A DNA stretch of 64,000 nt from Alphaproteobacteria bacterium (GTDB lineage Bacteria; Pseudomonadota; Alphaproteobacteria; GCA-2731375). The position numbers and the translations under genes are program-made. Every line of letters begins with the position of its first letter. The first letter of the stretch is position 1. Positions 1-64,000 of this stretch are shown here, piece by piece. The notes under the pieces are model-generated. The model was not told the DNA's origin. It searched no databases and saw only the letters and a program-made list of their open reading frames with translations. The stretch is taken from assembly GCA_030752605.1 (NCBI GenBank), contig JASMDX010000075.1, positions 17,086 to 81,085 on the forward strand, read 5' to 3'.

Positions 1-897
1 ACGGGCCTCGTAACGGTCGTTGGGGTTCTGCAGCTTGGGATCTTTGATCAGATCCTCGCGTTCAATAATGCGGGCCAGACGGCGCCAATGTTCCTCGTTC
101 GCCCGCGACGCGAAAATATAGCAATGATCGTCTGGACCGCCCGGCTTGCACGGATATAGGCCGCCGGGAGATGAACCGACTATCTCGTTGCCGACACGGC
201 GATTGGCGCTGTCGAAAGGCACTTGTTTCGACATGGGCGTGCGGCAATAGTTCAATACGGCGTCGCGCATGGCGATCTCGATGTGCTGGCCACGCCCGGT
301 GGTATGGCGTTGAAAAAGCGCGCCTAATATGCCCATGGCGCAAAGCATGCCGGTACCCGTGTCGCCGATGGTGGAGCCTGGCCTGACTGGAGGCCCGTCT
401 GGTTCACCGTTCACCCCCATGGAGCCGCCGGTGGCCTGGGCGATCATATCGAACGAGAGATAGTTGGCATGAGGGCTGTCGGGCGCGAAACCCTTAATCT
501 GGGCAAAAATCACCCGTGGGTTGATGGCGCTAAGGCGTTCATAGTCGAAACCCAGTCTGGCGAAGGTGCCCGGCGCCATGTTCTCGATCACCACATCGAC
601 GCTTTCGATTAGCCTGGCCAGCAGGGCCTTGCCCTCGTCATCCTTGAGGTTGCAGGTGATGGAGCGCTTGTTGAGATTGAAATAGAGAAAATAGTTGGCA
701 TCCACGCCCGGTTTGTCGGTGAAGCCCCACCGCCCCGGCTCGCCCTTGTTCGGCTCTTCCACCTTGACCACGTCGGCGCCCATCCAGGCCAGGGCTTCGG
801 TGCACGATGGCCCGGCTTCGAACTGGGTTAGATCAAGTATCTTGATGCCGTGCAGGGCGGGTGCCGTCTGGGATGAATTGCTGCCGTTCATGGTCAT
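1..897 (-). CDS. CoA transferase, family III (CaiB/BaiF/Frc-like), 3' end outside window
   Basis: The minus-strand translation from the ATG at 897 begins MTMNGSNSSQTAPALHGIKILDLTQFEAGPSCTEALAWMGADVVKVEEPNKGE..., the N-terminal signature of family III CoA-transferases. AAGGAAG RBS upstream. The ORF track missed it because it runs off the window edge. Confidence 0.8.
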   Translation of the reverse strand, partial: MTMNGSNSSQTAPALHGIKILDLTQFEAGPSCTEALAWMGADVVKVEEPNKGEPGRWGFTDKPGVDANYFLYFNLNKRSITCNLKDDEGKALLARLIESVDVVIENMAPGTFARLGFDYERLSAINPRVIFAQIKGFAPDSPHANYLSFDMIAQATGGSMGVNGEPDGPPVRPGSTIGDTGTGMLCAMGILGALFQRHTTGRGQHIEIAMRDAVLNYCRTPMSKQVPFDSANRRVGNEIVGSSPGGLYPCKPGGPDDHCYIFASRANEEHWRRLARIIEREDLIKDPKLQNPNDRYEAR

Positions 898-1380
898 CTT
901 CCTTTATGCTGCATGCTTGGCGGCGAGTGATCGCATTTGCCGCCATGAATGAAGAGAATTGTCAGAACCTCTGTATGCCGGGAACATTATAGACACATAA
1001 CGCCGCATATGGTGAACAGCCTTAGAACTGGCCCTTGTCTTGTCGCAGCCGTCAACTTCAGTTGCCCGTGGGGGCGAAAATTGCGGTACAAGGCCGCTAC
1101 CTGCAAACAGTGCAGTAATTGAAATAGCAAGAATTCAACCGGCAGATGGATTTCATTCTCGGCTGCCAGCATATTCCGAATTGATGTCCAGGGCTGATGA
1201 CCAGGCGGACTTGGCAGGTTAATCAAGTATATCGAGTATGGACTTGCCTGTTTTGCTTCAATATCATGTATGCGATGGCTTTGGCTTAGCCTTTGTTCGT
1301 TAGCCACATCTCATTTGGGCATAGCTCTAAGTTGTTATGCCGCATACCTATTTTGTTATTTACAGGAAGCGGGACCTTCC

Positions 1381-1821
1381 ATGCGATATCTTCACACCAT
1401 GGTTCGCGTATCGAACCTCGACGATACATTGAATTTCTTCTGCAATCTGCTTGGCATGGTGGAGGTGCGCCGTGTGGAAAGTGAAAAAGGCCGCTATACC
1501 AACATCTTCCTAGTCGCCTCCATGGATGAGGACGCCGCCAGGGAAACCCGGGCGCCGACCCTGGAATTGACCTACAACTGGGATCCGGAAGATTATGCCG
1601 GTGGGCGAAATTTTGGCCATCTGGCCTATCAGGTCGATAATATCTACGATACTTGCCAGAGCCTGATGGATGCAGGTATCACCATTAACCGGCCGCCCCG
1701 TGACGGCTACATGGCCTTCATCCGCACACCGGACAATATCTCGATCGAGCTGTTGCAGACTGGAGATGCCCTGCCCGCGCAGGAGCCTTGGGTCTCCATG
1801 GAGAACACCGGCAACTGGTGA
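1381..1821 (+). CDS. gloA: lactoylglutathione lyase (glyoxalase I)
   Basis: The internal Met start gives [20 protein letters not shown]...LGM...LELTYNW...[12 protein letters not shown], a classic GloA/VOC signature. AGGAAG RBS. The longer upstream extension in the ORF track is low-complexity. Confidence 0.8.
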
Positions 1822-1886
1822 TGACCGCCGGTAACCTTGCCCTGAAGAATAACTGGAACAACTAATTGGGAGTGCATGAAGTGGGA

Positions 1887-2552
1887 ATGAATATCAACCT
1901 GACGGCGGAAGACGGCCATTCCTTTGGCGCCTACCGGGCTGATCCCAGCGCGGTGGCCAGAGGCGGAATCGTCGTCATTCAGGAAATTTTTGGCGTCAAC
2001 GACCATATTCGGGAAGTCTGCGACGGCTTTGCCGCGGACGGTTATCTGGCCATCGCGCCGGCCTTGTATGACCGTACCGACAACAAGAATTGTCAATTGG
2101 GCTATACCCCCGATGACATCGCCGTAGGCCGCGATCTGAAGGATGTATTTTCGTGGGATCTTTGCATGCTGGATGTAAAAGCTGTGGTCGATGTGATGAC
2201 GGGTGAGGGCTTGAAAATCGGCACCGTCGGCTATTGCTGGGGCGGCACGATTTCTTATCTGGCGGGCACGCGCCTGCCAGTGGCGGCGTCGGTGGTCTAT
2301 TACGGCGGCCAGATCATGCCTTATGTGAATGAAAAGGAAGGCTGCCCCATGCTGATGCATTTTGGCGAGCATGACGCGGGCATCCCCTTGGATGACGTGG
2401 CCGCTATCGGCAAGGCGCACCCGGACGCTGAGGTGCATACCTATGATGCCGATCACGGCTTCAACTGTGATCATCGCGGTACCTATAATGAAGCTGCGGC
2501 GGTTATGGCCCGTCAGCGCACCATGGAGCTGTACGGTCAGCAAGTGGGTTAG
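1887..2552 (+). CDS. dienelactone hydrolase family protein
   Basis: MNINLTAEDGHSFGAYRADP... typical DLH N-terminus. GYCWGG Cys nucleophile elbow, then a C-terminal Asp/His. Confidence 0.75.
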   Translation: MNINLTAEDGHSFGAYRADPSAVARGGIVVIQEIFGVNDHIREVCDGFAADGYLAIAPALYDRTDNKNCQLGYTPDDIAVGRDLKDVFSWDLCMLDVKAVVDVMTGEGLKIGTVGYCWGGTISYLAGTRLPVAASVVYYGGQIMPYVNEKEGCPMLMHFGEHDAGIPLDDVAAIGKAHPDAEVHTYDADHGFNCDHRGTYNEAAAVMARQRTMELYGQQVG

Positions 2553-2811
2553 AACGCGTCGCTGCACGTCTCGGTGAAGGGCCGGCTCAAGCCGGCGCCT
2601 ATCCACTATTATTGGCCCTGAGATAGTCTTTTGGGGATGATCGTTGAGCTGCTCCCCCCTGGTTGGAGCACCCGGCTGGAGATTTTCTGGGGGCAAGGTT
2701 GTCGGCACTGGGATCACTATTGGAAAGTTCCAGCTCTAACCGGTCCAGAAATTTGGAGGCAGGCCAGCGCCTCCAGGCAGAAGCCAAGTCCTGGAATTTC
2801 CCAAAAAAGAA

Positions 2812-4290
2812 TTAGAAACCTTGAACCGCCTGCAAGACCCAAAAAATGACGCCGGCGATGACGGCGGAGGCGGGAACGGTGATGACCCAGGCGGCGGCGA
2901 TCGTGGTCAGGTGCGAGCGGCGCACCAGTTTGCGGCGCAGGGCCCTTTCCCGCAGGTCTTCAGGGTTGATATTTTTGCGTGCTTCTCCATACCGGCCATG
3001 GTTGATATGGGTGCGCCGCGCAGTCTGCCATTCCCGGTAAAACCCAACGCCAAAGACCGCGCCGACGGCGATGTGGGTGGAACTGACGGGCAGGCCTAGG
3101 GCGGAGGCGATGATTACCGTGATTGCCGCTGATAACGCTACGCAATAGGCCCGCATGGGGTTCATCTTGGTGATCTGCTGCCCTACGGTGCGGATCAGTT
3201 TTGGTCCAAATAGCAACAGGCCCGCCGAAATGCCGGCAGCACCGATAAACATTACCCAAAGAGGTATCTCGACTTTCGCCGCCACCTCTCCCGATTCGGC
3301 GGTACCAACGATGGCCGCCAGTGGGCCGACCGCGTTTGCTACATCGTTTGACCCATGGGCGAAGGACAGCAGGGCGGCGGAGCAGATCAGAGGAATGGTG
3401 AACAGGGAGCGCACGGACTTATTCCGGTTCTCCATGCCTTCCGCCTGGCGCCGGATCAACGGATTGACGATGAAATATGTCGCGGTGAAGATTGCCACGC
3501 CGATGGCCGTTATGGTCCAGCCGTCCGGGCGCCAGACCCGCTTCAGGCCCTTCATCGCCAGATAGGCGGAAAACACCCCCGCCATAATAGAGACCAGGAT
3601 CGGCACCCAACGCTTCGCGCCGGCGATTTTGTCGTCGCGATAAATAATGTTGGCCTTGATGAAGGCCAGAAATATCGCTGCGATCGCACCGCCCATAACC
3701 GGCGATATCACCCATGAAGCGGCGATCATGCCCATCGTGGGCCAGTTGATGACGCTGAAGCCGACGGCGGCAATGCCGGCGCCGATGACACCGCCGACAA
3801 TGGAATGGGTGGTGGAGACCGGCGCATTTAGCATGGTAGCGATGTTGACCCATAGGGCGGCAGCCAGCAGGGCGGATAACATACACCAGATGAACAGATC
3901 GGAACTGGGGAAGTCCTGAGGGGCAATGATACCTTTGGAAATCGTGCCGACCACATCGCCGCCGGCGACGATGGCGCCCATGGCCTCAAAGATGGAGGCG
4001 ATGATTAGCGCTCCCAGCATGGTCAGAGCGCGGGAGCCCACAGCGGCGCCCATATTGTTGGCAACGTCATTGGCGCCGATATTCAAGGCCATGTAGCCGC
4101 CGATGATGCCGGCGACAATGACCACGATGCGTTGTTCGCCTCCGGCAGAAGCAATTGTCGCACCGACCCAGACGATCAACAGGAACAGCAAAGCCAAGCC
4201 GATCTTGGTTACGGGCTGGGCCTGCTCGATCGTGGCGGCGCCGATCTGGTCAAACTTGGCAAGATCCTTGCTAAGTGTCTCTTTGTACAT
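2812..4290 (-). CDS. pitA: inorganic phosphate transporter, PiT family
   Basis: Two GANDVAN / GSNDVANAVGP PiT signature repeats and multiple TM segments. The N-terminus MYKETLSKDLAKFDQ resembles rhizobial Pit. An alternative upstream start at 4356 is possible. Confidence 0.8.
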   Translation of the reverse strand: MYKETLSKDLAKFDQIGAATIEQAQPVTKIGLALLFLLIVWVGATIASAGGEQRIVVIVAGIIGGYMALNIGANDVANNMGAAVGSRALTMLGALIIASIFEAMGAIVAGGDVVGTISKGIIAPQDFPSSDLFIWCMLSALLAAALWVNIATMLNAPVSTTHSIVGGVIGAGIAAVGFSVINWPTMGMIAASWVISPVMGGAIAAIFLAFIKANIIYRDDKIAGAKRWVPILVSIMAGVFSAYLAMKGLKRVWRPDGWTITAIGVAIFTATYFIVNPLIRRQAEGMENRNKSVRSLFTIPLICSAALLSFAHGSNDVANAVGPLAAIVGTAESGEVAAKVEIPLWVMFIGAAGISAGLLLFGPKLIRTVGQQITKMNPMRAYCVALSAAITVIIASALGLPVSSTHIAVGAVFGVGFYREWQTARRTHINHGRYGEARKNINPEDLRERALRRKLVRRSHLTTIAAAWVITVPASAVIAGVIFWVLQAVQGF

Positions 4291-4427
4291 CGCGCCCCCG
4301 CGCTCTAATCCCCATTGAAGCCCCCTGCGGACGCCAAGCTGAGCTGGCCCCATCAATTAGTGACGGAAAGTTAGAGGACCACGCGGGAACCGCCAATGCG
4401 GCAGATGGACACACCGGAATATAGGCG

Positions 4428-6035
4428 TCAAGCGGCCTTTGGCGAGGCGGCCTTGACGCTATCATCCACATGGGTTTCGTATTGGGAGAAATTCTCGCGA
4501 AAGCGGGCGACTAGGTCCTGCGCCTGGGCGTCATAGGCGGCGCCGTCGGCCCAGGTGCTGCGTGGGTCGAGGATCTCACTGGGCACGCCGGGGCATGATT
4601 CGGGCACCATCAAGCCGAAATTTTTGTCCTCGCGAAATGCTACATCAGCCAGATCGCCCTCCAGCGCCGCGCTCAACAAAGCCCGCGTATGCTGGATAGG
4701 CATGCGGTAGCCGGTGCCATAAATGCCGCCGGTCCAGCCGGTATTGACCAGCCAGCAATTAACGCCGTGCTGGGCGATGCGGTCGCGCAGCATGTTGCCA
4801 TAGACGGCTGGATGGCGTGGCATGAACGGCGCGCCAAAGCACGTGGAGAAGGTCGCCTGGGGTTCGCTGCCAACGCCTTTTTCCGTGCCGGCGACCTTGG
4901 CGGTATAGCCGGAGAGGAAATGATACATGGCCTGTTCCGGTGTTAAACGGGACAGGGGCGGTAGCACGCCAAAGGCATCCGCCGTCAGCATCACCGCATT
5001 GCGCGGGTGCCCAGCAGTGCCGGAGACGGCAATATTCGGAATGAAATCCAGGGGGTAGGAGGCGCGGGTATTTTCCGTATGGCTGCTGTCATCTAGGTCC
5101 AGGACGCGGGTATCTGGGTCCATCACGACGTTTTCCAAGACGGTGCCAAAGCGCTTGGTGGTAGCAAAAATCTCCGGCTCCGCCTCGGCGGAAAGATTGA
5201 TCACCTTGGCGTAACAACCGCCCTCGAAATTGAACAGGCCATTCTCGCTCCAGCCGTGCTCATCGTCACCAACCAGCTGCCGGTTGGGATCCGCCGACAG
5301 GGTCGTCTTGCCGGTGCCCGAGAGGCCGAAGAATATGGCGGATCCGCCGTCTGCCCCTACGTTGACAGAGCAATGCATGGGCAGGACGTCGTCCGCCGGC
5401 AGCAGATAATTCAAAATCGAAAATACCGATTTCTTGATCTCGCCAGCATAGGAGGTGCCGCCGATCAACACCATGCGCCGTTCGAACGAGGCCAGAATAT
5501 ATGTCCCCGTGCGCAGACCCGGCGTATCCGAGGCCGCTTCTAGGCTTGGTGCCTGCATGATCGTGAACTGGGGTTGGAAACTGGTCAGTTCTTCCGGCGT
5601 TGGCTGGATGAACATGTTGCGGGCGAACAGCGTATGCCAGGCTTGTTCTGTAATGATGCGGACACCGAGGCGATGGCCTCTGTCGGCGCCGGCCCAGACG
5701 TCCTGGACGAACAGGTCCTTGCCCTCGTAGTGGGCCAAATGAGCCTTCAGAATGTTGTCGAATTGGTCGGTTTCGATGGATTTGTTGACCGCGCCCCAAT
5801 CAATATCGCCTTCGTTGCTGGCCTCGCGCGCAATAAATTTATCATTAACGGAACGGCCTGTATGTACGCCCGTGCGGCAAACCAGCGCGCCGCCGTCGCT
5901 AAGCTCCGCCTCGCCATTGACCAAGGCCATTTGATACAGCGCCGGTGTCGCCAAATTCCAATATTCAGTGCCGGGATTGTTGATGCCCTGCGTGTTCAGC
6001 CCATGGCGGCTGATGTTAGCTCCGATTTGCGTCAC
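4428..6035 (-). CDS. pckA: phosphoenolpyruvate carboxykinase (ATP)
   Basis: [27 protein letters not shown] kinase-1a motif of ATP-PEPCK. 535 aa full-length. AGGAGAG RBS. Confidence 0.95.
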
Positions 6036-6070
6036 TGCACTCTCCTAGGAGACGACGAAACGTCCACCGG

Positions 6071-6102
6071 TGTTAAACCGACAGACATTGATGTTAAACC
6101 GA
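6071..6102. promoter_or_regulatory. direct repeat TGTTAAACCGA x2, spaced 21 bp, upstream of pckA. Candidate transcription-factor (response regulator) operator.
   Basis: Exact 11-mer at 6071-6081 and 6092-6102, lying 36-67 bp upstream of the pckA ATG on the divergent side. Confidence 0.4.
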
Positions 6103-6554
6103 TTTCGAAATGGCGACGATGCGCCCGCCCTGATTAATACTGGCCCTTGGCGCAAGATAAGCGGCATTGGTTTGTGAGGCAATGATGGGGATCGGTAAAA
6201 ATTCACTCCAAGGGCCAGGATACGGCAATATGGTGCAGATTGGGTGTTGAGCAGCGGTTTCGGGTGTCTCGAAAATCAGATTGTCTTACTTTTGGTGGAC
6301 TACGAGAAGGCTGCGGGTCGCCGGCATTGCGAATCGGGATCATTCGCGGTTTCGGCGAAGCCTGGGCGCGGCACTTCGCTTGCGCGGCGTGGATCACAAC
6401 CCGCCGGCTCACGGCCAGTCACGGTCTGCATCAGATTTCGGGCCTGGCCCGCATTATTCGTCAAGCCATTGTTCCATGGCTATTGCGGCAAAAGGCGCGT
6501 ATAGCGCCCTGATGAACAGATGCCGACAATAGGGACCGTGTTTCCGCCAGCGCC

Positions 6555-7922
6555 ATGAATACGTCAATGCCCATCAATCCCAGCCACGGGCTGGCTGCGG
6601 ATTTCGCCGCCTGCGTGCGGGCCATTACTAAACTGGCCATGCCGGTGGCCGTGGCGCGAACGGGGATGCTGGTTCTGGTCATCGTCGATACGGCGATGAC
6701 TGGCTATTTCAGCAGTGCGGAATTGGCATACTATGGCCTGGGCCAAGCAGTTTTTATGGTCTGCATGCTAATCGGCGTGGGTATGCTGGTGGGTACGGCG
6801 GTGCTGTCGGCCCAGGCGGTAGGCGCGGGCAGCCATTCGGATTGTGGGGTAATTTGGCGGGTATCCGGGTTGCACGCTCTGGCATTGGGCGCATTGTTTG
6901 TGGTTCTGGCTCAGGGTGGCGGCTATTTTTACACGCTGTTTGGTTACGATCAGGACCTGACCGATGGAGCCAGCAGAGTTCTTGTTATTTTGACATTCGG
7001 TCTGCCGGGGCAATTGCTGTTCACGGCATCGATCCTGTTTCTCGAAGCCCTGAACCGGCCCGGTCCGGGTCTGGCGATTATGGTCGGGGCCAATGTCCTA
7101 AATGCGGTCTTCAACTGGTTGTTGATCGGTGGTGACCTCGGCTGGGGCGGCGCGGGTGCCGCCTGGGCAACGACCGCCGTGCGCTGGTTGATCGCCATGG
7201 CGGCGGTGATCTACATCCTGCGCATGAAAGATGCCGCAGTCTATAATGTGGCGGGACCTCTTAATGAAGCCCGCTTATTAGGGCGAAAGTTGCGCCGCCT
7301 CGGCTATCCTTTGGGCTTGGCGCAGGGACTAGAGTCAGCGGCCTTCGCCTCTCTCACTTTATTCGCGGGTCTTTTGGGCGCGGAGGCAGTGGGCGCATTT
7401 CAGATAGTCATGAACCTGGTCGCCTTTTGTTTCATGGCGGCTATCGGTGTTGGCACCGCGACGGCGGTGCACGTGGGCCTGGCCATTGGCCGGGGCGATC
7501 AGCGGCAGATGATGCTGTCGGGTTGGGGCGGACTTTTCACCATTTCTGTCTTCATGGCCGCCATGGCTGTCGTCATGGCCCTGTTTCCAGGTAGCCTGGT
7601 GCAGATTTTCACCCAAGATCCGGTACTGCTGGCCATCGCCGTGCCGACCTTGTTAGTGGCGGCGGCCACATTGATCACCGACGGCGCCCAGGGGGTTTTA
7701 ATGGGTGCTTTGCGGGGCACTGGGGATGTCTGGATTCCCTCGGCCCTGCACCTGTGCTCGTTCCTGTTGGTCATGGTGCCGGCGGCTTATGGCTTCGCCA
7801 TTTGGGCAGATATTGGCACGCCCGGTCTAATGATGGGCACTTTTTGCGGCGTGACCCTGGCGGCGGTGCTCTTAGCGAGTCGCTTCCACCTAGTCAGCAA
7901 ACGGCCGGTTGCGCGGCTTTAA
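6555..7922 (+). CDS. MATE family efflux transporter
   Basis: 455 aa. Hydrophobic, 12-TM-like profile with the typical MATE two-halves organisation (…GYFSSAELAYYGLG… / …RGTGDVWIP…). Confidence 0.7.
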   Translation: MNTSMPINPSHGLAADFAACVRAITKLAMPVAVARTGMLVLVIVDTAMTGYFSSAELAYYGLGQAVFMVCMLIGVGMLVGTAVLSAQAVGAGSHSDCGVIWRVSGLHALALGALFVVLAQGGGYFYTLFGYDQDLTDGASRVLVILTFGLPGQLLFTASILFLEALNRPGPGLAIMVGANVLNAVFNWLLIGGDLGWGGAGAAWATTAVRWLIAMAAVIYILRMKDAAVYNVAGPLNEARLLGRKLRRLGYPLGLAQGLESAAFASLTLFAGLLGAEAVGAFQIVMNLVAFCFMAAIGVGTATAVHVGLAIGRGDQRQMMLSGWGGLFTISVFMAAMAVVMALFPGSLVQIFTQDPVLLAIAVPTLLVAAATLITDGAQGVLMGALRGTGDVWIPSALHLCSFLLVMVPAAYGFAIWADIGTPGLMMGTFCGVTLAAVLLASRFHLVSKRPVARL

Positions 7923-8020
7923 CCTTGCCCTGGTATGGTCACATTCTGGCCGCAATGAGGGCCGGCCCTGGCGCTAGCTTGTAAATTGATTACATTACGG
8001 GCAGGAAAAAGAGAGATAGC

Positions 8021-8716
8021 ATGGCCGCGCTTATCACCTTGGTTGATGACGACCGCAATATCCTGACCTCCGTCTCCATTGCGTTGGAGGGGGAGGGCTT
8101 CAAGGTCGTGACATATTCCGATAGTCAGGCCGCATTACAGGCCATGATCACCAGGGCGCCGGATTTGGCGGTGCTTGATATCAAGATGCCTGGTATGGAC
8201 GGTATGGAGTTGCTGAACTGCCTGCGCCGGTTCTCCGCCGTGCCGGTCATTTTTCTGACCTCCAAGGACGAGGAAATCGACGAAATGCTGGGCCTAAAAA
8301 TGGGTGCGGACGACTATATCCGCAAGCCATTTTCGCAACGCCTGTTGATCGAACGGATCCGCGCCGTCCTGCGGCGGGCCGAGGCGACGGGGCGGAGTGG
8401 TAAAAACGACGTAGGGGAATTGTTGATCCGGGGCGATCTACGCCTCGACCCAACGCGCCACGAGTGCACCTGGCGCAACGCCGGGGTACAATTAACGGTG
8501 ACCGAATTCCTCATCCTGCAGGCGCTGGTTAAGCATCCCGGCCATGTGAAGAGTCGTGATCAGTTGATGGATGCGGCTTATGGCGACAATATCTATGTTG
8601 ATGACCGCACTATTGATTCGCATATCAAACGCCTGCGCCGGAAGTTCAAGGCCGCGGATGATGATTTCACCCGCATCGAAACCCTGTACGGCCTGGGCTA
8701 TCGTTTCCAGGAGTAA
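8021..8716 (+). CDS. chvI: two-component response regulator ChvI (OmpR family)
   Basis: …[17 protein letters not shown]…[13 protein letters not shown]…[13 protein letters not shown]…KPFSQRLL… plus C-terminal wHTH …[18 protein letters not shown]…YGLGYRF. Near-colinear with rhizobial ChvI. Sits next to pckA as in Agrobacterium/Sinorhizobium. Confidence 0.9.
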
Positions 8717-8743
8717 ACGTCGTCAGGAAGCGGGAGGGCTTCG

Positions 8744-10402
8744 GTGGTAAGACAGATTGGCCAGCCCGGACCCCGTCCCACTGAACCGGTGCAGATGCGC
8801 CTGTCAGGCAACGAAGGCCGGGTTCCTGGGCGGCATCGCCGCTTTTCAATGTTAACCTTGCGGATACTGGCACCGAATGTGCTGGCCCTGGGCGTTCTTG
8901 TCGGGGGCATCTTTTATCTGGATCAATACCGCGATCTTCTGCTTGATGATAAGGTCGCGGCGCTGCAAAGTCAGGCTGAAGTGATTGCCGGTGCGCTGGG
9001 TGAGAGCGCCCTGACCAGCTCCGAGGACCGCCGCCTGGATGGCGAAATTTCCGCCCGCATTATCCGCCGTCTAGTCGCACCTACTCTGACCAGGGCTCGT
9101 CTGTATATGCCAAGTGGCGACATGCTGGCGGATTCGCGGCAGCTCATCGGCGCTGGTAGGCAGGTGCAACTGCGCTATTTGGCTCCCGCCGATCCATCGG
9201 ATCATGTGGTGCATTTTTTTAACCGAATCTATGACTGGCTGCTACCCAGCCTGCCGCGAGGCCCCGCTTTTCCCCGCTACCAGGAACGGCTCGGCCGTGG
9301 CCTGCTGGACTACCCTGAGTTGACGGTAGCCATGGGGGGTGAGGTCGGCGGCGCCATCCGCATGCTAAAGAATGAAACACTAATCCTGACGGTGGCGGTG
9401 CCGGTGCAGCAATTGCGCCGGGTAGTTGGGGCCCTGTTGCTGTCTGCCGACAGTGTCGATATCGAGGAAGGCTTGCGCAACGCGCGCCTTGCCATTTTGC
9501 AGGCGTCCGCCCTGGCGCTGACCGTGACGGTATTGATGTCGTTCTTTCTGGCCGGGACCATCGCTAGGCCGGTGCGCCATTTGGCCACGGCCGCTGACCG
9601 GGTGCGGCGCTGGCGGGGCCGCCGCGCGCAAATCCCTGATCTGAGCCGCCGTCACGATGAAATCGGCGATTTGAGCGTTGCCTTGCATGAAATGACCGAG
9701 GCCTTGTATGGCCGACTGGATGCCATCGAGGTCTTTGCCGCGGATGTGGCCCATGAAATCAAGAATCCCTTGACGTCGCTGCGCAGCGCCTTGGAATCCA
9801 TCGAGCGCACGGAAGACCCGAACCAAAAGCATCATCTGATGGAGGTAATGGCCCAGGATGTGCGCCGCATGGACCGTTTGATAAGCGATATTTCCAATGC
9901 CTCCCGGATCGATACGGAACTGGCGCGGGAGGAATCGGAAACCGTTGATTTGACGGCATTGCTACAAACCTTGATTTCCATGCGGCAATCGGCCACCGGA
10001 ACGCCGGGCCCGAGGTTCGAGTTGCACGTGGATACTGGCGACCCGGTCCTGATTGAGGGGCTGCCCAGCCGCCTCGGTCAGGTGGTCGACAATCTGGTTG
10101 GCAATGCGCTGTCATTTTCCCCAGCCTGTGGCGTGATCCGGCTATCCTTGGAGCGTCAGGGGGAAATGGCGCAATTGGATGTCGAGGATGATGGCCCAGG
10201 TATAGCGTCGGGGCAGGAAGAAGCGATTTTTCAGAGGTTTTACAGCCAGCGCCCACCAGGGGAGACCTTTGGCCAGCATTCCGGCCTAGGTCTATCCATC
10301 TGCCGACAAATCGTCGAGGCCCATGGCGGCACCATCACGGCGGGAAGACGCGCGGAGCTGGATGGCGGAGCACGCTTTACCGTTCGGCTGCCTATGCCTT
10401 GA
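8744..10402 (+). CDS. chvG: sensor histidine kinase ChvG/ExoS
   Basis: GTG start with GGGAGGG RBS. N-terminal TM, periplasmic domain, HAMP. HisKA FAADVAHEIKNPLTSL and HATPase_c (…GNALSF…DDGPGI…GLGLSI…). Immediately downstream of chvI. Confidence 0.88.
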   Translation: MVRQIGQPGPRPTEPVQMRLSGNEGRVPGRHRRFSMLTLRILAPNVLALGVLVGGIFYLDQYRDLLLDDKVAALQSQAEVIAGALGESALTSSEDRRLDGEISARIIRRLVAPTLTRARLYMPSGDMLADSRQLIGAGRQVQLRYLAPADPSDHVVHFFNRIYDWLLPSLPRGPAFPRYQERLGRGLLDYPELTVAMGGEVGGAIRMLKNETLILTVAVPVQQLRRVVGALLLSADSVDIEEGLRNARLAILQASALALTVTVLMSFFLAGTIARPVRHLATAADRVRRWRGRRAQIPDLSRRHDEIGDLSVALHEMTEALYGRLDAIEVFAADVAHEIKNPLTSLRSALESIERTEDPNQKHHLMEVMAQDVRRMDRLISDISNASRIDTELAREESETVDLTALLQTLISMRQSATGTPGPRFELHVDTGDPVLIEGLPSRLGQVVDNLVGNALSFSPACGVIRLSLERQGEMAQLDVEDDGPGIASGQEEAIFQRFYSQRPPGETFGQHSGLGLSICRQIVEAHGGTITAGRRAELDGGARFTVRLPMP

Positions 10403-11633
10403 CAGGATTACCCGATAAACGCTCCAACGGCTGGTCGCTGATCGGCCAGTGCAGCGCGGCGGCGGCCAAGCCAAGGGCCACCGAGATGCCCCACATCAGG
10501 TTGTAGGAACCGGTGGCGTCATAAATCAGCCCGCCTAGCCAGGCGCCCGAGAATCCGCCAATCTGATGGCTCATGAAGACCACGCCAAACAGCATGGAAA
10601 AATGCCGTGTGCCAAACACTTGTGCGACGATGCCGGAGGTCAAGGGCACGGTGGCCAGCCAGACCAGTCCCATGCAGGCGCCAAAAATGACCGCCGTGGC
10701 ATCGTTGATTGGTATTAACAGAAACGCCGTCATGATAACGGCACGCAGCAGATAAATCAGCGTCAGGATATTCTTCTTGCGAAAGCGGTCACCGGCGGCG
10801 CCGAAAGCAAAGGCGCCGATAATATTGCACAGACCGATGATCCCCATGGCATAGGCGGCGGCGGTGGTTGAGATGCCATTGTCCGCCAGAAAGGCCGGAA
10901 AATGTGTGGAGATAAAGGTGACGTGGAAACCACAAACAAAAAAGCCGGTGGCTAGTAGAATATAACCCCTGTTCGTCCGCGCCTCGCGGATAGCCTCGCG
11001 CAGGGATTGCGCAGGGCCTTGGCCGCCGCCCAGCGTATTAACTCGTAGCCCGATTGCCAGGAAGGATATCAGGGCAACGAAAATGGCGCATAGTACAAGC
11101 GTCTTGCGCCAGCCAAAAATATCGATCAAACCTTGCACACCCGGTACGAAGAAGAACATGCCGAGCGAGCCCGCTGCGATCACCGCCCCGAACACCACGC
11201 CCCGGCGTTCGTTCGGCACCACCTTACTCAAGGCACCAAGCACGATGACTTGGCTTGCCCCGCTCAGGCCCAGGCCAATCAGAAGGCCAATTGAAATGTA
11301 GAGATCAAAGGCGTTGGAGGCGACGGACGTCCACCACAGGCCCAGGGCGTAGAACAAAGTCCCTGCGACGATAACCTTCACCGCGCCATAGCGGTCGGCG
11401 ATCATGCCTGCGATAGGTTGGGTCAGGCCATAAAGCAGGGTTTGCCCAGCGATAACGAGCCCGAATAACTGTCGCCCAGTATCCAGATCCATCGAGATCG
11501 GGCGCAGAAAGACGCCGAAGGTCAAGCGTAGGCCGTTGCTGGCCAACATGATCAGGATGCCGCAAAGCAACATGATCCATAGCCGCCGTGTCATAACTCT
11601 ATTCCTTCGACCCGCGACCGGCGCAAAACACAT
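10392..11633 (-). CDS. MFS transporter
   Basis: 413 aa, 12 TM. MFS-like motifs (…GMIADRYG…). Confidence 0.7.
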   Translation of the reverse strand: MCFAPVAGRRNRVMTRRLWIMLLCGILIMLASNGLRLTFGVFLRPISMDLDTGRQLFGLVIAGQTLLYGLTQPIAGMIADRYGAVKVIVAGTLFYALGLWWTSVASNAFDLYISIGLLIGLGLSGASQVIVLGALSKVVPNERRGVVFGAVIAAGSLGMFFFVPGVQGLIDIFGWRKTLVLCAIFVALISFLAIGLRVNTLGGGQGPAQSLREAIREARTNRGYILLATGFFVCGFHVTFISTHFPAFLADNGISTTAAAYAMGIIGLCNIIGAFAFGAAGDRFRKKNILTLIYLLRAVIMTAFLLIPINDATAVIFGACMGLVWLATVPLTSGIVAQVFGTRHFSMLFGVVFMSHQIGGFSGAWLGGLIYDATGSYNLMWGISVALGLAAAALHWPISDQPLERLSGNPVKA

Positions 11634-11757
11634 AGCTATTCACTGAGCGGCCGAAAGCTTAATTGATTGGCGATTTCCATGGCGTTGCTACTGCCTCGCC
11701 GTGGTTCAGCTACAGCATATAGCGCCGCATGACAATCTTCTTGCATGGGCTTCTCAC

Positions 11758-12471
11758 TCAGGCACCTAAACCCAACTGCTGGGCCAGATCGGGAAAATCA
11801 TTGGCGATGATGTCGTGATGGCTATTGGGTACCGGATCAGGCGGGCCGGCGGCGCCCCATTCGTCAGGGCGTCGCACGAAGCCGGACTTGAAGCCGGCAT
11901 CGCGGGCTGCGTTCAAATCGAAATTGTGACAGGCAACCATCATGATTTCAGCTGGTTCTAACGCTAACCATTTCGCGGCGCGTTCATAGGCGCCGGGCAG
12001 GATCTTGTATTGCCCGATCATTTCGCAGGAGATCACCGCATCCCAGGACAGGCCGTTGCGCTTGGCTGTGTCCACGATCAGGGACACGCTCAGAATGGTG
12101 AAAGAGGCGACGATGTATTTCTCCCGCATCTTGGCCAAGGCGGCGGGGAAATCGGGCCAGCAGTCCAGTTGGTGCCAGCGATACCAAATCGCCTCACGCT
12201 CGACCTCGGTGAAGGCGCCAAGATCATGTTTCTCGATCATCTTGGCTAGTTGCTGGCGATGCACATCGTCGATGTTGAATGTGGCCGGCGCCCCCGCGCC
12301 GGTGTTAACCATTGCCTTGAGGGATGCCGCGCGGTAGTCGTTGGCGATGGTGGCCCAATCCCGCTCCAGCTCGTGGCGGGCACCAGCCTCGGCCAGTATG
12401 GTGGAAATCCCCTTGTGCCAATCCAGAATAGTGCCGCCCGTGTCGAATGTTAGCGCCTTGATGCCATGCAT
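11758..12471 (-). CDS. HAD-superfamily hydrolase (haloacid dehalogenase type II-like)
   Basis: MHGIKALTFDTGGTILDW (motif I Asp nucleophile) …SFTILS… …CHNFDLNAARDAGF (motif IV). GAGGAAA RBS. Confidence 0.7.
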   Translation of the reverse strand: MHGIKALTFDTGGTILDWHKGISTILAEAGARHELERDWATIANDYRAASLKAMVNTGAGAPATFNIDDVHRQQLAKMIEKHDLGAFTEVEREAIWYRWHQLDCWPDFPAALAKMREKYIVASFTILSVSLIVDTAKRNGLSWDAVISCEMIGQYKILPGAYERAAKWLALEPAEIMMVACHNFDLNAARDAGFKSGFVRRPDEWGAAGPPDPVPNSHHDIIANDFPDLAQQLGLGA

Positions 12472-12481
12472 TTGGGTTTCC

Positions 12482-13627
12482 TCAGTCAAAGGGCCGCAAC
12501 AGATCACGGCTGATCACCACGTTCTGAATTTCCGTGCTGCCGTCGATGTATTGCGCCATCTTTGCGCAGGCCAGATGGCGGGCCAGCGGGAAGTCGTGCT
12601 TGTAGCCATCAGCGCCCATGGCCTGCATGCATTGGGCGATGCCAGCAAGGGCTGCACGGGTGGCGAATTTCTTGGCGTGTGCCGCCGGGATCGCTGCCGG
12701 CTGCCCGGCGTCAATAGCAGCCAGCGCCGCATAGGCCATCAGGTGCGAGGCATGCAGATCTGTAGCCACGTCGGCCAGCTGCCATTGCACGCCCTGGAAG
12801 TCCAGGATCCGCTGGCCGAAGGCGCGGCGTTCGGCAGCATAGGCCAGGGCCACCTCCAGGCTGTTGGCCATCATGCCGCTACACATGGCGGCGACATTGG
12901 CGCGGGCCAGATCAATCCCGGCCATGGCGCCCTTGAAGCCGTCGCCAGGGGCATACAGCATCGTATCATCAGACACCCTGCAGTTTTCAAAGCGGAAGCC
13001 GCCGGTGCCCATCACATGTGCGCCCATGGTTGAATACGGTGTTTCGCGGATCACGCCGGGCAGGTGCGCCTCGACCATGAATGTGGCGATGCCGCGCCAG
13101 CCCCTTGAAGCATCAGTCTGGGCATAGACGCTCAGCAGATCTGCCGTGGCCGCCGAAGTTATCCAGGCCTTGGCGCCGTTCAGGATCCAGCCATCGCCGT
13201 CCTTGCGCGCCGTGGTCGTCACATTGGCCGCGTCCGAGCCGCTTTGGGGTTCTGTCAACAAAAAGGCGCCCAGGCATTCGCCGGACAGCATATCGGGCAA
13301 ATAGCGTTGCCTCTGCGCATCCGTGCCGCCGTCCGCGATGGCATTCATGAAATTGTTGTGTACGATCATTACGAAGGCATAGCCCATGTCGGCCATGGAC
13401 AATTGCTCCATTGCCCGCGCCATGCCGGCCTTTGACATGCCCTGGCCGCCCAGGCTCTCATCCAGCAGCATGCCGGTCAGGCCGGCTTTGGCGGCGGGGC
13501 GAATGCCATTGTCAGGCATGGTGCGTTCCAGTTCCCACCGGGCTGCGTTGGGGGTGATGGTGTTTGCGGCGAAATCAGCCGCCGCCGCGATCATCCGTTG
13601 TTCCGAAGGGCTAAGCGCGCTATCCAT
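12482..13627 (-). CDS. acyl-CoA dehydrogenase
   Basis: A 381-aa core starts at MDSALSPSEQRMIAAAADFA… with a GGAG RBS. ACAD fold motifs (…GSDAANVTTTA…, …YIDGSTEIQNVVISR). The 563-aa ORF-track call is an N-terminal over-extension. Confidence 0.8.
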   Translation of the reverse strand: MDSALSPSEQRMIAAAADFAANTITPNAARWELERTMPDNGIRPAAKAGLTGMLLDESLGGQGMSKAGMARAMEQLSMADMGYAFVMIVHNNFMNAIADGGTDAQRQRYLPDMLSGECLGAFLLTEPQSGSDAANVTTTARKDGDGWILNGAKAWITSAATADLLSVYAQTDASRGWRGIATFMVEAHLPGVIRETPYSTMGAHVMGTGGFRFENCRVSDDTMLYAPGDGFKGAMAGIDLARANVAAMCSGMMANSLEVALAYAAERRAFGQRILDFQGVQWQLADVATDLHASHLMAYAALAAIDAGQPAAIPAAHAKKFATRAALAGIAQCMQAMGADGYKHDFPLARHLACAKMAQYIDGSTEIQNVVISRDLLRPFD

Positions 13628-13672
13628 GGCGTACTCCACTGTGCTGCCAGAAAAGAGGGATAGACTAGCATC

Positions 13673-14347
13673 ATGCTTCTTGCCATTGAAGGCATTGACG
13701 GCGCCGGCAAGGGAACCCTGTGCCGCGAATTGCTGGCCCGCGCCGAGGCAGCGGGAATCAGTGCCGCCGCGCTGTCCTTTCCGCGTTACGAGCAGACCCA
13801 ATTTTCCGATCTGATCGGGCGCTATCTGCGTGGCGAAATGGGCGAGATCGACCAGGTGCCCGTTCGCTATACTGCCCTGCTGTATGGTGGTGACCGTTTT
13901 GAAAGCCGTGGTCAGCTGTTGGAATTGATCGCGGCCCACGATTTGGTGATCCTGGACCGCTATGTTGCCTCCAATATCGCCTATAACGCGGCTAAGGTCC
14001 CCGAGAATGAGCGCGTCGGTTTGATCTCTTGGATTGAGCAGTTGGAATTCGATCTGTTTGCGCTGCCGCGGCCAGACCTCACCCTGCTGCTGGCGACCTC
14101 CACCGTCTTGGCGGATCGCCTGATCGGCCAGAAAGCCGCCCGCAGCTATACCGAAGAGACCCGTGACCTGCACGAAGCCGACCGCGACTTCCTCTCCATC
14201 GTGGCGGATGTCTATGGCGGCTTAGCTGCAGCGGGCGGTGATCGCTGGCTTCGTGTCGAACCCTTGGCCGCTGATGGCACGCTGCGACCACCGGCCGACA
14301 TCGCGGCCACGGTCTGGCAACATCCCGGCCTTGCGGCGTTAGGGTAG
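13673..14347 (+). CDS. tmk: thymidylate kinase-like P-loop kinase (actinobacterial-type Tmk)
   Basis: MLLAIEGIDGAGKGT P-loop. …LDRYVASNIAYNAA… DRY/lid region. Colinear with mycobacterial TMPK rather than the usual proteobacterial Tmk. Confidence 0.65.
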   Translation: MLLAIEGIDGAGKGTLCRELLARAEAAGISAAALSFPRYEQTQFSDLIGRYLRGEMGEIDQVPVRYTALLYGGDRFESRGQLLELIAAHDLVILDRYVASNIAYNAAKVPENERVGLISWIEQLEFDLFALPRPDLTLLLATSTVLADRLIGQKAARSYTEETRDLHEADRDFLSIVADVYGGLAAAGGDRWLRVEPLAADGTLRPPADIAATVWQHPGLAALG

Positions 14348-14683
14348 GTCCAGGTTCACGATCACGGCGGCGGAGGCAATCACGGCCATGTCACCGACGG
14401 CTTCATCGGGTACATCCAGGCCACCCTTGACCACATTCACTGTCACCGCGCCGTAGGGCAGGGCGGCTTGCACCGCCTTTTGGTCGACTTCATCAGGTTG
14501 CTGTACGCCGATGGTGACGTCCACGAACATGGCGGTCTTGGGATCGACGCCAAGGGTGTGGAGCATGCTGAGAGAGGAATGATGCAAGGCATCATCCACG
14601 GCGCGCAGGGCGGCCTTGGTATAGTTGCCGCCGTGTAGGTCATTGCCGGCACCCATTTCCAATATAACGCGTCTTTTGCTCAT
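14339..14683 (-). CDS. Lin0512-family conserved protein (unknown function), paralog 1
   Basis: 114 aa. …EMGAGNDLHGGNYTKAA… carries the invariant GxGxDxHG family motif. Confidence 0.6.
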   Translation of the reverse strand: MSKRRVILEMGAGNDLHGGNYTKAALRAVDDALHHSSLSMLHTLGVDPKTAMFVDVTIGVQQPDEVDQKAVQAALPYGAVTVNVVKGGLDVPDEAVGDMAVIASAAVIVNLDLP

Positions 14684-14695
14684 GTTGATACTCCT

Positions 14696-15037
14696 CTACA
14701 CCACATCCAGGTACACTACGGCAGCGGCATGGGCCAATAGAGTGGCATCCGTGCCTTCCATATTGGGAATTTTCAGCCCTCCCTCGACCACGTCAACCGT
14801 GCCAGTACCATGGGGCAAAACAGCCTGTACCGCCGCTTTATCCACCTGCTCCGGATCGGGCACGCCGATGGTGACGGCCACTTGCATGGAATCCACATCC
14901 AGATCCAGCGCTTTCGCCACGGTCAGTGAGTTATGCCAGAGCGCGTCCCTAAGCGCGCGCACAGCTGCCTTGGTCGGATCCGTGCCGCGAATATCGGTAC
15001 CCATGCCAATTTCCAGCACCATGCGCTTCATCGCCAT
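14696..15037 (-). CDS. Lin0512-family conserved protein, paralog 2 (GxGxDxRG variant)
   Basis: ~113 aa, colinear with paralog 1 (MKRMVLEIGMGTDIRGTDPTKAAVRAL… vs MSKRRVILEMGAGNDLHGGNYTKAALRAV…). 12-bp spacer between the two genes. Confidence 0.6.
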   Translation of the reverse strand: MAMKRMVLEIGMGTDIRGTDPTKAAVRALRDALWHNSLTVAKALDLDVDSMQVAVTIGVPDPEQVDKAAVQAVLPHGTGTVDVVEGGLKIPNMEGTDATLLAHAAAVVYLDVV

Positions 15038-15127
15038 ATTGCAATCTCTCCATTTCCACAATTCCATGAAGTGTAGATCAGATATACTAGGTTGTCCGAT
15101 AAACTCTGAATTGGTCTATGATGGTGC

Positions 15128-15940
15128 ATGGCAGATCTGCGAATTTTTTCATACATGCCCAATCCGCGCATTTGGAAGGCGACCATTGCCGCGCGCCTTT
15201 GCGGCGTGGAGCTGGACTTGCGTGGGGCCAAGCCAGGTCAACTGGCCGAATGGCTTTGGGATTTCGATGCCCATCCCCTGACCGAGGCGGACCGGCGAGC
15301 TGGCAGCCCGTTTGCCCGGCAGAGCCGTACCGGATTTTCCGGGCAGCTCTATAAGACCGACGCTTTCTTGGCGGCGCACCCCTTTGGCACGGTGCCGGCG
15401 GCTTTCAGTCCCGATGGCGAGGTTGGTATATTCGAATCCAACAGCATCGCCCGCACGGTGGCGCGCCTGCGCCGCCACGGTCCCCAGCTATACGGCGATG
15501 ACGCCTATTCGGCGGCCCGCATAGACAGCTTTCTTGATGTCAGCTTGATCTTCGCCCGCGATGGGCAGAACTATCTTCTGGCCCTGAATGGCGGCGTCAT
15601 TGACGCGAATATACATTGCCAGGCCGCCAAGGCCTTTGAAATCTATCTGAGTGGCATGGAGGCGGCACTGTCATCCGAGCATGGTTATCTGGTCGGCGAT
15701 GATCTGACCCTGGCCGATATTGTTTTCGCGGCGGAACTATGTTCGTTCGCACGCGAGGCGGCGCATTTGGAGCGGCTAGCGGCGCGGAACTTGCCGGAAA
15801 TCTTCCATGGTGCCGTCGCCGACGATTATCCTGCCGCCCTGGATCATTTTGCAAGGCTGCGTGCCCACGAAGCGTTTGCTCCGGATATAGAGCCTTTCAT
15901 GGAGAAACTCGAAATGCGGCGGCGGACAGCCGAAAGTTAA
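15128..15940 (+). CDS. glutathione S-transferase family protein
   Basis: GST N-terminal thioredoxin-like fold (…RIFSYMPNPRIWKA…) and a C-terminal helical domain. 270 aa. Confidence 0.55.
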   Translation: MADLRIFSYMPNPRIWKATIAARLCGVELDLRGAKPGQLAEWLWDFDAHPLTEADRRAGSPFARQSRTGFSGQLYKTDAFLAAHPFGTVPAAFSPDGEVGIFESNSIARTVARLRRHGPQLYGDDAYSAARIDSFLDVSLIFARDGQNYLLALNGGVIDANIHCQAAKAFEIYLSGMEAALSSEHGYLVGDDLTLADIVFAAELCSFAREAAHLERLAARNLPEIFHGAVADDYPAALDHFARLRAHEAFAPDIEPFMEKLEMRRRTAES

Positions 15941-16215
15941 TGCCTTGATTGCGTTGGCGGCGCTTCGACGGCCAGCTCAATGTCGTCTTCGGCGCCCATG
16001 GCGCCTGTGGACGCGGCGGCAAGGATCTCTCCGGCGGTCGAGCCGGCTGAGGTCGCGGCATAGGCGGCGAATTCCAACAGGGTCAGCGCCATGCATTTCG
16101 GGCAGATATTTTCCTGAATCATAGCCGTCATAAGGTCGCCACCAACCGATTTGTCGATCAACTGACGGATTTCTTCCTCGCATTCGTCGGCATGTTTGAA
16201 ATCGTCGTCGTCCAT
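15937..16215 (-). CDS. hypothetical small acidic protein (CPKC motif)
   Basis: 92 aa. MDDDDFKHADECEEEIRQLIDK…ICPKCMALTLLEF…, an acidic N-terminus and Ala-rich C-terminus. No family recognised. Lies downstream of ubiD on the same strand. Confidence 0.35.
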   Translation of the reverse strand: MDDDDFKHADECEEEIRQLIDKSVGGDLMTAMIQENICPKCMALTLLEFAAYAATSAGSTAGEILAAASTGAMGAEDDIELAVEAPPTQSRH

Positions 16216-16333
16216 GATAGCCCAATCCAGCCTGATTTGGTCTCAGCCACCCCGAAGCATAGCAGACAAGCGGGCCCAAAAATATCTAGAACTGAACCAG
16301 TATTGTGGCGCTATTGTGCTATTCGGCAGGTCT

Positions 16334-17848
16334 TTACCGCCAGATTGGCCGTCCCGATCCAGGCAGGCCGTAGTCGGCCCATTTTTCGCTAACGTCGGCG
16401 ATCACTTCGTCGCTCATGCGTAGCCGTTTGCCCCAGGTCCGCTTGGTCTCGGGAGGTATCTTGACGGTGGCGTCGAGGCCGAGTTTGCCGCCCAAGCCCA
16501 CCTCGGGCGAGGCAAAATCGAGATAATCGATGGGCGTGTCTTCAATTACCAGGCTATCGCGGCCCGGATCCATGCGGGTGGCGACGGCCCACATCACATC
16601 TTTCCAGTTGCGCGCGTCAATATCATCGTCGACCACGATGGCCAGCTTGGTGTAGGTGAATTGGCGCAGGTACGACCAGACTGCCATCATGATGCGCCGG
16701 GCATGTCCGGGGTAGGCTTTGCGAATGGAGACAACCGCGATGCGGTAGGAACAGGCCTCCGGTGGCAGCCAAAAATCAACGATTTCAGGAAATTGTAGCT
16801 GCAGGATCGGGATATAGAGCTCGTTCAGGGCCATAGACATGACCGCCGGCTCGTCGGGCGGCGGTCCGGTGTAGGTGGAGAGGTAGGTCGGCTTCCTGCG
16901 CATGGTGACCGCGCTGAGGGTGAAGACCGGGAACGACGCCACCGCGTTCAGGTGCCCAGTATGGTCCCCATAGGGTCCTTCGTCGCCGAATTCTTCATGC
17001 GAGACATGGCCTTCCAGGACGATCTCGGCTTCCGCCGGTACTTGCAACGGCACCGTCAGGCAATTCGCCATGCCGATCCGGCGGCCCCTTAAAAGACCAG
17101 CGAATTGATATTCCGACAAAGTATCAGGCAGCGGCGTTACCCCTGCGAGCATTGTGCAGGGATCCGCCCCGATGGCTGCGGCCACCGGCATCGGCTTGCC
17201 GTGAGCCTCGACCCAGCGGCGGTAATGCTGTGCCCCGCCCCGATGTGACATCCAGCGCATCAATACCTTGTTGCGGTCGATCACTTGCATTCGGTAGATG
17301 CCGATATTGTATTGATCCTCGGCGCTCTTGCCCGGTCCCTTGGTGATTATCATGGGCCAGATAATCAATGGCGCGGGCTCGCCCGGCCAGCAACGCGGGA
17401 TAGGCAGCCGGGCCAGATCGATCTCGCTACCGCGCCAGGTAATCTCCTGGCAGGGTGGTATCTTGCGCCGCGTTTTTTTTGGGGTCATCGCCCCGACCCG
17501 TTTTAGCAGCGGCATGGCGTCCGCTATGTCTTTCAGATTAGCCGGTGGCGAAGGTTGATGCAGGGCGGCCAGCATTTCACCGACCTGGCGCAATTCATCG
17601 GCCTTGCGCCCCATTGCCATGGCGACGCGGTCGACCGTGCCGAATAGATTGACCAGCACCGGCGTATCGTAGGTCTGGCCGTCCGGGCCGATGGGATTTT
17701 CAAATAGTGCCGCCGGTCCGCCTTCGGCCAGCAGGCGGGTCTGGATTTCGGTCATTTCCAGGGATGTCGAGACCGGCGTCTTGATCCGCACCAACTGTTT
17801 TTCTTTTTCCAGCCGGTCGATAAATTTGCCGAGGGTAAGGTCGATCAT
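16334..17848 (-). CDS. ubiD: UbiD-family decarboxylase (4-hydroxy-3-polyprenylbenzoate decarboxylase)
   Basis: 504 aa from MIDLTLGKFIDRLEKEKQLVRIKTPVS…, colinear with UbiD. AAGGCGGAG RBS. 10 bp downstream of ubiV. Confidence 0.8.
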   Translation of the reverse strand: MIDLTLGKFIDRLEKEKQLVRIKTPVSTSLEMTEIQTRLLAEGGPAALFENPIGPDGQTYDTPVLVNLFGTVDRVAMAMGRKADELRQVGEMLAALHQPSPPANLKDIADAMPLLKRVGAMTPKKTRRKIPPCQEITWRGSEIDLARLPIPRCWPGEPAPLIIWPMIITKGPGKSAEDQYNIGIYRMQVIDRNKVLMRWMSHRGGAQHYRRWVEAHGKPMPVAAAIGADPCTMLAGVTPLPDTLSEYQFAGLLRGRRIGMANCLTVPLQVPAEAEIVLEGHVSHEEFGDEGPYGDHTGHLNAVASFPVFTLSAVTMRRKPTYLSTYTGPPPDEPAVMSMALNELYIPILQLQFPEIVDFWLPPEACSYRIAVVSIRKAYPGHARRIMMAVWSYLRQFTYTKLAIVVDDDIDARNWKDVMWAVATRMDPGRDSLVIEDTPIDYLDFASPEVGLGGKLGLDATVKIPPETKRTWGKRLRMSDEVIADVSEKWADYGLPGSGRPIWR

Positions 17849-17858
17849 CGCTCCGCCT

Positions 17859-18794
17859 TTACTCAGCCGCCGCTTCGACCCAAAGCCGGCCTTCTTGGCC
17901 ATGCAGGTAGCCATTGGCCAAGGGTACATCGCCGATGATCTCGTCCAGACGCGCCTCCGCTTCCTCCACCGCCATTGCATCGTCGAGTGCGCTGCGGAAC
18001 AGCGCGGCGACCTGCACCATGTCACAACTGTGCGGCCATAGCCGGAAGCTGTCGATCCCGGCGGCTTTCAACGCGGGCAGTTCAGCCAGCAGGCTGCAAT
18101 AGGTGTCGGACAGGGTCTGCGTGCCATTGATGGCCAGGAAAGGCTCGTCATCCAGGGTCTCGATGGTCAGGCCGTCGGGATCATTACCGCAAACGAATTG
18201 GCAGCCGTCCTTGTGCAGATCATGGGCCCGCGCGTGATAGCAGCGGGCCGAAATCGCCAGGGGCAGCCGGCCAAAAACCTGCACCTCCAGCGATACATCC
18301 TTGACGGCTTTGGTTTGGCCCAGGGCTTCGAGGGTGTCGAGCGAAAGCTCCGCCGGTAGCGAGATCCGATAGGCACCGCGCTTGGCCAGGTAGTTGATGG
18401 TGCCTCCGTTGTAGGCATTGACGAAAGGTCCGATAACGTGGCGCCGCCCGGCCAGCAGTGATGCGGTGGAAATATCATTGGCCTCGAAGGTCAGATCCGC
18501 GTCGACGGTGGTCTGTTTGATCTCATCCATCTCCTCCGCCGTCATGATCAACGCCAGGGTCGAGAGCACGACATCCTTGCCGGCCTTTTTCAGGCGCTCA
18601 TGCACCGCCGCGATATGCGGCAGGATAAATGGCCGCCGTTTGGCGCAAACAACCTCGCCCAGATAGACCGTTTCGATGTCCGCTTCGTCGGCGATGCGGA
18701 AATAGAAATCCCGCCAGCGTTCCGCATCCCAATGAAACAGCGTTGGTCCCAATGCCAGGCTGGTGGTTGATTTGGCCGCTTTCCGGTTTGTCAT
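17859..18794 (-). CDS. ubiV: U32-family peptidase-like protein UbiV
   Basis: …LALGPTLFHWDAERWRDFY…VYLGEVVCAKRR…VVLSTLALI… matches YhbV/UbiV. 4-nt ATGA overlap with ubiU. Confidence 0.8.
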   Translation of the reverse strand: MTNRKAAKSTTSLALGPTLFHWDAERWRDFYFRIADEADIETVYLGEVVCAKRRPFILPHIAAVHERLKKAGKDVVLSTLALIMTAEEMDEIKQTTVDADLTFEANDISTASLLAGRRHVIGPFVNAYNGGTINYLAKRGAYRISLPAELSLDTLEALGQTKAVKDVSLEVQVFGRLPLAISARCYHARAHDLHKDGCQFVCGNDPDGLTIETLDDEPFLAINGTQTLSDTYCSLLAELPALKAAGIDSFRLWPHSCDMVQVAALFRSALDDAMAVEEAEARLDEIIGDVPLANGYLHGQEGRLWVEAAAE

Positions 18795-19819
18795 CGCCAG
18801 GCCCTCCGATAGGCGCCGGAGGTTTCGCGCTGGCCCTCGGTCACATCCGCCAACTGGGGCATCTCGGGGATCGGCTCGCCCCGGCGGCAGGCGTCGATGG
18901 CGGCGCGGAAGGCCGCGACCACTTGTGCCGTGTAGGCGCGGCCGCGCTGCCGGCCCTCGATCTTCAAGGCGGAAACGCCGGCGGCCATCAACTCCGGCAA
19001 CAAGGGCAGGACGTTGAGGGAGGTCGGTGCCTCGAACAGGTACGAGGCGCGGCCGTCAGCCACGAAACGGCCCTTGCACAGGGTGGGATAACCGGCGGCG
19101 TCGCTTTGCTGAAAGATGTTGATGGTGAAATCGCCCAGTCGCGAGACCATCTCGGAGCCACGCTCCTCATAGCGGACATGGCTGGCGGGCGAACACACCC
19201 CGGTGATATTGGGTGACTTGCCGGTAACGTAGGACGACAGCAGGCACCGCCCCTCGGCCATGGGGCACATGCCGCCAAAGGCGAAAACTTCCGTCTCCAC
19301 CGGGATCTGGCTGTTCAACTCGGCGATATCCTCCACCGTCAGAACCCTGGGCAGGACCACGCGGCGTACGCCGAATGCCTCGTGATAAAAGCGGATCGCC
19401 TCGGCGTTCGAGGCCGAGGCCTGCACGGATAGATGCAGGCGCAAATCCGGGTGCTGCCTGGCCGCGTAGTCGAGGATGCCAATATCGGCCAGGATAACCG
19501 CGTCAACGCCTAGGTCGGCGGCGCAATCGATGGCGCGGTGCCAGGCCTCGGGCGCACCGGCGCGGGGAAAGGTGTTGATGGCGACAAAGACCATGCAGTA
19601 GCGCGCGTGGGCATATTCCAGGCCGTCCGCCAGTTCTTCCGGGCTGAAATTTAGGCCGGGGAAATTGCGCGCGTTGGTTTCGTCACGAAAGCCGAGATAG
19701 ACCGCTTCCGCCCCGGCATCGACGGCGGCCCGCAACGCCGCCGGCGTGCCCGCCGGGCAGATTAGTTCCAGATCACCCAAAATGGTTTCGGGTTTGGCTT
19801 TGGCACCGGTTGTGGCCAT
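18791..19819 (-). CDS. ubiU: U32-family peptidase-like Fe-S protein UbiU
   Basis: …LELICPAGTPAALRAAVDAGAEAVYLGFRDETNARNFPGLNFSPEE… …VFAFGGMCPMAEGRCLLSSY…GVCSPASHV…LCKGRF (4-Cys cluster). Strongly colinear with E. coli YhbU/UbiU. Confidence 0.85.
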   Translation of the reverse strand: MATTGAKAKPETILGDLELICPAGTPAALRAAVDAGAEAVYLGFRDETNARNFPGLNFSPEELADGLEYAHARYCMVFVAINTFPRAGAPEAWHRAIDCAADLGVDAVILADIGILDYAARQHPDLRLHLSVQASASNAEAIRFYHEAFGVRRVVLPRVLTVEDIAELNSQIPVETEVFAFGGMCPMAEGRCLLSSYVTGKSPNITGVCSPASHVRYEERGSEMVSRLGDFTINIFQQSDAAGYPTLCKGRFVADGRASYLFEAPTSLNVLPLLPELMAAGVSALKIEGRQRGRAYTAQVVAAFRAAIDACRRGEPIPEMPQLADVTEGQRETSGAYRRAWR

Positions 19820-19821
19820 GT

Positions 19822-20580
19822 TTATCCCTGTACCGCTGGTGTTTTCGAGGCGCGGCGGCGGCGTGATGAACCGCTCCGCGCCATGCTCTGGTGCAGATGA
19901 TCAACGGCGGCGGTTTGCGTCTCGATCCGTTCCATGGCGGGTTGCAACAGCGCATCCTGCAGCATGGCCATGTCGGCTCCGGCCCGGCGCGCCAATCGCA
20001 AGGCGACTTTGGCGGCCCGCCGCGCGGGCCGCGCCAAAGGGCCGGCCCGGACCAGGATATCGTCGATAATGTCGATTTCCTCGCCATCGACGGCGTTGCG
20101 CAGGGCTACCACGGCCTCCGTATCACCCTCGATCAACAGGCGGCGGGAAAAAAACAGCGCATCGCCGTCAACCCGGCCTTCCAGAAGATCGATCAGGGCC
20201 AGGAGAGAGCCGTGTATGGCCGCCGTGGCGCGGGACACATCAGCTTCGCGGGCAATGGTTAGCTTTGGTTGTTCGGCATCCGCTTTCAGCAGAAAGCGGA
20301 TCGGCAGATCGACGGGATCGATCAGGAATATCGTGTCGGCATGGCTGTCCAGGCGTTCAAACATTCCTGGATGCTGCTTGGTGACGGACGCCATCACGGC
20401 GCGCAGGAGGGGCCGCAGCACTACGTTGGGGATTGGTGCCAGCAACAAACCACCCAACAGCACTGGCGAAAAGGGCGGAACCATGCTTGCCCGGCCCGCG
20501 CTTATGGCGCCTTTGCCCCCTTGTTCAGGGCTATCCTGAGAGTCATTCAAAATATCGGTCATAGCGGTCAAATTTACCAT
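19822..20580 (-). CDS. ubiT: SCP2-domain protein UbiT (start uncertain)
   Basis: …LFFSRRLLIEGDTEAVVALRNAV… SCP2 signature as in YhbT/UbiT. Directly upstream of ubiU. Alternative starts at 20562 and 20484. Confidence 0.75.
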   Translation of the reverse strand: MVNLTAMTDILNDSQDSPEQGGKGAISAGRASMVPPFSPVLLGGLLLAPIPNVVLRPLLRAVMASVTKQHPGMFERLDSHADTIFLIDPVDLPIRFLLKADAEQPKLTIAREADVSRATAAIHGSLLALIDLLEGRVDGDALFFSRRLLIEGDTEAVVALRNAVDGEEIDIIDDILVRAGPLARPARRAAKVALRLARRAGADMAMLQDALLQPAMERIETQTAAVDHLHQSMARSGSSRRRRASKTPAVQG

Positions 20581-20674
20581 GCCAGCCAGCCCTGCTCCAT
20601 GCTGCTGCCCCTATGGCCCTGCGGCATAATGCCGCGACGCTGGGGCCAATCGCGGCCTATCCTCATATAATAGC

Positions 20675-20706
20675 GCCCTATTTGAAGCGTGCCATCCGAT
20701 AGGGCG
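20675..20706 (-). terminator. putative intrinsic terminator (stem CGCCCTAT/ATAGGGCG followed by UAUUAUAU) at the 3' end of the seven-gene operon
   Basis: 8-9 bp inverted repeat overlapping the oxidoreductase stop codon. A U-rich tract follows on the minus strand. The loop is long (17 nt), so confidence is moderate. Confidence 0.35.
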
Positions 20707-21931
20707 TCAGATCCACATCGGTAGGTTCACCGGCGACCAGCGCGGCGGTAATGCGGCCAGTGTTTGGCGCCATGCCGAAACCGTAGTGGCTGTGGCCAAA
20801 GGCGGCAAACAGGTCACGCTGGCCCGGCACCGTGCCGATGCAGGGCAGGCTATCTGGGAACGATGGGCGGCTGCCCATCCATTCTACCGGGTCGTCGGTG
20901 TTGATGTCGGGGAACAGCCGTTTCGCCAGGCCCTTGAAAATTTCAGCCCGACGATAGTTAGGCGCGGCATCAAGGCCGGCGAATTCGGCGGTGCCGGCAC
21001 AGCGCACCCCGGCCAGCATGGAAGAGGCTACGAATTTGCTCTCCGTATCCATGATGGAATTATTAACCGTGATGCCCGGCTGTTGCAGGATCAGATGATA
21101 GCCGCGTTCGGCCTCCAGCGGCAGATTTAGGCCCGATTGCTCTAGCAGCGGCGCAAGCAGGCGTGCCGACCAGGCGCCGGCGGCGATGACCACTTTGTCG
21201 CTGGTAATTTCGCCATCATCCGTCTGCAGCCGCCAGCCACCGCTTTCTTGTGGCGCGATCCGGTTAACGCCGGTCTGCCTGAACACCGCTCCCATATCCT
21301 GGGCCTTGGCGACCAGGGCCTTGCCAACGCCACCGGGTGAAAGGGCACGGGCCTGCGACTTGATCAATACCGCCGCTTTGTAGCGGGGCGACAGCGCGGG
21401 TTCAAGCTCATGGAGTGCGCCATCGTCAACGACCTCCAACGGCACATCGCGGTCCAGGCGCAGTTGCCAGCCCAACTGCTTCAGGTCAATCTCGGCTGGA
21501 TCACGGTAGATATGAACGTAGAAACTATCGCTGATCAGATGCTCCGAACCGGTACCCTGCAAAAGCTGGCGGTAAAGTTCGATATTGGGCCGGTTCAAGG
21601 CTTTCATGGCGTCGGCGATTTGGGGTAACTCGGCGACATTGCCGGCGCGCAGGAATTTTATGGCCCAGGGCAGGAACGAGGGTAGATAAGGCCAACGCAG
21701 TGCGATAGGACCTTCGGGATCCAACAGCCAGCGCGGTACGCTGCGCCACAGCCCCGGCATGGACTGCGGCACGCAGGTCCAGGGCGACACCACCCCGGCG
21801 TTGCCGTGGCTGGCCCCCTCCGCCGGCGGATCACGGTCGACGACCTCGACCGCCAGGCCTTTTTCGCGCAGATATACGGCGGTACAGATGCCGACAATGC
21901 CGGCGCCTACGATCGTAACCTGCTTAGCCAT
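20678..21931 (-). CDS. FAD-dependent oxidoreductase (DadA/D-amino-acid dehydrogenase-like)
   Basis: MAKQVTIVGAGIVGICTAVYLREKGLAVEVVDRD Rossmann GxGxxG. 417 aa, DAO-family length. Confidence 0.75.
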   Translation of the reverse strand: MAKQVTIVGAGIVGICTAVYLREKGLAVEVVDRDPPAEGASHGNAGVVSPWTCVPQSMPGLWRSVPRWLLDPEGPIALRWPYLPSFLPWAIKFLRAGNVAELPQIADAMKALNRPNIELYRQLLQGTGSEHLISDSFYVHIYRDPAEIDLKQLGWQLRLDRDVPLEVVDDGALHELEPALSPRYKAAVLIKSQARALSPGGVGKALVAKAQDMGAVFRQTGVNRIAPQESGGWRLQTDDGEITSDKVVIAAGAWSARLLAPLLEQSGLNLPLEAERGYHLILQQPGITVNNSIMDTESKFVASSMLAGVRCAGTAEFAGLDAAPNYRRAEIFKGLAKRLFPDINTDDPVEWMGSRPSFPDSLPCIGTVPGQRDLFAAFGHSHYGFGMAPNTGRITAALVAGEPTDVDLTPYRMARFK

Positions 21932-21951
21932 CGGCGACCATCCCTATTCTC

Positions 21952-23526
21952 TTATATCGCGACTTCAATCAGATACGGTCCTTCGCTATGCAGGCCGCTA
22001 TCAAAGGCCGTGGCCAGTTCCTCCGCCGTGGTTACCCGCGATGCCTCCACGCCCATGCCCTTGGCCATTTGCACCCAATCCAGGTTGGGCCGGTCGATGG
22101 ACAGCATATCCACCGCACGGGGGCCGGGGTTGAGCACGCCCACATTTGTCAATTCGCCACGCAGGATATTGTAGGTGCCGTTGGCGAAGAGCAACACGGT
22201 GACATCGAGATTTTCCCGCGCCATGGTCCACAGGGATTGCACCGTGTACATACAACTCCCATCGCCTTCCAGGGCGATGACCTTGCGGTCCGGGCAGGCG
22301 ATGGCGGCGCCGACGGCGACAGGCAGGCCGTAGCCGATGGAGCCGCCCCGGTTGTTGATCCAGTCATGCGGTGGCGCGCCGGCGGTTGTGGGGAAGAATT
22401 CCCGCCCCGTGGTGACGCTTTCATCGACCACGATGGCGCCCTCGGGCACCATGGCGCCCAGCACGGCGGCAATAGCGGCGGGCGTGATCTCGCCCGTGGG
22501 CAGGGCCGGACGATGCGGTGCCGCAACGCCGGCGGGCTCCATATCCAGGCAGTCCAGTTCAATGGCCAAGGCTTCCAGGGCGGCTTCCATATCCTCATCC
22601 GTACCGGCCAACAACGTGGATTTGGCATCCGGGTCCACCAACAGAGAGGGCTTGTCGGGATATGCGAAAAAAGCAACCGGCTCCCGCGCGCCGACCATCA
22701 CCAGATCACCGGCTTTTTTCATGACTTCAAGCGCCAGTTCCACCACATAGGGCACGCGGTTGACCTGTACCCGGCCCGCACCCCTTTCCAGGCGGGTATT
22801 GGCGCCTTCGGTCAGGATGCCGCAACCGGTCTTGGCGGCGATCCGGCCCGCCAGGTTCAGGCTGCGCTCGCGCAGGGCTGCGCCGCCCATCAATAAAGTG
22901 GCATTATCGGAGGTGCGCAGCAGATCGGCGGCGGCCTTGACCGCATCGTCGGATACTTTGGGTGGCGCGCTGGGCGCCGTGGTTACGGCGACTTCGTCCG
23001 CCGGCCCCCAGGCGGTATCGGCGGGCAGGATCAGGGTGGCGATCTGTCCCGGTGTCTGGGTCGCCGCCTCGATCGCCAAGGCGCCGTCGCCGGCGATGGT
23101 CTTGGAGGTCGGCGATGTCTTGACCCAATGGGACATGGACGCTGCCGTGCCCTCGATGTCGGCGGTCAGGGGCGCATCGTACTTAATGTGATAGGTGGCA
23201 TGTTCGCCGACGATATTGACGACGGCGGAGTCCGCCTTCTTGGCGTTATGCAGGTTGGCCAAACCATTGGCCAGGCCGGGCGCCAAATGCAGCAGGGTCG
23301 ATGCCGGCTTGCCCAGCATGCGGTAATAGCCGTCGGCGGCGCCGGTCACCACGCCCTCGAACAGGCCCAGGACGCAACGCATGCCCGGTACCTTGTCCAG
23401 GGCGGCGACGAAATGCATCTCGGATGTACCCGGATTGGTGAAGCAGACCGTGACGCCGCCGTCGATCAGGGTGCGGACCAGGCTTTCGGCGCCATTCATT
23501 TCATCGGAATTTATCTCGTTACTCAT
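21952..23526 (-). CDS. thiamine-pyrophosphate enzyme, acetolactate-synthase-like (POX/ALS family)
   Basis: 524 aa. Pyr domain N-terminus. TPP motif …ALEGDGSCMYTVQSLWTMARENLDVTVLLFANGTYN (GDG-X24-N). Confidence 0.75.
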   Translation of the reverse strand: MSNEINSDEMNGAESLVRTLIDGGVTVCFTNPGTSEMHFVAALDKVPGMRCVLGLFEGVVTGAADGYYRMLGKPASTLLHLAPGLANGLANLHNAKKADSAVVNIVGEHATYHIKYDAPLTADIEGTAASMSHWVKTSPTSKTIAGDGALAIEAATQTPGQIATLILPADTAWGPADEVAVTTAPSAPPKVSDDAVKAAADLLRTSDNATLLMGGAALRERSLNLAGRIAAKTGCGILTEGANTRLERGAGRVQVNRVPYVVELALEVMKKAGDLVMVGAREPVAFFAYPDKPSLLVDPDAKSTLLAGTDEDMEAALEALAIELDCLDMEPAGVAAPHRPALPTGEITPAAIAAVLGAMVPEGAIVVDESVTTGREFFPTTAGAPPHDWINNRGGSIGYGLPVAVGAAIACPDRKVIALEGDGSCMYTVQSLWTMARENLDVTVLLFANGTYNILRGELTNVGVLNPGPRAVDMLSIDRPNLDWVQMAKGMGVEASRVTTAEELATAFDSGLHSEGPYLIEVAI

Positions 23527-23558
23527 TGGTAGATGTCTCCTAGATGCATATTCAGTTC

Positions 23559-25292
23559 TCAGCTGGCGCGCAGCCTGACCGTGGCGGCTTCGTCCACTGA
23601 CTTACCATCCCCGCTTAGCTTAACGCCATAAATCTCTTCGCCGGCCTGTAGGCTGACGACGCCGTCGCGGATATCGCGTAGCACCCGCCATGGCTCCCGC
23701 TGTTTCGGATCGCCCCAGCCACCGCCGCCTGGTGATGAGGCGCGCAGGGTCAGGGGGCCGAAATGGCGGACGGCGTACTTCGGTGGCGTTTCTCTACCGC
23801 CATGGGCAAACGATACTTCCATGTCGCCGGGCTGGCCCGCGGCCCCGCCCGCGGCCCCGAAGCAGGACGTGTTGTACAGTCCCTCGCCGCGAAAGGCGTA
23901 TTCGGCATCGACATTGATCTCAACCTCGAAATCGGCGCCGGTGCCGCCGCGATAGGCGCCGGAGCCGGCGGCATCGGTGCGGAATTCCTGCCGTTTGAAC
24001 AGCACGGGATAGAGTTGCTCGTATGTTTCCACATTGGGCAACACCAGGCCGCCCAGGGCGATCAGATGGCCGATCTGGTTGAAACCGTCGCGGCCTTCGA
24101 CGCCGCCGCCGCCAGGCGCGGAATTCCATTGATACATCACGAATGGGCTCTCTCCGCCTGTCCTGCCTGATGTGGTGCCATGTATGGCCTTGCCCCAACC
24201 GGCGCAGCTGCGTTCGGGCACCGCCTGGTTCAGGGTTTTCCAGATCACATGTACGATCTCGTGCGCGACGAAGACCGTGTTCATGGTCATGGCGGCGGGC
24301 GGTCTGGCATTGATGATGGTGCCTTCGGGCGCGATGATGGTCACCGTGCGGAAGGTGCCTTCGTTGCGTGGCAGATCCGGGTCGAAGTACGAGGCCAAGG
24401 CCATGTAGACAGCGGACCAGGTGTTGGCGACGGAGGAATTCTTGAAGCCTTTGACCTGTGGCGCGGTGCCGGTGAAATCAACCTCCAAGGCCTCACCCTT
24501 GACGCTCAGGCGCACCCGAATGGCATCATCAACAGGCTCAAAGCAGTCGTTGTCGATGGCTTCTTCGGCGTGGTAGTTGCCGTCGGGCATGGCGGCGACA
24601 CAGCGGCGGAAGCTGCGGTCGGCATGTTCCAGGATGCCTTCGAAATAGTCCCGGTATTGCGTCATGCCAAGCTCTTCCACTAGGGCGGCGATGCGGTCGG
24701 CGCCGATCTTGGTGGAGCCGATCATGGCCCGTAGATCGCCATCCAGGGCCTCCGCCGTGCGCGTGTTGATCATCACCAGGCGCCAGATGTCCTGGCGCGT
24801 CTCGCCCTTGGCGATCAGTTTCATCACCGGCAGGCGGATGCCTTCGTGAAAAATCTCACGGGCTTCGGAATTGTAGGTCCCCGCCGCGCCGCCGCCAATA
24901 TCGGCTTGGTGGGCCCGGTTGCAGGCAAAGGCAACCAACTCGCCGCCAACAAATACCGGCCGGGCGATAACCCAGTCGGGCAGATGGTTGCCGCCCGCCG
25001 TGTAGGGATCGTTCAACAAAAAGACATCGCCATCATCGATATCACCGGCGAAATCCCGCAACAGGGCGCGCACGGCGAAACCGCCACCTCCCGTATGGAT
25101 GGGAATGCCGTCGGCCTGGCTGACCAGGGTGCCGTCGGGATCGGCGATGAAGCAGGAGAAATCGTGGCTTTGCGAGAAAATCGGGCTGCGCGCGGTCCGC
25201 GTCATGACCCAGCCCATCTGCCGCGATATATGATCCAAACGGTTCTGCACCAGGGCCAGGACGATCGGATCGAGACTGTCTTGACTGTTCAT
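23559..25292 (-). CDS. hyuB: hydantoinase B/oxoprolinase family protein
   Basis: 577 aa. …LDPIVLALVQNRLDHISRQMG…FSCFIADPDGTLVSQA… typical HyuB. 1-bp gap to hyuA. Confidence 0.85.
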   Translation of the reverse strand: MNSQDSLDPIVLALVQNRLDHISRQMGWVMTRTARSPIFSQSHDFSCFIADPDGTLVSQADGIPIHTGGGGFAVRALLRDFAGDIDDGDVFLLNDPYTAGGNHLPDWVIARPVFVGGELVAFACNRAHQADIGGGAAGTYNSEAREIFHEGIRLPVMKLIAKGETRQDIWRLVMINTRTAEALDGDLRAMIGSTKIGADRIAALVEELGMTQYRDYFEGILEHADRSFRRCVAAMPDGNYHAEEAIDNDCFEPVDDAIRVRLSVKGEALEVDFTGTAPQVKGFKNSSVANTWSAVYMALASYFDPDLPRNEGTFRTVTIIAPEGTIINARPPAAMTMNTVFVAHEIVHVIWKTLNQAVPERSCAGWGKAIHGTTSGRTGGESPFVMYQWNSAPGGGGVEGRDGFNQIGHLIALGGLVLPNVETYEQLYPVLFKRQEFRTDAAGSGAYRGGTGADFEVEINVDAEYAFRGEGLYNTSCFGAAGGAAGQPGDMEVSFAHGGRETPPKYAVRHFGPLTLRASSPGGGGWGDPKQREPWRVLRDIRDGVVSLQAGEEIYGVKLSGDGKSVDEAATVRLRAS

Positions 25293-25293
25293 A

Positions 25294-27369
25294 TCAATTC
25301 TCCGCCCCGTCGATTTCGATCAGGAAATTATCCGCTGCGTCCACCGACAAGCGGTCTTTCGGTCCGACAAACACCGTCGTGGTCAGCTCCTCCACCAGCA
25401 GCGGGCCGTCCCGGCAAAAGCCTGGCCGCAGATCGGCGCCGGTATAGACAGGCGTCTCCTGCCAGCCATGCCTGCCGTCCGTAAAGACTTGGCGCAGCGC
25501 GGTGGGTTCGGGCCGTTTATCCGATGGCTCAGCTGATATCGGATCCGTGACATCGATCAAGCCACGTGCGGTGACACGCAGGGCGGTGATCTCGATGGTG
25601 CCGCCCGGCTGGGTGTGGCCGTACTGCCGTTGATGATCCGCATCGAAGGAAACTCGAACGGCGCCTGGGTCGAAGCTGTCATCGGACAAGGCGACGCGGA
25701 TCGACCACAACTGGCCGCGATAGCGTAAGTCCAATTCCCGCTGCACTATCGCCTTGTCGCCGCTGAATCCTTCGGCGGCCAGCGCGGCCTGCGCCCGATC
25801 AGCCAGGGGCTCGAAAGCCTGTTGCAAGGTGGTGCCGTCGACGCTGTCCAGATTGTCGAAATGCACGGCCAGATAATCCTGGCGAATGTCCGTGTGCAAC
25901 ATGCCCAGGGCGCAAAAGGCGCCCGCCTGGCGCGGCACATAAGCCTGGCCGCAGCCCAACGAGCGGGCCACGGAGGCGCCATGCATGGGCCCGGCGCCGC
26001 CAGCGGCTACCAGAGTGAAGCGGCGCGGATCGTGGCCCCGCTGGATCGAGATATGCTCCACCGCATGCAGCAGGTTCTGTTCCAACAGGCGGATGATGCC
26101 TGCTGCCGCTTCTTCGACCCGAATTCCCAAAGGGGCCGCGATCTTGCTCTCGATAGCCTGCCACGCCAGCTTGTCGTCCAAGGTCACGCTGCCGCCCGCA
26201 TAGGGACCGGGGCGCAGGCGGCCCAGAACCATATAGGCGTCGGTGACGGTTGGCTGATCGCCGCCCTGGCCATAACAGGCCGGGCCGGGCAGGGCACCCG
26301 CGCCCAGTGGGCCCACATGCAGCAAACCGGCCTCGTCCACATGGGCGATGGTGCCGCCGCCCGCACCCACGGTATGGATTTCCACCGAGGGCGTGGCCAG
26401 GTGATAGCCGTCGATGTTCAGCTCGTCCGTCACGCCGACCTGGCCTTCGCCCATCAGGGTAACATCGCAACTGGTGCCGCCGATCTCCATGGCGATCAGA
26501 TTGTTCGTGCTCGCCGCCCGGCTATAGAGGCCCAGGGCGCCGACGCCGGCGGCGGGACCCGAGAGCACCAGATTGACCGGCCGCTCCGAGACCTGTTCGA
26601 CGGACACCGCGCCGCCGTTGCTTTGCAGCAATAAAATCGGCCGGGCCAAGCCGTTATCGCGTAAATGGCTGTCCAGATCCCTTAGGTAACCGACCACATT
26701 CGGTGCGATGTAGGCATTGACCACGGTGGTCGAGGTGCGTTCGTACTCCCCCATGATCGGGGCGATGCGGCTGGATAGCGAGACCCAGGGAAATGCTTCC
26801 AGGTGTTTCGCCACCGCATCCTCGTGCGCCGGATTGCCATAGCTGTTCAGCAAGGCAACGGCGATGGCGTCCACCTCTTCCTCGGCAAAGACCGCCATCG
26901 CCGCATCAACGTCGCTCAATGCGATGGACGCCAGTTCGACACCGTTCTTGTCCAGGCGGCCAGCCACGGGTTGGCGGAGATAACGCGGCACCAAAACGTC
27001 GGGAAAAGGTGCGCGGTGATCCCACATGTTCTCCCGTATACCACGGCGTACTTCCAGGCTGTCGCGGAAGCCGGTGGTGGTCAGCAGGCCGACCTTGGCG
27101 CCTTTCTTTTCTAGAATGGTGTTCGTAGCGACGGTGGATCCATGAAAAAACAAAGCGCAATTGCCAAGTAAATCAGACAGTTCGATCGACAACTGGTCCG
27201 CCGCCCGCGCCAGCACCGACATGACACCCTGGCTGGGATCGGCGGGCACGGAGGGCGCCTTGAACACCCACAGGGAGCCGGTTTGATCGCGCAGCACCAT
27301 GTCCGTGAAGGTGCCGCCCACATCGACGCCGATGCGCCAAGGTGCTGCTGGTTGCGCGCCGCTCACCAC
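25294..27369 (-). CDS. hyuA: hydantoinase A/oxoprolinase family protein
   Basis: 691 aa. WRIGVDVGGTFTDMVL ATPase motif, …GGTSCDV… GTG start overlapping the upstream TGA (GTGA). Confidence 0.85.
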   Translation of the reverse strand: MVSGAQPAAPWRIGVDVGGTFTDMVLRDQTGSLWVFKAPSVPADPSQGVMSVLARAADQLSIELSDLLGNCALFFHGSTVATNTILEKKGAKVGLLTTTGFRDSLEVRRGIRENMWDHRAPFPDVLVPRYLRQPVAGRLDKNGVELASIALSDVDAAMAVFAEEEVDAIAVALLNSYGNPAHEDAVAKHLEAFPWVSLSSRIAPIMGEYERTSTTVVNAYIAPNVVGYLRDLDSHLRDNGLARPILLLQSNGGAVSVEQVSERPVNLVLSGPAAGVGALGLYSRAASTNNLIAMEIGGTSCDVTLMGEGQVGVTDELNIDGYHLATPSVEIHTVGAGGGTIAHVDEAGLLHVGPLGAGALPGPACYGQGGDQPTVTDAYMVLGRLRPGPYAGGSVTLDDKLAWQAIESKIAAPLGIRVEEAAAGIIRLLEQNLLHAVEHISIQRGHDPRRFTLVAAGGAGPMHGASVARSLGCGQAYVPRQAGAFCALGMLHTDIRQDYLAVHFDNLDSVDGTTLQQAFEPLADRAQAALAAEGFSGDKAIVQRELDLRYRGQLWSIRVALSDDSFDPGAVRVSFDADHQRQYGHTQPGGTIEITALRVTARGLIDVTDPISAEPSDKRPEPTALRQVFTDGRHGWQETPVYTGADLRPGFCRDGPLLVEELTTTVFVGPKDRLSVDAADNFLIEIDGAEN

Positions 27370-27767
27370 CGGGACGCCTTGTCTTGGATCGAAACGTGGG
27401 CCGCGACGACCTTCCAGCCCAGATCGGGAAACTTCACCCAGGTTTGCGATTGCCGGCCCACTTCGTCCTGACCGCGGACCTTGAATTCCAGGTTCACGGT
27501 GGCGAAACTGTCGCCCAGGGTGAGGATTTCCAGGCGACGGCGCACTTCCTTGATGCCGGGACCTGGCGCGCGCGAGGTTCGGTGTTTATGGATCTCGTCG
27601 AAACCATAGCCGTTTTCGTGCATGGCATAGCGAATTGTCTTGGTGCTGTCCCAAAAGGTGTTGTCCAGAACATTCACATCTTTGTCGATCAGGGCCTGTT
27701 CATATTCCTCGAACAGGGCAGTAATTTCCGCCACTACGTCCGGATCGTTTTCGACAAGTGTATTCAC
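27363..27767 (-). CDS. DUF3225 / NTF2-like protein (AtzH/HpxZ-like)
   Basis: ~134 aa from a GTG that overlaps the amidase TGA (GTGA). VNTLVENDPDVVAEITALFEEYEQALIDKDVNVLDNTFWDS… NTF2-like cone. The 183-aa ORF-track call is an over-extension into the amidase gene. Confidence 0.6.
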   Translation of the reverse strand: MNTLVENDPDVVAEITALFEEYEQALIDKDVNVLDNTFWDSTKTIRYAMHENGYGFDEIHKHRTSRAPGPGIKEVRRRLEILTLGDSFATVNLEFKVRGQDEVGRQSQTWVKFPDLGWKVVAAHVSIQDKASRW

Positions 27768-28942
27768 GCGGAATTCTCCATTGCTAGGGCTAGGGCAGTC
27801 AGTTGGGCGTCCGTGCCCCAGCGGCCAATGATCGACATGCCAACAGGCAGGCCATCGATAGTAGCGCCAGGGATCGATACTTGCGGTACCCCGGTCAGGC
27901 CGCCGTGAGTGCACAGACAGGCGATCTGCATGCGCAGAGGGTCGGTCTGGTTGATCGGCAGGCCCTTCATCGGTGCTGGAAATGGTGTCGTCGGAAGGCA
28001 GAGCACGGTGTTGGGCGGCAACAGATAATCCAGCCGGGTCCGAGCCTCCTGGCGCATCATGTTGGCCCAGTCGCGCTCGGCTTCGGGAATGGCGGCGGCG
28101 GTGGCTAGGCCGCGGGCGACGGAGTAAGCCATGGCCGGATTGGTTGTTTCCAGCCAGTCCTTGAAGGTCAGCCAGCCTTCATGGGATTGCAGGGTACGCT
28201 GCGCCCTGGCCCAGGTGCTCAGACCAGGCGGTGCCATGACCTCTTCTTCAATTGTTTCCACCAATTCGCCCAGGCGCTCGATAATGGGTAATAGGGCGGC
28301 ATGTAGCTTGCCGTCCGCGAAGCCGAAGGCATCCACCGCGACGATCAGGCGGTCCGGCAGTTCGGTTGGAATATCTTCCGCCAACATGACGGCGGATGCC
28401 CTGGCGAAGGTCTTGGCGTCGCGGGCGAACCAACCGGTCGTATCGGAACTGGGCGCTTGCGGCATCATACCGCCAAGCTCCAGCCGGCCATGGGTGGGGC
28501 GGATGCCGTATAGACCGCAGAAACTGGCTGGCACCCGAACCGAGCCGCCGGTATCCGTGCCCAGGGCGATGTCGCACATATCTGCGGCCACTGCCGCCGC
28601 CGAGCCGGCGGAGGAGCCACCCGGTACCCGGTCAGGCGCGGCACTGTTCACCGGCGTGCCATGAAAGACATTCTCGCCCAGGATGCCTAGGGAGACTTCA
28701 TCGGTAATCGCCTTGCCCACCAGATCGGCGCCGCCGTCCAGCAAAACCTGCACGGCCCAGGCGTGCCGCTTTGCCGGTTCATGGTTGCCCGGCCAGTCTG
28801 GATTGCCGCCGCCCGTGGGATGCCCAGCCACATCAAACAAATCCTTGGCCACGAAGGTCAGGCCCGATAGCGGCCCATTCGGTGCGCCTTCGATATGTAC
28901 CGACGAGCCTGGCACCAACGCGCCGACCGTGTCTTGCATCAT
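27764..28942 (-). CDS. amidase-signature family amidase (short form)
   Basis: …GGSSAGSAAAVAADMCDIALGTDTGGSVRVPASFCG… AS signature with the Ser-cisSer-Lys triad region. 392 aa. Start abuts the upstream stop with 0-bp gap. Confidence 0.8.
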   Translation of the reverse strand: MMQDTVGALVPGSSVHIEGAPNGPLSGLTFVAKDLFDVAGHPTGGGNPDWPGNHEPAKRHAWAVQVLLDGGADLVGKAITDEVSLGILGENVFHGTPVNSAAPDRVPGGSSAGSAAAVAADMCDIALGTDTGGSVRVPASFCGLYGIRPTHGRLELGGMMPQAPSSDTTGWFARDAKTFARASAVMLAEDIPTELPDRLIVAVDAFGFADGKLHAALLPIIERLGELVETIEEEVMAPPGLSTWARAQRTLQSHEGWLTFKDWLETTNPAMAYSVARGLATAAAIPEAERDWANMMRQEARTRLDYLLPPNTVLCLPTTPFPAPMKGLPINQTDPLRMQIACLCTHGGLTGVPQVSIPGATIDGLPVGMSIIGRWGTDAQLTALALAMENSA

Positions 28943-29956
28943 CTAGCCCTCCAACAATTCTTGCACCGCCGCGCGCACATGCGCCTCATCATCGGTGTTG
29001 TCGATAGGGTTGCCCGCGCGGTGGCCCCAGATGGATTCGATGGGCCGGAACTCAGCGTTCGGCATTTGCGTGCATTCGGCCTCGCTATCCTCGGGCGTGA
29101 AGTAGAGATCCGTGCGCGAGGGCATGATCATGGCGCGGGCCTCGATGGCGCCCAGGGCGGTGGCCAGATCGCCGTTATAAATCTCGTTGTCAGATATATC
29201 TGAATCGTACCAGACCGCCAGCATGGCAAGCAGATCATCGCCATTGCGGCGCAGGAAATTTGCCTCCCAGCCGCGCACCAGATAATCCTCCAACGAGGCG
29301 AAACCCAGCTCCAGGTGCTTTTCCTGACGATAGAAGGCTTGGCTCATGGCCCAACCGGCATACAAGCGCCCCATGGCGCGCAAGCCACGCACGGGCCGGG
29401 CGGTGAAGCCACTCTCCTGCCAGGCCGGATCGGCGGTCAAGGTGGCGCGCACACCTTCGAGGAAAACCTTGTTATGGGGCGTGGTACGTGCCGAGCCGCA
29501 GACGGCGCAAATGGCGTCTACTTGATCCGGGAAGATGGCGCCCCAATGCAGGGCTTGTTGGGCGCCCATTGACCAGCCATAGACGAGAGCCAGATGCTCG
29601 ATTCCAAAATTTTCTTTTAGCAAGCGGTTCTGGGCCTGCACGTTGTCCCAATGGCTGAAGCGGGGAAAGCGCCCCATGCCATAGGGTTCCGCGATGTTGG
29701 AGGGAGAGGAAGAGAGTCCGTTGCCGAACATGTTGGGGATGATGATGAAGTACTTTTCTGGATCCAGGATACCGCCCGGACGGATCAACCATTCGATATC
29801 GATATGCTGGGCGCCATACGAGGTGGGATAGAGCACCACGTTGGATTTATCCGCCGCCAGTTTGCCATAGGTTTGATAGGTCAATTGCGCATTGGTCAGG
29901 GTCATGCCCCGCTGTAGGCGCAGATTGTCCAACTCGAAAACCTTGTAATCGTCCAT
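28943..29956 (-). CDS. alpha/beta-hydrolase, homoserine O-acetyltransferase (MetX)-like
   Basis: 337 aa. …LALVYGWSMGAQQALHWG… nucleophile elbow in MetX-like context. First gene of the minus-strand operon. Confidence 0.65.
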   Translation of the reverse strand: MDDYKVFELDNLRLQRGMTLTNAQLTYQTYGKLAADKSNVVLYPTSYGAQHIDIEWLIRPGGILDPEKYFIIIPNMFGNGLSSSPSNIAEPYGMGRFPRFSHWDNVQAQNRLLKENFGIEHLALVYGWSMGAQQALHWGAIFPDQVDAICAVCGSARTTPHNKVFLEGVRATLTADPAWQESGFTARPVRGLRAMGRLYAGWAMSQAFYRQEKHLELGFASLEDYLVRGWEANFLRRNGDDLLAMLAVWYDSDISDNEIYNGDLATALGAIEARAMIMPSRTDLYFTPEDSEAECTQMPNAEFRPIESIWGHRAGNPIDNTDDEAHVRAAVQELLEG

Positions 29957-30050
29957 TTTTGTGCTCCCTCCACTGCTTATCCTATCGCCAGCGGGCGGAG
30001 TGGTCCAATATGATCGCCTGCAATTCGTATTTCAGAGGGCCCCGATTGCC

Positions 30051-31964
30051 ATGACCAAGCCAAAACCAGCATCGCCGACCACCCAGGCAGCGCAAAAGGC
30101 TGTGCTGGAAGCTCTGCCGTTTGAAGATCAATTCGATTTCGAGCAGGCTCAGCGCGGTTTTATTGCCGCCGTGCCCGATGGCCAGGTCACGAATGCGCGC
30201 GGCGCTGAACTTTGGGATTTGCAGGCGTACGATTTTCTGAACCAAGGCGAGGCGCCTGATACGGTCAATCCCAGCCTCTGGCGCATGGCACAATTGAACA
30301 TGAATAACGGCCTCTACAAGGTGTGTGAGCGGGTCTATCAGCTACGTGGCATCGATCTGGCCAATATGACGATCATTGAAGGCGACAGCGGCCTGATCAT
30401 CGTCGATCCCATGACCACGGCCGAGGTGGCAGGCGCTGGGTTGGATCTGTATCATGCCCATCGCCCGGAAAAACCGGTTGTCTGCGTGATCTACTCTCAC
30501 AGTCATGTGGATCACTATGGCGGCGCCATGGGTGTGGCCAGTGCCGAGGATGCCGCATCTGGCAAGGTCAGCGTGATCGCGCCGGATCAGTTTGTCGAGG
30601 AATTAAGCGGCGAAAATGTCATCGCCGGCAATGCCATGATGCGCCGGGCACAGTTCCAGTTCGGCGGTTTGTTGCGCAAGGGAGCGTGCGGCCAGGTTGA
30701 TGCCGGCCTGGGCAAGGTCACGGCGCGGGGTCGGGTGACCTTGATCTCGCCGACATTAGTGATAACCGAGCCAACGGAAACTCATGCCGTTGATGGCGTG
30801 GAGATAGTCTTTCAACTGGCCCCGGATTCAGAGGCGCCGGCGGAAATGCATATGTTCTTGCCGCAATTCGGTGTCTTGAATATGGCGGAGAACACCACGC
30901 GCCTGCTACACAACTTTATTCCCTTTCGAGGCTCGGTCGCGCGCGACCCGCGCATCTGGTCGCGGCATATCTCCGATGCGATCACGATGTTTGGTGACCG
31001 GACCGAAGTTCTGATCGGCCAGCATCACTGGCCCACATGGGGCCGGGACGAGGTTAGGGCCTATTTGGAAAAGCAGCGGGATCTGTACAAATATATTCAC
31101 GACCAGACAGTCCGTTTAATGAACCATGGCCTCAACCGTGAGGAAATCTCCGAGGAGCTGGACCTGCCTCCCGGTCTGGATCAGGAATGGTCCGTGCGCG
31201 GTTACTACGGCAGCGTCAGCCATAACGCCAAGGCTGTCTATCAGCGATATCTCAGCTGGTATGATGCCAACCCGGCCAATCTGAACCAGTTGCCCCGGCG
31301 CGAAGCCGGAAGAAAGATGGTCGAATATATGGGCGGCGCCGAGGCGCTGCTTTTTCGTGCTCAGGCGGATTTCGGGGTTGGGGAGTACCGTTGGGTGGCG
31401 CAAGTGTTGAGCCATCTGGTCTTTGCCGAGCCGGAAAATATGGCAGGGCGGCAACTATTGGCAGATACCTTTGAACAACTCGGTTATCAGGCGGAAAGTG
31501 CGACCTGGCGTAACGCCTATCTGTATGGCGCGCAGGAACTGCGCCACGGCTTGGCCAAACTGCCTCCGCGCCGGATGATCAGCCCGGACATGCTGACCGC
31601 GCTGAGCGGTGGGGCGCTGTTTGATTTCATGGCCGTGCGTCTGAATGGCGCCAAGGCCGCCGGCCTGCGCTGGCGGATCAACTGGCATTTGAGTGACATC
31701 GACGAACGCCTGATGATGAACCTGCAGAATTGCACCATGACGTACATGCCTGGCGAGGTGGCGGACGACGCGGCTGCGTCCGTGCGGGTCAGCCGCGAGG
31801 TGCTGGTGGCGGTAAACGTGCGTAAGACCAATGTGACAGAGGCCTTGGCCGCCGGCGAAATGGAAATCAAAGGTGATCCGGCGCTGGTCGTGCGGCTTTT
31901 CGAAATATTGGATGATTTTGATATGATGTTCGATGTCGTCGCACCCAGTCTGAAGGGAGAGTGA
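30051..31964 (+). CDS. alkyl/aryl-sulfatase, SdsA1-type (MBL fold + dimerisation + SCP2-like C-terminus)
   Basis: …VIYSHSHVDHYGGAMGV… HxHxDH metallo-beta-lactamase motif. ~640 aa, three-domain architecture. A longer start at 29961 is possible. Confidence 0.75.
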   Translation: MTKPKPASPTTQAAQKAVLEALPFEDQFDFEQAQRGFIAAVPDGQVTNARGAELWDLQAYDFLNQGEAPDTVNPSLWRMAQLNMNNGLYKVCERVYQLRGIDLANMTIIEGDSGLIIVDPMTTAEVAGAGLDLYHAHRPEKPVVCVIYSHSHVDHYGGAMGVASAEDAASGKVSVIAPDQFVEELSGENVIAGNAMMRRAQFQFGGLLRKGACGQVDAGLGKVTARGRVTLISPTLVITEPTETHAVDGVEIVFQLAPDSEAPAEMHMFLPQFGVLNMAENTTRLLHNFIPFRGSVARDPRIWSRHISDAITMFGDRTEVLIGQHHWPTWGRDEVRAYLEKQRDLYKYIHDQTVRLMNHGLNREEISEELDLPPGLDQEWSVRGYYGSVSHNAKAVYQRYLSWYDANPANLNQLPRREAGRKMVEYMGGAEALLFRAQADFGVGEYRWVAQVLSHLVFAEPENMAGRQLLADTFEQLGYQAESATWRNAYLYGAQELRHGLAKLPPRRMISPDMLTALSGGALFDFMAVRLNGAKAAGLRWRINWHLSDIDERLMMNLQNCTMTYMPGEVADDAAASVRVSREVLVAVNVRKTNVTEALAAGEMEIKGDPALVVRLFEILDDFDMMFDVVAPSLKGE

Positions 31965-31968
31965 AACT

Positions 31969-32943
31969 TTGACGGAAACAACGTACAGCATCGGTGTTAT
32001 CGGCCTCGGTATCATGGGGCGGCGGATGATCGCGAATGTGATCAAACATTTCCGCCTTGCTATCAGCGGCGCCTGGGATCCGGATTCCCGGGCCTGCGCG
32101 GACGCAGCGGCGGAAACGCCTGACCTGGCGATCATGGCGGATGCGGACGCGGTTATCGCGCGGGCGGATCTGATATACGTTGCCACGCCGCCTTTATGGC
32201 ACCGGGAATATGCGGACCGGGCCATGGTGGCCGAAAAGCCGCTCTATTGTGAAAAACCCCTGGGCATCGATGTGGAGAGCAGCCGCGATCTGGTGGCGAC
32301 CTTGGACAACAGCTATACGCCCAACGTAGTGAATTTCATCCAGGCATCATCTCGCGCCGTGACCTTGACCAAGGAGCGCGTCGACAACGGCGCCCTGGGT
32401 GAAATCATCGGCGTCGATATCATCGTACATTTTTCCCGCTGGCCTCGGGATTGGCAGGCAGACGCCGATTGGCTACGTTTTCGTGATCAGGGCGGCTATA
32501 CACGCGAGGTGTTGTCGCATTTTATCTTTGTCACCCAGCGTCTGTTGGGGCCGGCAGCCTTGATCACCTCCTGTCCGGTCTATCAGGATGATCCTGAATT
32601 GTGCGAGACGCATATTTCCGCCGTGCTCGATTGTGGTGGCGTGCCGATTTCGGTGTTGGGGACCAGCGGCGGGGCGGGACCCGACAGGGTGGAAATGACG
32701 GTCTGGGGCAGCGAGCGGAGTCACCGTTTGCATGATTGGTTCTTCCTTCAATCCAGCAACGGCGGTGACTGGATGCAGGAATTCCCAGAGGTCGAGGATC
32801 CGCGCGTTGAAAGTTTCGGCTTGCAATTGGACAATGTGGCGGCTTGGATGGACGGCGAACCCAATGTCCTAGCCAGTGCCGCCGATGCCCTGGGGGTGCA
32901 AGAACTGGTCGAGGCGATGTTGGGTGCTGAAATAGGCGAGTAG
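31969..32943 (+). CDS. Gfo/Idh/MocA family oxidoreductase
   Basis: TTG start with GAAGGGAGAG RBS. …YSIGVIGLGIMGRRM… NAD(P)-binding Rossmann. Confidence 0.65.
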   Translation: MTETTYSIGVIGLGIMGRRMIANVIKHFRLAISGAWDPDSRACADAAAETPDLAIMADADAVIARADLIYVATPPLWHREYADRAMVAEKPLYCEKPLGIDVESSRDLVATLDNSYTPNVVNFIQASSRAVTLTKERVDNGALGEIIGVDIIVHFSRWPRDWQADADWLRFRDQGGYTREVLSHFIFVTQRLLGPAALITSCPVYQDDPELCETHISAVLDCGGVPISVLGTSGGAGPDRVEMTVWGSERSHRLHDWFFLQSSNGGDWMQEFPEVEDPRVESFGLQLDNVAAWMDGEPNVLASAADALGVQELVEAMLGAEIGE

Positions 32944-32948
32944 ACGGA

Positions 32949-34013
32949 ATGGTGAGGGAAGACCATAGGCCCATTGAGGGGGCCTGCGCCTGGTTAGGTA
33001 CGGAGATGGTGGATAATTCGCGTTGGCGGTTAGTGCTGTCGAATGACGATGTCGCGGAACTAAAGGCCGCCTGCGCCTCGGTTCAACAGAGCGGTATTCC
33101 ATGGCCGCAGATGAGCAAGGCGGACTTTCCACTCGTGCATCTGCCTGCCAAGCTGGCGGATATGGCCGAGGAGTTGGAACATGGCAGCGGCCTGGCCAAT
33201 TTGTCCGGGTTGCCCGTTGAGGCCTTCGGCGATGGTTTGCGCCATGTTTGGTATGGCATCGGCTTGCATATGGGGCAGCCGGTGGAACAAGATGGCAATG
33301 GCCTGTTGATGCGCGATATCCAGGACGAAAGCCAGGATACCGACACCATATTTGGGCATAAATTAACGGCGCGGAATGGCAGTACCTTTACTTCGTCCAA
33401 GGCGCGCACACTGTCCAACAATCTGTTGCGCTTTCATACCGACCGTGCGGATGTGGTGGCGCTGTTATGTTTGCGTCAGGCACCGATTGGCGGGGTCAGT
33501 CGGATCGCTTCTTCGGCCACGGTCCACAATGTGATGTTAGGGCGGCACCCGGATTTGGCGGCGCTGTTATATGGTCCCTATCACCGCTCCCGCCTGGGCG
33601 AGGAACGCGGTGGTGAGGCCATGAGCTATGCCTTGCCTGTGTTCGGCCAACGGGACGGCCGCTTTACCTCGCATTATTCCCGCACCTATGTCGAAGCGGC
33701 CCAGGAAATGCCCGGTGTTCCAATTATGGAGGACCGCCATTGGCAAGCCCTGGATATGTTGAATGAGCTGGCGGATGAGTTATGCATGGAGATGACCATG
33801 CAGGCCGGTGACATGCAGTTCATCAACAATCATGTGATATATCACGCCCGCACGGCCTTTCAAGACCACCCCGGCAGCAGCGTCGACCAGCGCCGTTGTC
33901 TGCACCGTTTGTGGCTGTCCATGCCCAACAGCCGGCCCTTGCCGGAGGATCATGCGGTGCTATGGCAAAATGTCGAGGCCGGCGCCTTGCGCGGCGGCAT
34001 TATTCAGGGCTAA
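32949..34013 (+). CDS. Fe(II)/2-oxoglutarate-dependent dioxygenase, TauD/TfdA family (AtsK-like?)
   Basis: …LRFHTDRADVVALLCL… (HxD) and …NNHVIYHARTAF… (distal His). 354 aa. Confidence 0.7.
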   Translation: MVREDHRPIEGACAWLGTEMVDNSRWRLVLSNDDVAELKAACASVQQSGIPWPQMSKADFPLVHLPAKLADMAEELEHGSGLANLSGLPVEAFGDGLRHVWYGIGLHMGQPVEQDGNGLLMRDIQDESQDTDTIFGHKLTARNGSTFTSSKARTLSNNLLRFHTDRADVVALLCLRQAPIGGVSRIASSATVHNVMLGRHPDLAALLYGPYHRSRLGEERGGEAMSYALPVFGQRDGRFTSHYSRTYVEAAQEMPGVPIMEDRHWQALDMLNELADELCMEMTMQAGDMQFINNHVIYHARTAFQDHPGSSVDQRRCLHRLWLSMPNSRPLPEDHAVLWQNVEAGALRGGIIQG

Positions 34014-34021
34014 GACCTGAA

Positions 34022-34459
34022 CTATTCCGTCAGGGGCACGCCCGGTACCCAAAGATAGCCGTCCTGGTCGATAATATAGGCCTCGCGCAGGCCATGGGGC
34101 TTGTCCAGGGCGCCGGCCAAAACCTCGAAACCCAATTCCCGCGCCCGGGCCTCGGCGATATCGGGGTCACGGCCATATAGGCGCAATTCCGCGCCGATGC
34201 CGCGCGCCAGATCCTCATCCAGGCTACCCTTCAGGGGATGGCTGCTGTAGGTGTGGTCGGCGTGCAGCATCCATTCGGCGCCATAGCCGCGCAGGGCTGC
34301 AAAATCCGGGTCTGAATGCACCACTTCGGCGCCCAGAACCTCAATCTGGAACATTAGGGCGCCGGGAACATCACGCACCACCAGATTGACCCCTAAACCA
34401 CGCAGGCCACGGCCATATTCAGGAGCGGGCATCCAAGGAGTGCTGGTGGACAGCTTCAT
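34022..34459 (-). CDS. VOC (glyoxalase/bleomycin-resistance/dioxygenase) family protein
   Basis: 145 aa, paired βαβββ modules. Confidence 0.5.
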   Translation of the reverse strand: MKLSTSTPWMPAPEYGRGLRGLGVNLVVRDVPGALMFQIEVLGAEVVHSDPDFAALRGYGAEWMLHADHTYSSHPLKGSLDEDLARGIGAELRLYGRDPDIAEARARELGFEVLAGALDKPHGLREAYIIDQDGYLWVPGVPLTE

Positions 34460-34571
34460 AATTCATTCCTTTTGGGCCGTAATTTATAACGCCTTTAGCT
34501 TAAATTAAAAATGGCCCTTATAAAAGATCAATATATGATAATAATGTAGGGCCAATAATTTTAGAGAGGAT

Positions 34572-36086
34572 ATGACCATGCCTGGCGGCGCCAAATTACT
34601 GGCTCTTGACCTGGATAAAGACAATACGGGACCGCTTTATCGGCAGTTATACGACCTTTTACGCCTGATGATCCTGGATGGCCGTTTGCCATCGGGTAGC
34701 CGCTTGCCGGCCAATCGTGTCTTGGCCCAAGATCTGTCGCTGTCTCGCAATACGGTGGCCACGGCCCTGCAACAGCTTTTGGCCGAAGGATATGTGGAAA
34801 CCCGGCGAGGTGACGGTACCTATGTGGCCTCGGAATTACCCGATGACGTATTGGGCGGACCGGACTGCCACCAGCCTGACCGTCATGCCTACCGAACCGA
34901 GCAAGCGGATGATGTTGCCCGCCGCTATGGTCTTTCCCGACGCGGCCAAACCCTGGCGGCGATCAGCCGGGCCTCGGTGGGCAGTACCACGGCCTTTGCC
35001 CCCGGACCGGATATAGATGCTTTTCCTTTTGCCGTTTGGGCTCGCCTGTTGGCGCGCTTTTGGCGCCGCCCGGGTTCGGAATTGGCAATCAGCCGCGATG
35101 CCGGCGGTTATCCACCCTTGAAGGCGGCGATCGCGGCCTACTTGGGCGCCATGCGCGGCGTGCGCTGCGATCCCGGCCAGATCATCGTGGTCAGCGGGGC
35201 CCAGCAGGCGATCGGCCTGGCGGCCCAGGTTTTGCTGGATCATGATGATCAGGCCATGGTGGAGGAGCCGGGTTATGGCGGTATACGGGGCGCTCTGACC
35301 GCCGCTGGCCTGCGCATGGCGCTTGTGCCCGTCGATGAGGAAGGCATGGATATCGCCGCCGGCGAGGCCCGCGCGCCCATGGCGCGGCTGGCCTGTGTCG
35401 CGCCGTCGCACCAGCATCCCCTGGGCGTGGTGATGAGCCTGCGCCGGCGTTTGGCTCTGATCGAATGGGCCCGGCGGCGCCAGGGTTGGATTTTGGAAGA
35501 CGACTACGATAGTGAATACCGTTATGCTGGCCGGCCCCTGGCTGCCTTGCAGGGTTTGGACACCACGGGGCGGGTGATCTATGTGGGCAGCTTTTCCAAG
35601 GTGCTGTTTCCCGCCTTGCGACTGGGCTATCTGGTGGTGCCCCCTGATCTGGTGGATCCTTTCATTCGGGCCCGGCGGGTGCTGGACGATCATACCGCCA
35701 TGCTGGCTCAGCCGGTGCTGGCGCGGTTCATCGAGGATGGTCATTTCGCCGCCCATGTGCGCCGTATGCGCCGGCTGTACGCAGACCGTCAAGAAGCCTT
35801 GCTGAGCGCGGCAAAGGCTCATCTGAGCGGTTTGCTTAAGATCGATGCCGATGAGGCCGGCATGCATCTGATCGCCAGTCCGGCGTCCGGGTCAATGGGC
35901 GCGATGGATGACCGATCGATCGCCCAGGCGGCGGCCAAGGCCGGGGTCATGGTCATGGCCTTGAGCACGGCCTATGCCGGCAAGCCTGTGCGCCGGGGCT
36001 TGATACTGGGTTATGCCGCGCACGATGAAGACGCAATCGCGGCTGCCGCCCGGCGTCTTGGTGAAATCATGGCGGCCGCGGCATGA
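34572..36086 (+). CDS. MocR/GabR-type transcriptional regulator (GntR HTH + aminotransferase-like domain)
   Basis: N-terminal …PLYRQLYDLLRLMILDGRLPSGSRLPANRVLAQDLSLSRNTVATALQQLLAEGYVETRRGDGTYVA wHTH. ~400-aa fold-type-I PLP domain. GAGAGGA RBS. Confidence 0.8.
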   Translation: MTMPGGAKLLALDLDKDNTGPLYRQLYDLLRLMILDGRLPSGSRLPANRVLAQDLSLSRNTVATALQQLLAEGYVETRRGDGTYVASELPDDVLGGPDCHQPDRHAYRTEQADDVARRYGLSRRGQTLAAISRASVGSTTAFAPGPDIDAFPFAVWARLLARFWRRPGSELAISRDAGGYPPLKAAIAAYLGAMRGVRCDPGQIIVVSGAQQAIGLAAQVLLDHDDQAMVEEPGYGGIRGALTAAGLRMALVPVDEEGMDIAAGEARAPMARLACVAPSHQHPLGVVMSLRRRLALIEWARRRQGWILEDDYDSEYRYAGRPLAALQGLDTTGRVIYVGSFSKVLFPALRLGYLVVPPDLVDPFIRARRVLDDHTAMLAQPVLARFIEDGHFAAHVRRMRRLYADRQEALLSAAKAHLSGLLKIDADEAGMHLIASPASGSMGAMDDRSIAQAAAKAGVMVMALSTAYAGKPVRRGLILGYAAHDEDAIAAAARRLGEIMAAAA

Positions 36087-36171
36087 ACGCTTGCGATGCG
36101 CCAGTGCCCCGCCTATGTATTTCGCTGCGCCCCACGACAATTCACAATCAGGGGCAAGCTAGGAGAACACC

Positions 36172-36591
36172 ATGAGCGACGATATTTTGAACCCACATAG
36201 TGCCCTGGTTTATATCATGGTACTGGTCTCCGCCGCCGACAATGACATGACTGACCGGGAATTGAAACGCATTGGTGATCTGGTGCAAAACCTGCCCGTC
36301 TTCGACGATTTCGATACGGATGAACTGGTCCCCCTGGCTGAGGAATGCGCCGCCAAGCTGGGCCAGCCCGGCGGTCTGGATCAGGTGCTTGACCTGATCG
36401 TCGCCTCCCTGCCGGCGAAGTTGAGCGAGACCGCCTATGCCCTGGCCTGCGAGATTGCCGCCGCCGATCTGCATGTGGAGCAGGAGGAACTGCGCCTGTT
36501 GCAACAATTGCGCGACAGCCTGCAACTGGACCGCCTGATCGCCGCCGCCATCGAACGCGGTGTTCGCGCCCGGCATACCAGTTTGGATTGA
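36172..36591 (+). CDS. TerB-like (tellurite-resistance TerB / DjlA N-domain) protein
   Basis: 139 aa. …VYIMVLVSAADNDMTDRELKRIGDLV… and a second repeat …ALACEIAAADLHVEQEELRLLQQLRD…. Confidence 0.55.
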   Translation: MSDDILNPHSALVYIMVLVSAADNDMTDRELKRIGDLVQNLPVFDDFDTDELVPLAEECAAKLGQPGGLDQVLDLIVASLPAKLSETAYALACEIAAADLHVEQEELRLLQQLRDSLQLDRLIAAAIERGVRARHTSLD

Positions 36592-37421
36592 GCCAACAGC
36601 ACCTTGCGGCCGACGAGAACCTGCGGAACTTTCCTTTGGACAATGCATCGCAACAGGAGCTTGCGCGGTTGCTGGCAACCTTGCGCCGGGAAGGCCGGCA
36701 GCAGAGCGGCCTTGACCCAGTGTTGGTGCCGCCCAACAAAGCCGTGGCCTACGACGTCGCGAGAATGGTGGCCGAAGAATTGCGCTGGAAGGTCGCTGGA
36801 TGGAAAATCGCTGCGATCAAGGCGGAGATGCAACAGGCCTTGCGCACCGAAAGCCCGATTTATGGCCGGGTCTTCGCAGGACAAGTCAAGGCCTCGCCCC
36901 AGCACGTCGTGTATGCGGATTTGTGCAGCCCAATCCCGGAAGCCGAATATATGGCGTGCCTGGGCGATGACCTGCCGCCACGCGCCGTGCCCTATAGCGT
37001 TGAAGAAGTGACGGAAGCGGTAGCCTCCCTTCACCCGGGCCTCGAACTTGCCGAATGCCGCTTTGTCCATGACGAGCATTTTCCGCCGTTGGAGGCAATT
37101 CTGGCCGATGGCGCTGGTGGCAGCATGATCGTCCACGGCCCGGCCATCGAGAATTGGCGGGAACGTGATATTGCCGTCCAGCAGGTTGAACTTCGTTGCA
37201 ATGGCAAGCCACGCCGCCAAGGCACCGCCGCCGACGCCCTGGATCACCCCATGGTCCCGCTGACCTGGCTGGCCAACGAACTGTCCCGGACCGGCATCGG
37301 CATGAAGGCCGGACAGATGATCAGCACAGGCACCCTGACCGGCATGCTGGCCCCCAAACCCGGCCAGACCTTCGTCGGGGATTTCGGGCAATTTGGCGCG
37401 GTTACTGCAACCTATGAATAG
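36588..37421 (+). CDS. 2-keto-4-pentenoate hydratase family protein (MhpD/HpcG-like), paralog 1
   Basis: …AYDVARMV…VAGWKIAAIK…YGRVF… family pattern. TTG start overlapping the TerB-like stop (TTGA). Confidence 0.65.
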   Translation: MSQQHLAADENLRNFPLDNASQQELARLLATLRREGRQQSGLDPVLVPPNKAVAYDVARMVAEELRWKVAGWKIAAIKAEMQQALRTESPIYGRVFAGQVKASPQHVVYADLCSPIPEAEYMACLGDDLPPRAVPYSVEEVTEAVASLHPGLELAECRFVHDEHFPPLEAILADGAGGSMIVHGPAIENWRERDIAVQQVELRCNGKPRRQGTAADALDHPMVPLTWLANELSRTGIGMKAGQMISTGTLTGMLAPKPGQTFVGDFGQFGAVTATYE

Positions 37422-37432
37422 GGTGTGGCATT

Positions 37433-37450
37433 AAAGGGGCGCGTCCCTTT
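37433..37450 (+). terminator. putative intrinsic terminator hairpin AAAGGGG-CGC-GTCCCTTT followed by a pyrimidine-rich tract
   Basis: Immediately after the hydratase stop. 6-7 bp stem with a short loop. Confidence 0.35.
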
Positions 37451-37481
37451 CTTCCTATTCCCTTTGGTATTCCTCCACCAT

Positions 37482-37778
37482 TTAACGAATTGAAGAATGT
37501 TCAAAGTTTGCCGAACGAAGCGCCCCTCGAACCCATTCACCATCCTTTTCTAGTTCGCGCGTGGAACGACCTGTTTCGAGATAAGGTTCAATTAGCGGGT
37601 CTGCCCACTCCCGGATTTCTTTCACTGCAATACAAGCTTGGGTAATCAGTCGGTCTTTGCATTCTTCAAAAGTGTCACCGCCGACAGCGCGAACAGTAAA
37701 TGGAAAAGGACGAGATTCGCCATTGATGTGGAGGGGGTAGGTCATCGTCGCATAGGACCAAATTCCTGATTTGGTCAT
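37482..37778 (-). CDS. HicB-like antitoxin-family small protein (orphan; no HicA found)
   Basis: 98 aa. MTYPLHINGESRPFPFTVRAVGGDTFEECKDRLITQACIAVKE resembles the HicB N-domain (YP…V…G.T.EEa). Sits in a ~50% GC islet. Confidence 0.35.
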   Translation of the reverse strand: MTKSGIWSYATMTYPLHINGESRPFPFTVRAVGGDTFEECKDRLITQACIAVKEIREWADPLIEPYLETGRSTRELEKDGEWVRGALRSANFEHSSIR

Positions 37779-37919
37779 GACCGCTAATTGGCACTTTTGT
37801 CATCCCGTCGTCCACGTAAACTTCCAATAGCTCTAGCGATAACGCCCAACAGTGCACGTATATCTGGCTCTTCTGGCTTCGGATCGACAGGTAAGCTGTA
37901 GGCCTCCGACTTGTGTGCC

Positions 37920-38555
37920 TTAGGCTGATGTCAAGAACACGGCAGCAGCATCCATCGCCGCTTGCCAATTGCCATCCTGGGTGAAGCCGGAGCGTTTGCG
38001 CGGCTTCAGATCATGATTGCCGTCAGGGCACCAATGGAACCGTATGGCGTTGGATAAGGTATAGCCTTCCACCTCCGCTCGGCTGCCGAGTTTGTCCCGC
38101 TCACCCTGAACAAACAGGCTGGGCAGGGCCAAATCCGCCAGGTGCTCGGTGCGCAGCCGTTCCGGCTTGCCGGCGGGGTGAAAGGGATAACCCAGACAGA
38201 CCAGGGCCTGGACTTCCGGCGCGTCCGGTTCGGCGGCCAGCAGCGAGGCCATGCGCCCACCCATGGATTTGCCGCCGATGGCCAGCCGCTCACCAACGCC
38301 CTCCTCGCGCAGCCGTGCGATGACCTCGCGCCAGGATTGCAATAGAATTGCTTGCCGGTCCGGTGGCGGTCTGTTGCCCGTGGCGCGGCGGGTTACCATA
38401 TAGGGGAATTCAAAGCGCACCACTTTGATGCCTTGCTCACCCAAGCCTTCGGCGAAGGTTGTCATGAAGGGGCTATCCATGGCCGCGCCGGCGCCATGGG
38501 CCAGCACAAAGGTTGCTTCGGCTCCCTCGGGGCCGTCGTATAAGAAATTAGCCAT
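37920..38555 (-). CDS. alpha/beta hydrolase (KANL3/Tex30-like esterase family)
   Basis: Start at MANFLYDGPEGAEATFVLAHGAGAAMDSPFM… …IGGKSMGGRMAS nucleophile elbow. Confidence 0.65.
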   Translation of the reverse strand: MANFLYDGPEGAEATFVLAHGAGAAMDSPFMTTFAEGLGEQGIKVVRFEFPYMVTRRATGNRPPPDRQAILLQSWREVIARLREEGVGERLAIGGKSMGGRMASLLAAEPDAPEVQALVCLGYPFHPAGKPERLRTEHLADLALPSLFVQGERDKLGSRAEVEGYTLSNAIRFHWCPDGNHDLKPRKRSGFTQDGNWQAAMDAAAVFLTSA

Positions 38556-39393
38556 GTCCGAGAGCATACTGCAAAACGAGGGCACAATCCGCCTGACTAT
38601 TTTCTTGGGTGTTCTGGCCGGCATGGCGCTGTGGGAGCTTGCCGCCCCGCGCCGCATCCTGACCCAGAACAAGCCGTACCGTTGGTTCGGCAATCTGGGC
38701 ATCGTGGTGCTGAACACCGCCCTGGGACGCCTGCTCTTTCCCATCCTGGCCGTGGGTGCGGCCTATTGGGCGGAGCAAAATTTCTGGGGGCTGTTCAATT
38801 GGCTGGCGCTACCCGGCTGGCTGGAGGTCGCGGTGGCTGCCGCCCTGCTGGATCTGACCGTCTATTGGCAGCACCGCCTGTTCCACAAGATCCCGCTTTT
38901 ATGGCGCTTGCACCGGATGCACCATGCGGACCCGGATTTTGACGTTACCACGGCGCTGCGCTTTCATCCCTTGAAAATCGCCCTTTCCATGCTGATCAAG
39001 CTGGGTGCGGTGGCGATCCTGGGACCCGCCGCATTGGCCGTGCTGATATTCGAGGTGCTGTTGAATGGCACCGCCATGTTCAACCATGGCAACGTGCGCT
39101 TGCCTCTTGGACTGGACCGTTGGTTGCGTCTGTTGGTGGTAACGCCGCATATGCGCCGGGTGCATCATTCCGTTGAGGCAGGGGAATACAACAGCAATTT
39201 CGGCTTCAATCTGCCTTGGTGGGACCGCCTGTTCGGATCCTACCGGGCTCAGCCGGTGCTGGGTCATGATGAAATGCGGATCGGCCTGCCCGAATACGGT
39301 GGCGGCATTTGCGCCAATCTGATCTGGATGCTAGTGCTTCCCTTCAAGCCGCTGCAGGCTGAATCGCAAGGAATTGAACATGACCAAGGTTGA
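38554..39393 (+). CDS. sterol desaturase / fatty-acid hydroxylase superfamily membrane protein
   Basis: His boxes HRLFHK…HRMHH…HHSVE. N-terminal TM, then WELAAPRR. Confidence 0.7.
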   Translation: MSESILQNEGTIRLTIFLGVLAGMALWELAAPRRILTQNKPYRWFGNLGIVVLNTALGRLLFPILAVGAAYWAEQNFWGLFNWLALPGWLEVAVAAALLDLTVYWQHRLFHKIPLLWRLHRMHHADPDFDVTTALRFHPLKIALSMLIKLGAVAILGPAALAVLIFEVLLNGTAMFNHGNVRLPLGLDRWLRLLVVTPHMRRVHHSVEAGEYNSNFGFNLPWWDRLFGSYRAQPVLGHDEMRIGLPEYGGGICANLIWMLVLPFKPLQAESQGIEHDQG

Positions 39394-40435
39394 GGTTGAT
39401 AGCCTGCCCGTATCCGTGATCACGGGCTTTCTGGGCAGTGGCAAGACCACCCTGTTGAACCGTTTGATTCAGCATCCGGGCATGGCCAAAACCGCTGTGG
39501 TAATCAACGAGTTTGGCGAGATCGGCATCGACAACATGCTGGTGGAAAGCGTCGATGATGATGTGGTCTTGATGTCCAGCGGCTGTCTGTGCTGCACCAT
39601 TCGGGGTGAATTGGTGGATACCTTGAAAAGTCTGTTCACCCGCCGCGCCAAACAGGAAATTCCGGATTTCGAGCGTCTGGTGATCGAAACCACGGGCTTG
39701 GCCGACCCCGCGCCCATCCTACACACCCTGATGGCCGATCCGTTCCTTATGGGCCGCTACCGCCTGGACGGCGTCATCTCGACGGCGGATGCGATGTTGG
39801 CGGCGAATACCATGGAGAAACATGCCGAGGCAATAAAGCAGGCCGCGGTGGCCGACCGTATCGTTATTACCAAGTCGGATCTGGCCGACGACGGCGCCAT
39901 CGAGGCGTTGGAGGGACTACTAAGCGGACTAAACCCGGCGGCCCATATTCACCGCGCCGCCCATGGCGAGATTGATCCAGCACTTTTGTTCAATGCCGGC
40001 CTGTATGACCCGGAAACCAAATCCCTGGATGTGCAGCGCTGGTTGTCTGCGGAAGCCTATGAAGAGCCGGACGGGCACGGGCATGATCATGGCCATGAGC
40101 ATGACGTAAATCGCCACGATGATCAGATCCAGGCCTATTGTGTTTATCTCGACGAGCGTCTGCCTTGGGATCAGATCGCCAGCTGGCTGGAACTGCTGAC
40201 CACCTATCGTGGCGATGATATTCTGCGCATCAAGGGCATGCTGAACGTGGCGGAAAGCGAGACGCCCATCGTGGTCCATGGCGTGCAGCATATGTTCCAT
40301 CCGCCGGTACAGTTGGACGAATGGCCCGATGACGACCATCGCTCCCGCATTGTCTTCATCACTCGTGGCCTGGATCGGGAGGTAGTGGAAAACATGCTGA
40401 TAGCGCTGACTCAGAAAGAAGGCTCAGCCGTCTAG
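39380..40435 (+). CDS. COG0523 (CobW/ZigA-like) GTP-binding metallochaperone with His-rich segment
   Basis: GFLGSGKTT P-loop. SGCLCCT CxCC metal motif. HGHDHGHEHD His-rich stretch. C-terminal CobW_C domain. Confidence 0.8.
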   Translation: MTKVEVDSLPVSVITGFLGSGKTTLLNRLIQHPGMAKTAVVINEFGEIGIDNMLVESVDDDVVLMSSGCLCCTIRGELVDTLKSLFTRRAKQEIPDFERLVIETTGLADPAPILHTLMADPFLMGRYRLDGVISTADAMLAANTMEKHAEAIKQAAVADRIVITKSDLADDGAIEALEGLLSGLNPAAHIHRAAHGEIDPALLFNAGLYDPETKSLDVQRWLSAEAYEEPDGHGHDHGHEHDVNRHDDQIQAYCVYLDERLPWDQIASWLELLTTYRGDDILRIKGMLNVAESETPIVVHGVQHMFHPPVQLDEWPDDDHRSRIVFITRGLDREVVENMLIALTQKEGSAV

Positions 40436-41133
40436 GTTGGCGGCCTTCCAGTCTTCATAAGCCTGCAAAGTCGCGGCATTGGGCGGATAGGTGCCTATGG
40501 TGGGATGGCCGGCTTCGACCCGCGATTTAAGAAAACCTTCCAACCGTTCCTGTTCCGAGCCGTCGTTGGCGACTTCCTCGGCCATGGCTTGTGGTACGAC
40601 CACGACGCCATCGCTGTCCCCGACCAGCACATCGCCTGGCAGGACCGCGATGCCACCACAGGCGATGGGGCGCTGTAAATCCGCACCAAAATGGACATTT
40701 AGACTGGCTGGCGCAGCGCTGCCGGCGCAAAAAACCGGTAGTAATCCGGCTGCCACCTCAACCCCGTCCCGGACGGGTCCGTCACTGATTACCGCCGCGA
40801 TACCCCGCTCCTGCAACCGTGCCGCCAAAATGTCGCCGATCACGCCGGCGCTTAGTTCGCCACGGGCATCGATGACCATGGCGTGGCCTGGGGGATGTCT
40901 TCAACCGCCTTACGCGGCGGGTACTCCGGGTCGCCCAGCACCTCCACACGGGACAAATCCTCGCGCATGGGTATAAATCGAAGGGTATAAGCCAAAGCGG
41001 CGAAGCGGCAATTCTCCGGATCTAGGGGCCGGGCGCCAACAATGAAACAATTGCGCAGGCCGCGTTTTAGCAATTGCATGGTCAGCGTTACGGTCGAAAT
41101 GCCCTCGAATAGCTGCAATACCTCTGGTTTCAT
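40424..41133 (-). pseudogene. RraA-family (RraA/HMG-CHA aldolase-like) gene disrupted by a -1 frameshift in a C5 homopolymer
   Basis: Two overlapping ORFs: 40852-41133 (N-terminal part …AVEDIP) and 40424-40879 (MVIDARGELSAGVIGDILAA…). Adding one C to the CCCCC run (plus-strand GGGGG at 40890-40894) restores …DIPPGHAMVIDARGE… and a ~236-aa RraA-like protein. Confidence 0.7.
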
Positions 41134-42311
41134 AGCAGGTTCCGAGCCGATAAATTAGCCAGCAGGGCACCGACGCCGAAGGTCCAGGGCGGGATCTTGT
41201 CCGTATGGTTGATCTGATTGGTCAGGCTGCCCAACAGAGGGTTGGCGATGGTGACTATATCGCCCAGATGATGGGTAAAGCCCTGGCCGGGGGCGTCGCG
41301 GTCCTCGGTGGGGGCGAACATGGTGCCTGTGAACAGCAACAAACCGTCGGGAAAATGATTGTGCGGCCCACAGGCATAGGTGGCCAGGTCGGCCAGATCG
41401 CGGCTGATTTCGGCAATCGAGGAGCTGCCTTGCAATTCGAAGCCATCGCTGCCTGAAACCCAAAGGCTAATGTCCATGGCGCGGACATGGCCGAGGTTGA
41501 AACCGTCATCAAACAGGCGGATGAATGGTCCCACGGCGCAGGAGGCGCGGTTGTCCTTGGCCTTACCCAGCAACAATGCGCTGCGGCCCTCGAAATCCCG
41601 TAAATTAACGTCGTTGCCCAGGCAGGCGCCAACAATACGGCCGTCCGGCGCAATGGCCAGGACGATTTCCGGTTCCGGGTTGTTCCAGGAGGATTTGGGG
41701 TGGATGCCGATCTCGGCCCCGATGCCAACGGCGGCCATGGGTTGGGATTTAGTGAAGACCTCCGCATCCGGGCCGATGCCGACTTCCAGGTATTGTGACC
41801 ATAGGCCCCGTTCCTCCAAGACCGCCTTGACGCGGGCGGCTTCTTCGGAACCCGGCGCGATATCCGCCAGGGACTGGCCAATCTCGGCCCCAATGGCGTT
41901 GCGGATCTCTGCCGCCTTGTTCGGATCGCCTTTGGCCTGTTCCTCGATCACCCGTTCTAGCATGGAACTGACAAAGGTCACGCCACAGGCCTTTAGCGCT
42001 TGCAGGTCTGCCGGTGCCAGAAAATAGGGTTGCTCGGAATCCCGGTTATCGTGGGCGCCGTTGGCGAGCATTGCCTCTACATCGCCCAGGCGCACGCCCT
42101 TGCCTTCAATGGCGGCGGCCGCCGGATTTTCCATGGCCAGCAATCCCGAGAGGGTGGGCGAGACAGACAATAGATCAAAGACGCCGTCGTCGCTGACCAG
42201 GACCGGTGTTGGCCCACCCCAATCGCCCGGCAGCCAGACGCGGCCGACAAAGCATCCGGCCAGACCATCTTCGGGCAAGGTATTCGCGGCGGTGAGTGAA
42301 ATCTGGGTCAT
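41130..42311 (-). CDS. fumarylacetoacetate hydrolase (FAH) family protein
   Basis: 393 aa from MTQISLTAANTL… with GAGGAAA RBS. FAH-fold C-terminal domain. Stop overlaps the RraA-like start (ATGA). Confidence 0.7.
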   Translation of the reverse strand: MTQISLTAANTLPEDGLAGCFVGRVWLPGDWGGPTPVLVSDDGVFDLLSVSPTLSGLLAMENPAAAAIEGKGVRLGDVEAMLANGAHDNRDSEQPYFLAPADLQALKACGVTFVSSMLERVIEEQAKGDPNKAAEIRNAIGAEIGQSLADIAPGSEEAARVKAVLEERGLWSQYLEVGIGPDAEVFTKSQPMAAVGIGAEIGIHPKSSWNNPEPEIVLAIAPDGRIVGACLGNDVNLRDFEGRSALLLGKAKDNRASCAVGPFIRLFDDGFNLGHVRAMDISLWVSGSDGFELQGSSSIAEISRDLADLATYACGPHNHFPDGLLLFTGTMFAPTEDRDAPGQGFTHHLGDIVTIANPLLGSLTNQINHTDKIPPWTFGVGALLANLSARNLL

Positions 42312-42461
42312 TTGGTCTGTTTCCTCAAGAGCTTCCCGGCATTCATGGCCGCCAGTATGGCAATAGCGGGGCCAAGGGGGAAGCGGCAAAGAAGTTGTTG
42401 GACCCCGGGCAAAGCGGCTACATTTGTCCGCACGGCCCCAGATTAACGTAAGGACAACGAA

Positions 42462-42968
42462 ATGCCCGCCAATGCCCGCCTTATTGCAGCGCTTGCCGCT
42501 GTTTTGTACCTTTTCACTTCGCTGGTCCCGGCGCAGGCCATTTCGGCGCGAGAAAAGGACTTTCAAGATTGGCGCCTGCGTTGCGAGCGCAAGAGCGACA
42601 ATGATCCCGAACGCTGCTTTATCATGCAGATCGCCAAGGCCTTGAAGAACAAACGCGATATCCTGCGTATCGGAGTGCGCTACCTGGAACCGGAAAAACC
42701 GGCCATGATATTTCTGACTCTGCCCTTGGGGATTTATCTGCCCGATGGTTTGCTGTTTCTGGTCGATGGGGGCGAGATCCTAAACATACCGGTGGAAATC
42801 TGCATGGCCAATGGTTGCCACACGCGCATGGCGCTGGAAGGCGCTTTGTTGAAAACTCTAAAAGGCGGGCGTCAGGCCACCTTGACCTTTTATGATGGCC
42901 AGCAGCAAAAGATCACTGTGCCGATTTCCTTGGCCGGGTTTACAGCCGCCTATGCCGCCTTAAAATAA
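42462..42968 (+). CDS. invasion-associated locus B (IalB) family protein, secreted
   Basis: Signal peptide MPANARLIAALAAVLYLFTSLVPAQA. IalB-like body (…WRLRCERK…CFIMQ…). Confidence 0.6.
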   Translation: MPANARLIAALAAVLYLFTSLVPAQAISAREKDFQDWRLRCERKSDNDPERCFIMQIAKALKNKRDILRIGVRYLEPEKPAMIFLTLPLGIYLPDGLLFLVDGGEILNIPVEICMANGCHTRMALEGALLKTLKGGRQATLTFYDGQQQKITVPISLAGFTAAYAALK

Positions 42969-42986
42969 GCAAGAAAATAGGGAGAA

Positions 42987-44030
42987 ATGATTATGACAGA
43001 GACACCAGCAATAGACCCCACGGATCTGATGTGGGAATACCTGAAAGGCTTCCACGCCGTGCATCATATGGCGATCGGCAACGAACTGGGCCTGTTTGCC
43101 AAGATCAACGAGGCCGGGGAGGGCGGTCGCACGCCGGCCAGTCTGGCGGCGGATTTGGATCTTCACGGGCTCTACGTCGATGTCTGGTGCAAGACCGGTT
43201 ATCACTACGGCCTGCTGGAAGAGGGCGAGGCGGGCTGTTTTGTTCTGGCCGAGATGATGGATAAACTATTGGTGAATGCCGGCGATCCGCGCAATTTGGC
43301 GCCGCTTATTTCTTCGACGGTGAATTATGGCAGCGATGATTTGCGTACATATGCCGAGAATTTCAGGACCGGCGGGACGCATCGTTTTCAGGAACATGGT
43401 GATGATTTTTCACGCCATGTGGGCGATTCCACGGCGGGTTTCCATACCGTCGTGGCCCGGCGCATGCTAGGTGGCATCCCCGGCCTGAAGGGCAAGTTGG
43501 AAGCTGGCGCCAAGGTGCTGGATGTGGGCTGCGGCATCGGTGGCCTGATGATGAAGGTGGCCCAAGCTTGGCCCAATTGCGAATGCGTCGGTGTTGATAT
43601 CGATCCCCATGGCGTACAGCAGGCCCGTGCCAAGGTCGCGGCCTCGGACGTGGCCGACCGGGTCACGGTGGAAGCCGTGGGCTCAGACGGGATTGGCCAT
43701 GATGGTGAATTCGATCTGGCCATCATGTTCGAAGTGTTGCACGAGATTGACGATGGCATCCGCCCTGATGTTATCAAGGATGTTGCGAAATCCCTGAAGA
43801 CTGGCGGGGTAATGTTCATTCTGGATGAAACCTATCCATCCGATCTCTCCGGCTTGCGTGATCCCAGTTATAACTTCGCTGTTCAGACGCAATTCAATGA
43901 GTTGATCTGGGGCAACGTGGTGCCGACCATCGAGATGCAGCGTGAGTTGTTCGCCGGCGCCGGGTTGAAGGAAGTTGCCCGCGAGCCCATCGGTGGCATC
44001 TTCACTATGTTGGTCGCTGTGAAGGAGTAG
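42987..44030 (+). CDS. class I SAM-dependent methyltransferase (O-methyltransferase-like)
   Basis: …VLDVGCGIGGLMM… motif I. …DLAIMFEVLHEI… motif II/III. N-terminal dimerisation-like domain. Confidence 0.7.
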   Translation: MIMTETPAIDPTDLMWEYLKGFHAVHHMAIGNELGLFAKINEAGEGGRTPASLAADLDLHGLYVDVWCKTGYHYGLLEEGEAGCFVLAEMMDKLLVNAGDPRNLAPLISSTVNYGSDDLRTYAENFRTGGTHRFQEHGDDFSRHVGDSTAGFHTVVARRMLGGIPGLKGKLEAGAKVLDVGCGIGGLMMKVAQAWPNCECVGVDIDPHGVQQARAKVAASDVADRVTVEAVGSDGIGHDGEFDLAIMFEVLHEIDDGIRPDVIKDVAKSLKTGGVMFILDETYPSDLSGLRDPSYNFAVQTQFNELIWGNVVPTIEMQRELFAGAGLKEVAREPIGGIFTMLVAVKE

Positions 44031-44035
44031 CGGTC

Positions 44036-44830
44036 ATGGCATCCGACCCCATCAGCGGTGCCGCGCGCTATCTGTTCGACGCCGCCCAGGCCAAGGAACA
44101 GGGCGCGCCGTTGCCGAGCGATCTGGCGCCCGCAGATGTGGCAACGGCCTATCTGGTCCAAGACATGCTGCAGGCCTTTTGGACCGAGTCCGGCGCCGGC
44201 GAGGTGGTGGGATGGAAGGTCGCCCTGACATCCAAGGTAATGCAGGAACTGGTTGGCGTGGCGCAACCTTGCGAGGGCGCGATTTTTGCCTCCCGTATGC
44301 ATCATGGCACCGCCAGTCTAGCGCATGACAGCCTGGTCAATATCGGCGTGGAGTCTGAGATTGCCGTGCGCATTGCCCATGATCTGCCGGCGTTGGATGG
44401 CCCCTACGATCAGAACAATATCGCCGAGGCTGTGGCGGCTTGTATGGCCGCTATCGAAATCGTCGACGACCGGGCCATCGACTACAGCCTGGTCGATGCG
44501 CCGCTTCTGATCTCTGACAATTCCTTCAATGCTGGCTGCATCCTGGGTGAAGAGGTCACGGCCTGGCAGGATCTGGATCTGGCGGCATTGCCGGGCCGCA
44601 TGCTGATCAACGACGAGGTCGTGGGTGAAGGCGTTGGCCGCGATGCCTTGGGCCATCCCCTGGTGCCGCTAGCCTGGCTGGCCAACAACCTGAATGAACG
44701 GGGGACCATGTTGCGGGCCGGCGACGTGGTTCTGACCGGCTCTATCGTTGCCACCAAATGGCTGCAACCGGGTGATCATATGGTCAGCGAAGTTGATGGT
44801 CTGGGCCGGGCCGGTCTGACCGTGACTTAA
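44036..44830 (+). CDS. 2-keto-4-pentenoate hydratase family protein, paralog 2
   Basis: …AYLVQDMLQ…VVGWKVALTS… colinear with the 36588-37421 paralog. Confidence 0.65.
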   Translation: MASDPISGAARYLFDAAQAKEQGAPLPSDLAPADVATAYLVQDMLQAFWTESGAGEVVGWKVALTSKVMQELVGVAQPCEGAIFASRMHHGTASLAHDSLVNIGVESEIAVRIAHDLPALDGPYDQNNIAEAVAACMAAIEIVDDRAIDYSLVDAPLLISDNSFNAGCILGEEVTAWQDLDLAALPGRMLINDEVVGEGVGRDALGHPLVPLAWLANNLNERGTMLRAGDVVLTGSIVATKWLQPGDHMVSEVDGLGRAGLTVT

Positions 44831-44843
44831 GGTTGGATGTGAT

Positions 44844-46403
44844 ATGAGCAATTTGCACCAAGGCCTGACCAATCCATTATTGATGCTGCGGACCCTTGCC
44901 CGCTGGGGCAGCCGGGTCGCCTTCAGCGGTTATGGCGGCGCCTTTACCTACGCCCAATGCCATGATCTGGTGGGACGTTACCAAGCGGTCATGCAAGGTG
45001 CGGGCGTAACGCGCGGACAGCGAATTGCCTTGTTGAACGCCAATCGGGCCGAGGCTTGGCTGGCGAGTATCGCGGCACAAGGCCTGGGCCTGTGCGCTAT
45101 CTCCCTGCATCCTCTGGGTGCTTACGAAGACCAGCAATTCATTCTTGAAGATGCTGAAATCGACCATTTGTTCGTAGATACGGAAAACTATCTCGAACGG
45201 GGTGCCGAATTGGCGGCGGCAACGCCACGACTGCAAAATGTCTTTACCTTGGGCCCGGCGGATTATGGCCTGGATATCCGGCTTGCAGGTAGCAATGTGG
45301 GGGCGGTGTCGCCGGTCAACCTATGCCAGCCAGATGACGACGGGATGCTGGGCTATACCGGAGGTACCACGGGAAAATCCAAGGGTGCTCTGCGCCGACA
45401 TCATTCCTTTGTCGCCATGATCAACGCGGTAACGGCGGATTTTGAATGGCCCGACGACATCGTTTACCTTGCCGTGGCGCCGATTTCTCATGTCGGCGGC
45501 ACAAAAATTCCAACGACCTTGTTGCGCGGCGGTAGGGTCCATATGCACCATGGTTTTGATCCGGAAGCGGTGCTGGATGATATCGGGACGGAACAGATTT
45601 CGGCCACGCTGCTGGTGCCGACCATGGTCAATATCCTGCTCGACCATCCGAAACTGGATGAGGCCGATCTTTCCAGTTTGGAATTGCTGATGTATGGCGC
45701 CGCGCCTATGTCGCCCACCCGTTTGTTGGAAGGGTTGGAGCGGATCGGCCCGGTGTTCTGCCAACTATACGGCCAGACCGAAGGCTATCCCCTGACCGTG
45801 TTGCGCAAGGGCGATCATAATAGGGATGCTCCCGATCTATTCGCGGCCTGTGGCCATCCATGTACCTCGGTCCAGATCGCCTTGCTGGACGAGGAAGGCA
45901 ACGAAGTGCCGGCGGGCGAGGTGGGCGAAATCTGCGCCCAGGCACCGCAGGTGATGGACGAATACTGGCAGCGCCCGGAACAGACGGCGGAGACACTGGC
46001 GAACGGCTGGCTGCATACGGGCGACATGGCCTATGCCGACGAGCGCGGCTATCTCTATATTGTCGATCGCAAGAAGGACATGATCATCACGGGCGGTTTC
46101 AACGTCTTTCCCCGCGAAGTGGAAGATGTCTTGACCACGGATCAAAACGTCGCCATGGCTGCGGTGATCGGTGTGCCCGACGATAAATGGGGCGAAGCGG
46201 TTAAGGCCGTGGTGATTCCACGCCCTGGAGCCGAGATCGATGTAGATGCCCTGATCCAGCGGGTCCGGGATGCCAAGGGCGCGGTGCAGGCGCCGAAATC
46301 AGTGGATATAGTGGAGGAAATTCCTCTGACCCCCCTGGGTAAGCCGGATAAGAAGGCCTTACGTGAGACCTATTGGGCCGGCCAAGGCCGCCGCGTCGGG
46401 TAA
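44844..46403 (+). CDS. AMP-dependent acyl-CoA synthetase/ligase
   Basis: …YTGGTTGKSKGA… AMP-binding motif. …TGDMAYADERGYLYIVDRKKDMI…. Confidence 0.8.
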   Translation: MSNLHQGLTNPLLMLRTLARWGSRVAFSGYGGAFTYAQCHDLVGRYQAVMQGAGVTRGQRIALLNANRAEAWLASIAAQGLGLCAISLHPLGAYEDQQFILEDAEIDHLFVDTENYLERGAELAAATPRLQNVFTLGPADYGLDIRLAGSNVGAVSPVNLCQPDDDGMLGYTGGTTGKSKGALRRHHSFVAMINAVTADFEWPDDIVYLAVAPISHVGGTKIPTTLLRGGRVHMHHGFDPEAVLDDIGTEQISATLLVPTMVNILLDHPKLDEADLSSLELLMYGAAPMSPTRLLEGLERIGPVFCQLYGQTEGYPLTVLRKGDHNRDAPDLFAACGHPCTSVQIALLDEEGNEVPAGEVGEICAQAPQVMDEYWQRPEQTAETLANGWLHTGDMAYADERGYLYIVDRKKDMIITGGFNVFPREVEDVLTTDQNVAMAAVIGVPDDKWGEAVKAVVIPRPGAEIDVDALIQRVRDAKGAVQAPKSVDIVEEIPLTPLGKPDKKALRETYWAGQGRRVG

Positions 46404-46514
46404 TCGTGGAAATGATGAAGGAAGCGGAAGCTTTGTGCGGCGATTTATTGTAAAAGCATATTCACGCAACGACGTTACCTACCTCTCCGCGAACCCCTGT
46501 TAGGGAGCCGAACA

Positions 46515-48356
46515 ATGCCAAGTTATACCGCGCCGGTTAGAGATCTTAGTTTCGTTCTGAACGAGCTATTGGCGATTACGGATTGTACTGGGATCCCCGG
46601 CTATGGAGATGTGAGTGCCGATTTGATTGATGCGGTCCTGGACGGTGGCGCCAAGATGGCCGAGGAGGTCTGGGCGCCCTTAAACCAGGTTGGCGACGAA
46701 GAAGGCTGCCGTTTCGAAAACGGCGTGGTTCGGGTGCCGAGCGGTTTCAAGGACGCCTTTGATGCCTGGAACGAGGGCGGCTGGAATGCAATTTCCACTT
46801 CGGCCGATTGGGGTGGTCAGGGCCTGCCGGGCGTTATAGGCATGGCGGTCGGTGAAATGGCCATGTCTTCGAACCTGTCTCTGTCCATGTATGTGGGGCT
46901 TACGGGGGGGGCTGCCAGCGTGTTGATGACAGTTGCACCGGATCATCTGAAGCAGCTCTATGTGCCAAAAATGATGTCGGGGGAATGGACCGGCACCATG
47001 AACCTGACCGAGCCCCATTGTGGCACCGATCTGAAGTTGATGCGCACTAAGGCGGTGGAGCAGGATGATGGCACTTATGCCATCACCGGCACCAAGATTT
47101 TCATCACCGGTGGCGACCACGATATGACCGACAACATCGTTCATCTGGTATTGGCCAAGGTGGAAGGCGAGGGCGAAGGCCTCTCGGCGGTCTCGCTGTT
47201 CCTGGTGCCCAAGGTCAGCGTGAACGATGATGGCAGCCTGGGTCAGGGCAACAATGTGGTCTGTGGCAGCATCGAACACAAAATGGGCATCAAGGGTTCG
47301 GCCACCGCCGTCTTGCATTATGAAGGCGCCATTGGCCATCGCCTCGGGCCAAAGCCGGAACCAAGCGTCGAGGGCGACGACGGCAAGAAAAAGAGGCGCA
47401 GCTCCGGCGCCGGTATGGCGGGCATGTTTCAGATGATGAATGGCGCCCGCATTGGCGTCGCCTATCAGGGCGTGGCTCTTTCTGAAGTGGCCTATCAGAA
47501 CGCAGCTGAGTATACCCGGGAACGTCTGGCGGGCCGATCTTTGAGTGGTGCGAAATATCCTGATCAGCCGGCTGATCCCATCGTGGTGCACCCGGATGTC
47601 CGGCGCATGCTGTTGCACATGCGGGCCTTCAACGAAGGCGCCCGCGCTCTCTTGATGTGGCTGACCCACGAGGCCACGGTGGGCCGTTTCGATGGCAATG
47701 ACGAGCGTAAGCAACAGGTTTCCGACCTGTTCAATCTGCTGACGCCGGTGGTCAAGGCGCATTTCACGGATGTCGGCTTTGAATGCACCAATATGGCCAT
47801 GCAGTGTTTCGGCGGGCATGGCTATGTCCATGAGCACGGCATGGAGCAGTTTGTTCGCGACGCCCGTATCTCGCAACTTTATGAAGGCGCCAACGGCGTG
47901 CAGGCTCTGGATCTGGTGGGCCGCCGCATGGGCGTGGACAATGGCCGTCCGACCCGGGCGCTGTTCGCGCTGATTAGCGAATTCATCGCCTCGCAAAAAG
48001 ACGACGAGGATATGGCCGCCTATACCAAACCGTTGGAGGCGGGCCTGAACGATTTGATGGCGGTGGCCATGTGGCTGGCCCAGAACGCCATTCAGAACCA
48101 TGACGAAGCCGGTGCCGCATCCGTCGATTTCCTGCGCATGATGGGCACTGTGGCGGTCGGTTATATGTGGGCCCGGATGGCACGGGTGTCGCTGGATCAA
48201 TTGGCGCAGGGGGGCGATGACGAGGCTTTTTATAAAATGAAGCTGAACACTGCCCGTTACTACATGGGCCGCGTAATGCCCGATACGGCATCCCTGAAGG
48301 CCCGCGCCACGGCGGGCGCGGATGTTCTGATGATGCCTGATGACGAAGCGTTTTAA
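46515..48356 (+). CDS. acyl-CoA dehydrogenase, long (~600 aa, AidB/FadE-like with C-terminal extension)
   Basis: 613 aa. ACAD N/M/C domains (…TEPHCGTDLKLMRT…). Contains a G8 homopolymer at 46904-46911. Confidence 0.75.
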   Translation: MPSYTAPVRDLSFVLNELLAITDCTGIPGYGDVSADLIDAVLDGGAKMAEEVWAPLNQVGDEEGCRFENGVVRVPSGFKDAFDAWNEGGWNAISTSADWGGQGLPGVIGMAVGEMAMSSNLSLSMYVGLTGGAASVLMTVAPDHLKQLYVPKMMSGEWTGTMNLTEPHCGTDLKLMRTKAVEQDDGTYAITGTKIFITGGDHDMTDNIVHLVLAKVEGEGEGLSAVSLFLVPKVSVNDDGSLGQGNNVVCGSIEHKMGIKGSATAVLHYEGAIGHRLGPKPEPSVEGDDGKKKRRSSGAGMAGMFQMMNGARIGVAYQGVALSEVAYQNAAEYTRERLAGRSLSGAKYPDQPADPIVVHPDVRRMLLHMRAFNEGARALLMWLTHEATVGRFDGNDERKQQVSDLFNLLTPVVKAHFTDVGFECTNMAMQCFGGHGYVHEHGMEQFVRDARISQLYEGANGVQALDLVGRRMGVDNGRPTRALFALISEFIASQKDDEDMAAYTKPLEAGLNDLMAVAMWLAQNAIQNHDEAGAASVDFLRMMGTVAVGYMWARMARVSLDQLAQGGDDEAFYKMKLNTARYYMGRVMPDTASLKARATAGADVLMMPDDEAF

Positions 48357-48382
48357 TCTGGTTTGCAAGTGGTGTGGGAAAA

Positions 48383-49687
48383 ATGGCAAATACCGAGGTT
48401 GAATTCTGCGGCCTGAATTTCAAGAACCCTATGGTGGTCGCATCCATCGAGCCGACCAATAGCCCCGACCTGATCAAGCAATGCTTTGATGCCGGGGCTG
48501 GCGGCGCCATCGTCAAGACGTTGACTGATATCGAGGATATGGCGCAGCTGACGCAGAACTCGAAATACTCCGTGATGAATGCCCAGGGAAATATTATCCA
48601 CGGGAAGCCGGCCAGGGATTTCGTCTTCTACAGCCGTTCCGGCTATGCCTCTACCGCCTACAAAGACTGGATTCCCTATCTCAAGGAATGCCAGGCCTAT
48701 GGCGCCGAGCGCGACGCGCACTTGATCGGCAGCGTCGGAGCCAAGGAAATCAGCGGCTGGCGCGATATCTCCCGCACTATTGAGGATTGTGGCCTGCCCA
48801 TGGTGGAGCTGAATTTCGGCTGTCCCCATCCGGCCATGATGCCCGGTGTTCACGGTGGTTCCATGATCGGCCAGGACCCCGACATGGCGGCGGAAGTCAC
48901 CCGCCAGGTCGCCGAGGTGGTTGATATCCCCATAGTGGTAAAGTTGACCCCGGATCAGGCTGATCCCGTGGCTATCGCCCATGCCGTAAAGGGGGCGGGG
49001 GCCGCGGCGGTCACCGCGACCAACCGTTACACCGGCTTTGCTATAGATATTGATACGGCAACGCCCCAGATCGGCGGCCCGGCGGGCATTGGCGGTACCT
49101 GGACCAAGCCGCTATCGTTGCGTTGGGTGCATCGCATTCATCAGGAAATCGGTATGCCTGTGGCCGGCTCCAACGGTATTTTTGATCATCGCGATGCAAT
49201 CGAATTTATCATGGCCGGTGCTGGCGTGGTGCAAATCGGCTCGGTCCTGATGATCAAGGGCATCAAATGGCTCACCAAGGTGATTGAGGGCATGGAACGC
49301 TTCATGGATGAAAAGGGCTATCACGATGTTCGCGCCATGCACGGCATCGCCTCGGCCCGGGCCGCTGGCGACTACAGCGAACAATTTGCCCGTGGCCGCC
49401 GCTATGCTGCCATTGATCATGGTGCTTGCAAGAACCCAACCTGCACGGTCTGCATCCAGATGTGCTTTTACGAAGCCCTTAGCCAGGCGGACGGCAAGGT
49501 GGATATGCATCCCGAAAGCTGCATTGGTTGCGAGCTCTGTTATGACGTCTGCCCGTTCGGTGCCATAGCCATGGCCGAGACGACCCCGGCCCAGCATGCG
49601 GCGGGTTACTACGATATTCCCGAAGGTATTTTTGAAACCGATAAATTCACGACCCGGCGCAACAATCCCGAGTCCATCGACGGTTAG
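48383..49687 (+). CDS. PreA-like dihydropyrimidine/dihydroorotate dehydrogenase-family flavoprotein with 2x[4Fe-4S] ferredoxin domain
   Basis: DHOD-like TIM barrel (…NFGCPH…). C-terminal …CTVCIQMC…CIGCELCYDVCP. A GTG at 48374 is an alternative start. Confidence 0.7.
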   Translation: MANTEVEFCGLNFKNPMVVASIEPTNSPDLIKQCFDAGAGGAIVKTLTDIEDMAQLTQNSKYSVMNAQGNIIHGKPARDFVFYSRSGYASTAYKDWIPYLKECQAYGAERDAHLIGSVGAKEISGWRDISRTIEDCGLPMVELNFGCPHPAMMPGVHGGSMIGQDPDMAAEVTRQVAEVVDIPIVVKLTPDQADPVAIAHAVKGAGAAAVTATNRYTGFAIDIDTATPQIGGPAGIGGTWTKPLSLRWVHRIHQEIGMPVAGSNGIFDHRDAIEFIMAGAGVVQIGSVLMIKGIKWLTKVIEGMERFMDEKGYHDVRAMHGIASARAAGDYSEQFARGRRYAAIDHGACKNPTCTVCIQMCFYEALSQADGKVDMHPESCIGCELCYDVCPFGAIAMAETTPAQHAAGYYDIPEGIFETDKFTTRRNNPESIDG

Positions 49688-50442
49688 CGAAAGTCGAAGC
49701 CCTGTTGCTTAAGTTGCTCGCGCAGGCCTTCGCGCAGCTGCGGCGAAAACTTGGAATCCATGTCATGGGTCCAGGAATCCGGCGTCGTCGGTACGCCGAT
49801 ATTCTTGTAATGCGCTTCCAGGGCGGCATCATAATCATCCAGGCTGGTACCTGTGTCCCGGTTGTCGCGTAGGGCGCCGAAGCGTTCGTAATGAACCATG
49901 GTGGAATAATCCATGCGCGGCTTTTGCGGCGGCACCTCATCGGGAAAGCCTAGGCACATGCCGAACACACAATAGACCTGGCTGGGTAGGCCCAGAATTC
50001 GCGCCGTAGCCACGGCATCGTTGCGCAGGGCACCGATCATGACGCCTTTCAGGCCAACGGACCCGGCGGCCAGATAGGTCGACATCCCCACCAGCGCCGC
50101 ATCGATTGATGCTACTAGGCCGACCTCCAGATTATTGTCCACAAGAGTGTGCCCATTCTTGGCCAAGGCATATTCGAGGCGGGTCAGATCGGCGCAAAAT
50201 GCCAGGAAGACCGGAGCCTTTTCCACATGCGGTTGACCGCCCGCGACCGCCGCCAATTGCTTCCGGAGAACCGGGTCCTGTACTATGATGACGCTATAGG
50301 TCTGGATATTGGACGAGGTCGGCGCCCGGAAGGCAGCCTTCAGAACTTGGTCGATCAGTTCCTCGGGCACAGGGGTATTCTTATAGCTTCGCACGCTGAC
50401 ACGGTTGTTTAATAGCGCAATAGTCTTGCTAGCATCATTCAC
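49684..50442 (-). CDS. nitroreductase family protein (NfsA-like)
   Basis: …LNNRVSVRSYKNTPVPEELIDQVLKAAFRAPTSSNIQTYSVIIV… nitroreductase N-terminal signature. 252 aa. Confidence 0.7.
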   Translation of the reverse strand: MNDASKTIALLNNRVSVRSYKNTPVPEELIDQVLKAAFRAPTSSNIQTYSVIIVQDPVLRKQLAAVAGGQPHVEKAPVFLAFCADLTRLEYALAKNGHTLVDNNLEVGLVASIDAALVGMSTYLAAGSVGLKGVMIGALRNDAVATARILGLPSQVYCVFGMCLGFPDEVPPQKPRMDYSTMVHYERFGALRDNRDTGTSLDDYDAALEAHYKNIGVPTTPDSWTHDMDSKFSPQLREGLREQLKQQGFDFR

Positions 50443-50475
50443 AGGTACATTCTTTCGTCTGATTTCAAAGTGGAT

Positions 50476-51777
50476 TTAAAGTGACTTAACCGCTGCCGCA
50501 AAGGCTTTCAAGGTCTGCGCCACATCGGCCTCGTCATGGGCCAGGGAAACATAGAATTTTTTATCCCCCTTTAGAACGCCATGGGCGAGCAGGCTTTCAT
50601 TGAAGCGTTGGTAGCGTTCAACGTCATTGCCTTGCGTGCCACGGTAGTCCTTGACTTCGCGGTCGGTGAAAACGACGTCGAACAACGGTGGCTCACCAAG
50701 AACCACGGCCGGAATGCCGGCCCCTTGCAACAATTCGTCCAGGCCCTGCATCAATTTCTTGCCGGTGGCAAAGATCGTCTCGTAGGTGCCGGGGCGCCTC
50801 AGGATTTCCAGCGTAGCCAGACCTGCCACCGCCGCCACGGGGTTGCCGCTCAAAGTGCCGAGCTGCGGCATGAAGCTTTTGTCCGCCACGGCATCTTTGT
50901 CGAAATGTGTCATGATATCTGCCCGGCCCGCTATGGCCGCCAGGGGGAGGCCGCCGCCGATAACCTTGCCCAGGGCGCACAGGTCCGGGGTGACTCCATA
51001 ATAGGCCTGGGCCCCGCCATAGGCGAAACGGAAACCGGTCACCACCTCGTCAAAGATCAGGGGGATGCTGTATTCGGTCGCGAGCCGGCGCAAGGTTTCA
51101 AGGAAGCCCGGCGCGGGCGGCAGGAAACGTTGGAAGGGTTCGACAATGATGCCGCCCAGGTCGTTGTGATGCGCCTTGATCAGGCTGGCTGCCGCCTTGG
51201 CATCGTTGTAGGGCGCGATTAGCATCTCATCGCGGATGCGTTGCGGGATGCCGGCTGAATCGGGTGCGGCCTGGGGAAAGTTGCCTGGCTGTTTTGGCGC
51301 CATGGACATCAGGGCATAATCGCTCATGCCGTGAAAGCCGCCCTCAAACTTCAGAATCTTGTCGCGCCTGCTGTGGGCCCGGGCCAGACGCATAGCGTAG
51401 AGATTCGCCTCCCCCCCAGAGGAAACATAGCGGACCTTGTCGGCGCAGGCGACCGCATCGACGATCTCGGCCGCCAGACGGATGCCGGCTTCGTTATTGG
51501 CAAAGAAGGTCGTGCCCCGCGGCAGCTGTTCCTGTATTGCCGCCAAAACTTCCTCATTACCATGGCCGATCAGCATGGGGCCGGAGCCGAGCAGATAATC
51601 CACATATTCGTTGCCCGAGACATCCCAGACCCGGCCGCCACGGCCTGCCTTGATGACAATGTCAAAGGACAGATTGCCGAAGCCGCCCGCCGGCAAAACC
51701 TTAGCCGCCAACTCCACCAGGGCCAGTTCGTCGTCGCTGCGTTTCAGATCGTTCATGACTGTTTCCAATGGGGTCAT
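50476..51777 (-). CDS. class III (omega) aminotransferase
   Basis: 433 aa. …IFDEVVTGFR… PLP-Lys region. Class III fold. Confidence 0.8.
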   Translation of the reverse strand: MTPLETVMNDLKRSDDELALVELAAKVLPAGGFGNLSFDIVIKAGRGGRVWDVSGNEYVDYLLGSGPMLIGHGNEEVLAAIQEQLPRGTTFFANNEAGIRLAAEIVDAVACADKVRYVSSGGEANLYAMRLARAHSRRDKILKFEGGFHGMSDYALMSMAPKQPGNFPQAAPDSAGIPQRIRDEMLIAPYNDAKAAASLIKAHHNDLGGIIVEPFQRFLPPAPGFLETLRRLATEYSIPLIFDEVVTGFRFAYGGAQAYYGVTPDLCALGKVIGGGLPLAAIAGRADIMTHFDKDAVADKSFMPQLGTLSGNPVAAVAGLATLEILRRPGTYETIFATGKKLMQGLDELLQGAGIPAVVLGEPPLFDVVFTDREVKDYRGTQGNDVERYQRFNESLLAHGVLKGDKKFYVSLAHDEADVAQTLKAFAAAVKSL

Positions 51778-53030
51778 CTGATCAAATTTCTGGGCACGTC
51801 CCGGAACGGCCGGTCAGTATCGTTGCGCGGCTCCTTGGGCATGCCCAGGACTCGTTCGGATATGATGTTGCGCTGAATCTCGTCAGTACCGCCGGCAATC
51901 GATATGGCCGGCGTGGAAACCAGGATCTCGGCGATAACACCGTCCATGGAACTATCACTGCCGGTCAGCATGGCATCGGCGCCACTGATCATGGTGTGCA
52001 CATGGTTGCCCAGGCGCGCCACATGGCTGGCCGCCAGTTTGCCGATGGAGCCTTCCGGGCCCTGGTTGCGCCCTAACACCGCCGCCGCCCGGGCCCGCCG
52101 CGCCGTCCATTCGGCGGATTTGGCCAAGGTCAGCAGCTTGGCGATCTCCTGACGCACCACCGGGTCGTCGTACTTGCCGGTCTCTTTCGCCCGTTCGATG
52201 ACCAGATCGACGCGGCCCATGCGCTGGGGATACCATTTGTAGGGCGCCATGGCGTGGGCGATTTCCTCCCGCTCCTCCACATAGGCGCGCTCGGGGCGGT
52301 TCGTGCCCATGGCCCAGCGGCGCAGGCCGTCGGCGCCCCGGCGTTCATGCATCAGGGTCGTGGTGGCGATCTTCCAACCATCGCCCAGGCCCTCGACCTG
52401 GTATTCCGGATCGATCACGGCATCGGTGAAAAACACCTGATTGAACGAGGCATGGCCGTTCATTTGCCTGAGCGGTTGCACATCAACCGCGTCCTGGGTC
52501 ATGTCCAGGACGAAATAACTCAGGCCCTTGTGCTTGGGTAGGTCCCAATCGGTGCGTGCCAGCAGCAGGCCCCATTGGGCATGATGGGCCGAGGTGGTCC
52601 AGACTTTTTGCCCGTTGATGATCCACTTGCCATCCTTCAGATCAGCCCGTGTTACCGCACCCGCTAAGTCCGAGCCGCTGCCCGGTTCCGAGAATAATTG
52701 GCACCAGGTATCCTCGCCCGTCAGAATACGACGGAGGAATTTTTCCTTATGCATCTGGCTGCCGTGTTCCAACAGGGTGGCGGCGGCTAGCATGCGGATG
52801 CCGGCGCGGGCCACGCCGATGGCGCCAATTTTCTGGAATTCTTCCTCGATGGCAGAGACCATGCCGTCGGGTAGGCCCCGGCCATACCATTCTTTTGGCC
52901 AGGCCGGCATGCCCCAGCCGGAATCCGCCAACTTGTTACGCCATTCCACCAGGCTGAGGTTCGGATCCCAGTTGACTTCCAGCCAGGCGTGGATTTCCTC
53001 AAGAACTTCTGTTTCGTTAATTTCACTCAT
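51774..53030 (-). CDS. acyl-CoA dehydrogenase family protein
   Basis: 418 aa with ACAD domains. 4-nt overlap with the aminotransferase. Confidence 0.75.
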   Translation of the reverse strand: MSEINETEVLEEIHAWLEVNWDPNLSLVEWRNKLADSGWGMPAWPKEWYGRGLPDGMVSAIEEEFQKIGAIGVARAGIRMLAAATLLEHGSQMHKEKFLRRILTGEDTWCQLFSEPGSGSDLAGAVTRADLKDGKWIINGQKVWTTSAHHAQWGLLLARTDWDLPKHKGLSYFVLDMTQDAVDVQPLRQMNGHASFNQVFFTDAVIDPEYQVEGLGDGWKIATTTLMHERRGADGLRRWAMGTNRPERAYVEEREEIAHAMAPYKWYPQRMGRVDLVIERAKETGKYDDPVVRQEIAKLLTLAKSAEWTARRARAAAVLGRNQGPEGSIGKLAASHVARLGNHVHTMISGADAMLTGSDSSMDGVIAEILVSTPAISIAGGTDEIQRNIISERVLGMPKEPRNDTDRPFRDVPRNLIR

Positions 53031-53040
53031 AATACTGTCC

Positions 53041-54180
53041 TCAACCTTGCCAGCGCTGCAACATCAGTTCCCGGTGATAGCTGGGTTCACCCAGAAACAC
53101 CTCGGAACTTTTCGCGCGTTTGAACCATAAATGGGTATCGTTATCCCAGGTAAAGCCGATGCCGCCATGGATCTGGATGGTGTGGATGGCGGTCTGCATA
53201 TAGGCCTCCGCCGCACCGGCCTTGGCCAGTGACGCCATGGCACCGAGCTCTTCCCCGCCATCATGATCGCCATCGGCAGCGGCGGCGGCGTAATAGGCGG
53301 CGGATTTCGCCAGTTCCACGTCGATCAGCATATCGGCCGATTTGTGCTTCATGGTCTGGAACGAAGCTATGGTGCGGCCAAACTGCATGCGCAGCTGAGC
53401 ATAATCCAGGGCCTGTTCCCGCAAGGCCTCGGCCCCGCCGACCATTTCGTTGGCCAGACAGGTCACCGCCTGATCCAGGGTCTTCGTCAGGAGCGCGGCG
53501 GCGGCACCTTCGCTACCCAATAGCTGCGCAGAGACGCCGTTGAATTCCAGGCGCGCCAGTTTGCGCGTGTCATCGACGCCTTGCAGGCGCTTCCGGCTCA
53601 GACCGTCCGCGTCCCCCGCCACGGTGAAGAATGACAGGCCATTGTCGCCGGCTGTGCCTGGTGCCCGCGCCAAAACCACGATCAGTTCCGCCGTGTGGCC
53701 ATCCAGGACGAAGCTCTTGACGCCGTCCAGTTGATAACCGTCTTCCACGGCCTTGGCCGTCATTGCCATGCCAGCGCTGTCCCAGCGGCCATTTTCCTCA
53801 GTGAAAGCCAAGGCCGCCCGGTTTTTTCCAGCGGAAATGGGCGGTAGCAGGGCACGCTTTTGCTCTTCGTCACCGGCATTCAGAATAGCCGTGGCCGCCA
53901 TCACGACGGTGGAGAAATAGGGCGCACAGAGCAGGCTCCGGCCCATTTCCTCCAGCACGATGGCCAGTTCAACAAAGCCAAAGCCCTGGCCGCCGTATTC
54001 CTCGGGAATATGAATGGCGGTCACGCCCAGATCCTGGCTCAACTGACGCCAGACGTCCGGATCATAGCCGTCCTCGGTCTCCATCAGGCGGCGCACTTCT
54101 GTGGTCGGTGATTTTTCCGCCAGAAAACGCCTCAGGATCGAACGAAATTCGGTTTGTTCATCGGTGAAACTAAAACTCAT
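53041..54180 (-). CDS. acyl-CoA dehydrogenase family protein
   Basis: 380 aa from MSFSFTDEQTEFRSILRRF… with AGGGAGG RBS. The ORF-track GTG extension is unlikely. Confidence 0.75.
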   Translation of the reverse strand: MSFSFTDEQTEFRSILRRFLAEKSPTTEVRRLMETEDGYDPDVWRQLSQDLGVTAIHIPEEYGGQGFGFVELAIVLEEMGRSLLCAPYFSTVVMAATAILNAGDEEQKRALLPPISAGKNRAALAFTEENGRWDSAGMAMTAKAVEDGYQLDGVKSFVLDGHTAELIVVLARAPGTAGDNGLSFFTVAGDADGLSRKRLQGVDDTRKLARLEFNGVSAQLLGSEGAAAALLTKTLDQAVTCLANEMVGGAEALREQALDYAQLRMQFGRTIASFQTMKHKSADMLIDVELAKSAAYYAAAAADGDHDGGEELGAMASLAKAGAAEAYMQTAIHTIQIHGGIGFTWDNDTHLWFKRAKSSEVFLGEPSYHRELMLQRWQG

Positions 54181-54244
54181 GGCACGTGCCTCCCTAAGCC
54201 TACTGTAAACCGAAGTGGCTAAAGGGTGAAGGCTCTGATCTCGG

Positions 54245-55072
54245 CTATTTCGCCGCGCGCGTGAGGCGCTCGCCACGCCAACGCAACAGTTCCACCACGG
54301 CCATCAGGCTCACCGACACCACGATCAGCAGTGTCGCGATGGCCACGATCGAGGGATCAAGATTGTCGCGCAGACCGGAGAACAGTTGCCGGGGCAAGGT
54401 AAACTGCGCCGGCGAGGCAATGAAAAGCGCCACGACGATCTCATCGAACGAGGTGACAAAGGCAAAGACGGCACCGGATATCACGCCAGGCGTGATCATG
54501 GGCAGGGTGACGGTGAAAAAGGCAATGATTGGACGGGCGCCTAGGCTTTGCGCCGCGCGCACCATGTTGCGGTCAAAGCCCTGCAAGGTCGCCGTCACGG
54601 TGATGACCACGAAGGGCACCGCCAGAACCGTATGGGCCAGGATCATGCCTGTAAAAGTGCCGGCCAGGCCGACGCGGGCAAAGACGAAATAGGCCGCCAG
54701 CGCCGTGATCACCAAGGGCACCATCATGGGGGAGAGCAGCAGCGCCATCAGCAACGGCTTTAGACGGAATTCAACGCTGGTCAGGCCATAGGCCGCCAGC
54801 GTGCCCAAGATCGTCGCCAGCACCGTGGTGGCCGAAGCGATGATGATGCTGTTCTCAAGTGACAGCATCCAAGGGTACGGCGTGAAGATAACCTCGAACC
54901 ATTGCCATGACAGTCCGGGCAACGGGTAGTTCAGTATCGAGGATGAACTGACCGATATGGGAATGATGACGATGATCGGCGCCACCAGAAAGACGAATAC
55001 AAGAATGCAGATAATGCGGAAAGCCCAATGCCAAAGCCGCTGGGATGGGGTCGCATATCGCGGCAGTGCCAT
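54245..55072 (-). CDS. ABC transporter permease (PotC/PotI-like)
   Basis: 275 aa, 6 TM. EAA-like loop (…AAQSLGARPIIAFFTVTLP…). Confidence 0.75.
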   Translation of the reverse strand: MALPRYATPSQRLWHWAFRIICILVFVFLVAPIIVIIPISVSSSSILNYPLPGLSWQWFEVIFTPYPWMLSLENSIIIASATTVLATILGTLAAYGLTSVEFRLKPLLMALLLSPMMVPLVITALAAYFVFARVGLAGTFTGMILAHTVLAVPFVVITVTATLQGFDRNMVRAAQSLGARPIIAFFTVTLPMITPGVISGAVFAFVTSFDEIVVALFIASPAQFTLPRQLFSGLRDNLDPSIVAIATLLIVVSVSLMAVVELLRWRGERLTRAAK

Positions 55073-55081
55073 TTTCGGCCC

Positions 55082-56338
55082 CTAACCCAGTTTCATGCCG
55101 CCGGCACCGGCGAAGCGCTGGTACAGCGGATACAACACGGCGATACAGATCAGCAACAACATGGCGAGGGCGCCGGCCAAGCCCCAATTGGCTGTATTGG
55201 TGGCGAATTCGGCGATCAGATAGGCCAGCATCTGGTCCGAGCCGCCCCCGATCAGCATGGGCGTGATATAGAAACCCAGCGCGATGACATAGACCAGCAG
55301 ACAGCCCGCCGCCAGGCCTGGTACGGTCTGCGGAAAATAGACCCCAAGAAAAGCCGATCGCGGTGTCGCGCCCAACGAGGCGGCGGCGCGCACATGATCG
55401 CCGGGGATGCCTTTCATCACGCTATAGAGCGGCAGAATCATGAAGGGCAGCAGAATATGCACCATCGAAATATAGACGCCGGTGCGGTTGAAAATCAGTG
55501 CCAGGGGTTCGTCCACCAGGCCCAGCCCGATCAATGCATCGTTAACGATGCCCGACTTCTGCAACACGATCACCCAGGCGGCCGTGCGCACCAAAAGCGA
55601 GGTCCAGAACGGTAACAGCACCAACAGGATCAGGATCTTGGCCAGCCGTGGTGGTGCCGTGGCGATCATATAGGCCACGGGATAACCCAGCATGATGCAG
55701 GCCAGCGTGACAACCAGGGCTATCCACAAGGTACGCCGCAGGTTGGAGAGATAGATTTGCTGCTCCGGCGCCGCGCGCTCGATACTGCCATCCCACTGCA
55801 GGTCCAGGTCCAATGCCTGCAACAGGTAGTGCAGGGTGAAGCGGCTGTCGTTGGCCTTCAAGGTGCGCCAGTAAATCAGTTCGGACCAGCGTTTGTCCCG
55901 GGCGATGATGGCTTCCTTGAACGGCGCCCGCATGCGTTTTGCCTTGCGGCCCGTGCGCATCAACAGGCTGCGGAAGCCGCTGACTTCGTAATTCAGGCGC
56001 AGCGACACCTTGGGCAGGGTGGTGTCGGCATAGCCGCGCTTCAGATCCTCGGCCAGGGCCGCGAAGGTGGCCTCGTCGGGTATGCTTTGTGCATCCCAAT
56101 CCCGCAGGGCCGCCGTAACCCTGGGCAGCATGGTCACCACCTCCGGGTTGGAGATGGAGAAATACAGCACCGAGCCGATCGGGATCAGAAAGAAAGCCAG
56201 CAAAAAAAGAAACAGCGGCGCAATCAGGCCATAGGCACGAAACTTGCGCCGCCGCTCCGCCCGCCGCAAATTCGCTTTCAAAATGCTCCGGTCGGAAACC
56301 GCTCCCGTTGGCCCGGGATTAATAGCCTGCTCACTCAT
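55082..56338 (-). CDS. ABC transporter permease (PotB/PotH-like, large periplasmic loop)
   Basis: ~419 aa from MSEQAINPG. …AAASLGATPRSAFLGVYFPQTVPG… EAA motif. Confidence 0.7.
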   Translation of the reverse strand: MSEQAINPGPTGAVSDRSILKANLRRAERRRKFRAYGLIAPLFLFLLAFFLIPIGSVLYFSISNPEVVTMLPRVTAALRDWDAQSIPDEATFAALAEDLKRGYADTTLPKVSLRLNYEVSGFRSLLMRTGRKAKRMRAPFKEAIIARDKRWSELIYWRTLKANDSRFTLHYLLQALDLDLQWDGSIERAAPEQQIYLSNLRRTLWIALVVTLACIMLGYPVAYMIATAPPRLAKILILLVLLPFWTSLLVRTAAWVIVLQKSGIVNDALIGLGLVDEPLALIFNRTGVYISMVHILLPFMILPLYSVMKGIPGDHVRAAASLGATPRSAFLGVYFPQTVPGLAAGCLLVYVIALGFYITPMLIGGGSDQMLAYLIAEFATNTANWGLAGALAMLLLICIAVLYPLYQRFAGAGGMKLG

Positions 56339-56435
56339 GTGGCTTGCTCGTTTATTGAAAACCCTGATTGGCGGGAGCACCTAGATCGGCGCCCCCGCAA
56401 CCATGATTCCATGCCCTGCCGGGTTCGGGCCGGGC

Positions 56436-57488
56436 CTACTTAGCCTTCCAGGCGGTCCAACGCTCGAAGATCTCATCGGAATTATCGAGCCAGAATTCCA
56501 CCGAATCCTGGCGACCCGTATCCAAGGCATCGGCGATATTCGCACCCGCCGGCAGGGCAGCCGCGACGTCAGGCTTGATATATTTCAATGCCGCCTTGAC
56601 CGGCTGACCATAGGTATAGTCATTGGTGAAAGCCGCCTCACGTTTTGGATCGGAAAAAAACTGCAGATACTCATACGCCGTATCCACGTGTTTCGAGCCT
56701 TTGAAAATGACCCATTTATCCACGTACAAAATGTTGTTCTGCCAGATCATTTTCAGGCCGTGGCCGTCCTTGTTGGCCTTGGAAATGCGGCCGTTGTAGG
56801 CTGTGGACATCACGACGTCGCCGCTGATCAGCCATTCCGGCGCCTGGGCGCCCGCTTCCCACCACTGGATGTTGCTTTTGATCGAATCCAGCTTGGCGAA
56901 GGCGCGATCCAGGCCGGCCTTGGTGCTCATTACCTTGTAGACATCCTTGACATCGACGCCGTCGGCCATCAGGGCGAATTCCAGTGTGCCCTTGGGATCA
57001 CTGCGGACACCGCGCTTGCCGGGGATCTTTTTCAGATCAAAAAAATCGGCGATCGAAGTCGGCTCAGCCTTGGTATTTTTCGGGTTATAGCCAACCAGTT
57101 GCGAAACCGTCGCGACGCCCAGGCCGCATTCCGTGACGGCTGGGCCGATATAATTGTCCTTTGGCCCGATGCGGGACCAATCCAGCTTCACGAACAGGCC
57201 CTCCTCGCAACCACGGATCAGCTCCGAGGTTTCGATCTGCACCACATCCCATGGGCGGTTGCCGGTTTCCTGCATGGCCTTGAACTGGGCCCAGCCACCA
57301 AGATAGGTGTCTTCCAGAACCTTGATGCCCTTGGAATCGCCAAACGGTTTGAAGAAATTCTTGCGTTGGGAATCCTGATAACCTCCACCCCACGATGCGA
57401 TGGTGAAATCCCGCGCAATAGCCGTGCCCGCCAGCGCCACGACGCCCAGCGTTACCGCCGCCGCCGCCACATATTTTCGAAAAATCAT
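56436..57488 (-). CDS. ABC transporter substrate-binding protein (PotD/PotF-like, SBP family 1)
   Basis: Start at MIFRKYVAAAAVTLGVVALAGTAIA (signal peptide) with GAGAAAGGGG RBS. Confidence 0.75.
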   Translation of the reverse strand: MIFRKYVAAAAVTLGVVALAGTAIARDFTIASWGGGYQDSQRKNFFKPFGDSKGIKVLEDTYLGGWAQFKAMQETGNRPWDVVQIETSELIRGCEEGLFVKLDWSRIGPKDNYIGPAVTECGLGVATVSQLVGYNPKNTKAEPTSIADFFDLKKIPGKRGVRSDPKGTLEFALMADGVDVKDVYKVMSTKAGLDRAFAKLDSIKSNIQWWEAGAQAPEWLISGDVVMSTAYNGRISKANKDGHGLKMIWQNNILYVDKWVIFKGSKHVDTAYEYLQFFSDPKREAAFTNDYTYGQPVKAALKYIKPDVAAALPAGANIADALDTGRQDSVEFWLDNSDEIFERWTAWKAK

Positions 57489-57592
57489 CACTTGCCCCTT
57501 TCTCCCGTTGTCCACGAACACACTAAATGGTTCATGTCAGTTTTTGGTTCTTTATGGAAAATATTGTAACACTGCCCGAAAGAGTGCGTAAA

Positions 57593-58726
57593 ATGAATCC
57601 TGTCAGCAACCAATTCGCGGCGGTGGAGCAAGTGCGGGAAAATTCAGAAGGCGTCGTCTCGTTTGTTGGTGTGGAAAAGACCTATGATGGTGATACCAAT
57701 GTGGTCAAGGGCCTGGATCTGACCATCTGCAAAGGCGAATTCCTAACCTTGCTTGGCCCGTCCGGCTCGGGCAAAACCACGACCCTGATGATGCTGGCCG
57801 GTTTCGAGGAGCCGACGGCGGGGGAGATTCTACTTCGTGGTAACTCACTTGCCCACGTGCCGCCATATCGCCGCAACATGGGCATTGTGTTTCAGAATTA
57901 TGCCTTGTTCCCTCATAAAAGTGTGCGCGAAAATGTCGCCTATCCATTGCGGCAACGACGCCTGCCCAAGGCGGAAATAGGTGAGCGGACCTTGCGGGCC
58001 CTGCGGATGGTCGAGCTTGAGCATCTGGCGGATCGCCGCCCAGCCCAGCTTTCGGGCGGTCAGCAGCAGCGCGTCGCGCTGGCCAGGGCCCTGGTGTTCG
58101 AGCCCGAACTAGTCCTGATGGACGAACCCCTGGGTGCTCTGGACAAGAATTTGCGGGAACAGATGCAGATCGAGATCAAGCATTTGCACGAGGCGTTTGG
58201 CATGACCGTGGTCTATGTCACCCATGACCAACGGGAGGCGTTGACCATGTCCGATCGGGTGGCAGTTTTTAACGATGGCATCGTGCAGCAAATTGATGAT
58301 CCGCACACGATCTACGAATATCCCAGCAATTCCTTCGTCGCCAACTTTATCGGCGAAAACAATAATCTTGACGGGCGCATCACCAAACGGCTGGGTGACG
58401 AATGCGAGGTCACCCTGGACAGTGGCGAACAGGTCACGGCGCAGGCGGTCAATGTCGGCGGTGAAGGCAGCACGACGTCGCTGTCAATTCGGCCGGAACG
58501 TCTGCATCTCAATATCAATGGCCGCGGCATGGTCAACCGGGTGCAGGGCACGGTTATGGAGATTATTTATGGTGGCGATCATTCCATGATCCGCATCGCA
58601 CGAAATGGTGGCGGGGAGTTGATGGCCAAGGCCGTCGCGGCGGAGGCGGAGCGCATTCATTTGGGCGACAGCTTGGAGGCCGGCTGGGACACCGCCCATT
58701 GCCGCGCCCTGGACCCGATGGAATGA
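57593..58726 (+). CDS. ABC transporter ATP-binding protein (PotA-like, with C-terminal TOBE domain)
   Basis: GPSGSGKTT Walker A. LSGGQQQRVALARAL signature. …LVLMDEPLGALD Walker B. Confidence 0.85.
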   Translation: MNPVSNQFAAVEQVRENSEGVVSFVGVEKTYDGDTNVVKGLDLTICKGEFLTLLGPSGSGKTTTLMMLAGFEEPTAGEILLRGNSLAHVPPYRRNMGIVFQNYALFPHKSVRENVAYPLRQRRLPKAEIGERTLRALRMVELEHLADRRPAQLSGGQQQRVALARALVFEPELVLMDEPLGALDKNLREQMQIEIKHLHEAFGMTVVYVTHDQREALTMSDRVAVFNDGIVQQIDDPHTIYEYPSNSFVANFIGENNNLDGRITKRLGDECEVTLDSGEQVTAQAVNVGGEGSTTSLSIRPERLHLNINGRGMVNRVQGTVMEIIYGGDHSMIRIARNGGGELMAKAVAAEAERIHLGDSLEAGWDTAHCRALDPME

Positions 58727-58768
58727 TGAAGACCACGCCCGCGCCACGAGCAAATTCGGAGACAAGAA

Positions 58769-60172
58769 ATGAACCAACCGGCACCTGATCCCACCTACAT
58801 GACCGTGCATGCCCTGTCTGCCGCCATTGCCGATGGCAGCCTGACCTCCGCCGGCATAGTCGAATGCTGTTTGCAGCGGATCGCCGCGCTTGATGAAAAG
58901 CTGCATGCCTTTGTCACCGTCTATGCGGATGAGGCGCGCCTGGCGGCCAAGGCCGCCGACCAGGCTATCCAATCCGGCCATTCCCTCGGCCCCTTGCATG
59001 GTATCCCCATCGCCCTGAAGGACATCATCGATATGGAGGGGCGGATCACCACCGGCGGCAGCCAGGTCTGGCGCCAACGTATCTCGCCGACCACGGCGAC
59101 GGTGGCGCAACGGCTGATCGGCGCCGGTATGATCGTTATCGGCAAGACCCATTCGGTGGAATTCGCCATGGGTGGCTGGGGCACCAACACCCACATGGGC
59201 ACGCCGTGGAACCCCTGGGATTTGGACACACACCGCACGCCCGGCGGCTCTTCGTCGGGCTCCGGCGTTGCCGTGGCCGCCGGTATGGTGCCCGCCGCCA
59301 TTGGCACCGATACGGGCGGCTCGGTACGCCTGCCGGCTTCGTACTGTGGTCTGGCCGGGCTCAAGACCACCGTGGGCCGGGTCAGCCTGCATGGTATCCT
59401 GCCGCTCAGCACCACCCTGGATACACCGGGGCCCATGACGCGTTCGGTCGAGGATGCGGCGATGATCTATGACACCATTCAGGGCCACGATCCGCTGTGG
59501 CCGCCAACCCTGGCCCATACGGCGCAAAGCCCATTCGCGACAATGCGCCGTGGCGTGCAGGGCTTGCGCCTGGCCGCGGTCTCCGGTGCCGAACGCTCGG
59601 GCGTCGATGGCCCAACCCTGGCCGCTTTCGACGCCGCACAGGAGACGTTGCATGGACTGGGCGCCACGATCACGGAGATCGAGATGCCGCGTCCCTTCAC
59701 GGACTTCGCCGCCATAGCTGGGCGCATCATCGGTGCGGAAGGCTATCGTTTCGTTGGCAAATTGGCGGATGACGACGAATTGCCCATCGATCCCAATGTG
59801 CGCCCGCGTATTGCCCTGGGCCGGGATATCAAGGCCCACGAATACCTCGACGCCCTGGCCGAGAAGGAAGCCGTCAAGGCGGAATTCGCTGAGATCATGC
59901 TGGATTTCGATGCCCTGTTGCTGCCCAGCACTGAAACCCCGGCGATTCCCGTGGTGGAGGCGGACGAAGGCGGTACGCCGGCGCGCTTTACCCGCGCCGG
60001 CAATTGCCTGGATCTCTGCGCCCTGTCCCTGCCCAACGGGATGTCACCGGATGGCTTGCCAACATCTCTGCAAATCGCCTGTGCCGGCCATGACGAGGCC
60101 ACGGCCCTGCGCGTCGGCTGGGCCTATGAACAGGCCACGGACTGGCACACCCGGCATCCGGATCTAGGCTGA
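58769..60172 (+). CDS. amidase-signature family amidase
   Basis: 467 aa. …GGSSSGSGVAVAAGMVPAAIGTDTGGSVRLPASYCG…. Confidence 0.85.
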   Translation: MNQPAPDPTYMTVHALSAAIADGSLTSAGIVECCLQRIAALDEKLHAFVTVYADEARLAAKAADQAIQSGHSLGPLHGIPIALKDIIDMEGRITTGGSQVWRQRISPTTATVAQRLIGAGMIVIGKTHSVEFAMGGWGTNTHMGTPWNPWDLDTHRTPGGSSSGSGVAVAAGMVPAAIGTDTGGSVRLPASYCGLAGLKTTVGRVSLHGILPLSTTLDTPGPMTRSVEDAAMIYDTIQGHDPLWPPTLAHTAQSPFATMRRGVQGLRLAAVSGAERSGVDGPTLAAFDAAQETLHGLGATITEIEMPRPFTDFAAIAGRIIGAEGYRFVGKLADDDELPIDPNVRPRIALGRDIKAHEYLDALAEKEAVKAEFAEIMLDFDALLLPSTETPAIPVVEADEGGTPARFTRAGNCLDLCALSLPNGMSPDGLPTSLQIACAGHDEATALRVGWAYEQATDWHTRHPDLG

Positions 60173-60351
60173 TATGTGCATCACGTCTTGGCAAACCCAG
60201 TGGCGGGGAAATCGCGGCGGCGGCATTGGATGCGGGTCTGCTGCTAAATGCGCCACGCCCCGATAGCTTGCGGTTCATGCCCGCCCTTAACGTCCGCCAT
60301 GGGGAGATCGAACAAATGCTGGAAATCCTGCATGACGTAATGGCGAAATGA
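60172..60351 (+). pseudogene. remnant: C-terminal ~50 codons of a class III aminotransferase (ArgD/GabT-like)
   Basis: Frame +1 reads …GGEIAAAALDAGLLLNAPRPDSLRFMPALNVRHGEIEQMLEILHDVMAK*, the canonical class III aminotransferase C-terminus. No N-terminal body upstream, which is occupied by the amidase. Confidence 0.55.
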
Positions 60352-60415
60352 TCAATTGCAGGCCCGCCGAATTGGGCCGAAAATGGCGGCGCCCGAAATT
60401 TATTGAGACGCAGAC

Positions 60416-61504
60416 ATGTCCATGCGCCTGCAAATTCTGATTGTTACCTTGTTGGCCGCCATATTGGCGGTCGGCTGGTGGTCGTTCGACATTTGGGGCG
60501 GTGGCGGTGCGGTGGCGAAAAAGGCCAAACGGTCCGGCACTACATTGGTGCTGGTGGAAAAGGCTGTGCTGACCGACGACCATATTTCGCTAACCCTGGT
60601 GGGCACGGGCAAGGCCATCCGCTCCGCCCAGCTATACCCTGCGGTAGCGGGCGAGGTGCGCCAGATCACCTTCAGGGCGGAGCAGCGCGTCAAGAAGGGC
60701 CAGGCACTAATCCGCCTGGATGACAAGCATCAACGCCTGAAGGTTCGTTTGATGGAGGTTGCCACCGCCGAGGCCCGGCGCCAGCTGCGACGCATGCAAA
60801 AGCTAACGCCGTCGGGCTATGCCGCCCGAACCCGCCTGGATACGGCGCAGACACAGCTGGATCTGGCCCAATTGCGTTTGGAGCAGGCCAATGCCGAGTT
60901 GCATGACCGCACCATTCACGCGCCATTCGCCGGCGTGGTGGGTATGACCGATCTGAACCGGGGTGATCGGGTCACGGCGGACACCATGGCGGTGACCTTG
61001 GATGACCGCTCCGCCATCCTGGTGGAGTTTACCGTGCCGGAAGCTCACGCGGGACGAATTAGTGTGGGTGATACGATCACGGTCAGGCCCTGGTCGACGC
61101 CCGAAACAGCGATCGAGGGCAAGATTGCGGCCCTGGGCAGCCGTATCGACCGGACCACGCGTTCGCTACGGGTGCAGGCCAGAATAGAAAATCCCAATGA
61201 CCGTCTCCGTCCTGGCGGCTCGTTCCAGGTACTGCTGGCCTTTAAGGGCGGGGCCTATCCCATTGTCCGCGAGGTCGCCGTGTTGTGGAGCCGGGATGGC
61301 GCCTATCTATGGCGGATCGCGGGTGGCAGGGCGGAAAAGGTCCATGTCCGCCTGGTCCGGCGCGACAAGGGGCGGGTGCTGGTCGATGGACCCTTACGGC
61401 CAGGCGATCTGATTGTCGTGGAAGGCGTCCAGGGCCTGCGTCTGGGGCAAAAGGTGAAGACCGCGCCATTCAGGGCTGGCGCGGCCAAGGCCGGAACGTC
61501 GTAA
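60416..61504 (+). CDS. RND efflux periplasmic adaptor (membrane fusion protein, HlyD family)
   Basis: N-terminal TM anchor, coiled-coil (…LDLAQLRLEQANAEL…), beta-barrel/lipoyl domains. Stop overlaps the start of the RND pump (TAATG). Confidence 0.8.
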   Translation: MSMRLQILIVTLLAAILAVGWWSFDIWGGGGAVAKKAKRSGTTLVLVEKAVLTDDHISLTLVGTGKAIRSAQLYPAVAGEVRQITFRAEQRVKKGQALIRLDDKHQRLKVRLMEVATAEARRQLRRMQKLTPSGYAARTRLDTAQTQLDLAQLRLEQANAELHDRTIHAPFAGVVGMTDLNRGDRVTADTMAVTLDDRSAILVEFTVPEAHAGRISVGDTITVRPWSTPETAIEGKIAALGSRIDRTTRSLRVQARIENPNDRLRPGGSFQVLLAFKGGAYPIVREVAVLWSRDGAYLWRIAGGRAEKVHVRLVRRDKGRVLVDGPLRPGDLIVVEGVQGLRLGQKVKTAPFRAGAAKAGTS

Positions 61505-64000
61505 TGATTGGGCTCGGCGATTTGCCTTCCCTGGCCGTGCGCCGGCCAACGCTGATTGTCGTCGTGAACCTATTGATCATCGTCGCTGGCCTCGGTGCCC
61601 TGTTGGGGGTGGAGGTGCGCGAGCTGCCGGATGTTGACCGCCCCTGGGTTAGCGTCCGCGCCTTTTTCGAAGGCGCCTCGCCTGAAACCATGGATGCGGA
61701 GGTGACCTCAGTTATTGAAAGCGCAGTGGCGCGGGTTGCCGGGGTCAAAATTATCGCCTCGGCCTCGGAAGAGGACAATGCGCGTATTTTTGCGCAGTTT
61801 GGCGCCAATGTTGATATTGACGTCGCTGCCAACGATGTGCGCGAGGCCGTTGCCGGGGTCGAACGGCGCCTACCCGAGGGCGTGGAAGATATAGTCGTGG
61901 TCAAGGCGGACAGTAACGCCCGTCCCATCATCCGTCTGGCCCTCACGTCGGAGCATCTTTCGCAAGAGGCATTGACCGAGCTGGCCGAGGATGACGTCAA
62001 GCCGGAACTGGCGGCGATTGACGGCGTTGCTATCGTCAATCTGTTCGGTGATCGCAAACGGGTGTTGCGCGTGGTGGTCGATCCCATGCGCCTGGCCAGT
62101 TATCACCTGTCCATCAGCGATGTCGCAAAGGTATTGGAAAGCACGGACATGGATGTGCCGGCGGGCAGCTTCAAATCGGACGACCAGATGTTGCTGGTCC
62201 GCGCCGATGCCTCCCTGTGGCGGCCGGGAGATGTGGAGCGCCTGGCCATTAACGACCACGTTCGCCTGGGCGATGTCGCCCGCGCCATTTACGGCCCGGC
62301 GGAGGCGTTGAGCCATACCTTATTGAACGGCCGCAAGGTTATAGGCATGGCCCTGATCCGCAAGGCCAAGTCCAACACTATCGCCATTTCCAATGGAGTT
62401 GACCGCGCCGTCACGCGTCTGAATAAACGCCTGAAGGGCGCCGAGGTTATTAAGATCTCGGACGATGCCCGCTTTATCCGCGGCTCGATCCGCGAAGTGG
62501 TCTACAGCTTGGGCATCGCCACCCTGGTGGTGATTGCGGTGATATATACCTTCATGACCGCCGTGCGCCCCACCTTGATTCCCGCCGTGGCCATCCCCAT
62601 CGCTTTGGCCGGAACCATCGCGGTGATCTGGCTGTTGGGTTTTTCCATCAATATTCTGACCTTGTTGGCCTTGGTGCTGGCGACGGGCATGATCGTCGAT
62701 GACGCCATTGTGGTAGTGGAGAATATTCAGCGCCAACGCAGTCTGGGCAAGGGGCCTCTGGCCGCCGCCGTGCTGGGCACGCGGCAAGTGTTTTTCGCGG
62801 TGCTGGCGACCACGGCGACCTTGATCTCGGTCTTTCTGCCCATCGCCTTTCTGCCCAGCGTGGCCGGCAAGCTGTTCAGCGAATTCGGTTTTGTCCTGGC
62901 CATCGCCGTGGCCATATCCTCCTTTGTCGCCCTGACCCTCTGCCCCATGCTGGCGGCGCGTCTGCCTGCCGATTGGGGTGCCGTGAAGTCTAGCGCGCCC
63001 GGCCCCTTGGCTCGTTTTGGCGGTGCCATGACGGCGGGCTATCAACGTCTGCTAGATTTCACTCTTGGTGCGCCGGTGCTGGTTCTGGGCTGTGCGGTAT
63101 TTTTGGCGGCCGGTGCCGTGGCTCTTTATCCCACCATTGATCGGGAGCTGCTGCCGAAGGAAGACCGGGGCGCCATCGTCATCTATATGCAGGGTCCCGA
63201 CGGCGTTGGCCTTGACTACATGGACCGCCAATCGGCCCAGGCCGAGGCCATATTGCAGCCGTTGCACGAGAATGGAGAGGTCAGCAATATCCTCGCCATC
63301 GTTGGACGTTGGGATCTTAACCGGGTTTTTCTGATGGCGCCGCTCACGCCCTGGTCCGAGCGGACACGCAGCCAGAACGATATCGCCAAGACGCTGCGTG
63401 GGCCGCTGAAGGCAATTCCAGGTGCCACGGCGCGAGTTAGCCAGCCCAACAGTTTGAACCTGCGCCGCTCCGGCGGGCGATTGGAATTCACCTTGACGGG
63501 GGGGAACTACAAGAATATCGCCGCCGCCGCCGACGCTTTTTTGGTGGCCATGCACGAACGCATCCCAAATCTGGAAGACCCGGAGATCGAATACCAACAG
63601 ACCCAGCCGCAGCTGTCGGTAAAGGTGGACCGAGCCCGAGCAGAGGATCTGGGTGTCGAGGTGGAGGGCATCGCCGATACCTTGAGGGCCATGGTCGATG
63701 GCCTGAAGGTGGCGGAACTTAACGTCAACGACCGCACCATTCCGGTGCGCATTGAATCCGCCGCCGGCGCCATCAATGATCCCTCTGATCTAAGCAATCT
63801 GTTCGTGCCCACGGCCAGCGGCGATCTGGTGCCACTCTCTGCCTTCATCTCGTTGGAAGAGGTCGGCGTGGCCGCCGAACTGGACCGGGCCGGGCAAAGT
63901 CGCGCCATCGAGATCGATGCGCCTCTGACACCTGGTTACACCTTGCCTGAGGCGATGGCGGATGTGGAGGCCCTGGCCGACGAAATCCTTCCCCCTGGCA
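61504..64000 (+). CDS. RND efflux transporter permease (AcrB/HAE1 family), 3' end outside window
   Basis: MIGLGDLPSLAVRRPTLIVVVNLLIIVAGL…LPDVDRPWVSVRAFFEGASPETMDAEVTSVIE… typical AcrB N-terminus, >830 aa open to the window end. Missed by the ORF track because it has no stop. Confidence 0.85.
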   Translation, partial: MIGLGDLPSLAVRRPTLIVVVNLLIIVAGLGALLGVEVRELPDVDRPWVSVRAFFEGASPETMDAEVTSVIESAVARVAGVKIIASASEEDNARIFAQFGANVDIDVAANDVREAVAGVERRLPEGVEDIVVVKADSNARPIIRLALTSEHLSQEALTELAEDDVKPELAAIDGVAIVNLFGDRKRVLRVVVDPMRLASYHLSISDVAKVLESTDMDVPAGSFKSDDQMLLVRADASLWRPGDVERLAINDHVRLGDVARAIYGPAEALSHTLLNGRKVIGMALIRKAKSNTIAISNGVDRAVTRLNKRLKGAEVIKISDDARFIRGSIREVVYSLGIATLVVIAVIYTFMTAVRPTLIPAVAIPIALAGTIAVIWLLGFSINILTLLALVLATGMIVDDAIVVVENIQRQRSLGKGPLAAAVLGTRQVFFAVLATTATLISVFLPIAFLPSVAGKLFSEFGFVLAIAVAISSFVALTLCPMLAARLPADWGAVKSSAPGPLARFGGAMTAGYQRLLDFTLGAPVLVLGCAVFLAAGAVALYPTIDRELLPKEDRGAIVIYMQGPDGVGLDYMDRQSAQAEAILQPLHENGEVSNILAIVGRWDLNRVFLMAPLTPWSERTRSQNDIAKTLRGPLKAIPGATARVSQPNSLNLRRSGGRLEFTLTGGNYKNIAAAADAFLVAMHERIPNLEDPEIEYQQTQPQLSVKVDRARAEDLGVEVEGIADTLRAMVDGLKVAELNVNDRTIPVRIESAAGAINDPSDLSNLFVPTASGDLVPLSAFISLEEVGVAAELDRAGQSRAIEIDAPLTPGYTLPEAMADVEALADEILPPG

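Follow-up and report, generated by a model that had tools for sequence, protein, structure and literature searches.

Three closely packed plus-strand genes of a marine alphaproteobacterium, separated by gaps of 4 and 5 nt, encode an alkylsulfatase, a Gfo/Idh/MocA oxidoreductase and a dioxygenase, and the trio lies 94 bp from a divergent operon of seven genes. Does this locus combine two chemically distinct ways of cleaving sulfate esters? An earlier note proposed that it does, pairing in one block a type III sulfatase, which works by hydrolysis, with an AtsK-type (type II) sulfatase, which works by oxidation, and that the whole region, including an Xsc-like TPP enzyme and a TauY-like DadA relative, handles a sulfated or sulfonated substrate. 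We analysed the locus within a window of 64,000 nucleotides (the whole stretch of DNA considered here) and compared synteny across ~170 related loci. On balance, we favour a small operon whose three enzymes each have their own evolutionary history over a dual sulfate-ester-cleaving module.

Layout of the locus

The alkylsulfatase, Gfo/Idh/MocA and PF02668 ORFs were all found where the earlier note had placed them. The trio and its flanks comprise the following features.

29957-30050, divergent intergenic region, 94 bp (alignment of nine orthologous intergenic regions)
30051-31964, plus strand, type III MBL-fold binuclear zinc alkylsulfatase, predicted, 637 aa (Pfam, PDB matches)
31969-32943, plus strand, Gfo/Idh/MocA-family NAD(P)-dependent oxidoreductase, 324 aa, TTG start (Pfam, NCBIfam)
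32949-34013, plus strand, putative Fe(II)/2-oxoglutarate hydroxylase of the TtnM/FrbJ subfamily, clavaminate-synthase-like PF02668, 354 aa (sequence, profile, fold)
34022-34459, minus strand, glyoxalase/VOC-like gene, 8 nt from the dioxygenase gene and convergent with it
34572-36086, plus strand, MocR/PdxR-type GntR-aminotransferase regulator, divergent from the glyoxalase-like gene (NCBIfam)

The sulfatase ORF as listed (29961-31964) opens with GTG, and the real start is the ATG at 30051. In relatives, the 90 nt 5' of this ATG do not code for protein and carry indels of lengths not divisible by 3, and the alignments of all sulfatase homologues begin at about residue 4 counted from it. The divergent region is real and occupies exactly 29957-30050. 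Purifying selection acts on each gene of the trio (dN/dS 0.05-0.14), and the trio has been kept across genomes at dS ~0.8-1.1. Downstream, the glyoxalase-like gene is syntenic with the dioxygenase gene in all close relatives and forms a single syntenic block with the MocR and TerB genes; the regulator in this block scores 427 bits on the NCBIfam PdxR model (cutoff 320) and 506 bits on the MocR model (cutoff 650). Conserved intergenic repeats accompany the MocR regulator gene.

A type III alkylsulfatase with an intact active site

Family membership and an intact active site give a solid prediction that the first gene encodes a genuine type III (SdsA1-type) alkylsulfatase, as had been claimed. 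All three diagnostic Pfam domains are present (Alkyl_sulf_dimr 1.7e-59, Alkyl_sulf_C 3.9e-33, Lactamase_B 1.3e-14), corresponding to the MBL, dimerisation and SCP2-like C-terminal domains of the type III enzymes SdsA1 (P. aeruginosa), SdsAP (Pseudomonas sp. S9), Pisa1 (Pseudomonas sp. DSM6611) and YjcS (E. coli). These four align over the full length, with E values of 3e-196 (Pisa1), 9e-193 (SdsAP), 1e-186 (SdsA1) and 4.5e-176 (YjcS); the nearest solved relative, 7tl5 (8e-199), is an uncharacterised structural-genomics target. Residues were mapped through the PDB alignment and PMC5426288. The seven zinc ligands (H150, H152, D154, H155, E261, E280, H325), comprising the HxHxDH motif and the Glu, Glu and His ligands, are identical to those of the four enzymes, and the sulfate and acid-base residues H287, N288, R293 and R298 correspond to Pisa1 H317, N318, R323 and R328. 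Together with the specificity positions F204 and G221, all of these are unchanged across 14 homologues that are 60-100% identical. F204/G221, at the positions that separate primary-alkyl from sec-alkyl enzymes, would place the protein with SdsA1 and SdsAP, since the pair is close to Y246/G263 of SdsAP (with Phe in place of Tyr at the first position) and unlike S233/F250 of Pisa1; Pro291 stands where Pisa1 has Thr321.

Unlike those Pseudomonas and E. coli enzymes, the sulfatase comes from a marine alphaproteobacterial MAG lineage, and no signal peptide was found in its 637 residues, so that it is predicted to be cytoplasmic. In SdsAP the signal peptide is 41 aa long (PMC5426288), and the Pisa1 and SdsA1 chains begin at residues 21-34 relative to it.

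A distant Gfo/Idh/MocA oxidoreductase

The domain call for the second gene holds (Pfam GFO_IDH_MocA, 2.2e-15), and its ribosome-binding site, GGGAGAG, sits within the 3' end of the sulfatase gene. The protein shares with YjhC, myo- and scyllo-inositol dehydrogenases and 1,5-anhydro-D-fructose reductase the N-terminal Rossmann GxGxxG region, the EKP motif (E95-K96-P97) and a C-terminal-domain histidine (H184), all invariant in its family. Its relationship to characterised members is only distant, with best PDB matches to YjhC and inositol dehydrogenases at 1e-10 to 1e-8 (best 1.6e-10). It belongs to a widespread family of ~320 aa without conserved neighbours, in which pairing with a sulfatase is seen in the present clade only. 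None of 76 homologues at 41-64% identity has a sulfatase neighbour, nor do two loci at 72%, one of them with only 458 nt of upstream sequence.

The dioxygenase groups with hydroxylases of non-sulfur substrates

The third gene does carry a PF02668 "TauD" domain (1.5e-22), in keeping with the assignment to Fe/2OG dioxygenases, but the proposed likeness to TauD and AtsK fails. PF02668 is an umbrella for the whole CAS-like superfamily, and the score is 81 bits compared with 219-239 bits for canonical TauD-clade proteins. Searching the PDB with the single sequence retrieved TtnM (1.6e-43) and FrbJ (6e-41), and a family profile retrieved TtnM (8e-66) and FrbJ (1e-53), followed by CAS, AsnO, VioC, CmnC and BBOX; TauD, AtsK and Rv3406 were undetected at E<=10 in both searches. 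Direct comparison with E. coli TauD gave a BLASTP E value of 0.087 and an hhalign probability of 0.7%, whereas a canonical TauD from locus L032, used as a control, matched it at 3e-74. Fold comparison agrees. With an AF2 model of pLDDT 84.8, Foldseek ranked TtnM, FrbJ, KDO1, AsnO and CAS highest, the first two at E 1.9e-26 and 2.6e-23, with target-normalised TM of 0.80-0.88 and rmsd of ~3 A. The AtsK/TauD-like identity was therefore rejected, the nearest structures being hydroxylases of non-sulfur substrates, a grouping that the earlier note had itself named as one of two observations against its reading.

By sequence and fold, the nearest known enzymes are TtnM, of the tautomycetin pathway (PDB 7n7v), and FrbJ, the FR-900098 phosphonate hydroxylase (PDB 5eqn). 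The metal triad (H163-x-D165...H299) and the HxR motif after the distal His are common to all three; R301, R316 and R320 are invariant arginines of the present protein. Structure-based identity is only ~25-30%, and unlike TtnM and FrbJ, tailoring enzymes of Streptomyces secondary metabolism, the dioxygenase has its nearest relatives in a catabolic-type operon with Rieske-oxygenase and Amidohydro_2 genes. Its family (2060 proteins at E<=1e-5) consists mostly of standalone genes in marine and soil Alphaproteobacteria. With the type II Fe/2OG alkylsulfatases AtsK (P. putida S-313) and Rv3406 (M. tuberculosis) and with TauD from E. coli it shares only the jelly-roll fold, the HxD...H triad and the PF02668 umbrella. 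No pairwise or profile similarity to them was detected past the distal-His motif, the protein is ~70 residues longer than TauD (354 compared with 283 aa), and no sulfur-starvation gene context surrounds it. AtsK and Rv3406, in contrast, are 54% identical to each other and recognisably related to TauD (PMC3675115). As judged from sequence and fold, the product of 32949-34013 is a TtnM/FrbJ-like hydroxylase and not a sulfate-ester-cleaving enzyme.

The divergent operon and the sulfur theme

The seven-gene operon that faces the sulfatase was confirmed (20678-29956, minus strand; family assignments and gene calls on an identical contig).

28943-29956, minus strand, MetX-like alpha/beta hydrolase
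27764-28942, minus strand, amidase
27363-27767, minus strand, AtzH/HpxZ-like protein
25294-27369, minus strand, HyuA, hydantoinase/lactamase-type
23559-25292, minus strand, HyuB, hydantoinase/lactamase-type
21952-23526, minus strand, TPP enzyme, PRK07586
20678-21931, minus strand, DadA-like FAD oxidoreductase

Domain matches across the trio and this operon are far beyond chance, and they assign the operon to a predicted nitrogen-heterocycle or lactam catabolic type without a sulfur-specific enzyme. The TPP enzyme passes the PRK07586 model at 769 bits; an Xsc identity, which would have provided a sulfur analogy, is ruled out by a score of 78 bits on the Xsc model, where the cutoff is 620. No TauX, sulfonate or sulfate transporter, ssu, tau or cys gene, or sulfur-starvation or sulfite gene was recognised by Pfam or NCBIfam among ~40 window ORFs, taken from the window up to ~54.3 kb of its 64 kb and, in the flanks, from ORFs of at least 170 aa. 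Dedicating the whole region to a sulfated or sulfonated substrate was thus an over-reading.

Alignment of nine orthologous intergenic regions revealed two conserved motifs between the operon and the sulfatase, motif A (TATCCTATCG, 29978-29987) and motif B (GGTCCAATATGATC, 30002-30015). Motif B contains a -10-like TATGAT (30009-30014) oriented for the plus-strand genes, and a promoter scan returned TCGCCA-18-TATGAT at 29985-30014. In L010 and L019, motif B is retained 5' of the sulfatase although the minus-strand operon is absent. Motif A, as an exact word, is confined to loci with the divergent operon; L094 and L174 carry one-base variants.

Three separate gene histories

Synteny indicates three separate histories for the sulfatase, Gfo and dioxygenase genes. 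The sulfatase and the hydantoinase-type operon keep their divergent arrangement in 12 of the 14 orthologous loci, even where sulfatase identity falls to 69% (L173 and L174 carry orthologous operons), and Gfo follows the sulfatase in a narrow clade only. Among the matches listed, which give 80 genome loci on ~77 distinct contigs for the dioxygenase family, sulfatase and Gfo occur within 10 kb of the dioxygenase only where dioxygenase identity is at least 73%. Inserted genes break the pair in sister genomes: L018/L092 have the order sulfatase-Gfo-RieskeA-RieskeB-dioxygenase, an opposite-strand DLH gene separates Gfo from the dioxygenase in L009, and 3-6 kb of unrelated genes plus Rieske alpha/beta do so in L010 and L019. 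L001, L020, L022 and L025-27 have RieskeAB-dioxygenase-Amidohydro_2 without a sulfatase; in two of these MAGs the sulfatase is on another contig, divergent from an orthologous MetX-like/Hyu operon and without Gfo. The dioxygenase thus reached its present position by recent gene rearrangement. By parsimony only, its ancestral place is after Rieske oxygenase alpha/beta genes that have since been lost from the present lineage, and parsimony likewise sets the direction of events as Rieske loss and not Rieske insertion.

Weighing the explanations

The proposal of two sulfatases draws on a genuine type III enzyme, tight gene packing and the PF02668 match with its generic HxD...H triad. It is largely refuted by the sequence and fold placement of the dioxygenase, and the Xsc score, the missing sulfur genes in the ORFs scanned and the unlinked sister loci speak against it too; we give it almost no credence. 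A broader pathway, in which the trio and the seven-gene operon catabolise a single sulfated, N-containing marine metabolite under one bidirectional control region, appears unlikely to us. It would account for the divergent arrangement and the two intergenic motifs, kept in those 12 of 14 loci, and for purifying selection on all three plus-strand genes. It would also fit L175, where a 64% sulfatase homologue is followed by an SDR dehydrogenase, with HyuA/HyuB and TPP genes nearby, but those Hyu genes are only 34-41% identical and therefore paralogues. Moreover, the supporting loci all belong to a single family-level clade of Rhodospirillaceae-like MAGs, in which synteny is expected to persist neutrally, and unrelated-looking flanks (glyoxalase-like, MocR, TerB, Abhydrolase_11, FA_hydroxylase, CobW) are kept equally well. 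The operon is missing from L010 and L019, which do have the sulfatase-Gfo pair, plasmid MetX-like homologues lie among urea, cytosine and amidase genes without a sulfatase, and the sulfatase and MetX-like plasmid accessions have none in common among the matches listed.

It is also very doubtful that the sulfatase-like protein is a non-sulfatase in vivo, its MBL/SCP2 scaffold cleaving another ester or lactone tied to the operon substrate. The predicted cytoplasmic location, the lack of an associated sulfate-ester transporter and the uncharacterised status of 7tl5 would fit such a role, but every zinc- and sulfate-binding residue of SdsA1, SdsAP and Pisa1 is invariant and identity to characterised sulfatases is high (E ~1e-190). 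We know of no activity other than sulfatase described for this three-domain architecture.

In the three-enzyme operon that we favour, a conserved promoter (-10 TATGAT), travelling with the sulfatase, probably drives co-transcription of the three genes. The cytoplasmic sulfatase would convert an alkyl sulfate monoester to an alcohol and inorganic sulfate, and the translationally coupled Gfo dehydrogenase would most likely use NAD(P)+ to oxidise this alcohol, a role suggested by adjacency that has survived several rearrangements within one clade. The hydroxylase would perform C-H hydroxylation of a small polar metabolite. Its gene would ancestrally have stood behind those for the two subunits of a Rieske oxygenase, often followed in turn by an Amidohydro_2 gene; two neighbourhoods may then have fused, and subsequent loss of the Rieske genes would have left the dioxygenase abutting the sulfatase-Gfo pair. 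A metabolic link of the hydroxylase to the sulfatase is at most a possibility. The trio is retained at such dS, with 4-5 nt gaps, that its genes may be co-expressed and the hydroxylase may then be functionally coupled to some degree, which counts against our explanation. Further points against it are these. Type III sulfatases characterised so far are exported, whereas this one is predicted to be cytoplasmic, and no sulfate-ester transporter was found near it. Gfo/Idh/MocA enzymes usually act on sugars or cyclitols, whereas known type III sulfatases release fatty alcohols.

Overall, the sulfatase had been correctly spotted and the sulfur theme over-read. Given a hydroxylase that would not cleave sulfate esters and was recently rearranged, the "double sulfatase module" is an ordinary lineage-specific juxtaposition. 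As seawater is rich in sulfate, scavenging sulfur is a less plausible role for the sulfatase than giving access to a sulfated carbon or nitrogen source, and the enzyme may feed the divergent lactamase/hydantoinase-type operon, its most persistent neighbour.

Gene organisation and the divergent promoter region

Three co-directional open reading frames lie on the plus strand where the earlier note had placed them, divergent from a tightly packed minus-strand operon.

30051-31964 (+): alkylsulfatase (gene 1)
31969-32943 (+): Gfo/Idh/MocA dehydrogenase (gene 2)
32949-34013 (+): dioxygenase with a Pfam TauD match (gene 3)
20678-29956 (-): seven-gene MetX-like/Hyu operon
34022-34459 (-): glyoxalase-like gene
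34572-36086 (+): MocR-type regulator

The domain calls already made for two of these genes hold by Pfam (GFO_IDH_MocA for gene 2 and TauD, PF02668, for gene 3), and gene 1 combines Lactamase_B, Alkyl_sulf_dimr and Alkyl_sulf_C domains. As listed, the reading frame of gene 1 opens at GTG 29961. Three lines of evidence place the true start at ATG 30051: in every relative the preceding 90 nt are intergenic and carry indels of lengths not divisible by three; homologues and solved structures all align from about residue 4 of the resulting product; and a GAGGG Shine-Dalgarno-like sequence lies just upstream. The divergent spacer, measured from ATG 30051 to the minus-strand ATG at 29956, is exactly 94 bp, in agreement with the length first proposed. 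The gaps within the plus-strand trio are 4 nt and 5 nt, and gene 2 has its ribosome-binding site within the 3' end of gene 1. The trio is packed as a likely single transcription unit.

Within the 94-bp region, two blocks, TATCCTATCG (29978) and GGTCCAATATGATC (30002), are conserved in nine relatives, and the second includes a -10-like TATGAT. Exact copies of the TATCCTATCG block are confined to loci that have the minus-strand operon, and two loci (L094 and L174) carry it with one base changed. The GGTCCAATATGATC block is kept by the sulfatase at two loci that lack the minus-strand operon (L010 and L019). Because this block stays with the sulfatase when the operon is absent, the sulfatase has its own promoter element. 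A divergent region in common, from which handling of one sulfated or sulfonated substrate had been suggested, is by itself no proof of co-regulation. Scans of the block returned seven promoter-like sites, not much above the shuffled expectation of 3.7+/-2.0, and one terminator-like site against 4.2 expected from shuffling.

Downstream, the spacer that separates the glyoxalase-like gene from the MocR-type regulator (34460-34571) holds two motifs conserved in nine relatives, AATGGCC and, at a distance of about 35 nt, GGGCCAAT; together they form a candidate operator for this MocR/PdxR-like protein. The sulfatase promoter carries a similar word, GGTCCAATA. We considered an operator word common to the regulator and the sulfatase promoter and rejected it: the window holds four copies of GGKCCAATA where 1.25 are expected, which leaves the link weak, and two of the four are at unrelated places.

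The dioxygenase is TtnM/FrbJ-like

The product of gene 3 had been read as a TauD/AtsK-like enzyme that cleaves sulfate esters oxidatively. This reading fails on sequence and fold comparison. E. coli TauD matches it by BLASTP only at E=0.087 over 44 residues, and hhalign assigns the pair a probability of 0.7%. The NCBIfam taurine dioxygenase model gives no match. In PDB searches, TauD, AtsK and Rv3406 are absent at E<=1 from the single sequence, and even at E<=10 from a 16-member family profile. A canonical TauD-clade protein from a distant locus (L032), used as a control, is 39% identical to E. coli TauD (3e-74), and such canonical proteins score 219-239 bits against PF02668, compared with 81 bits for the window protein. 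AtsK shares 54% identity with Rv3406, and the relationship of the two to TauD is clear (PMC3675115). Our searches would have picked up an enzyme of the AtsK type.

Instead, the single-sequence search gives strong matches only to 7n7v (1.6e-43) and FrbJ/5eqn (6e-41), followed by VioC, AsnO and CAS at E of about 0.1 in the distal-His region only. The profile orders the structures as 7n7v (8e-66), FrbJ (1e-53), then CAS, AsnO, VioC, OrfP, CmnC, BBOX and KDO. According to its Foldseek description, 7n7v is TtnM, an Fe/2OG hydroxylase of tautomycetin biosynthesis. The comparisons with TtnM and FrbJ cover residues 6-350. Foldseek of an AlphaFold model (pLDDT 84.8) against the PDB also ranks TtnM (E 1.9e-26, target-normalised TM 0.81) and FrbJ (TM 0.88) ahead of KDO1, AsnO, CAS, OrfP, VioC, TmpA, NapI, CmnC and BBOX. 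TM values for TtnM/FrbJ are 0.80-0.88 target-normalised and 0.67-0.73 query-normalised, and AtsK, TauD and Rv3406 are not among the top 50 PDB matches. In other words, it groups with hydroxylases that act on non-sulfur substrates.

When the HxD/E...H motif and the 2OG-binding Arg were tested in the family alignment, the triad H163, D165 and H299 and residues R301, R316 and R320 were invariant. The triad is generic to the whole superfamily and therefore not diagnostic of AtsK or TauD. From sequence and model, gene 3 encodes an intact TtnM/FrbJ-like Fe/2OG oxygenase that would catalyse C-H hydroxylation. Since it is neither AtsK- nor TauD-like, the notion of two sulfate-ester-cleaving enzymes in one block is not supported. 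Within a known superfamily, the branch that holds this protein is large and uncharacterised but unexceptional; the TtnM/FrbJ-like family has about 2000 members, and the nearest relatives of the window protein lie in Rieske-oxygenase operons.

Genomic neighbours were surveyed in the best 80 loci carrying the dioxygenase family from a scan of one genome per species, with homologues of window genes tallied by tblastn. Clustering the ORFs within +/-5 kb at these loci, in search of a function from a conserved neighbour, yielded no functional assignment. Beyond the close clade, even the commonest neighbours are shared by at most about 8 of the 80; these are SDR, CoA-transferase, canonical TauD and ABC ATPase genes. 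No conserved sulfur-gene neighbour was found at any of the 80 loci.

At seven distant loci (L032:9971-14021, L078:8284-11059, L029-L031, L045 and L081) the TtnM/FrbJ-like gene lies 1-2 kb from a canonical TauD-clade gene (39% to E. coli TauD). L032 adds a PEP_mutase-family gene and a luciferase-like monooxygenase, and L078 a PhyH-family oxygenase; loci of this type are multi-oxygenase clusters. On Caballeronia insecticola plasmid p2 (L178, NC_021295.1 112595-116553), the genes of an amino-acid-type ABC transporter (binding protein, permease and ATPase) come immediately after a homologue of the dioxygenase with 50% identity, which also has a LysR regulator beside it. From this context, the family may act on a substrate resembling an amino acid. 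This transporter, and the Rieske alpha/beta and Amidohydro_2 genes found beside close relatives, are only suggestive as indications of substrate.

An intact alkylsulfatase and dehydrogenase

The other half of the proposed module, an SdsA1-type sulfatase, is borne out. The 637-aa product of gene 1 aligns end to end with five solved type III alkylsulfatases: 7tl5, an uncharacterised Klebsiella structural-genomics target (E 8e-199), Pisa1 (3e-196), SdsAP (9e-193), SdsA1 (1e-186) and YjcS (4.5e-176). The three-domain architecture is present, with an MBL catalytic domain (PF00753, 55 bits), an alkylsulfatase dimerisation domain (PF14863, 200.6 bits) and an SCP2-like C-terminal domain (PF14864, 114.8 bits), each above its cutoff. 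Residues H287, N288, R293 and R298 align with Pisa1 H317, N318, R323 and R328, which we take to be sulfate-binding and general-acid residues; Pisa1 T321 is replaced by P291. The binuclear Zn site (HxHxDH, two acidic residues and a distal His) is intact, with H150, H152, D154, H155, E261, E280 and H325 corresponding to the SdsAP ligands H192, H194, D196, H197, E303, E322 and H367, as mapped from the published positions through the PDB-match alignment (PMC5426288). These ligands and the H287/N288/R293/R298 set are invariant in 14 homologues of 60-100% identity.

At the two positions that discriminate primary-alkyl from sec-alkyl sulfatases (SdsAP Y246/G263 versus Pisa1 S233/F250; PMC5426288), the window enzyme has F204/G221, closer to the primary-alkyl type. 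SdsAP has a 41-aa signal peptide, and SdsA1 and Pisa1 are exported, whereas the window sulfatase has no signal peptide and is therefore predicted to be cytoplasmic. On its conserved residues, gene 1 encodes an intact type III alkylsulfatase for which alkyl-sulfate hydrolysis is predicted. It is an added member of a known family, with the predicted location as a minor twist.

Gene 2 is likewise intact as a Gfo/Idh/MocA dehydrogenase. Its product matches PF01408 (57.8 bits), PF02894 and PF22725; the Rossmann domain, EKP motif and C-terminal alpha/beta domain are present, and E95, K96, P97 and H184 are invariant in the family alignment. No conserved neighbour of the Gfo family was found across 80 metagenome loci. 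A general sulfatase-Gfo pair was considered and discarded, with no sulfatase within 6 kb of 41-64% Gfo homologues in metagenomes. Two loci with 72% Gfo homologues (L093 and L095) also lack a sulfatase, L093 having only 458 nt upstream.

A probable fusion of two older units

Among loci whose dioxygenase is at least 73% identical to that of the window, five arrangements were found.

Arrangements at loci in other genomes and metagenomes with close dioxygenase homologues
Same arrangement as the window: L012-L015, L017; in the metagenome scan, L094
Sulfatase-Gfo-RieskeA-RieskeB-dioxygenase on one strand: L018/L092
Opposite-strand dienelactone-hydrolase (DLH) gene between Gfo and dioxygenase: L009
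Sulfatase-Gfo 3-6 kb off, with unrelated genes and Rieske alpha/beta between: L010, L019
RieskeA-RieskeB-dioxygenase-Amidohydro_2, sulfatase absent within 10 kb: L001, L020, L022, L025-L027

Two MAGs of the last class carry a sulfatase orthologue on a different contig (L173 and L174, 75% and 69% identity; the assemblies also contain L024 and L025). At both loci an orthologous MetX-like/Hyu operon runs divergently from the sulfatase, the intergenic motifs recur, and a convergent thiolase gene takes the place of Gfo after the sulfatase. The L174 operon lacks the amidase and AtzH-like gene. Sulfatase, Gfo and Rieske genes are absent from all but one of the 55 loci whose dioxygenase is at most 69% identical, the lone exception (L028) having a 31% sulfatase homologue.

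These gains and losses were reconstructed by parsimony only. Most parsimoniously, the MetX-like operon and its divergent sulfatase form one old unit, and Rieske alpha/beta-dioxygenase(-Amidohydro_2), beside the glyoxalase-like, MocR and TerB genes, a second; Gfo joined the sulfatase in a sub-clade where the two units fused, and the Rieske genes were then lost in the window's lineage. No remnants of Rieske, Amidohydro_2 or DLH genes were found in the window. In Rieske-less genomes the trio is under purifying selection (dN/dS 0.05-0.14, dS ~0.8-1.1).

At a more distant locus (L175:6001-13932), the sulfatase homologue (64% identity) precedes a short-chain dehydrogenase on the same strand and lies 2.4 kb from paralogous HyuA/HyuB (41% and 34% identity), near TPP enzymes; the window's order of sulfatase, dehydrogenase and Hyu genes has a loose parallel here.

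The divergent operon and the wider window

The operon encodes a MetX-like alpha/beta hydrolase, an amidase, an AtzH/HpxZ-like protein, HyuA, HyuB, a PRK07586 TPP enzyme and a DadA-like flavoprotein. The TPP enzyme had been likened to Xsc, a comparison that does not survive scoring: it reaches 78.5 bits against the Xsc model PRK07525 (cutoff 620) and 768.7 bits against NCBIfam PRK07586 (cutoff 363). HyuA and HyuB most resemble the subunits of caprolactamase, and the amidase and AtzH/HpxZ-like protein point to amide or ureide chemistry. Among about 40 window ORFs scanned, which covered the window outside ~54.3-64 kb and flank ORFs of at least 170 aa, there was no TauX-like gene, sulfonate/sulfate transporter, ats/ssu/tau/cys gene or sulfate-starvation gene. 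Relatives come from marine, often low-oxygen samples, and seawater contains ~28 mM sulfate; sulfur scavenging of the AtsK/TauD kind is therefore unlikely to have been selected.

Elsewhere, UbiD, UbiV, UbiU and UbiT lie in a row at 16334-20580 (-), an O2-independent ubiquinone biosynthesis set in which UbiT, UbiU and UbiV exceed NCBIfam equivalog cutoffs and UbiD is a below-cutoff family-level match (654 versus 788 bits). This set fits the oxygen-minimum-zone origin of related MAGs (Saanich Inlet and Black Sea, 150 m). Downstream of MocR and TerB, and syntenic in all close relatives, a block at 37920-40435 holds an Abhydrolase_11 gene (-), a fatty-acid-hydroxylase-family (OlsE-like) gene and a CobW/zinc-chaperone-type GTPase. 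Acyl-CoA dehydrogenase genes are unusually dense (four in 44844-54276, another at 12482-14173), with an AMP-dependent ligase, class III aminotransferase, nitroreductase and DHODH-like Fe-S flavoprotein as neighbours, a pattern that points to an extensive region for fatty-acid or amine catabolism with no relation to the sulfatase block. A second amidase-signature gene (58769-60172) is 43% identical to the operon amidase over 157 residues.

Discussion

The block comprises an intact sulfatase, an intact Gfo dehydrogenase and an intact TtnM/FrbJ-like oxygenase, likely in one transcription unit. In the picture that we consider probable, the sulfatase would strip sulfate from an alkyl sulfate ester that is taken up or made in the cell, and the Gfo dehydrogenase would oxidise the alcohol released. 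The hydroxylase would act on an unrelated, at best downstream, small polar metabolite, and the sulfatase may feed the divergent nitrogen-heterocycle/lactam operon.

A bolder and rather improbable reading takes the persistent divergent pairing as the mark of a joint pathway, in which sulfatase and operon catabolise a sulfated, nitrogen-containing metabolite. A cytoplasmic sulfatase may then work with the operon under a conserved bidirectional control region, TATCCTATCG...GGTCCAATATGATC. The ATP-dependent lactamase/hydantoinase-amidase-AtzH-TPP-DadA route could serve low-oxygen marine Rhodospirillaceae. Were this so, the Gfo dehydrogenase and the TtnM/FrbJ-like hydroxylase would be additions peculiar to this lineage that process the compound left after desulfation, and the pathway would be one undescribed so far. 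In the plasmid collection, sulfatase and MetX-like homologues do not co-occur among the matches listed. The conserved pairing of sulfatase and lactamase operon within one clade is the remaining lead.

The main value of these results is a caution for annotation. Pfam "TauD" covers the whole clavaminate-synthase-like superfamily, and a match therefore implies no sulfonate or sulfate-ester chemistry; nor does close packing of genes in one genome imply an ancestral functional module. The gains are modest: a conserved divergent promoter between the sulfatase and a lactamase operon, a large, uncharacterised family of TtnM/FrbJ-like hydroxylases brought out, and a well-supported, apparently cytoplasmic lineage of type III alkylsulfatases in Alphaproteobacteria of marine oxygen-minimum zones.
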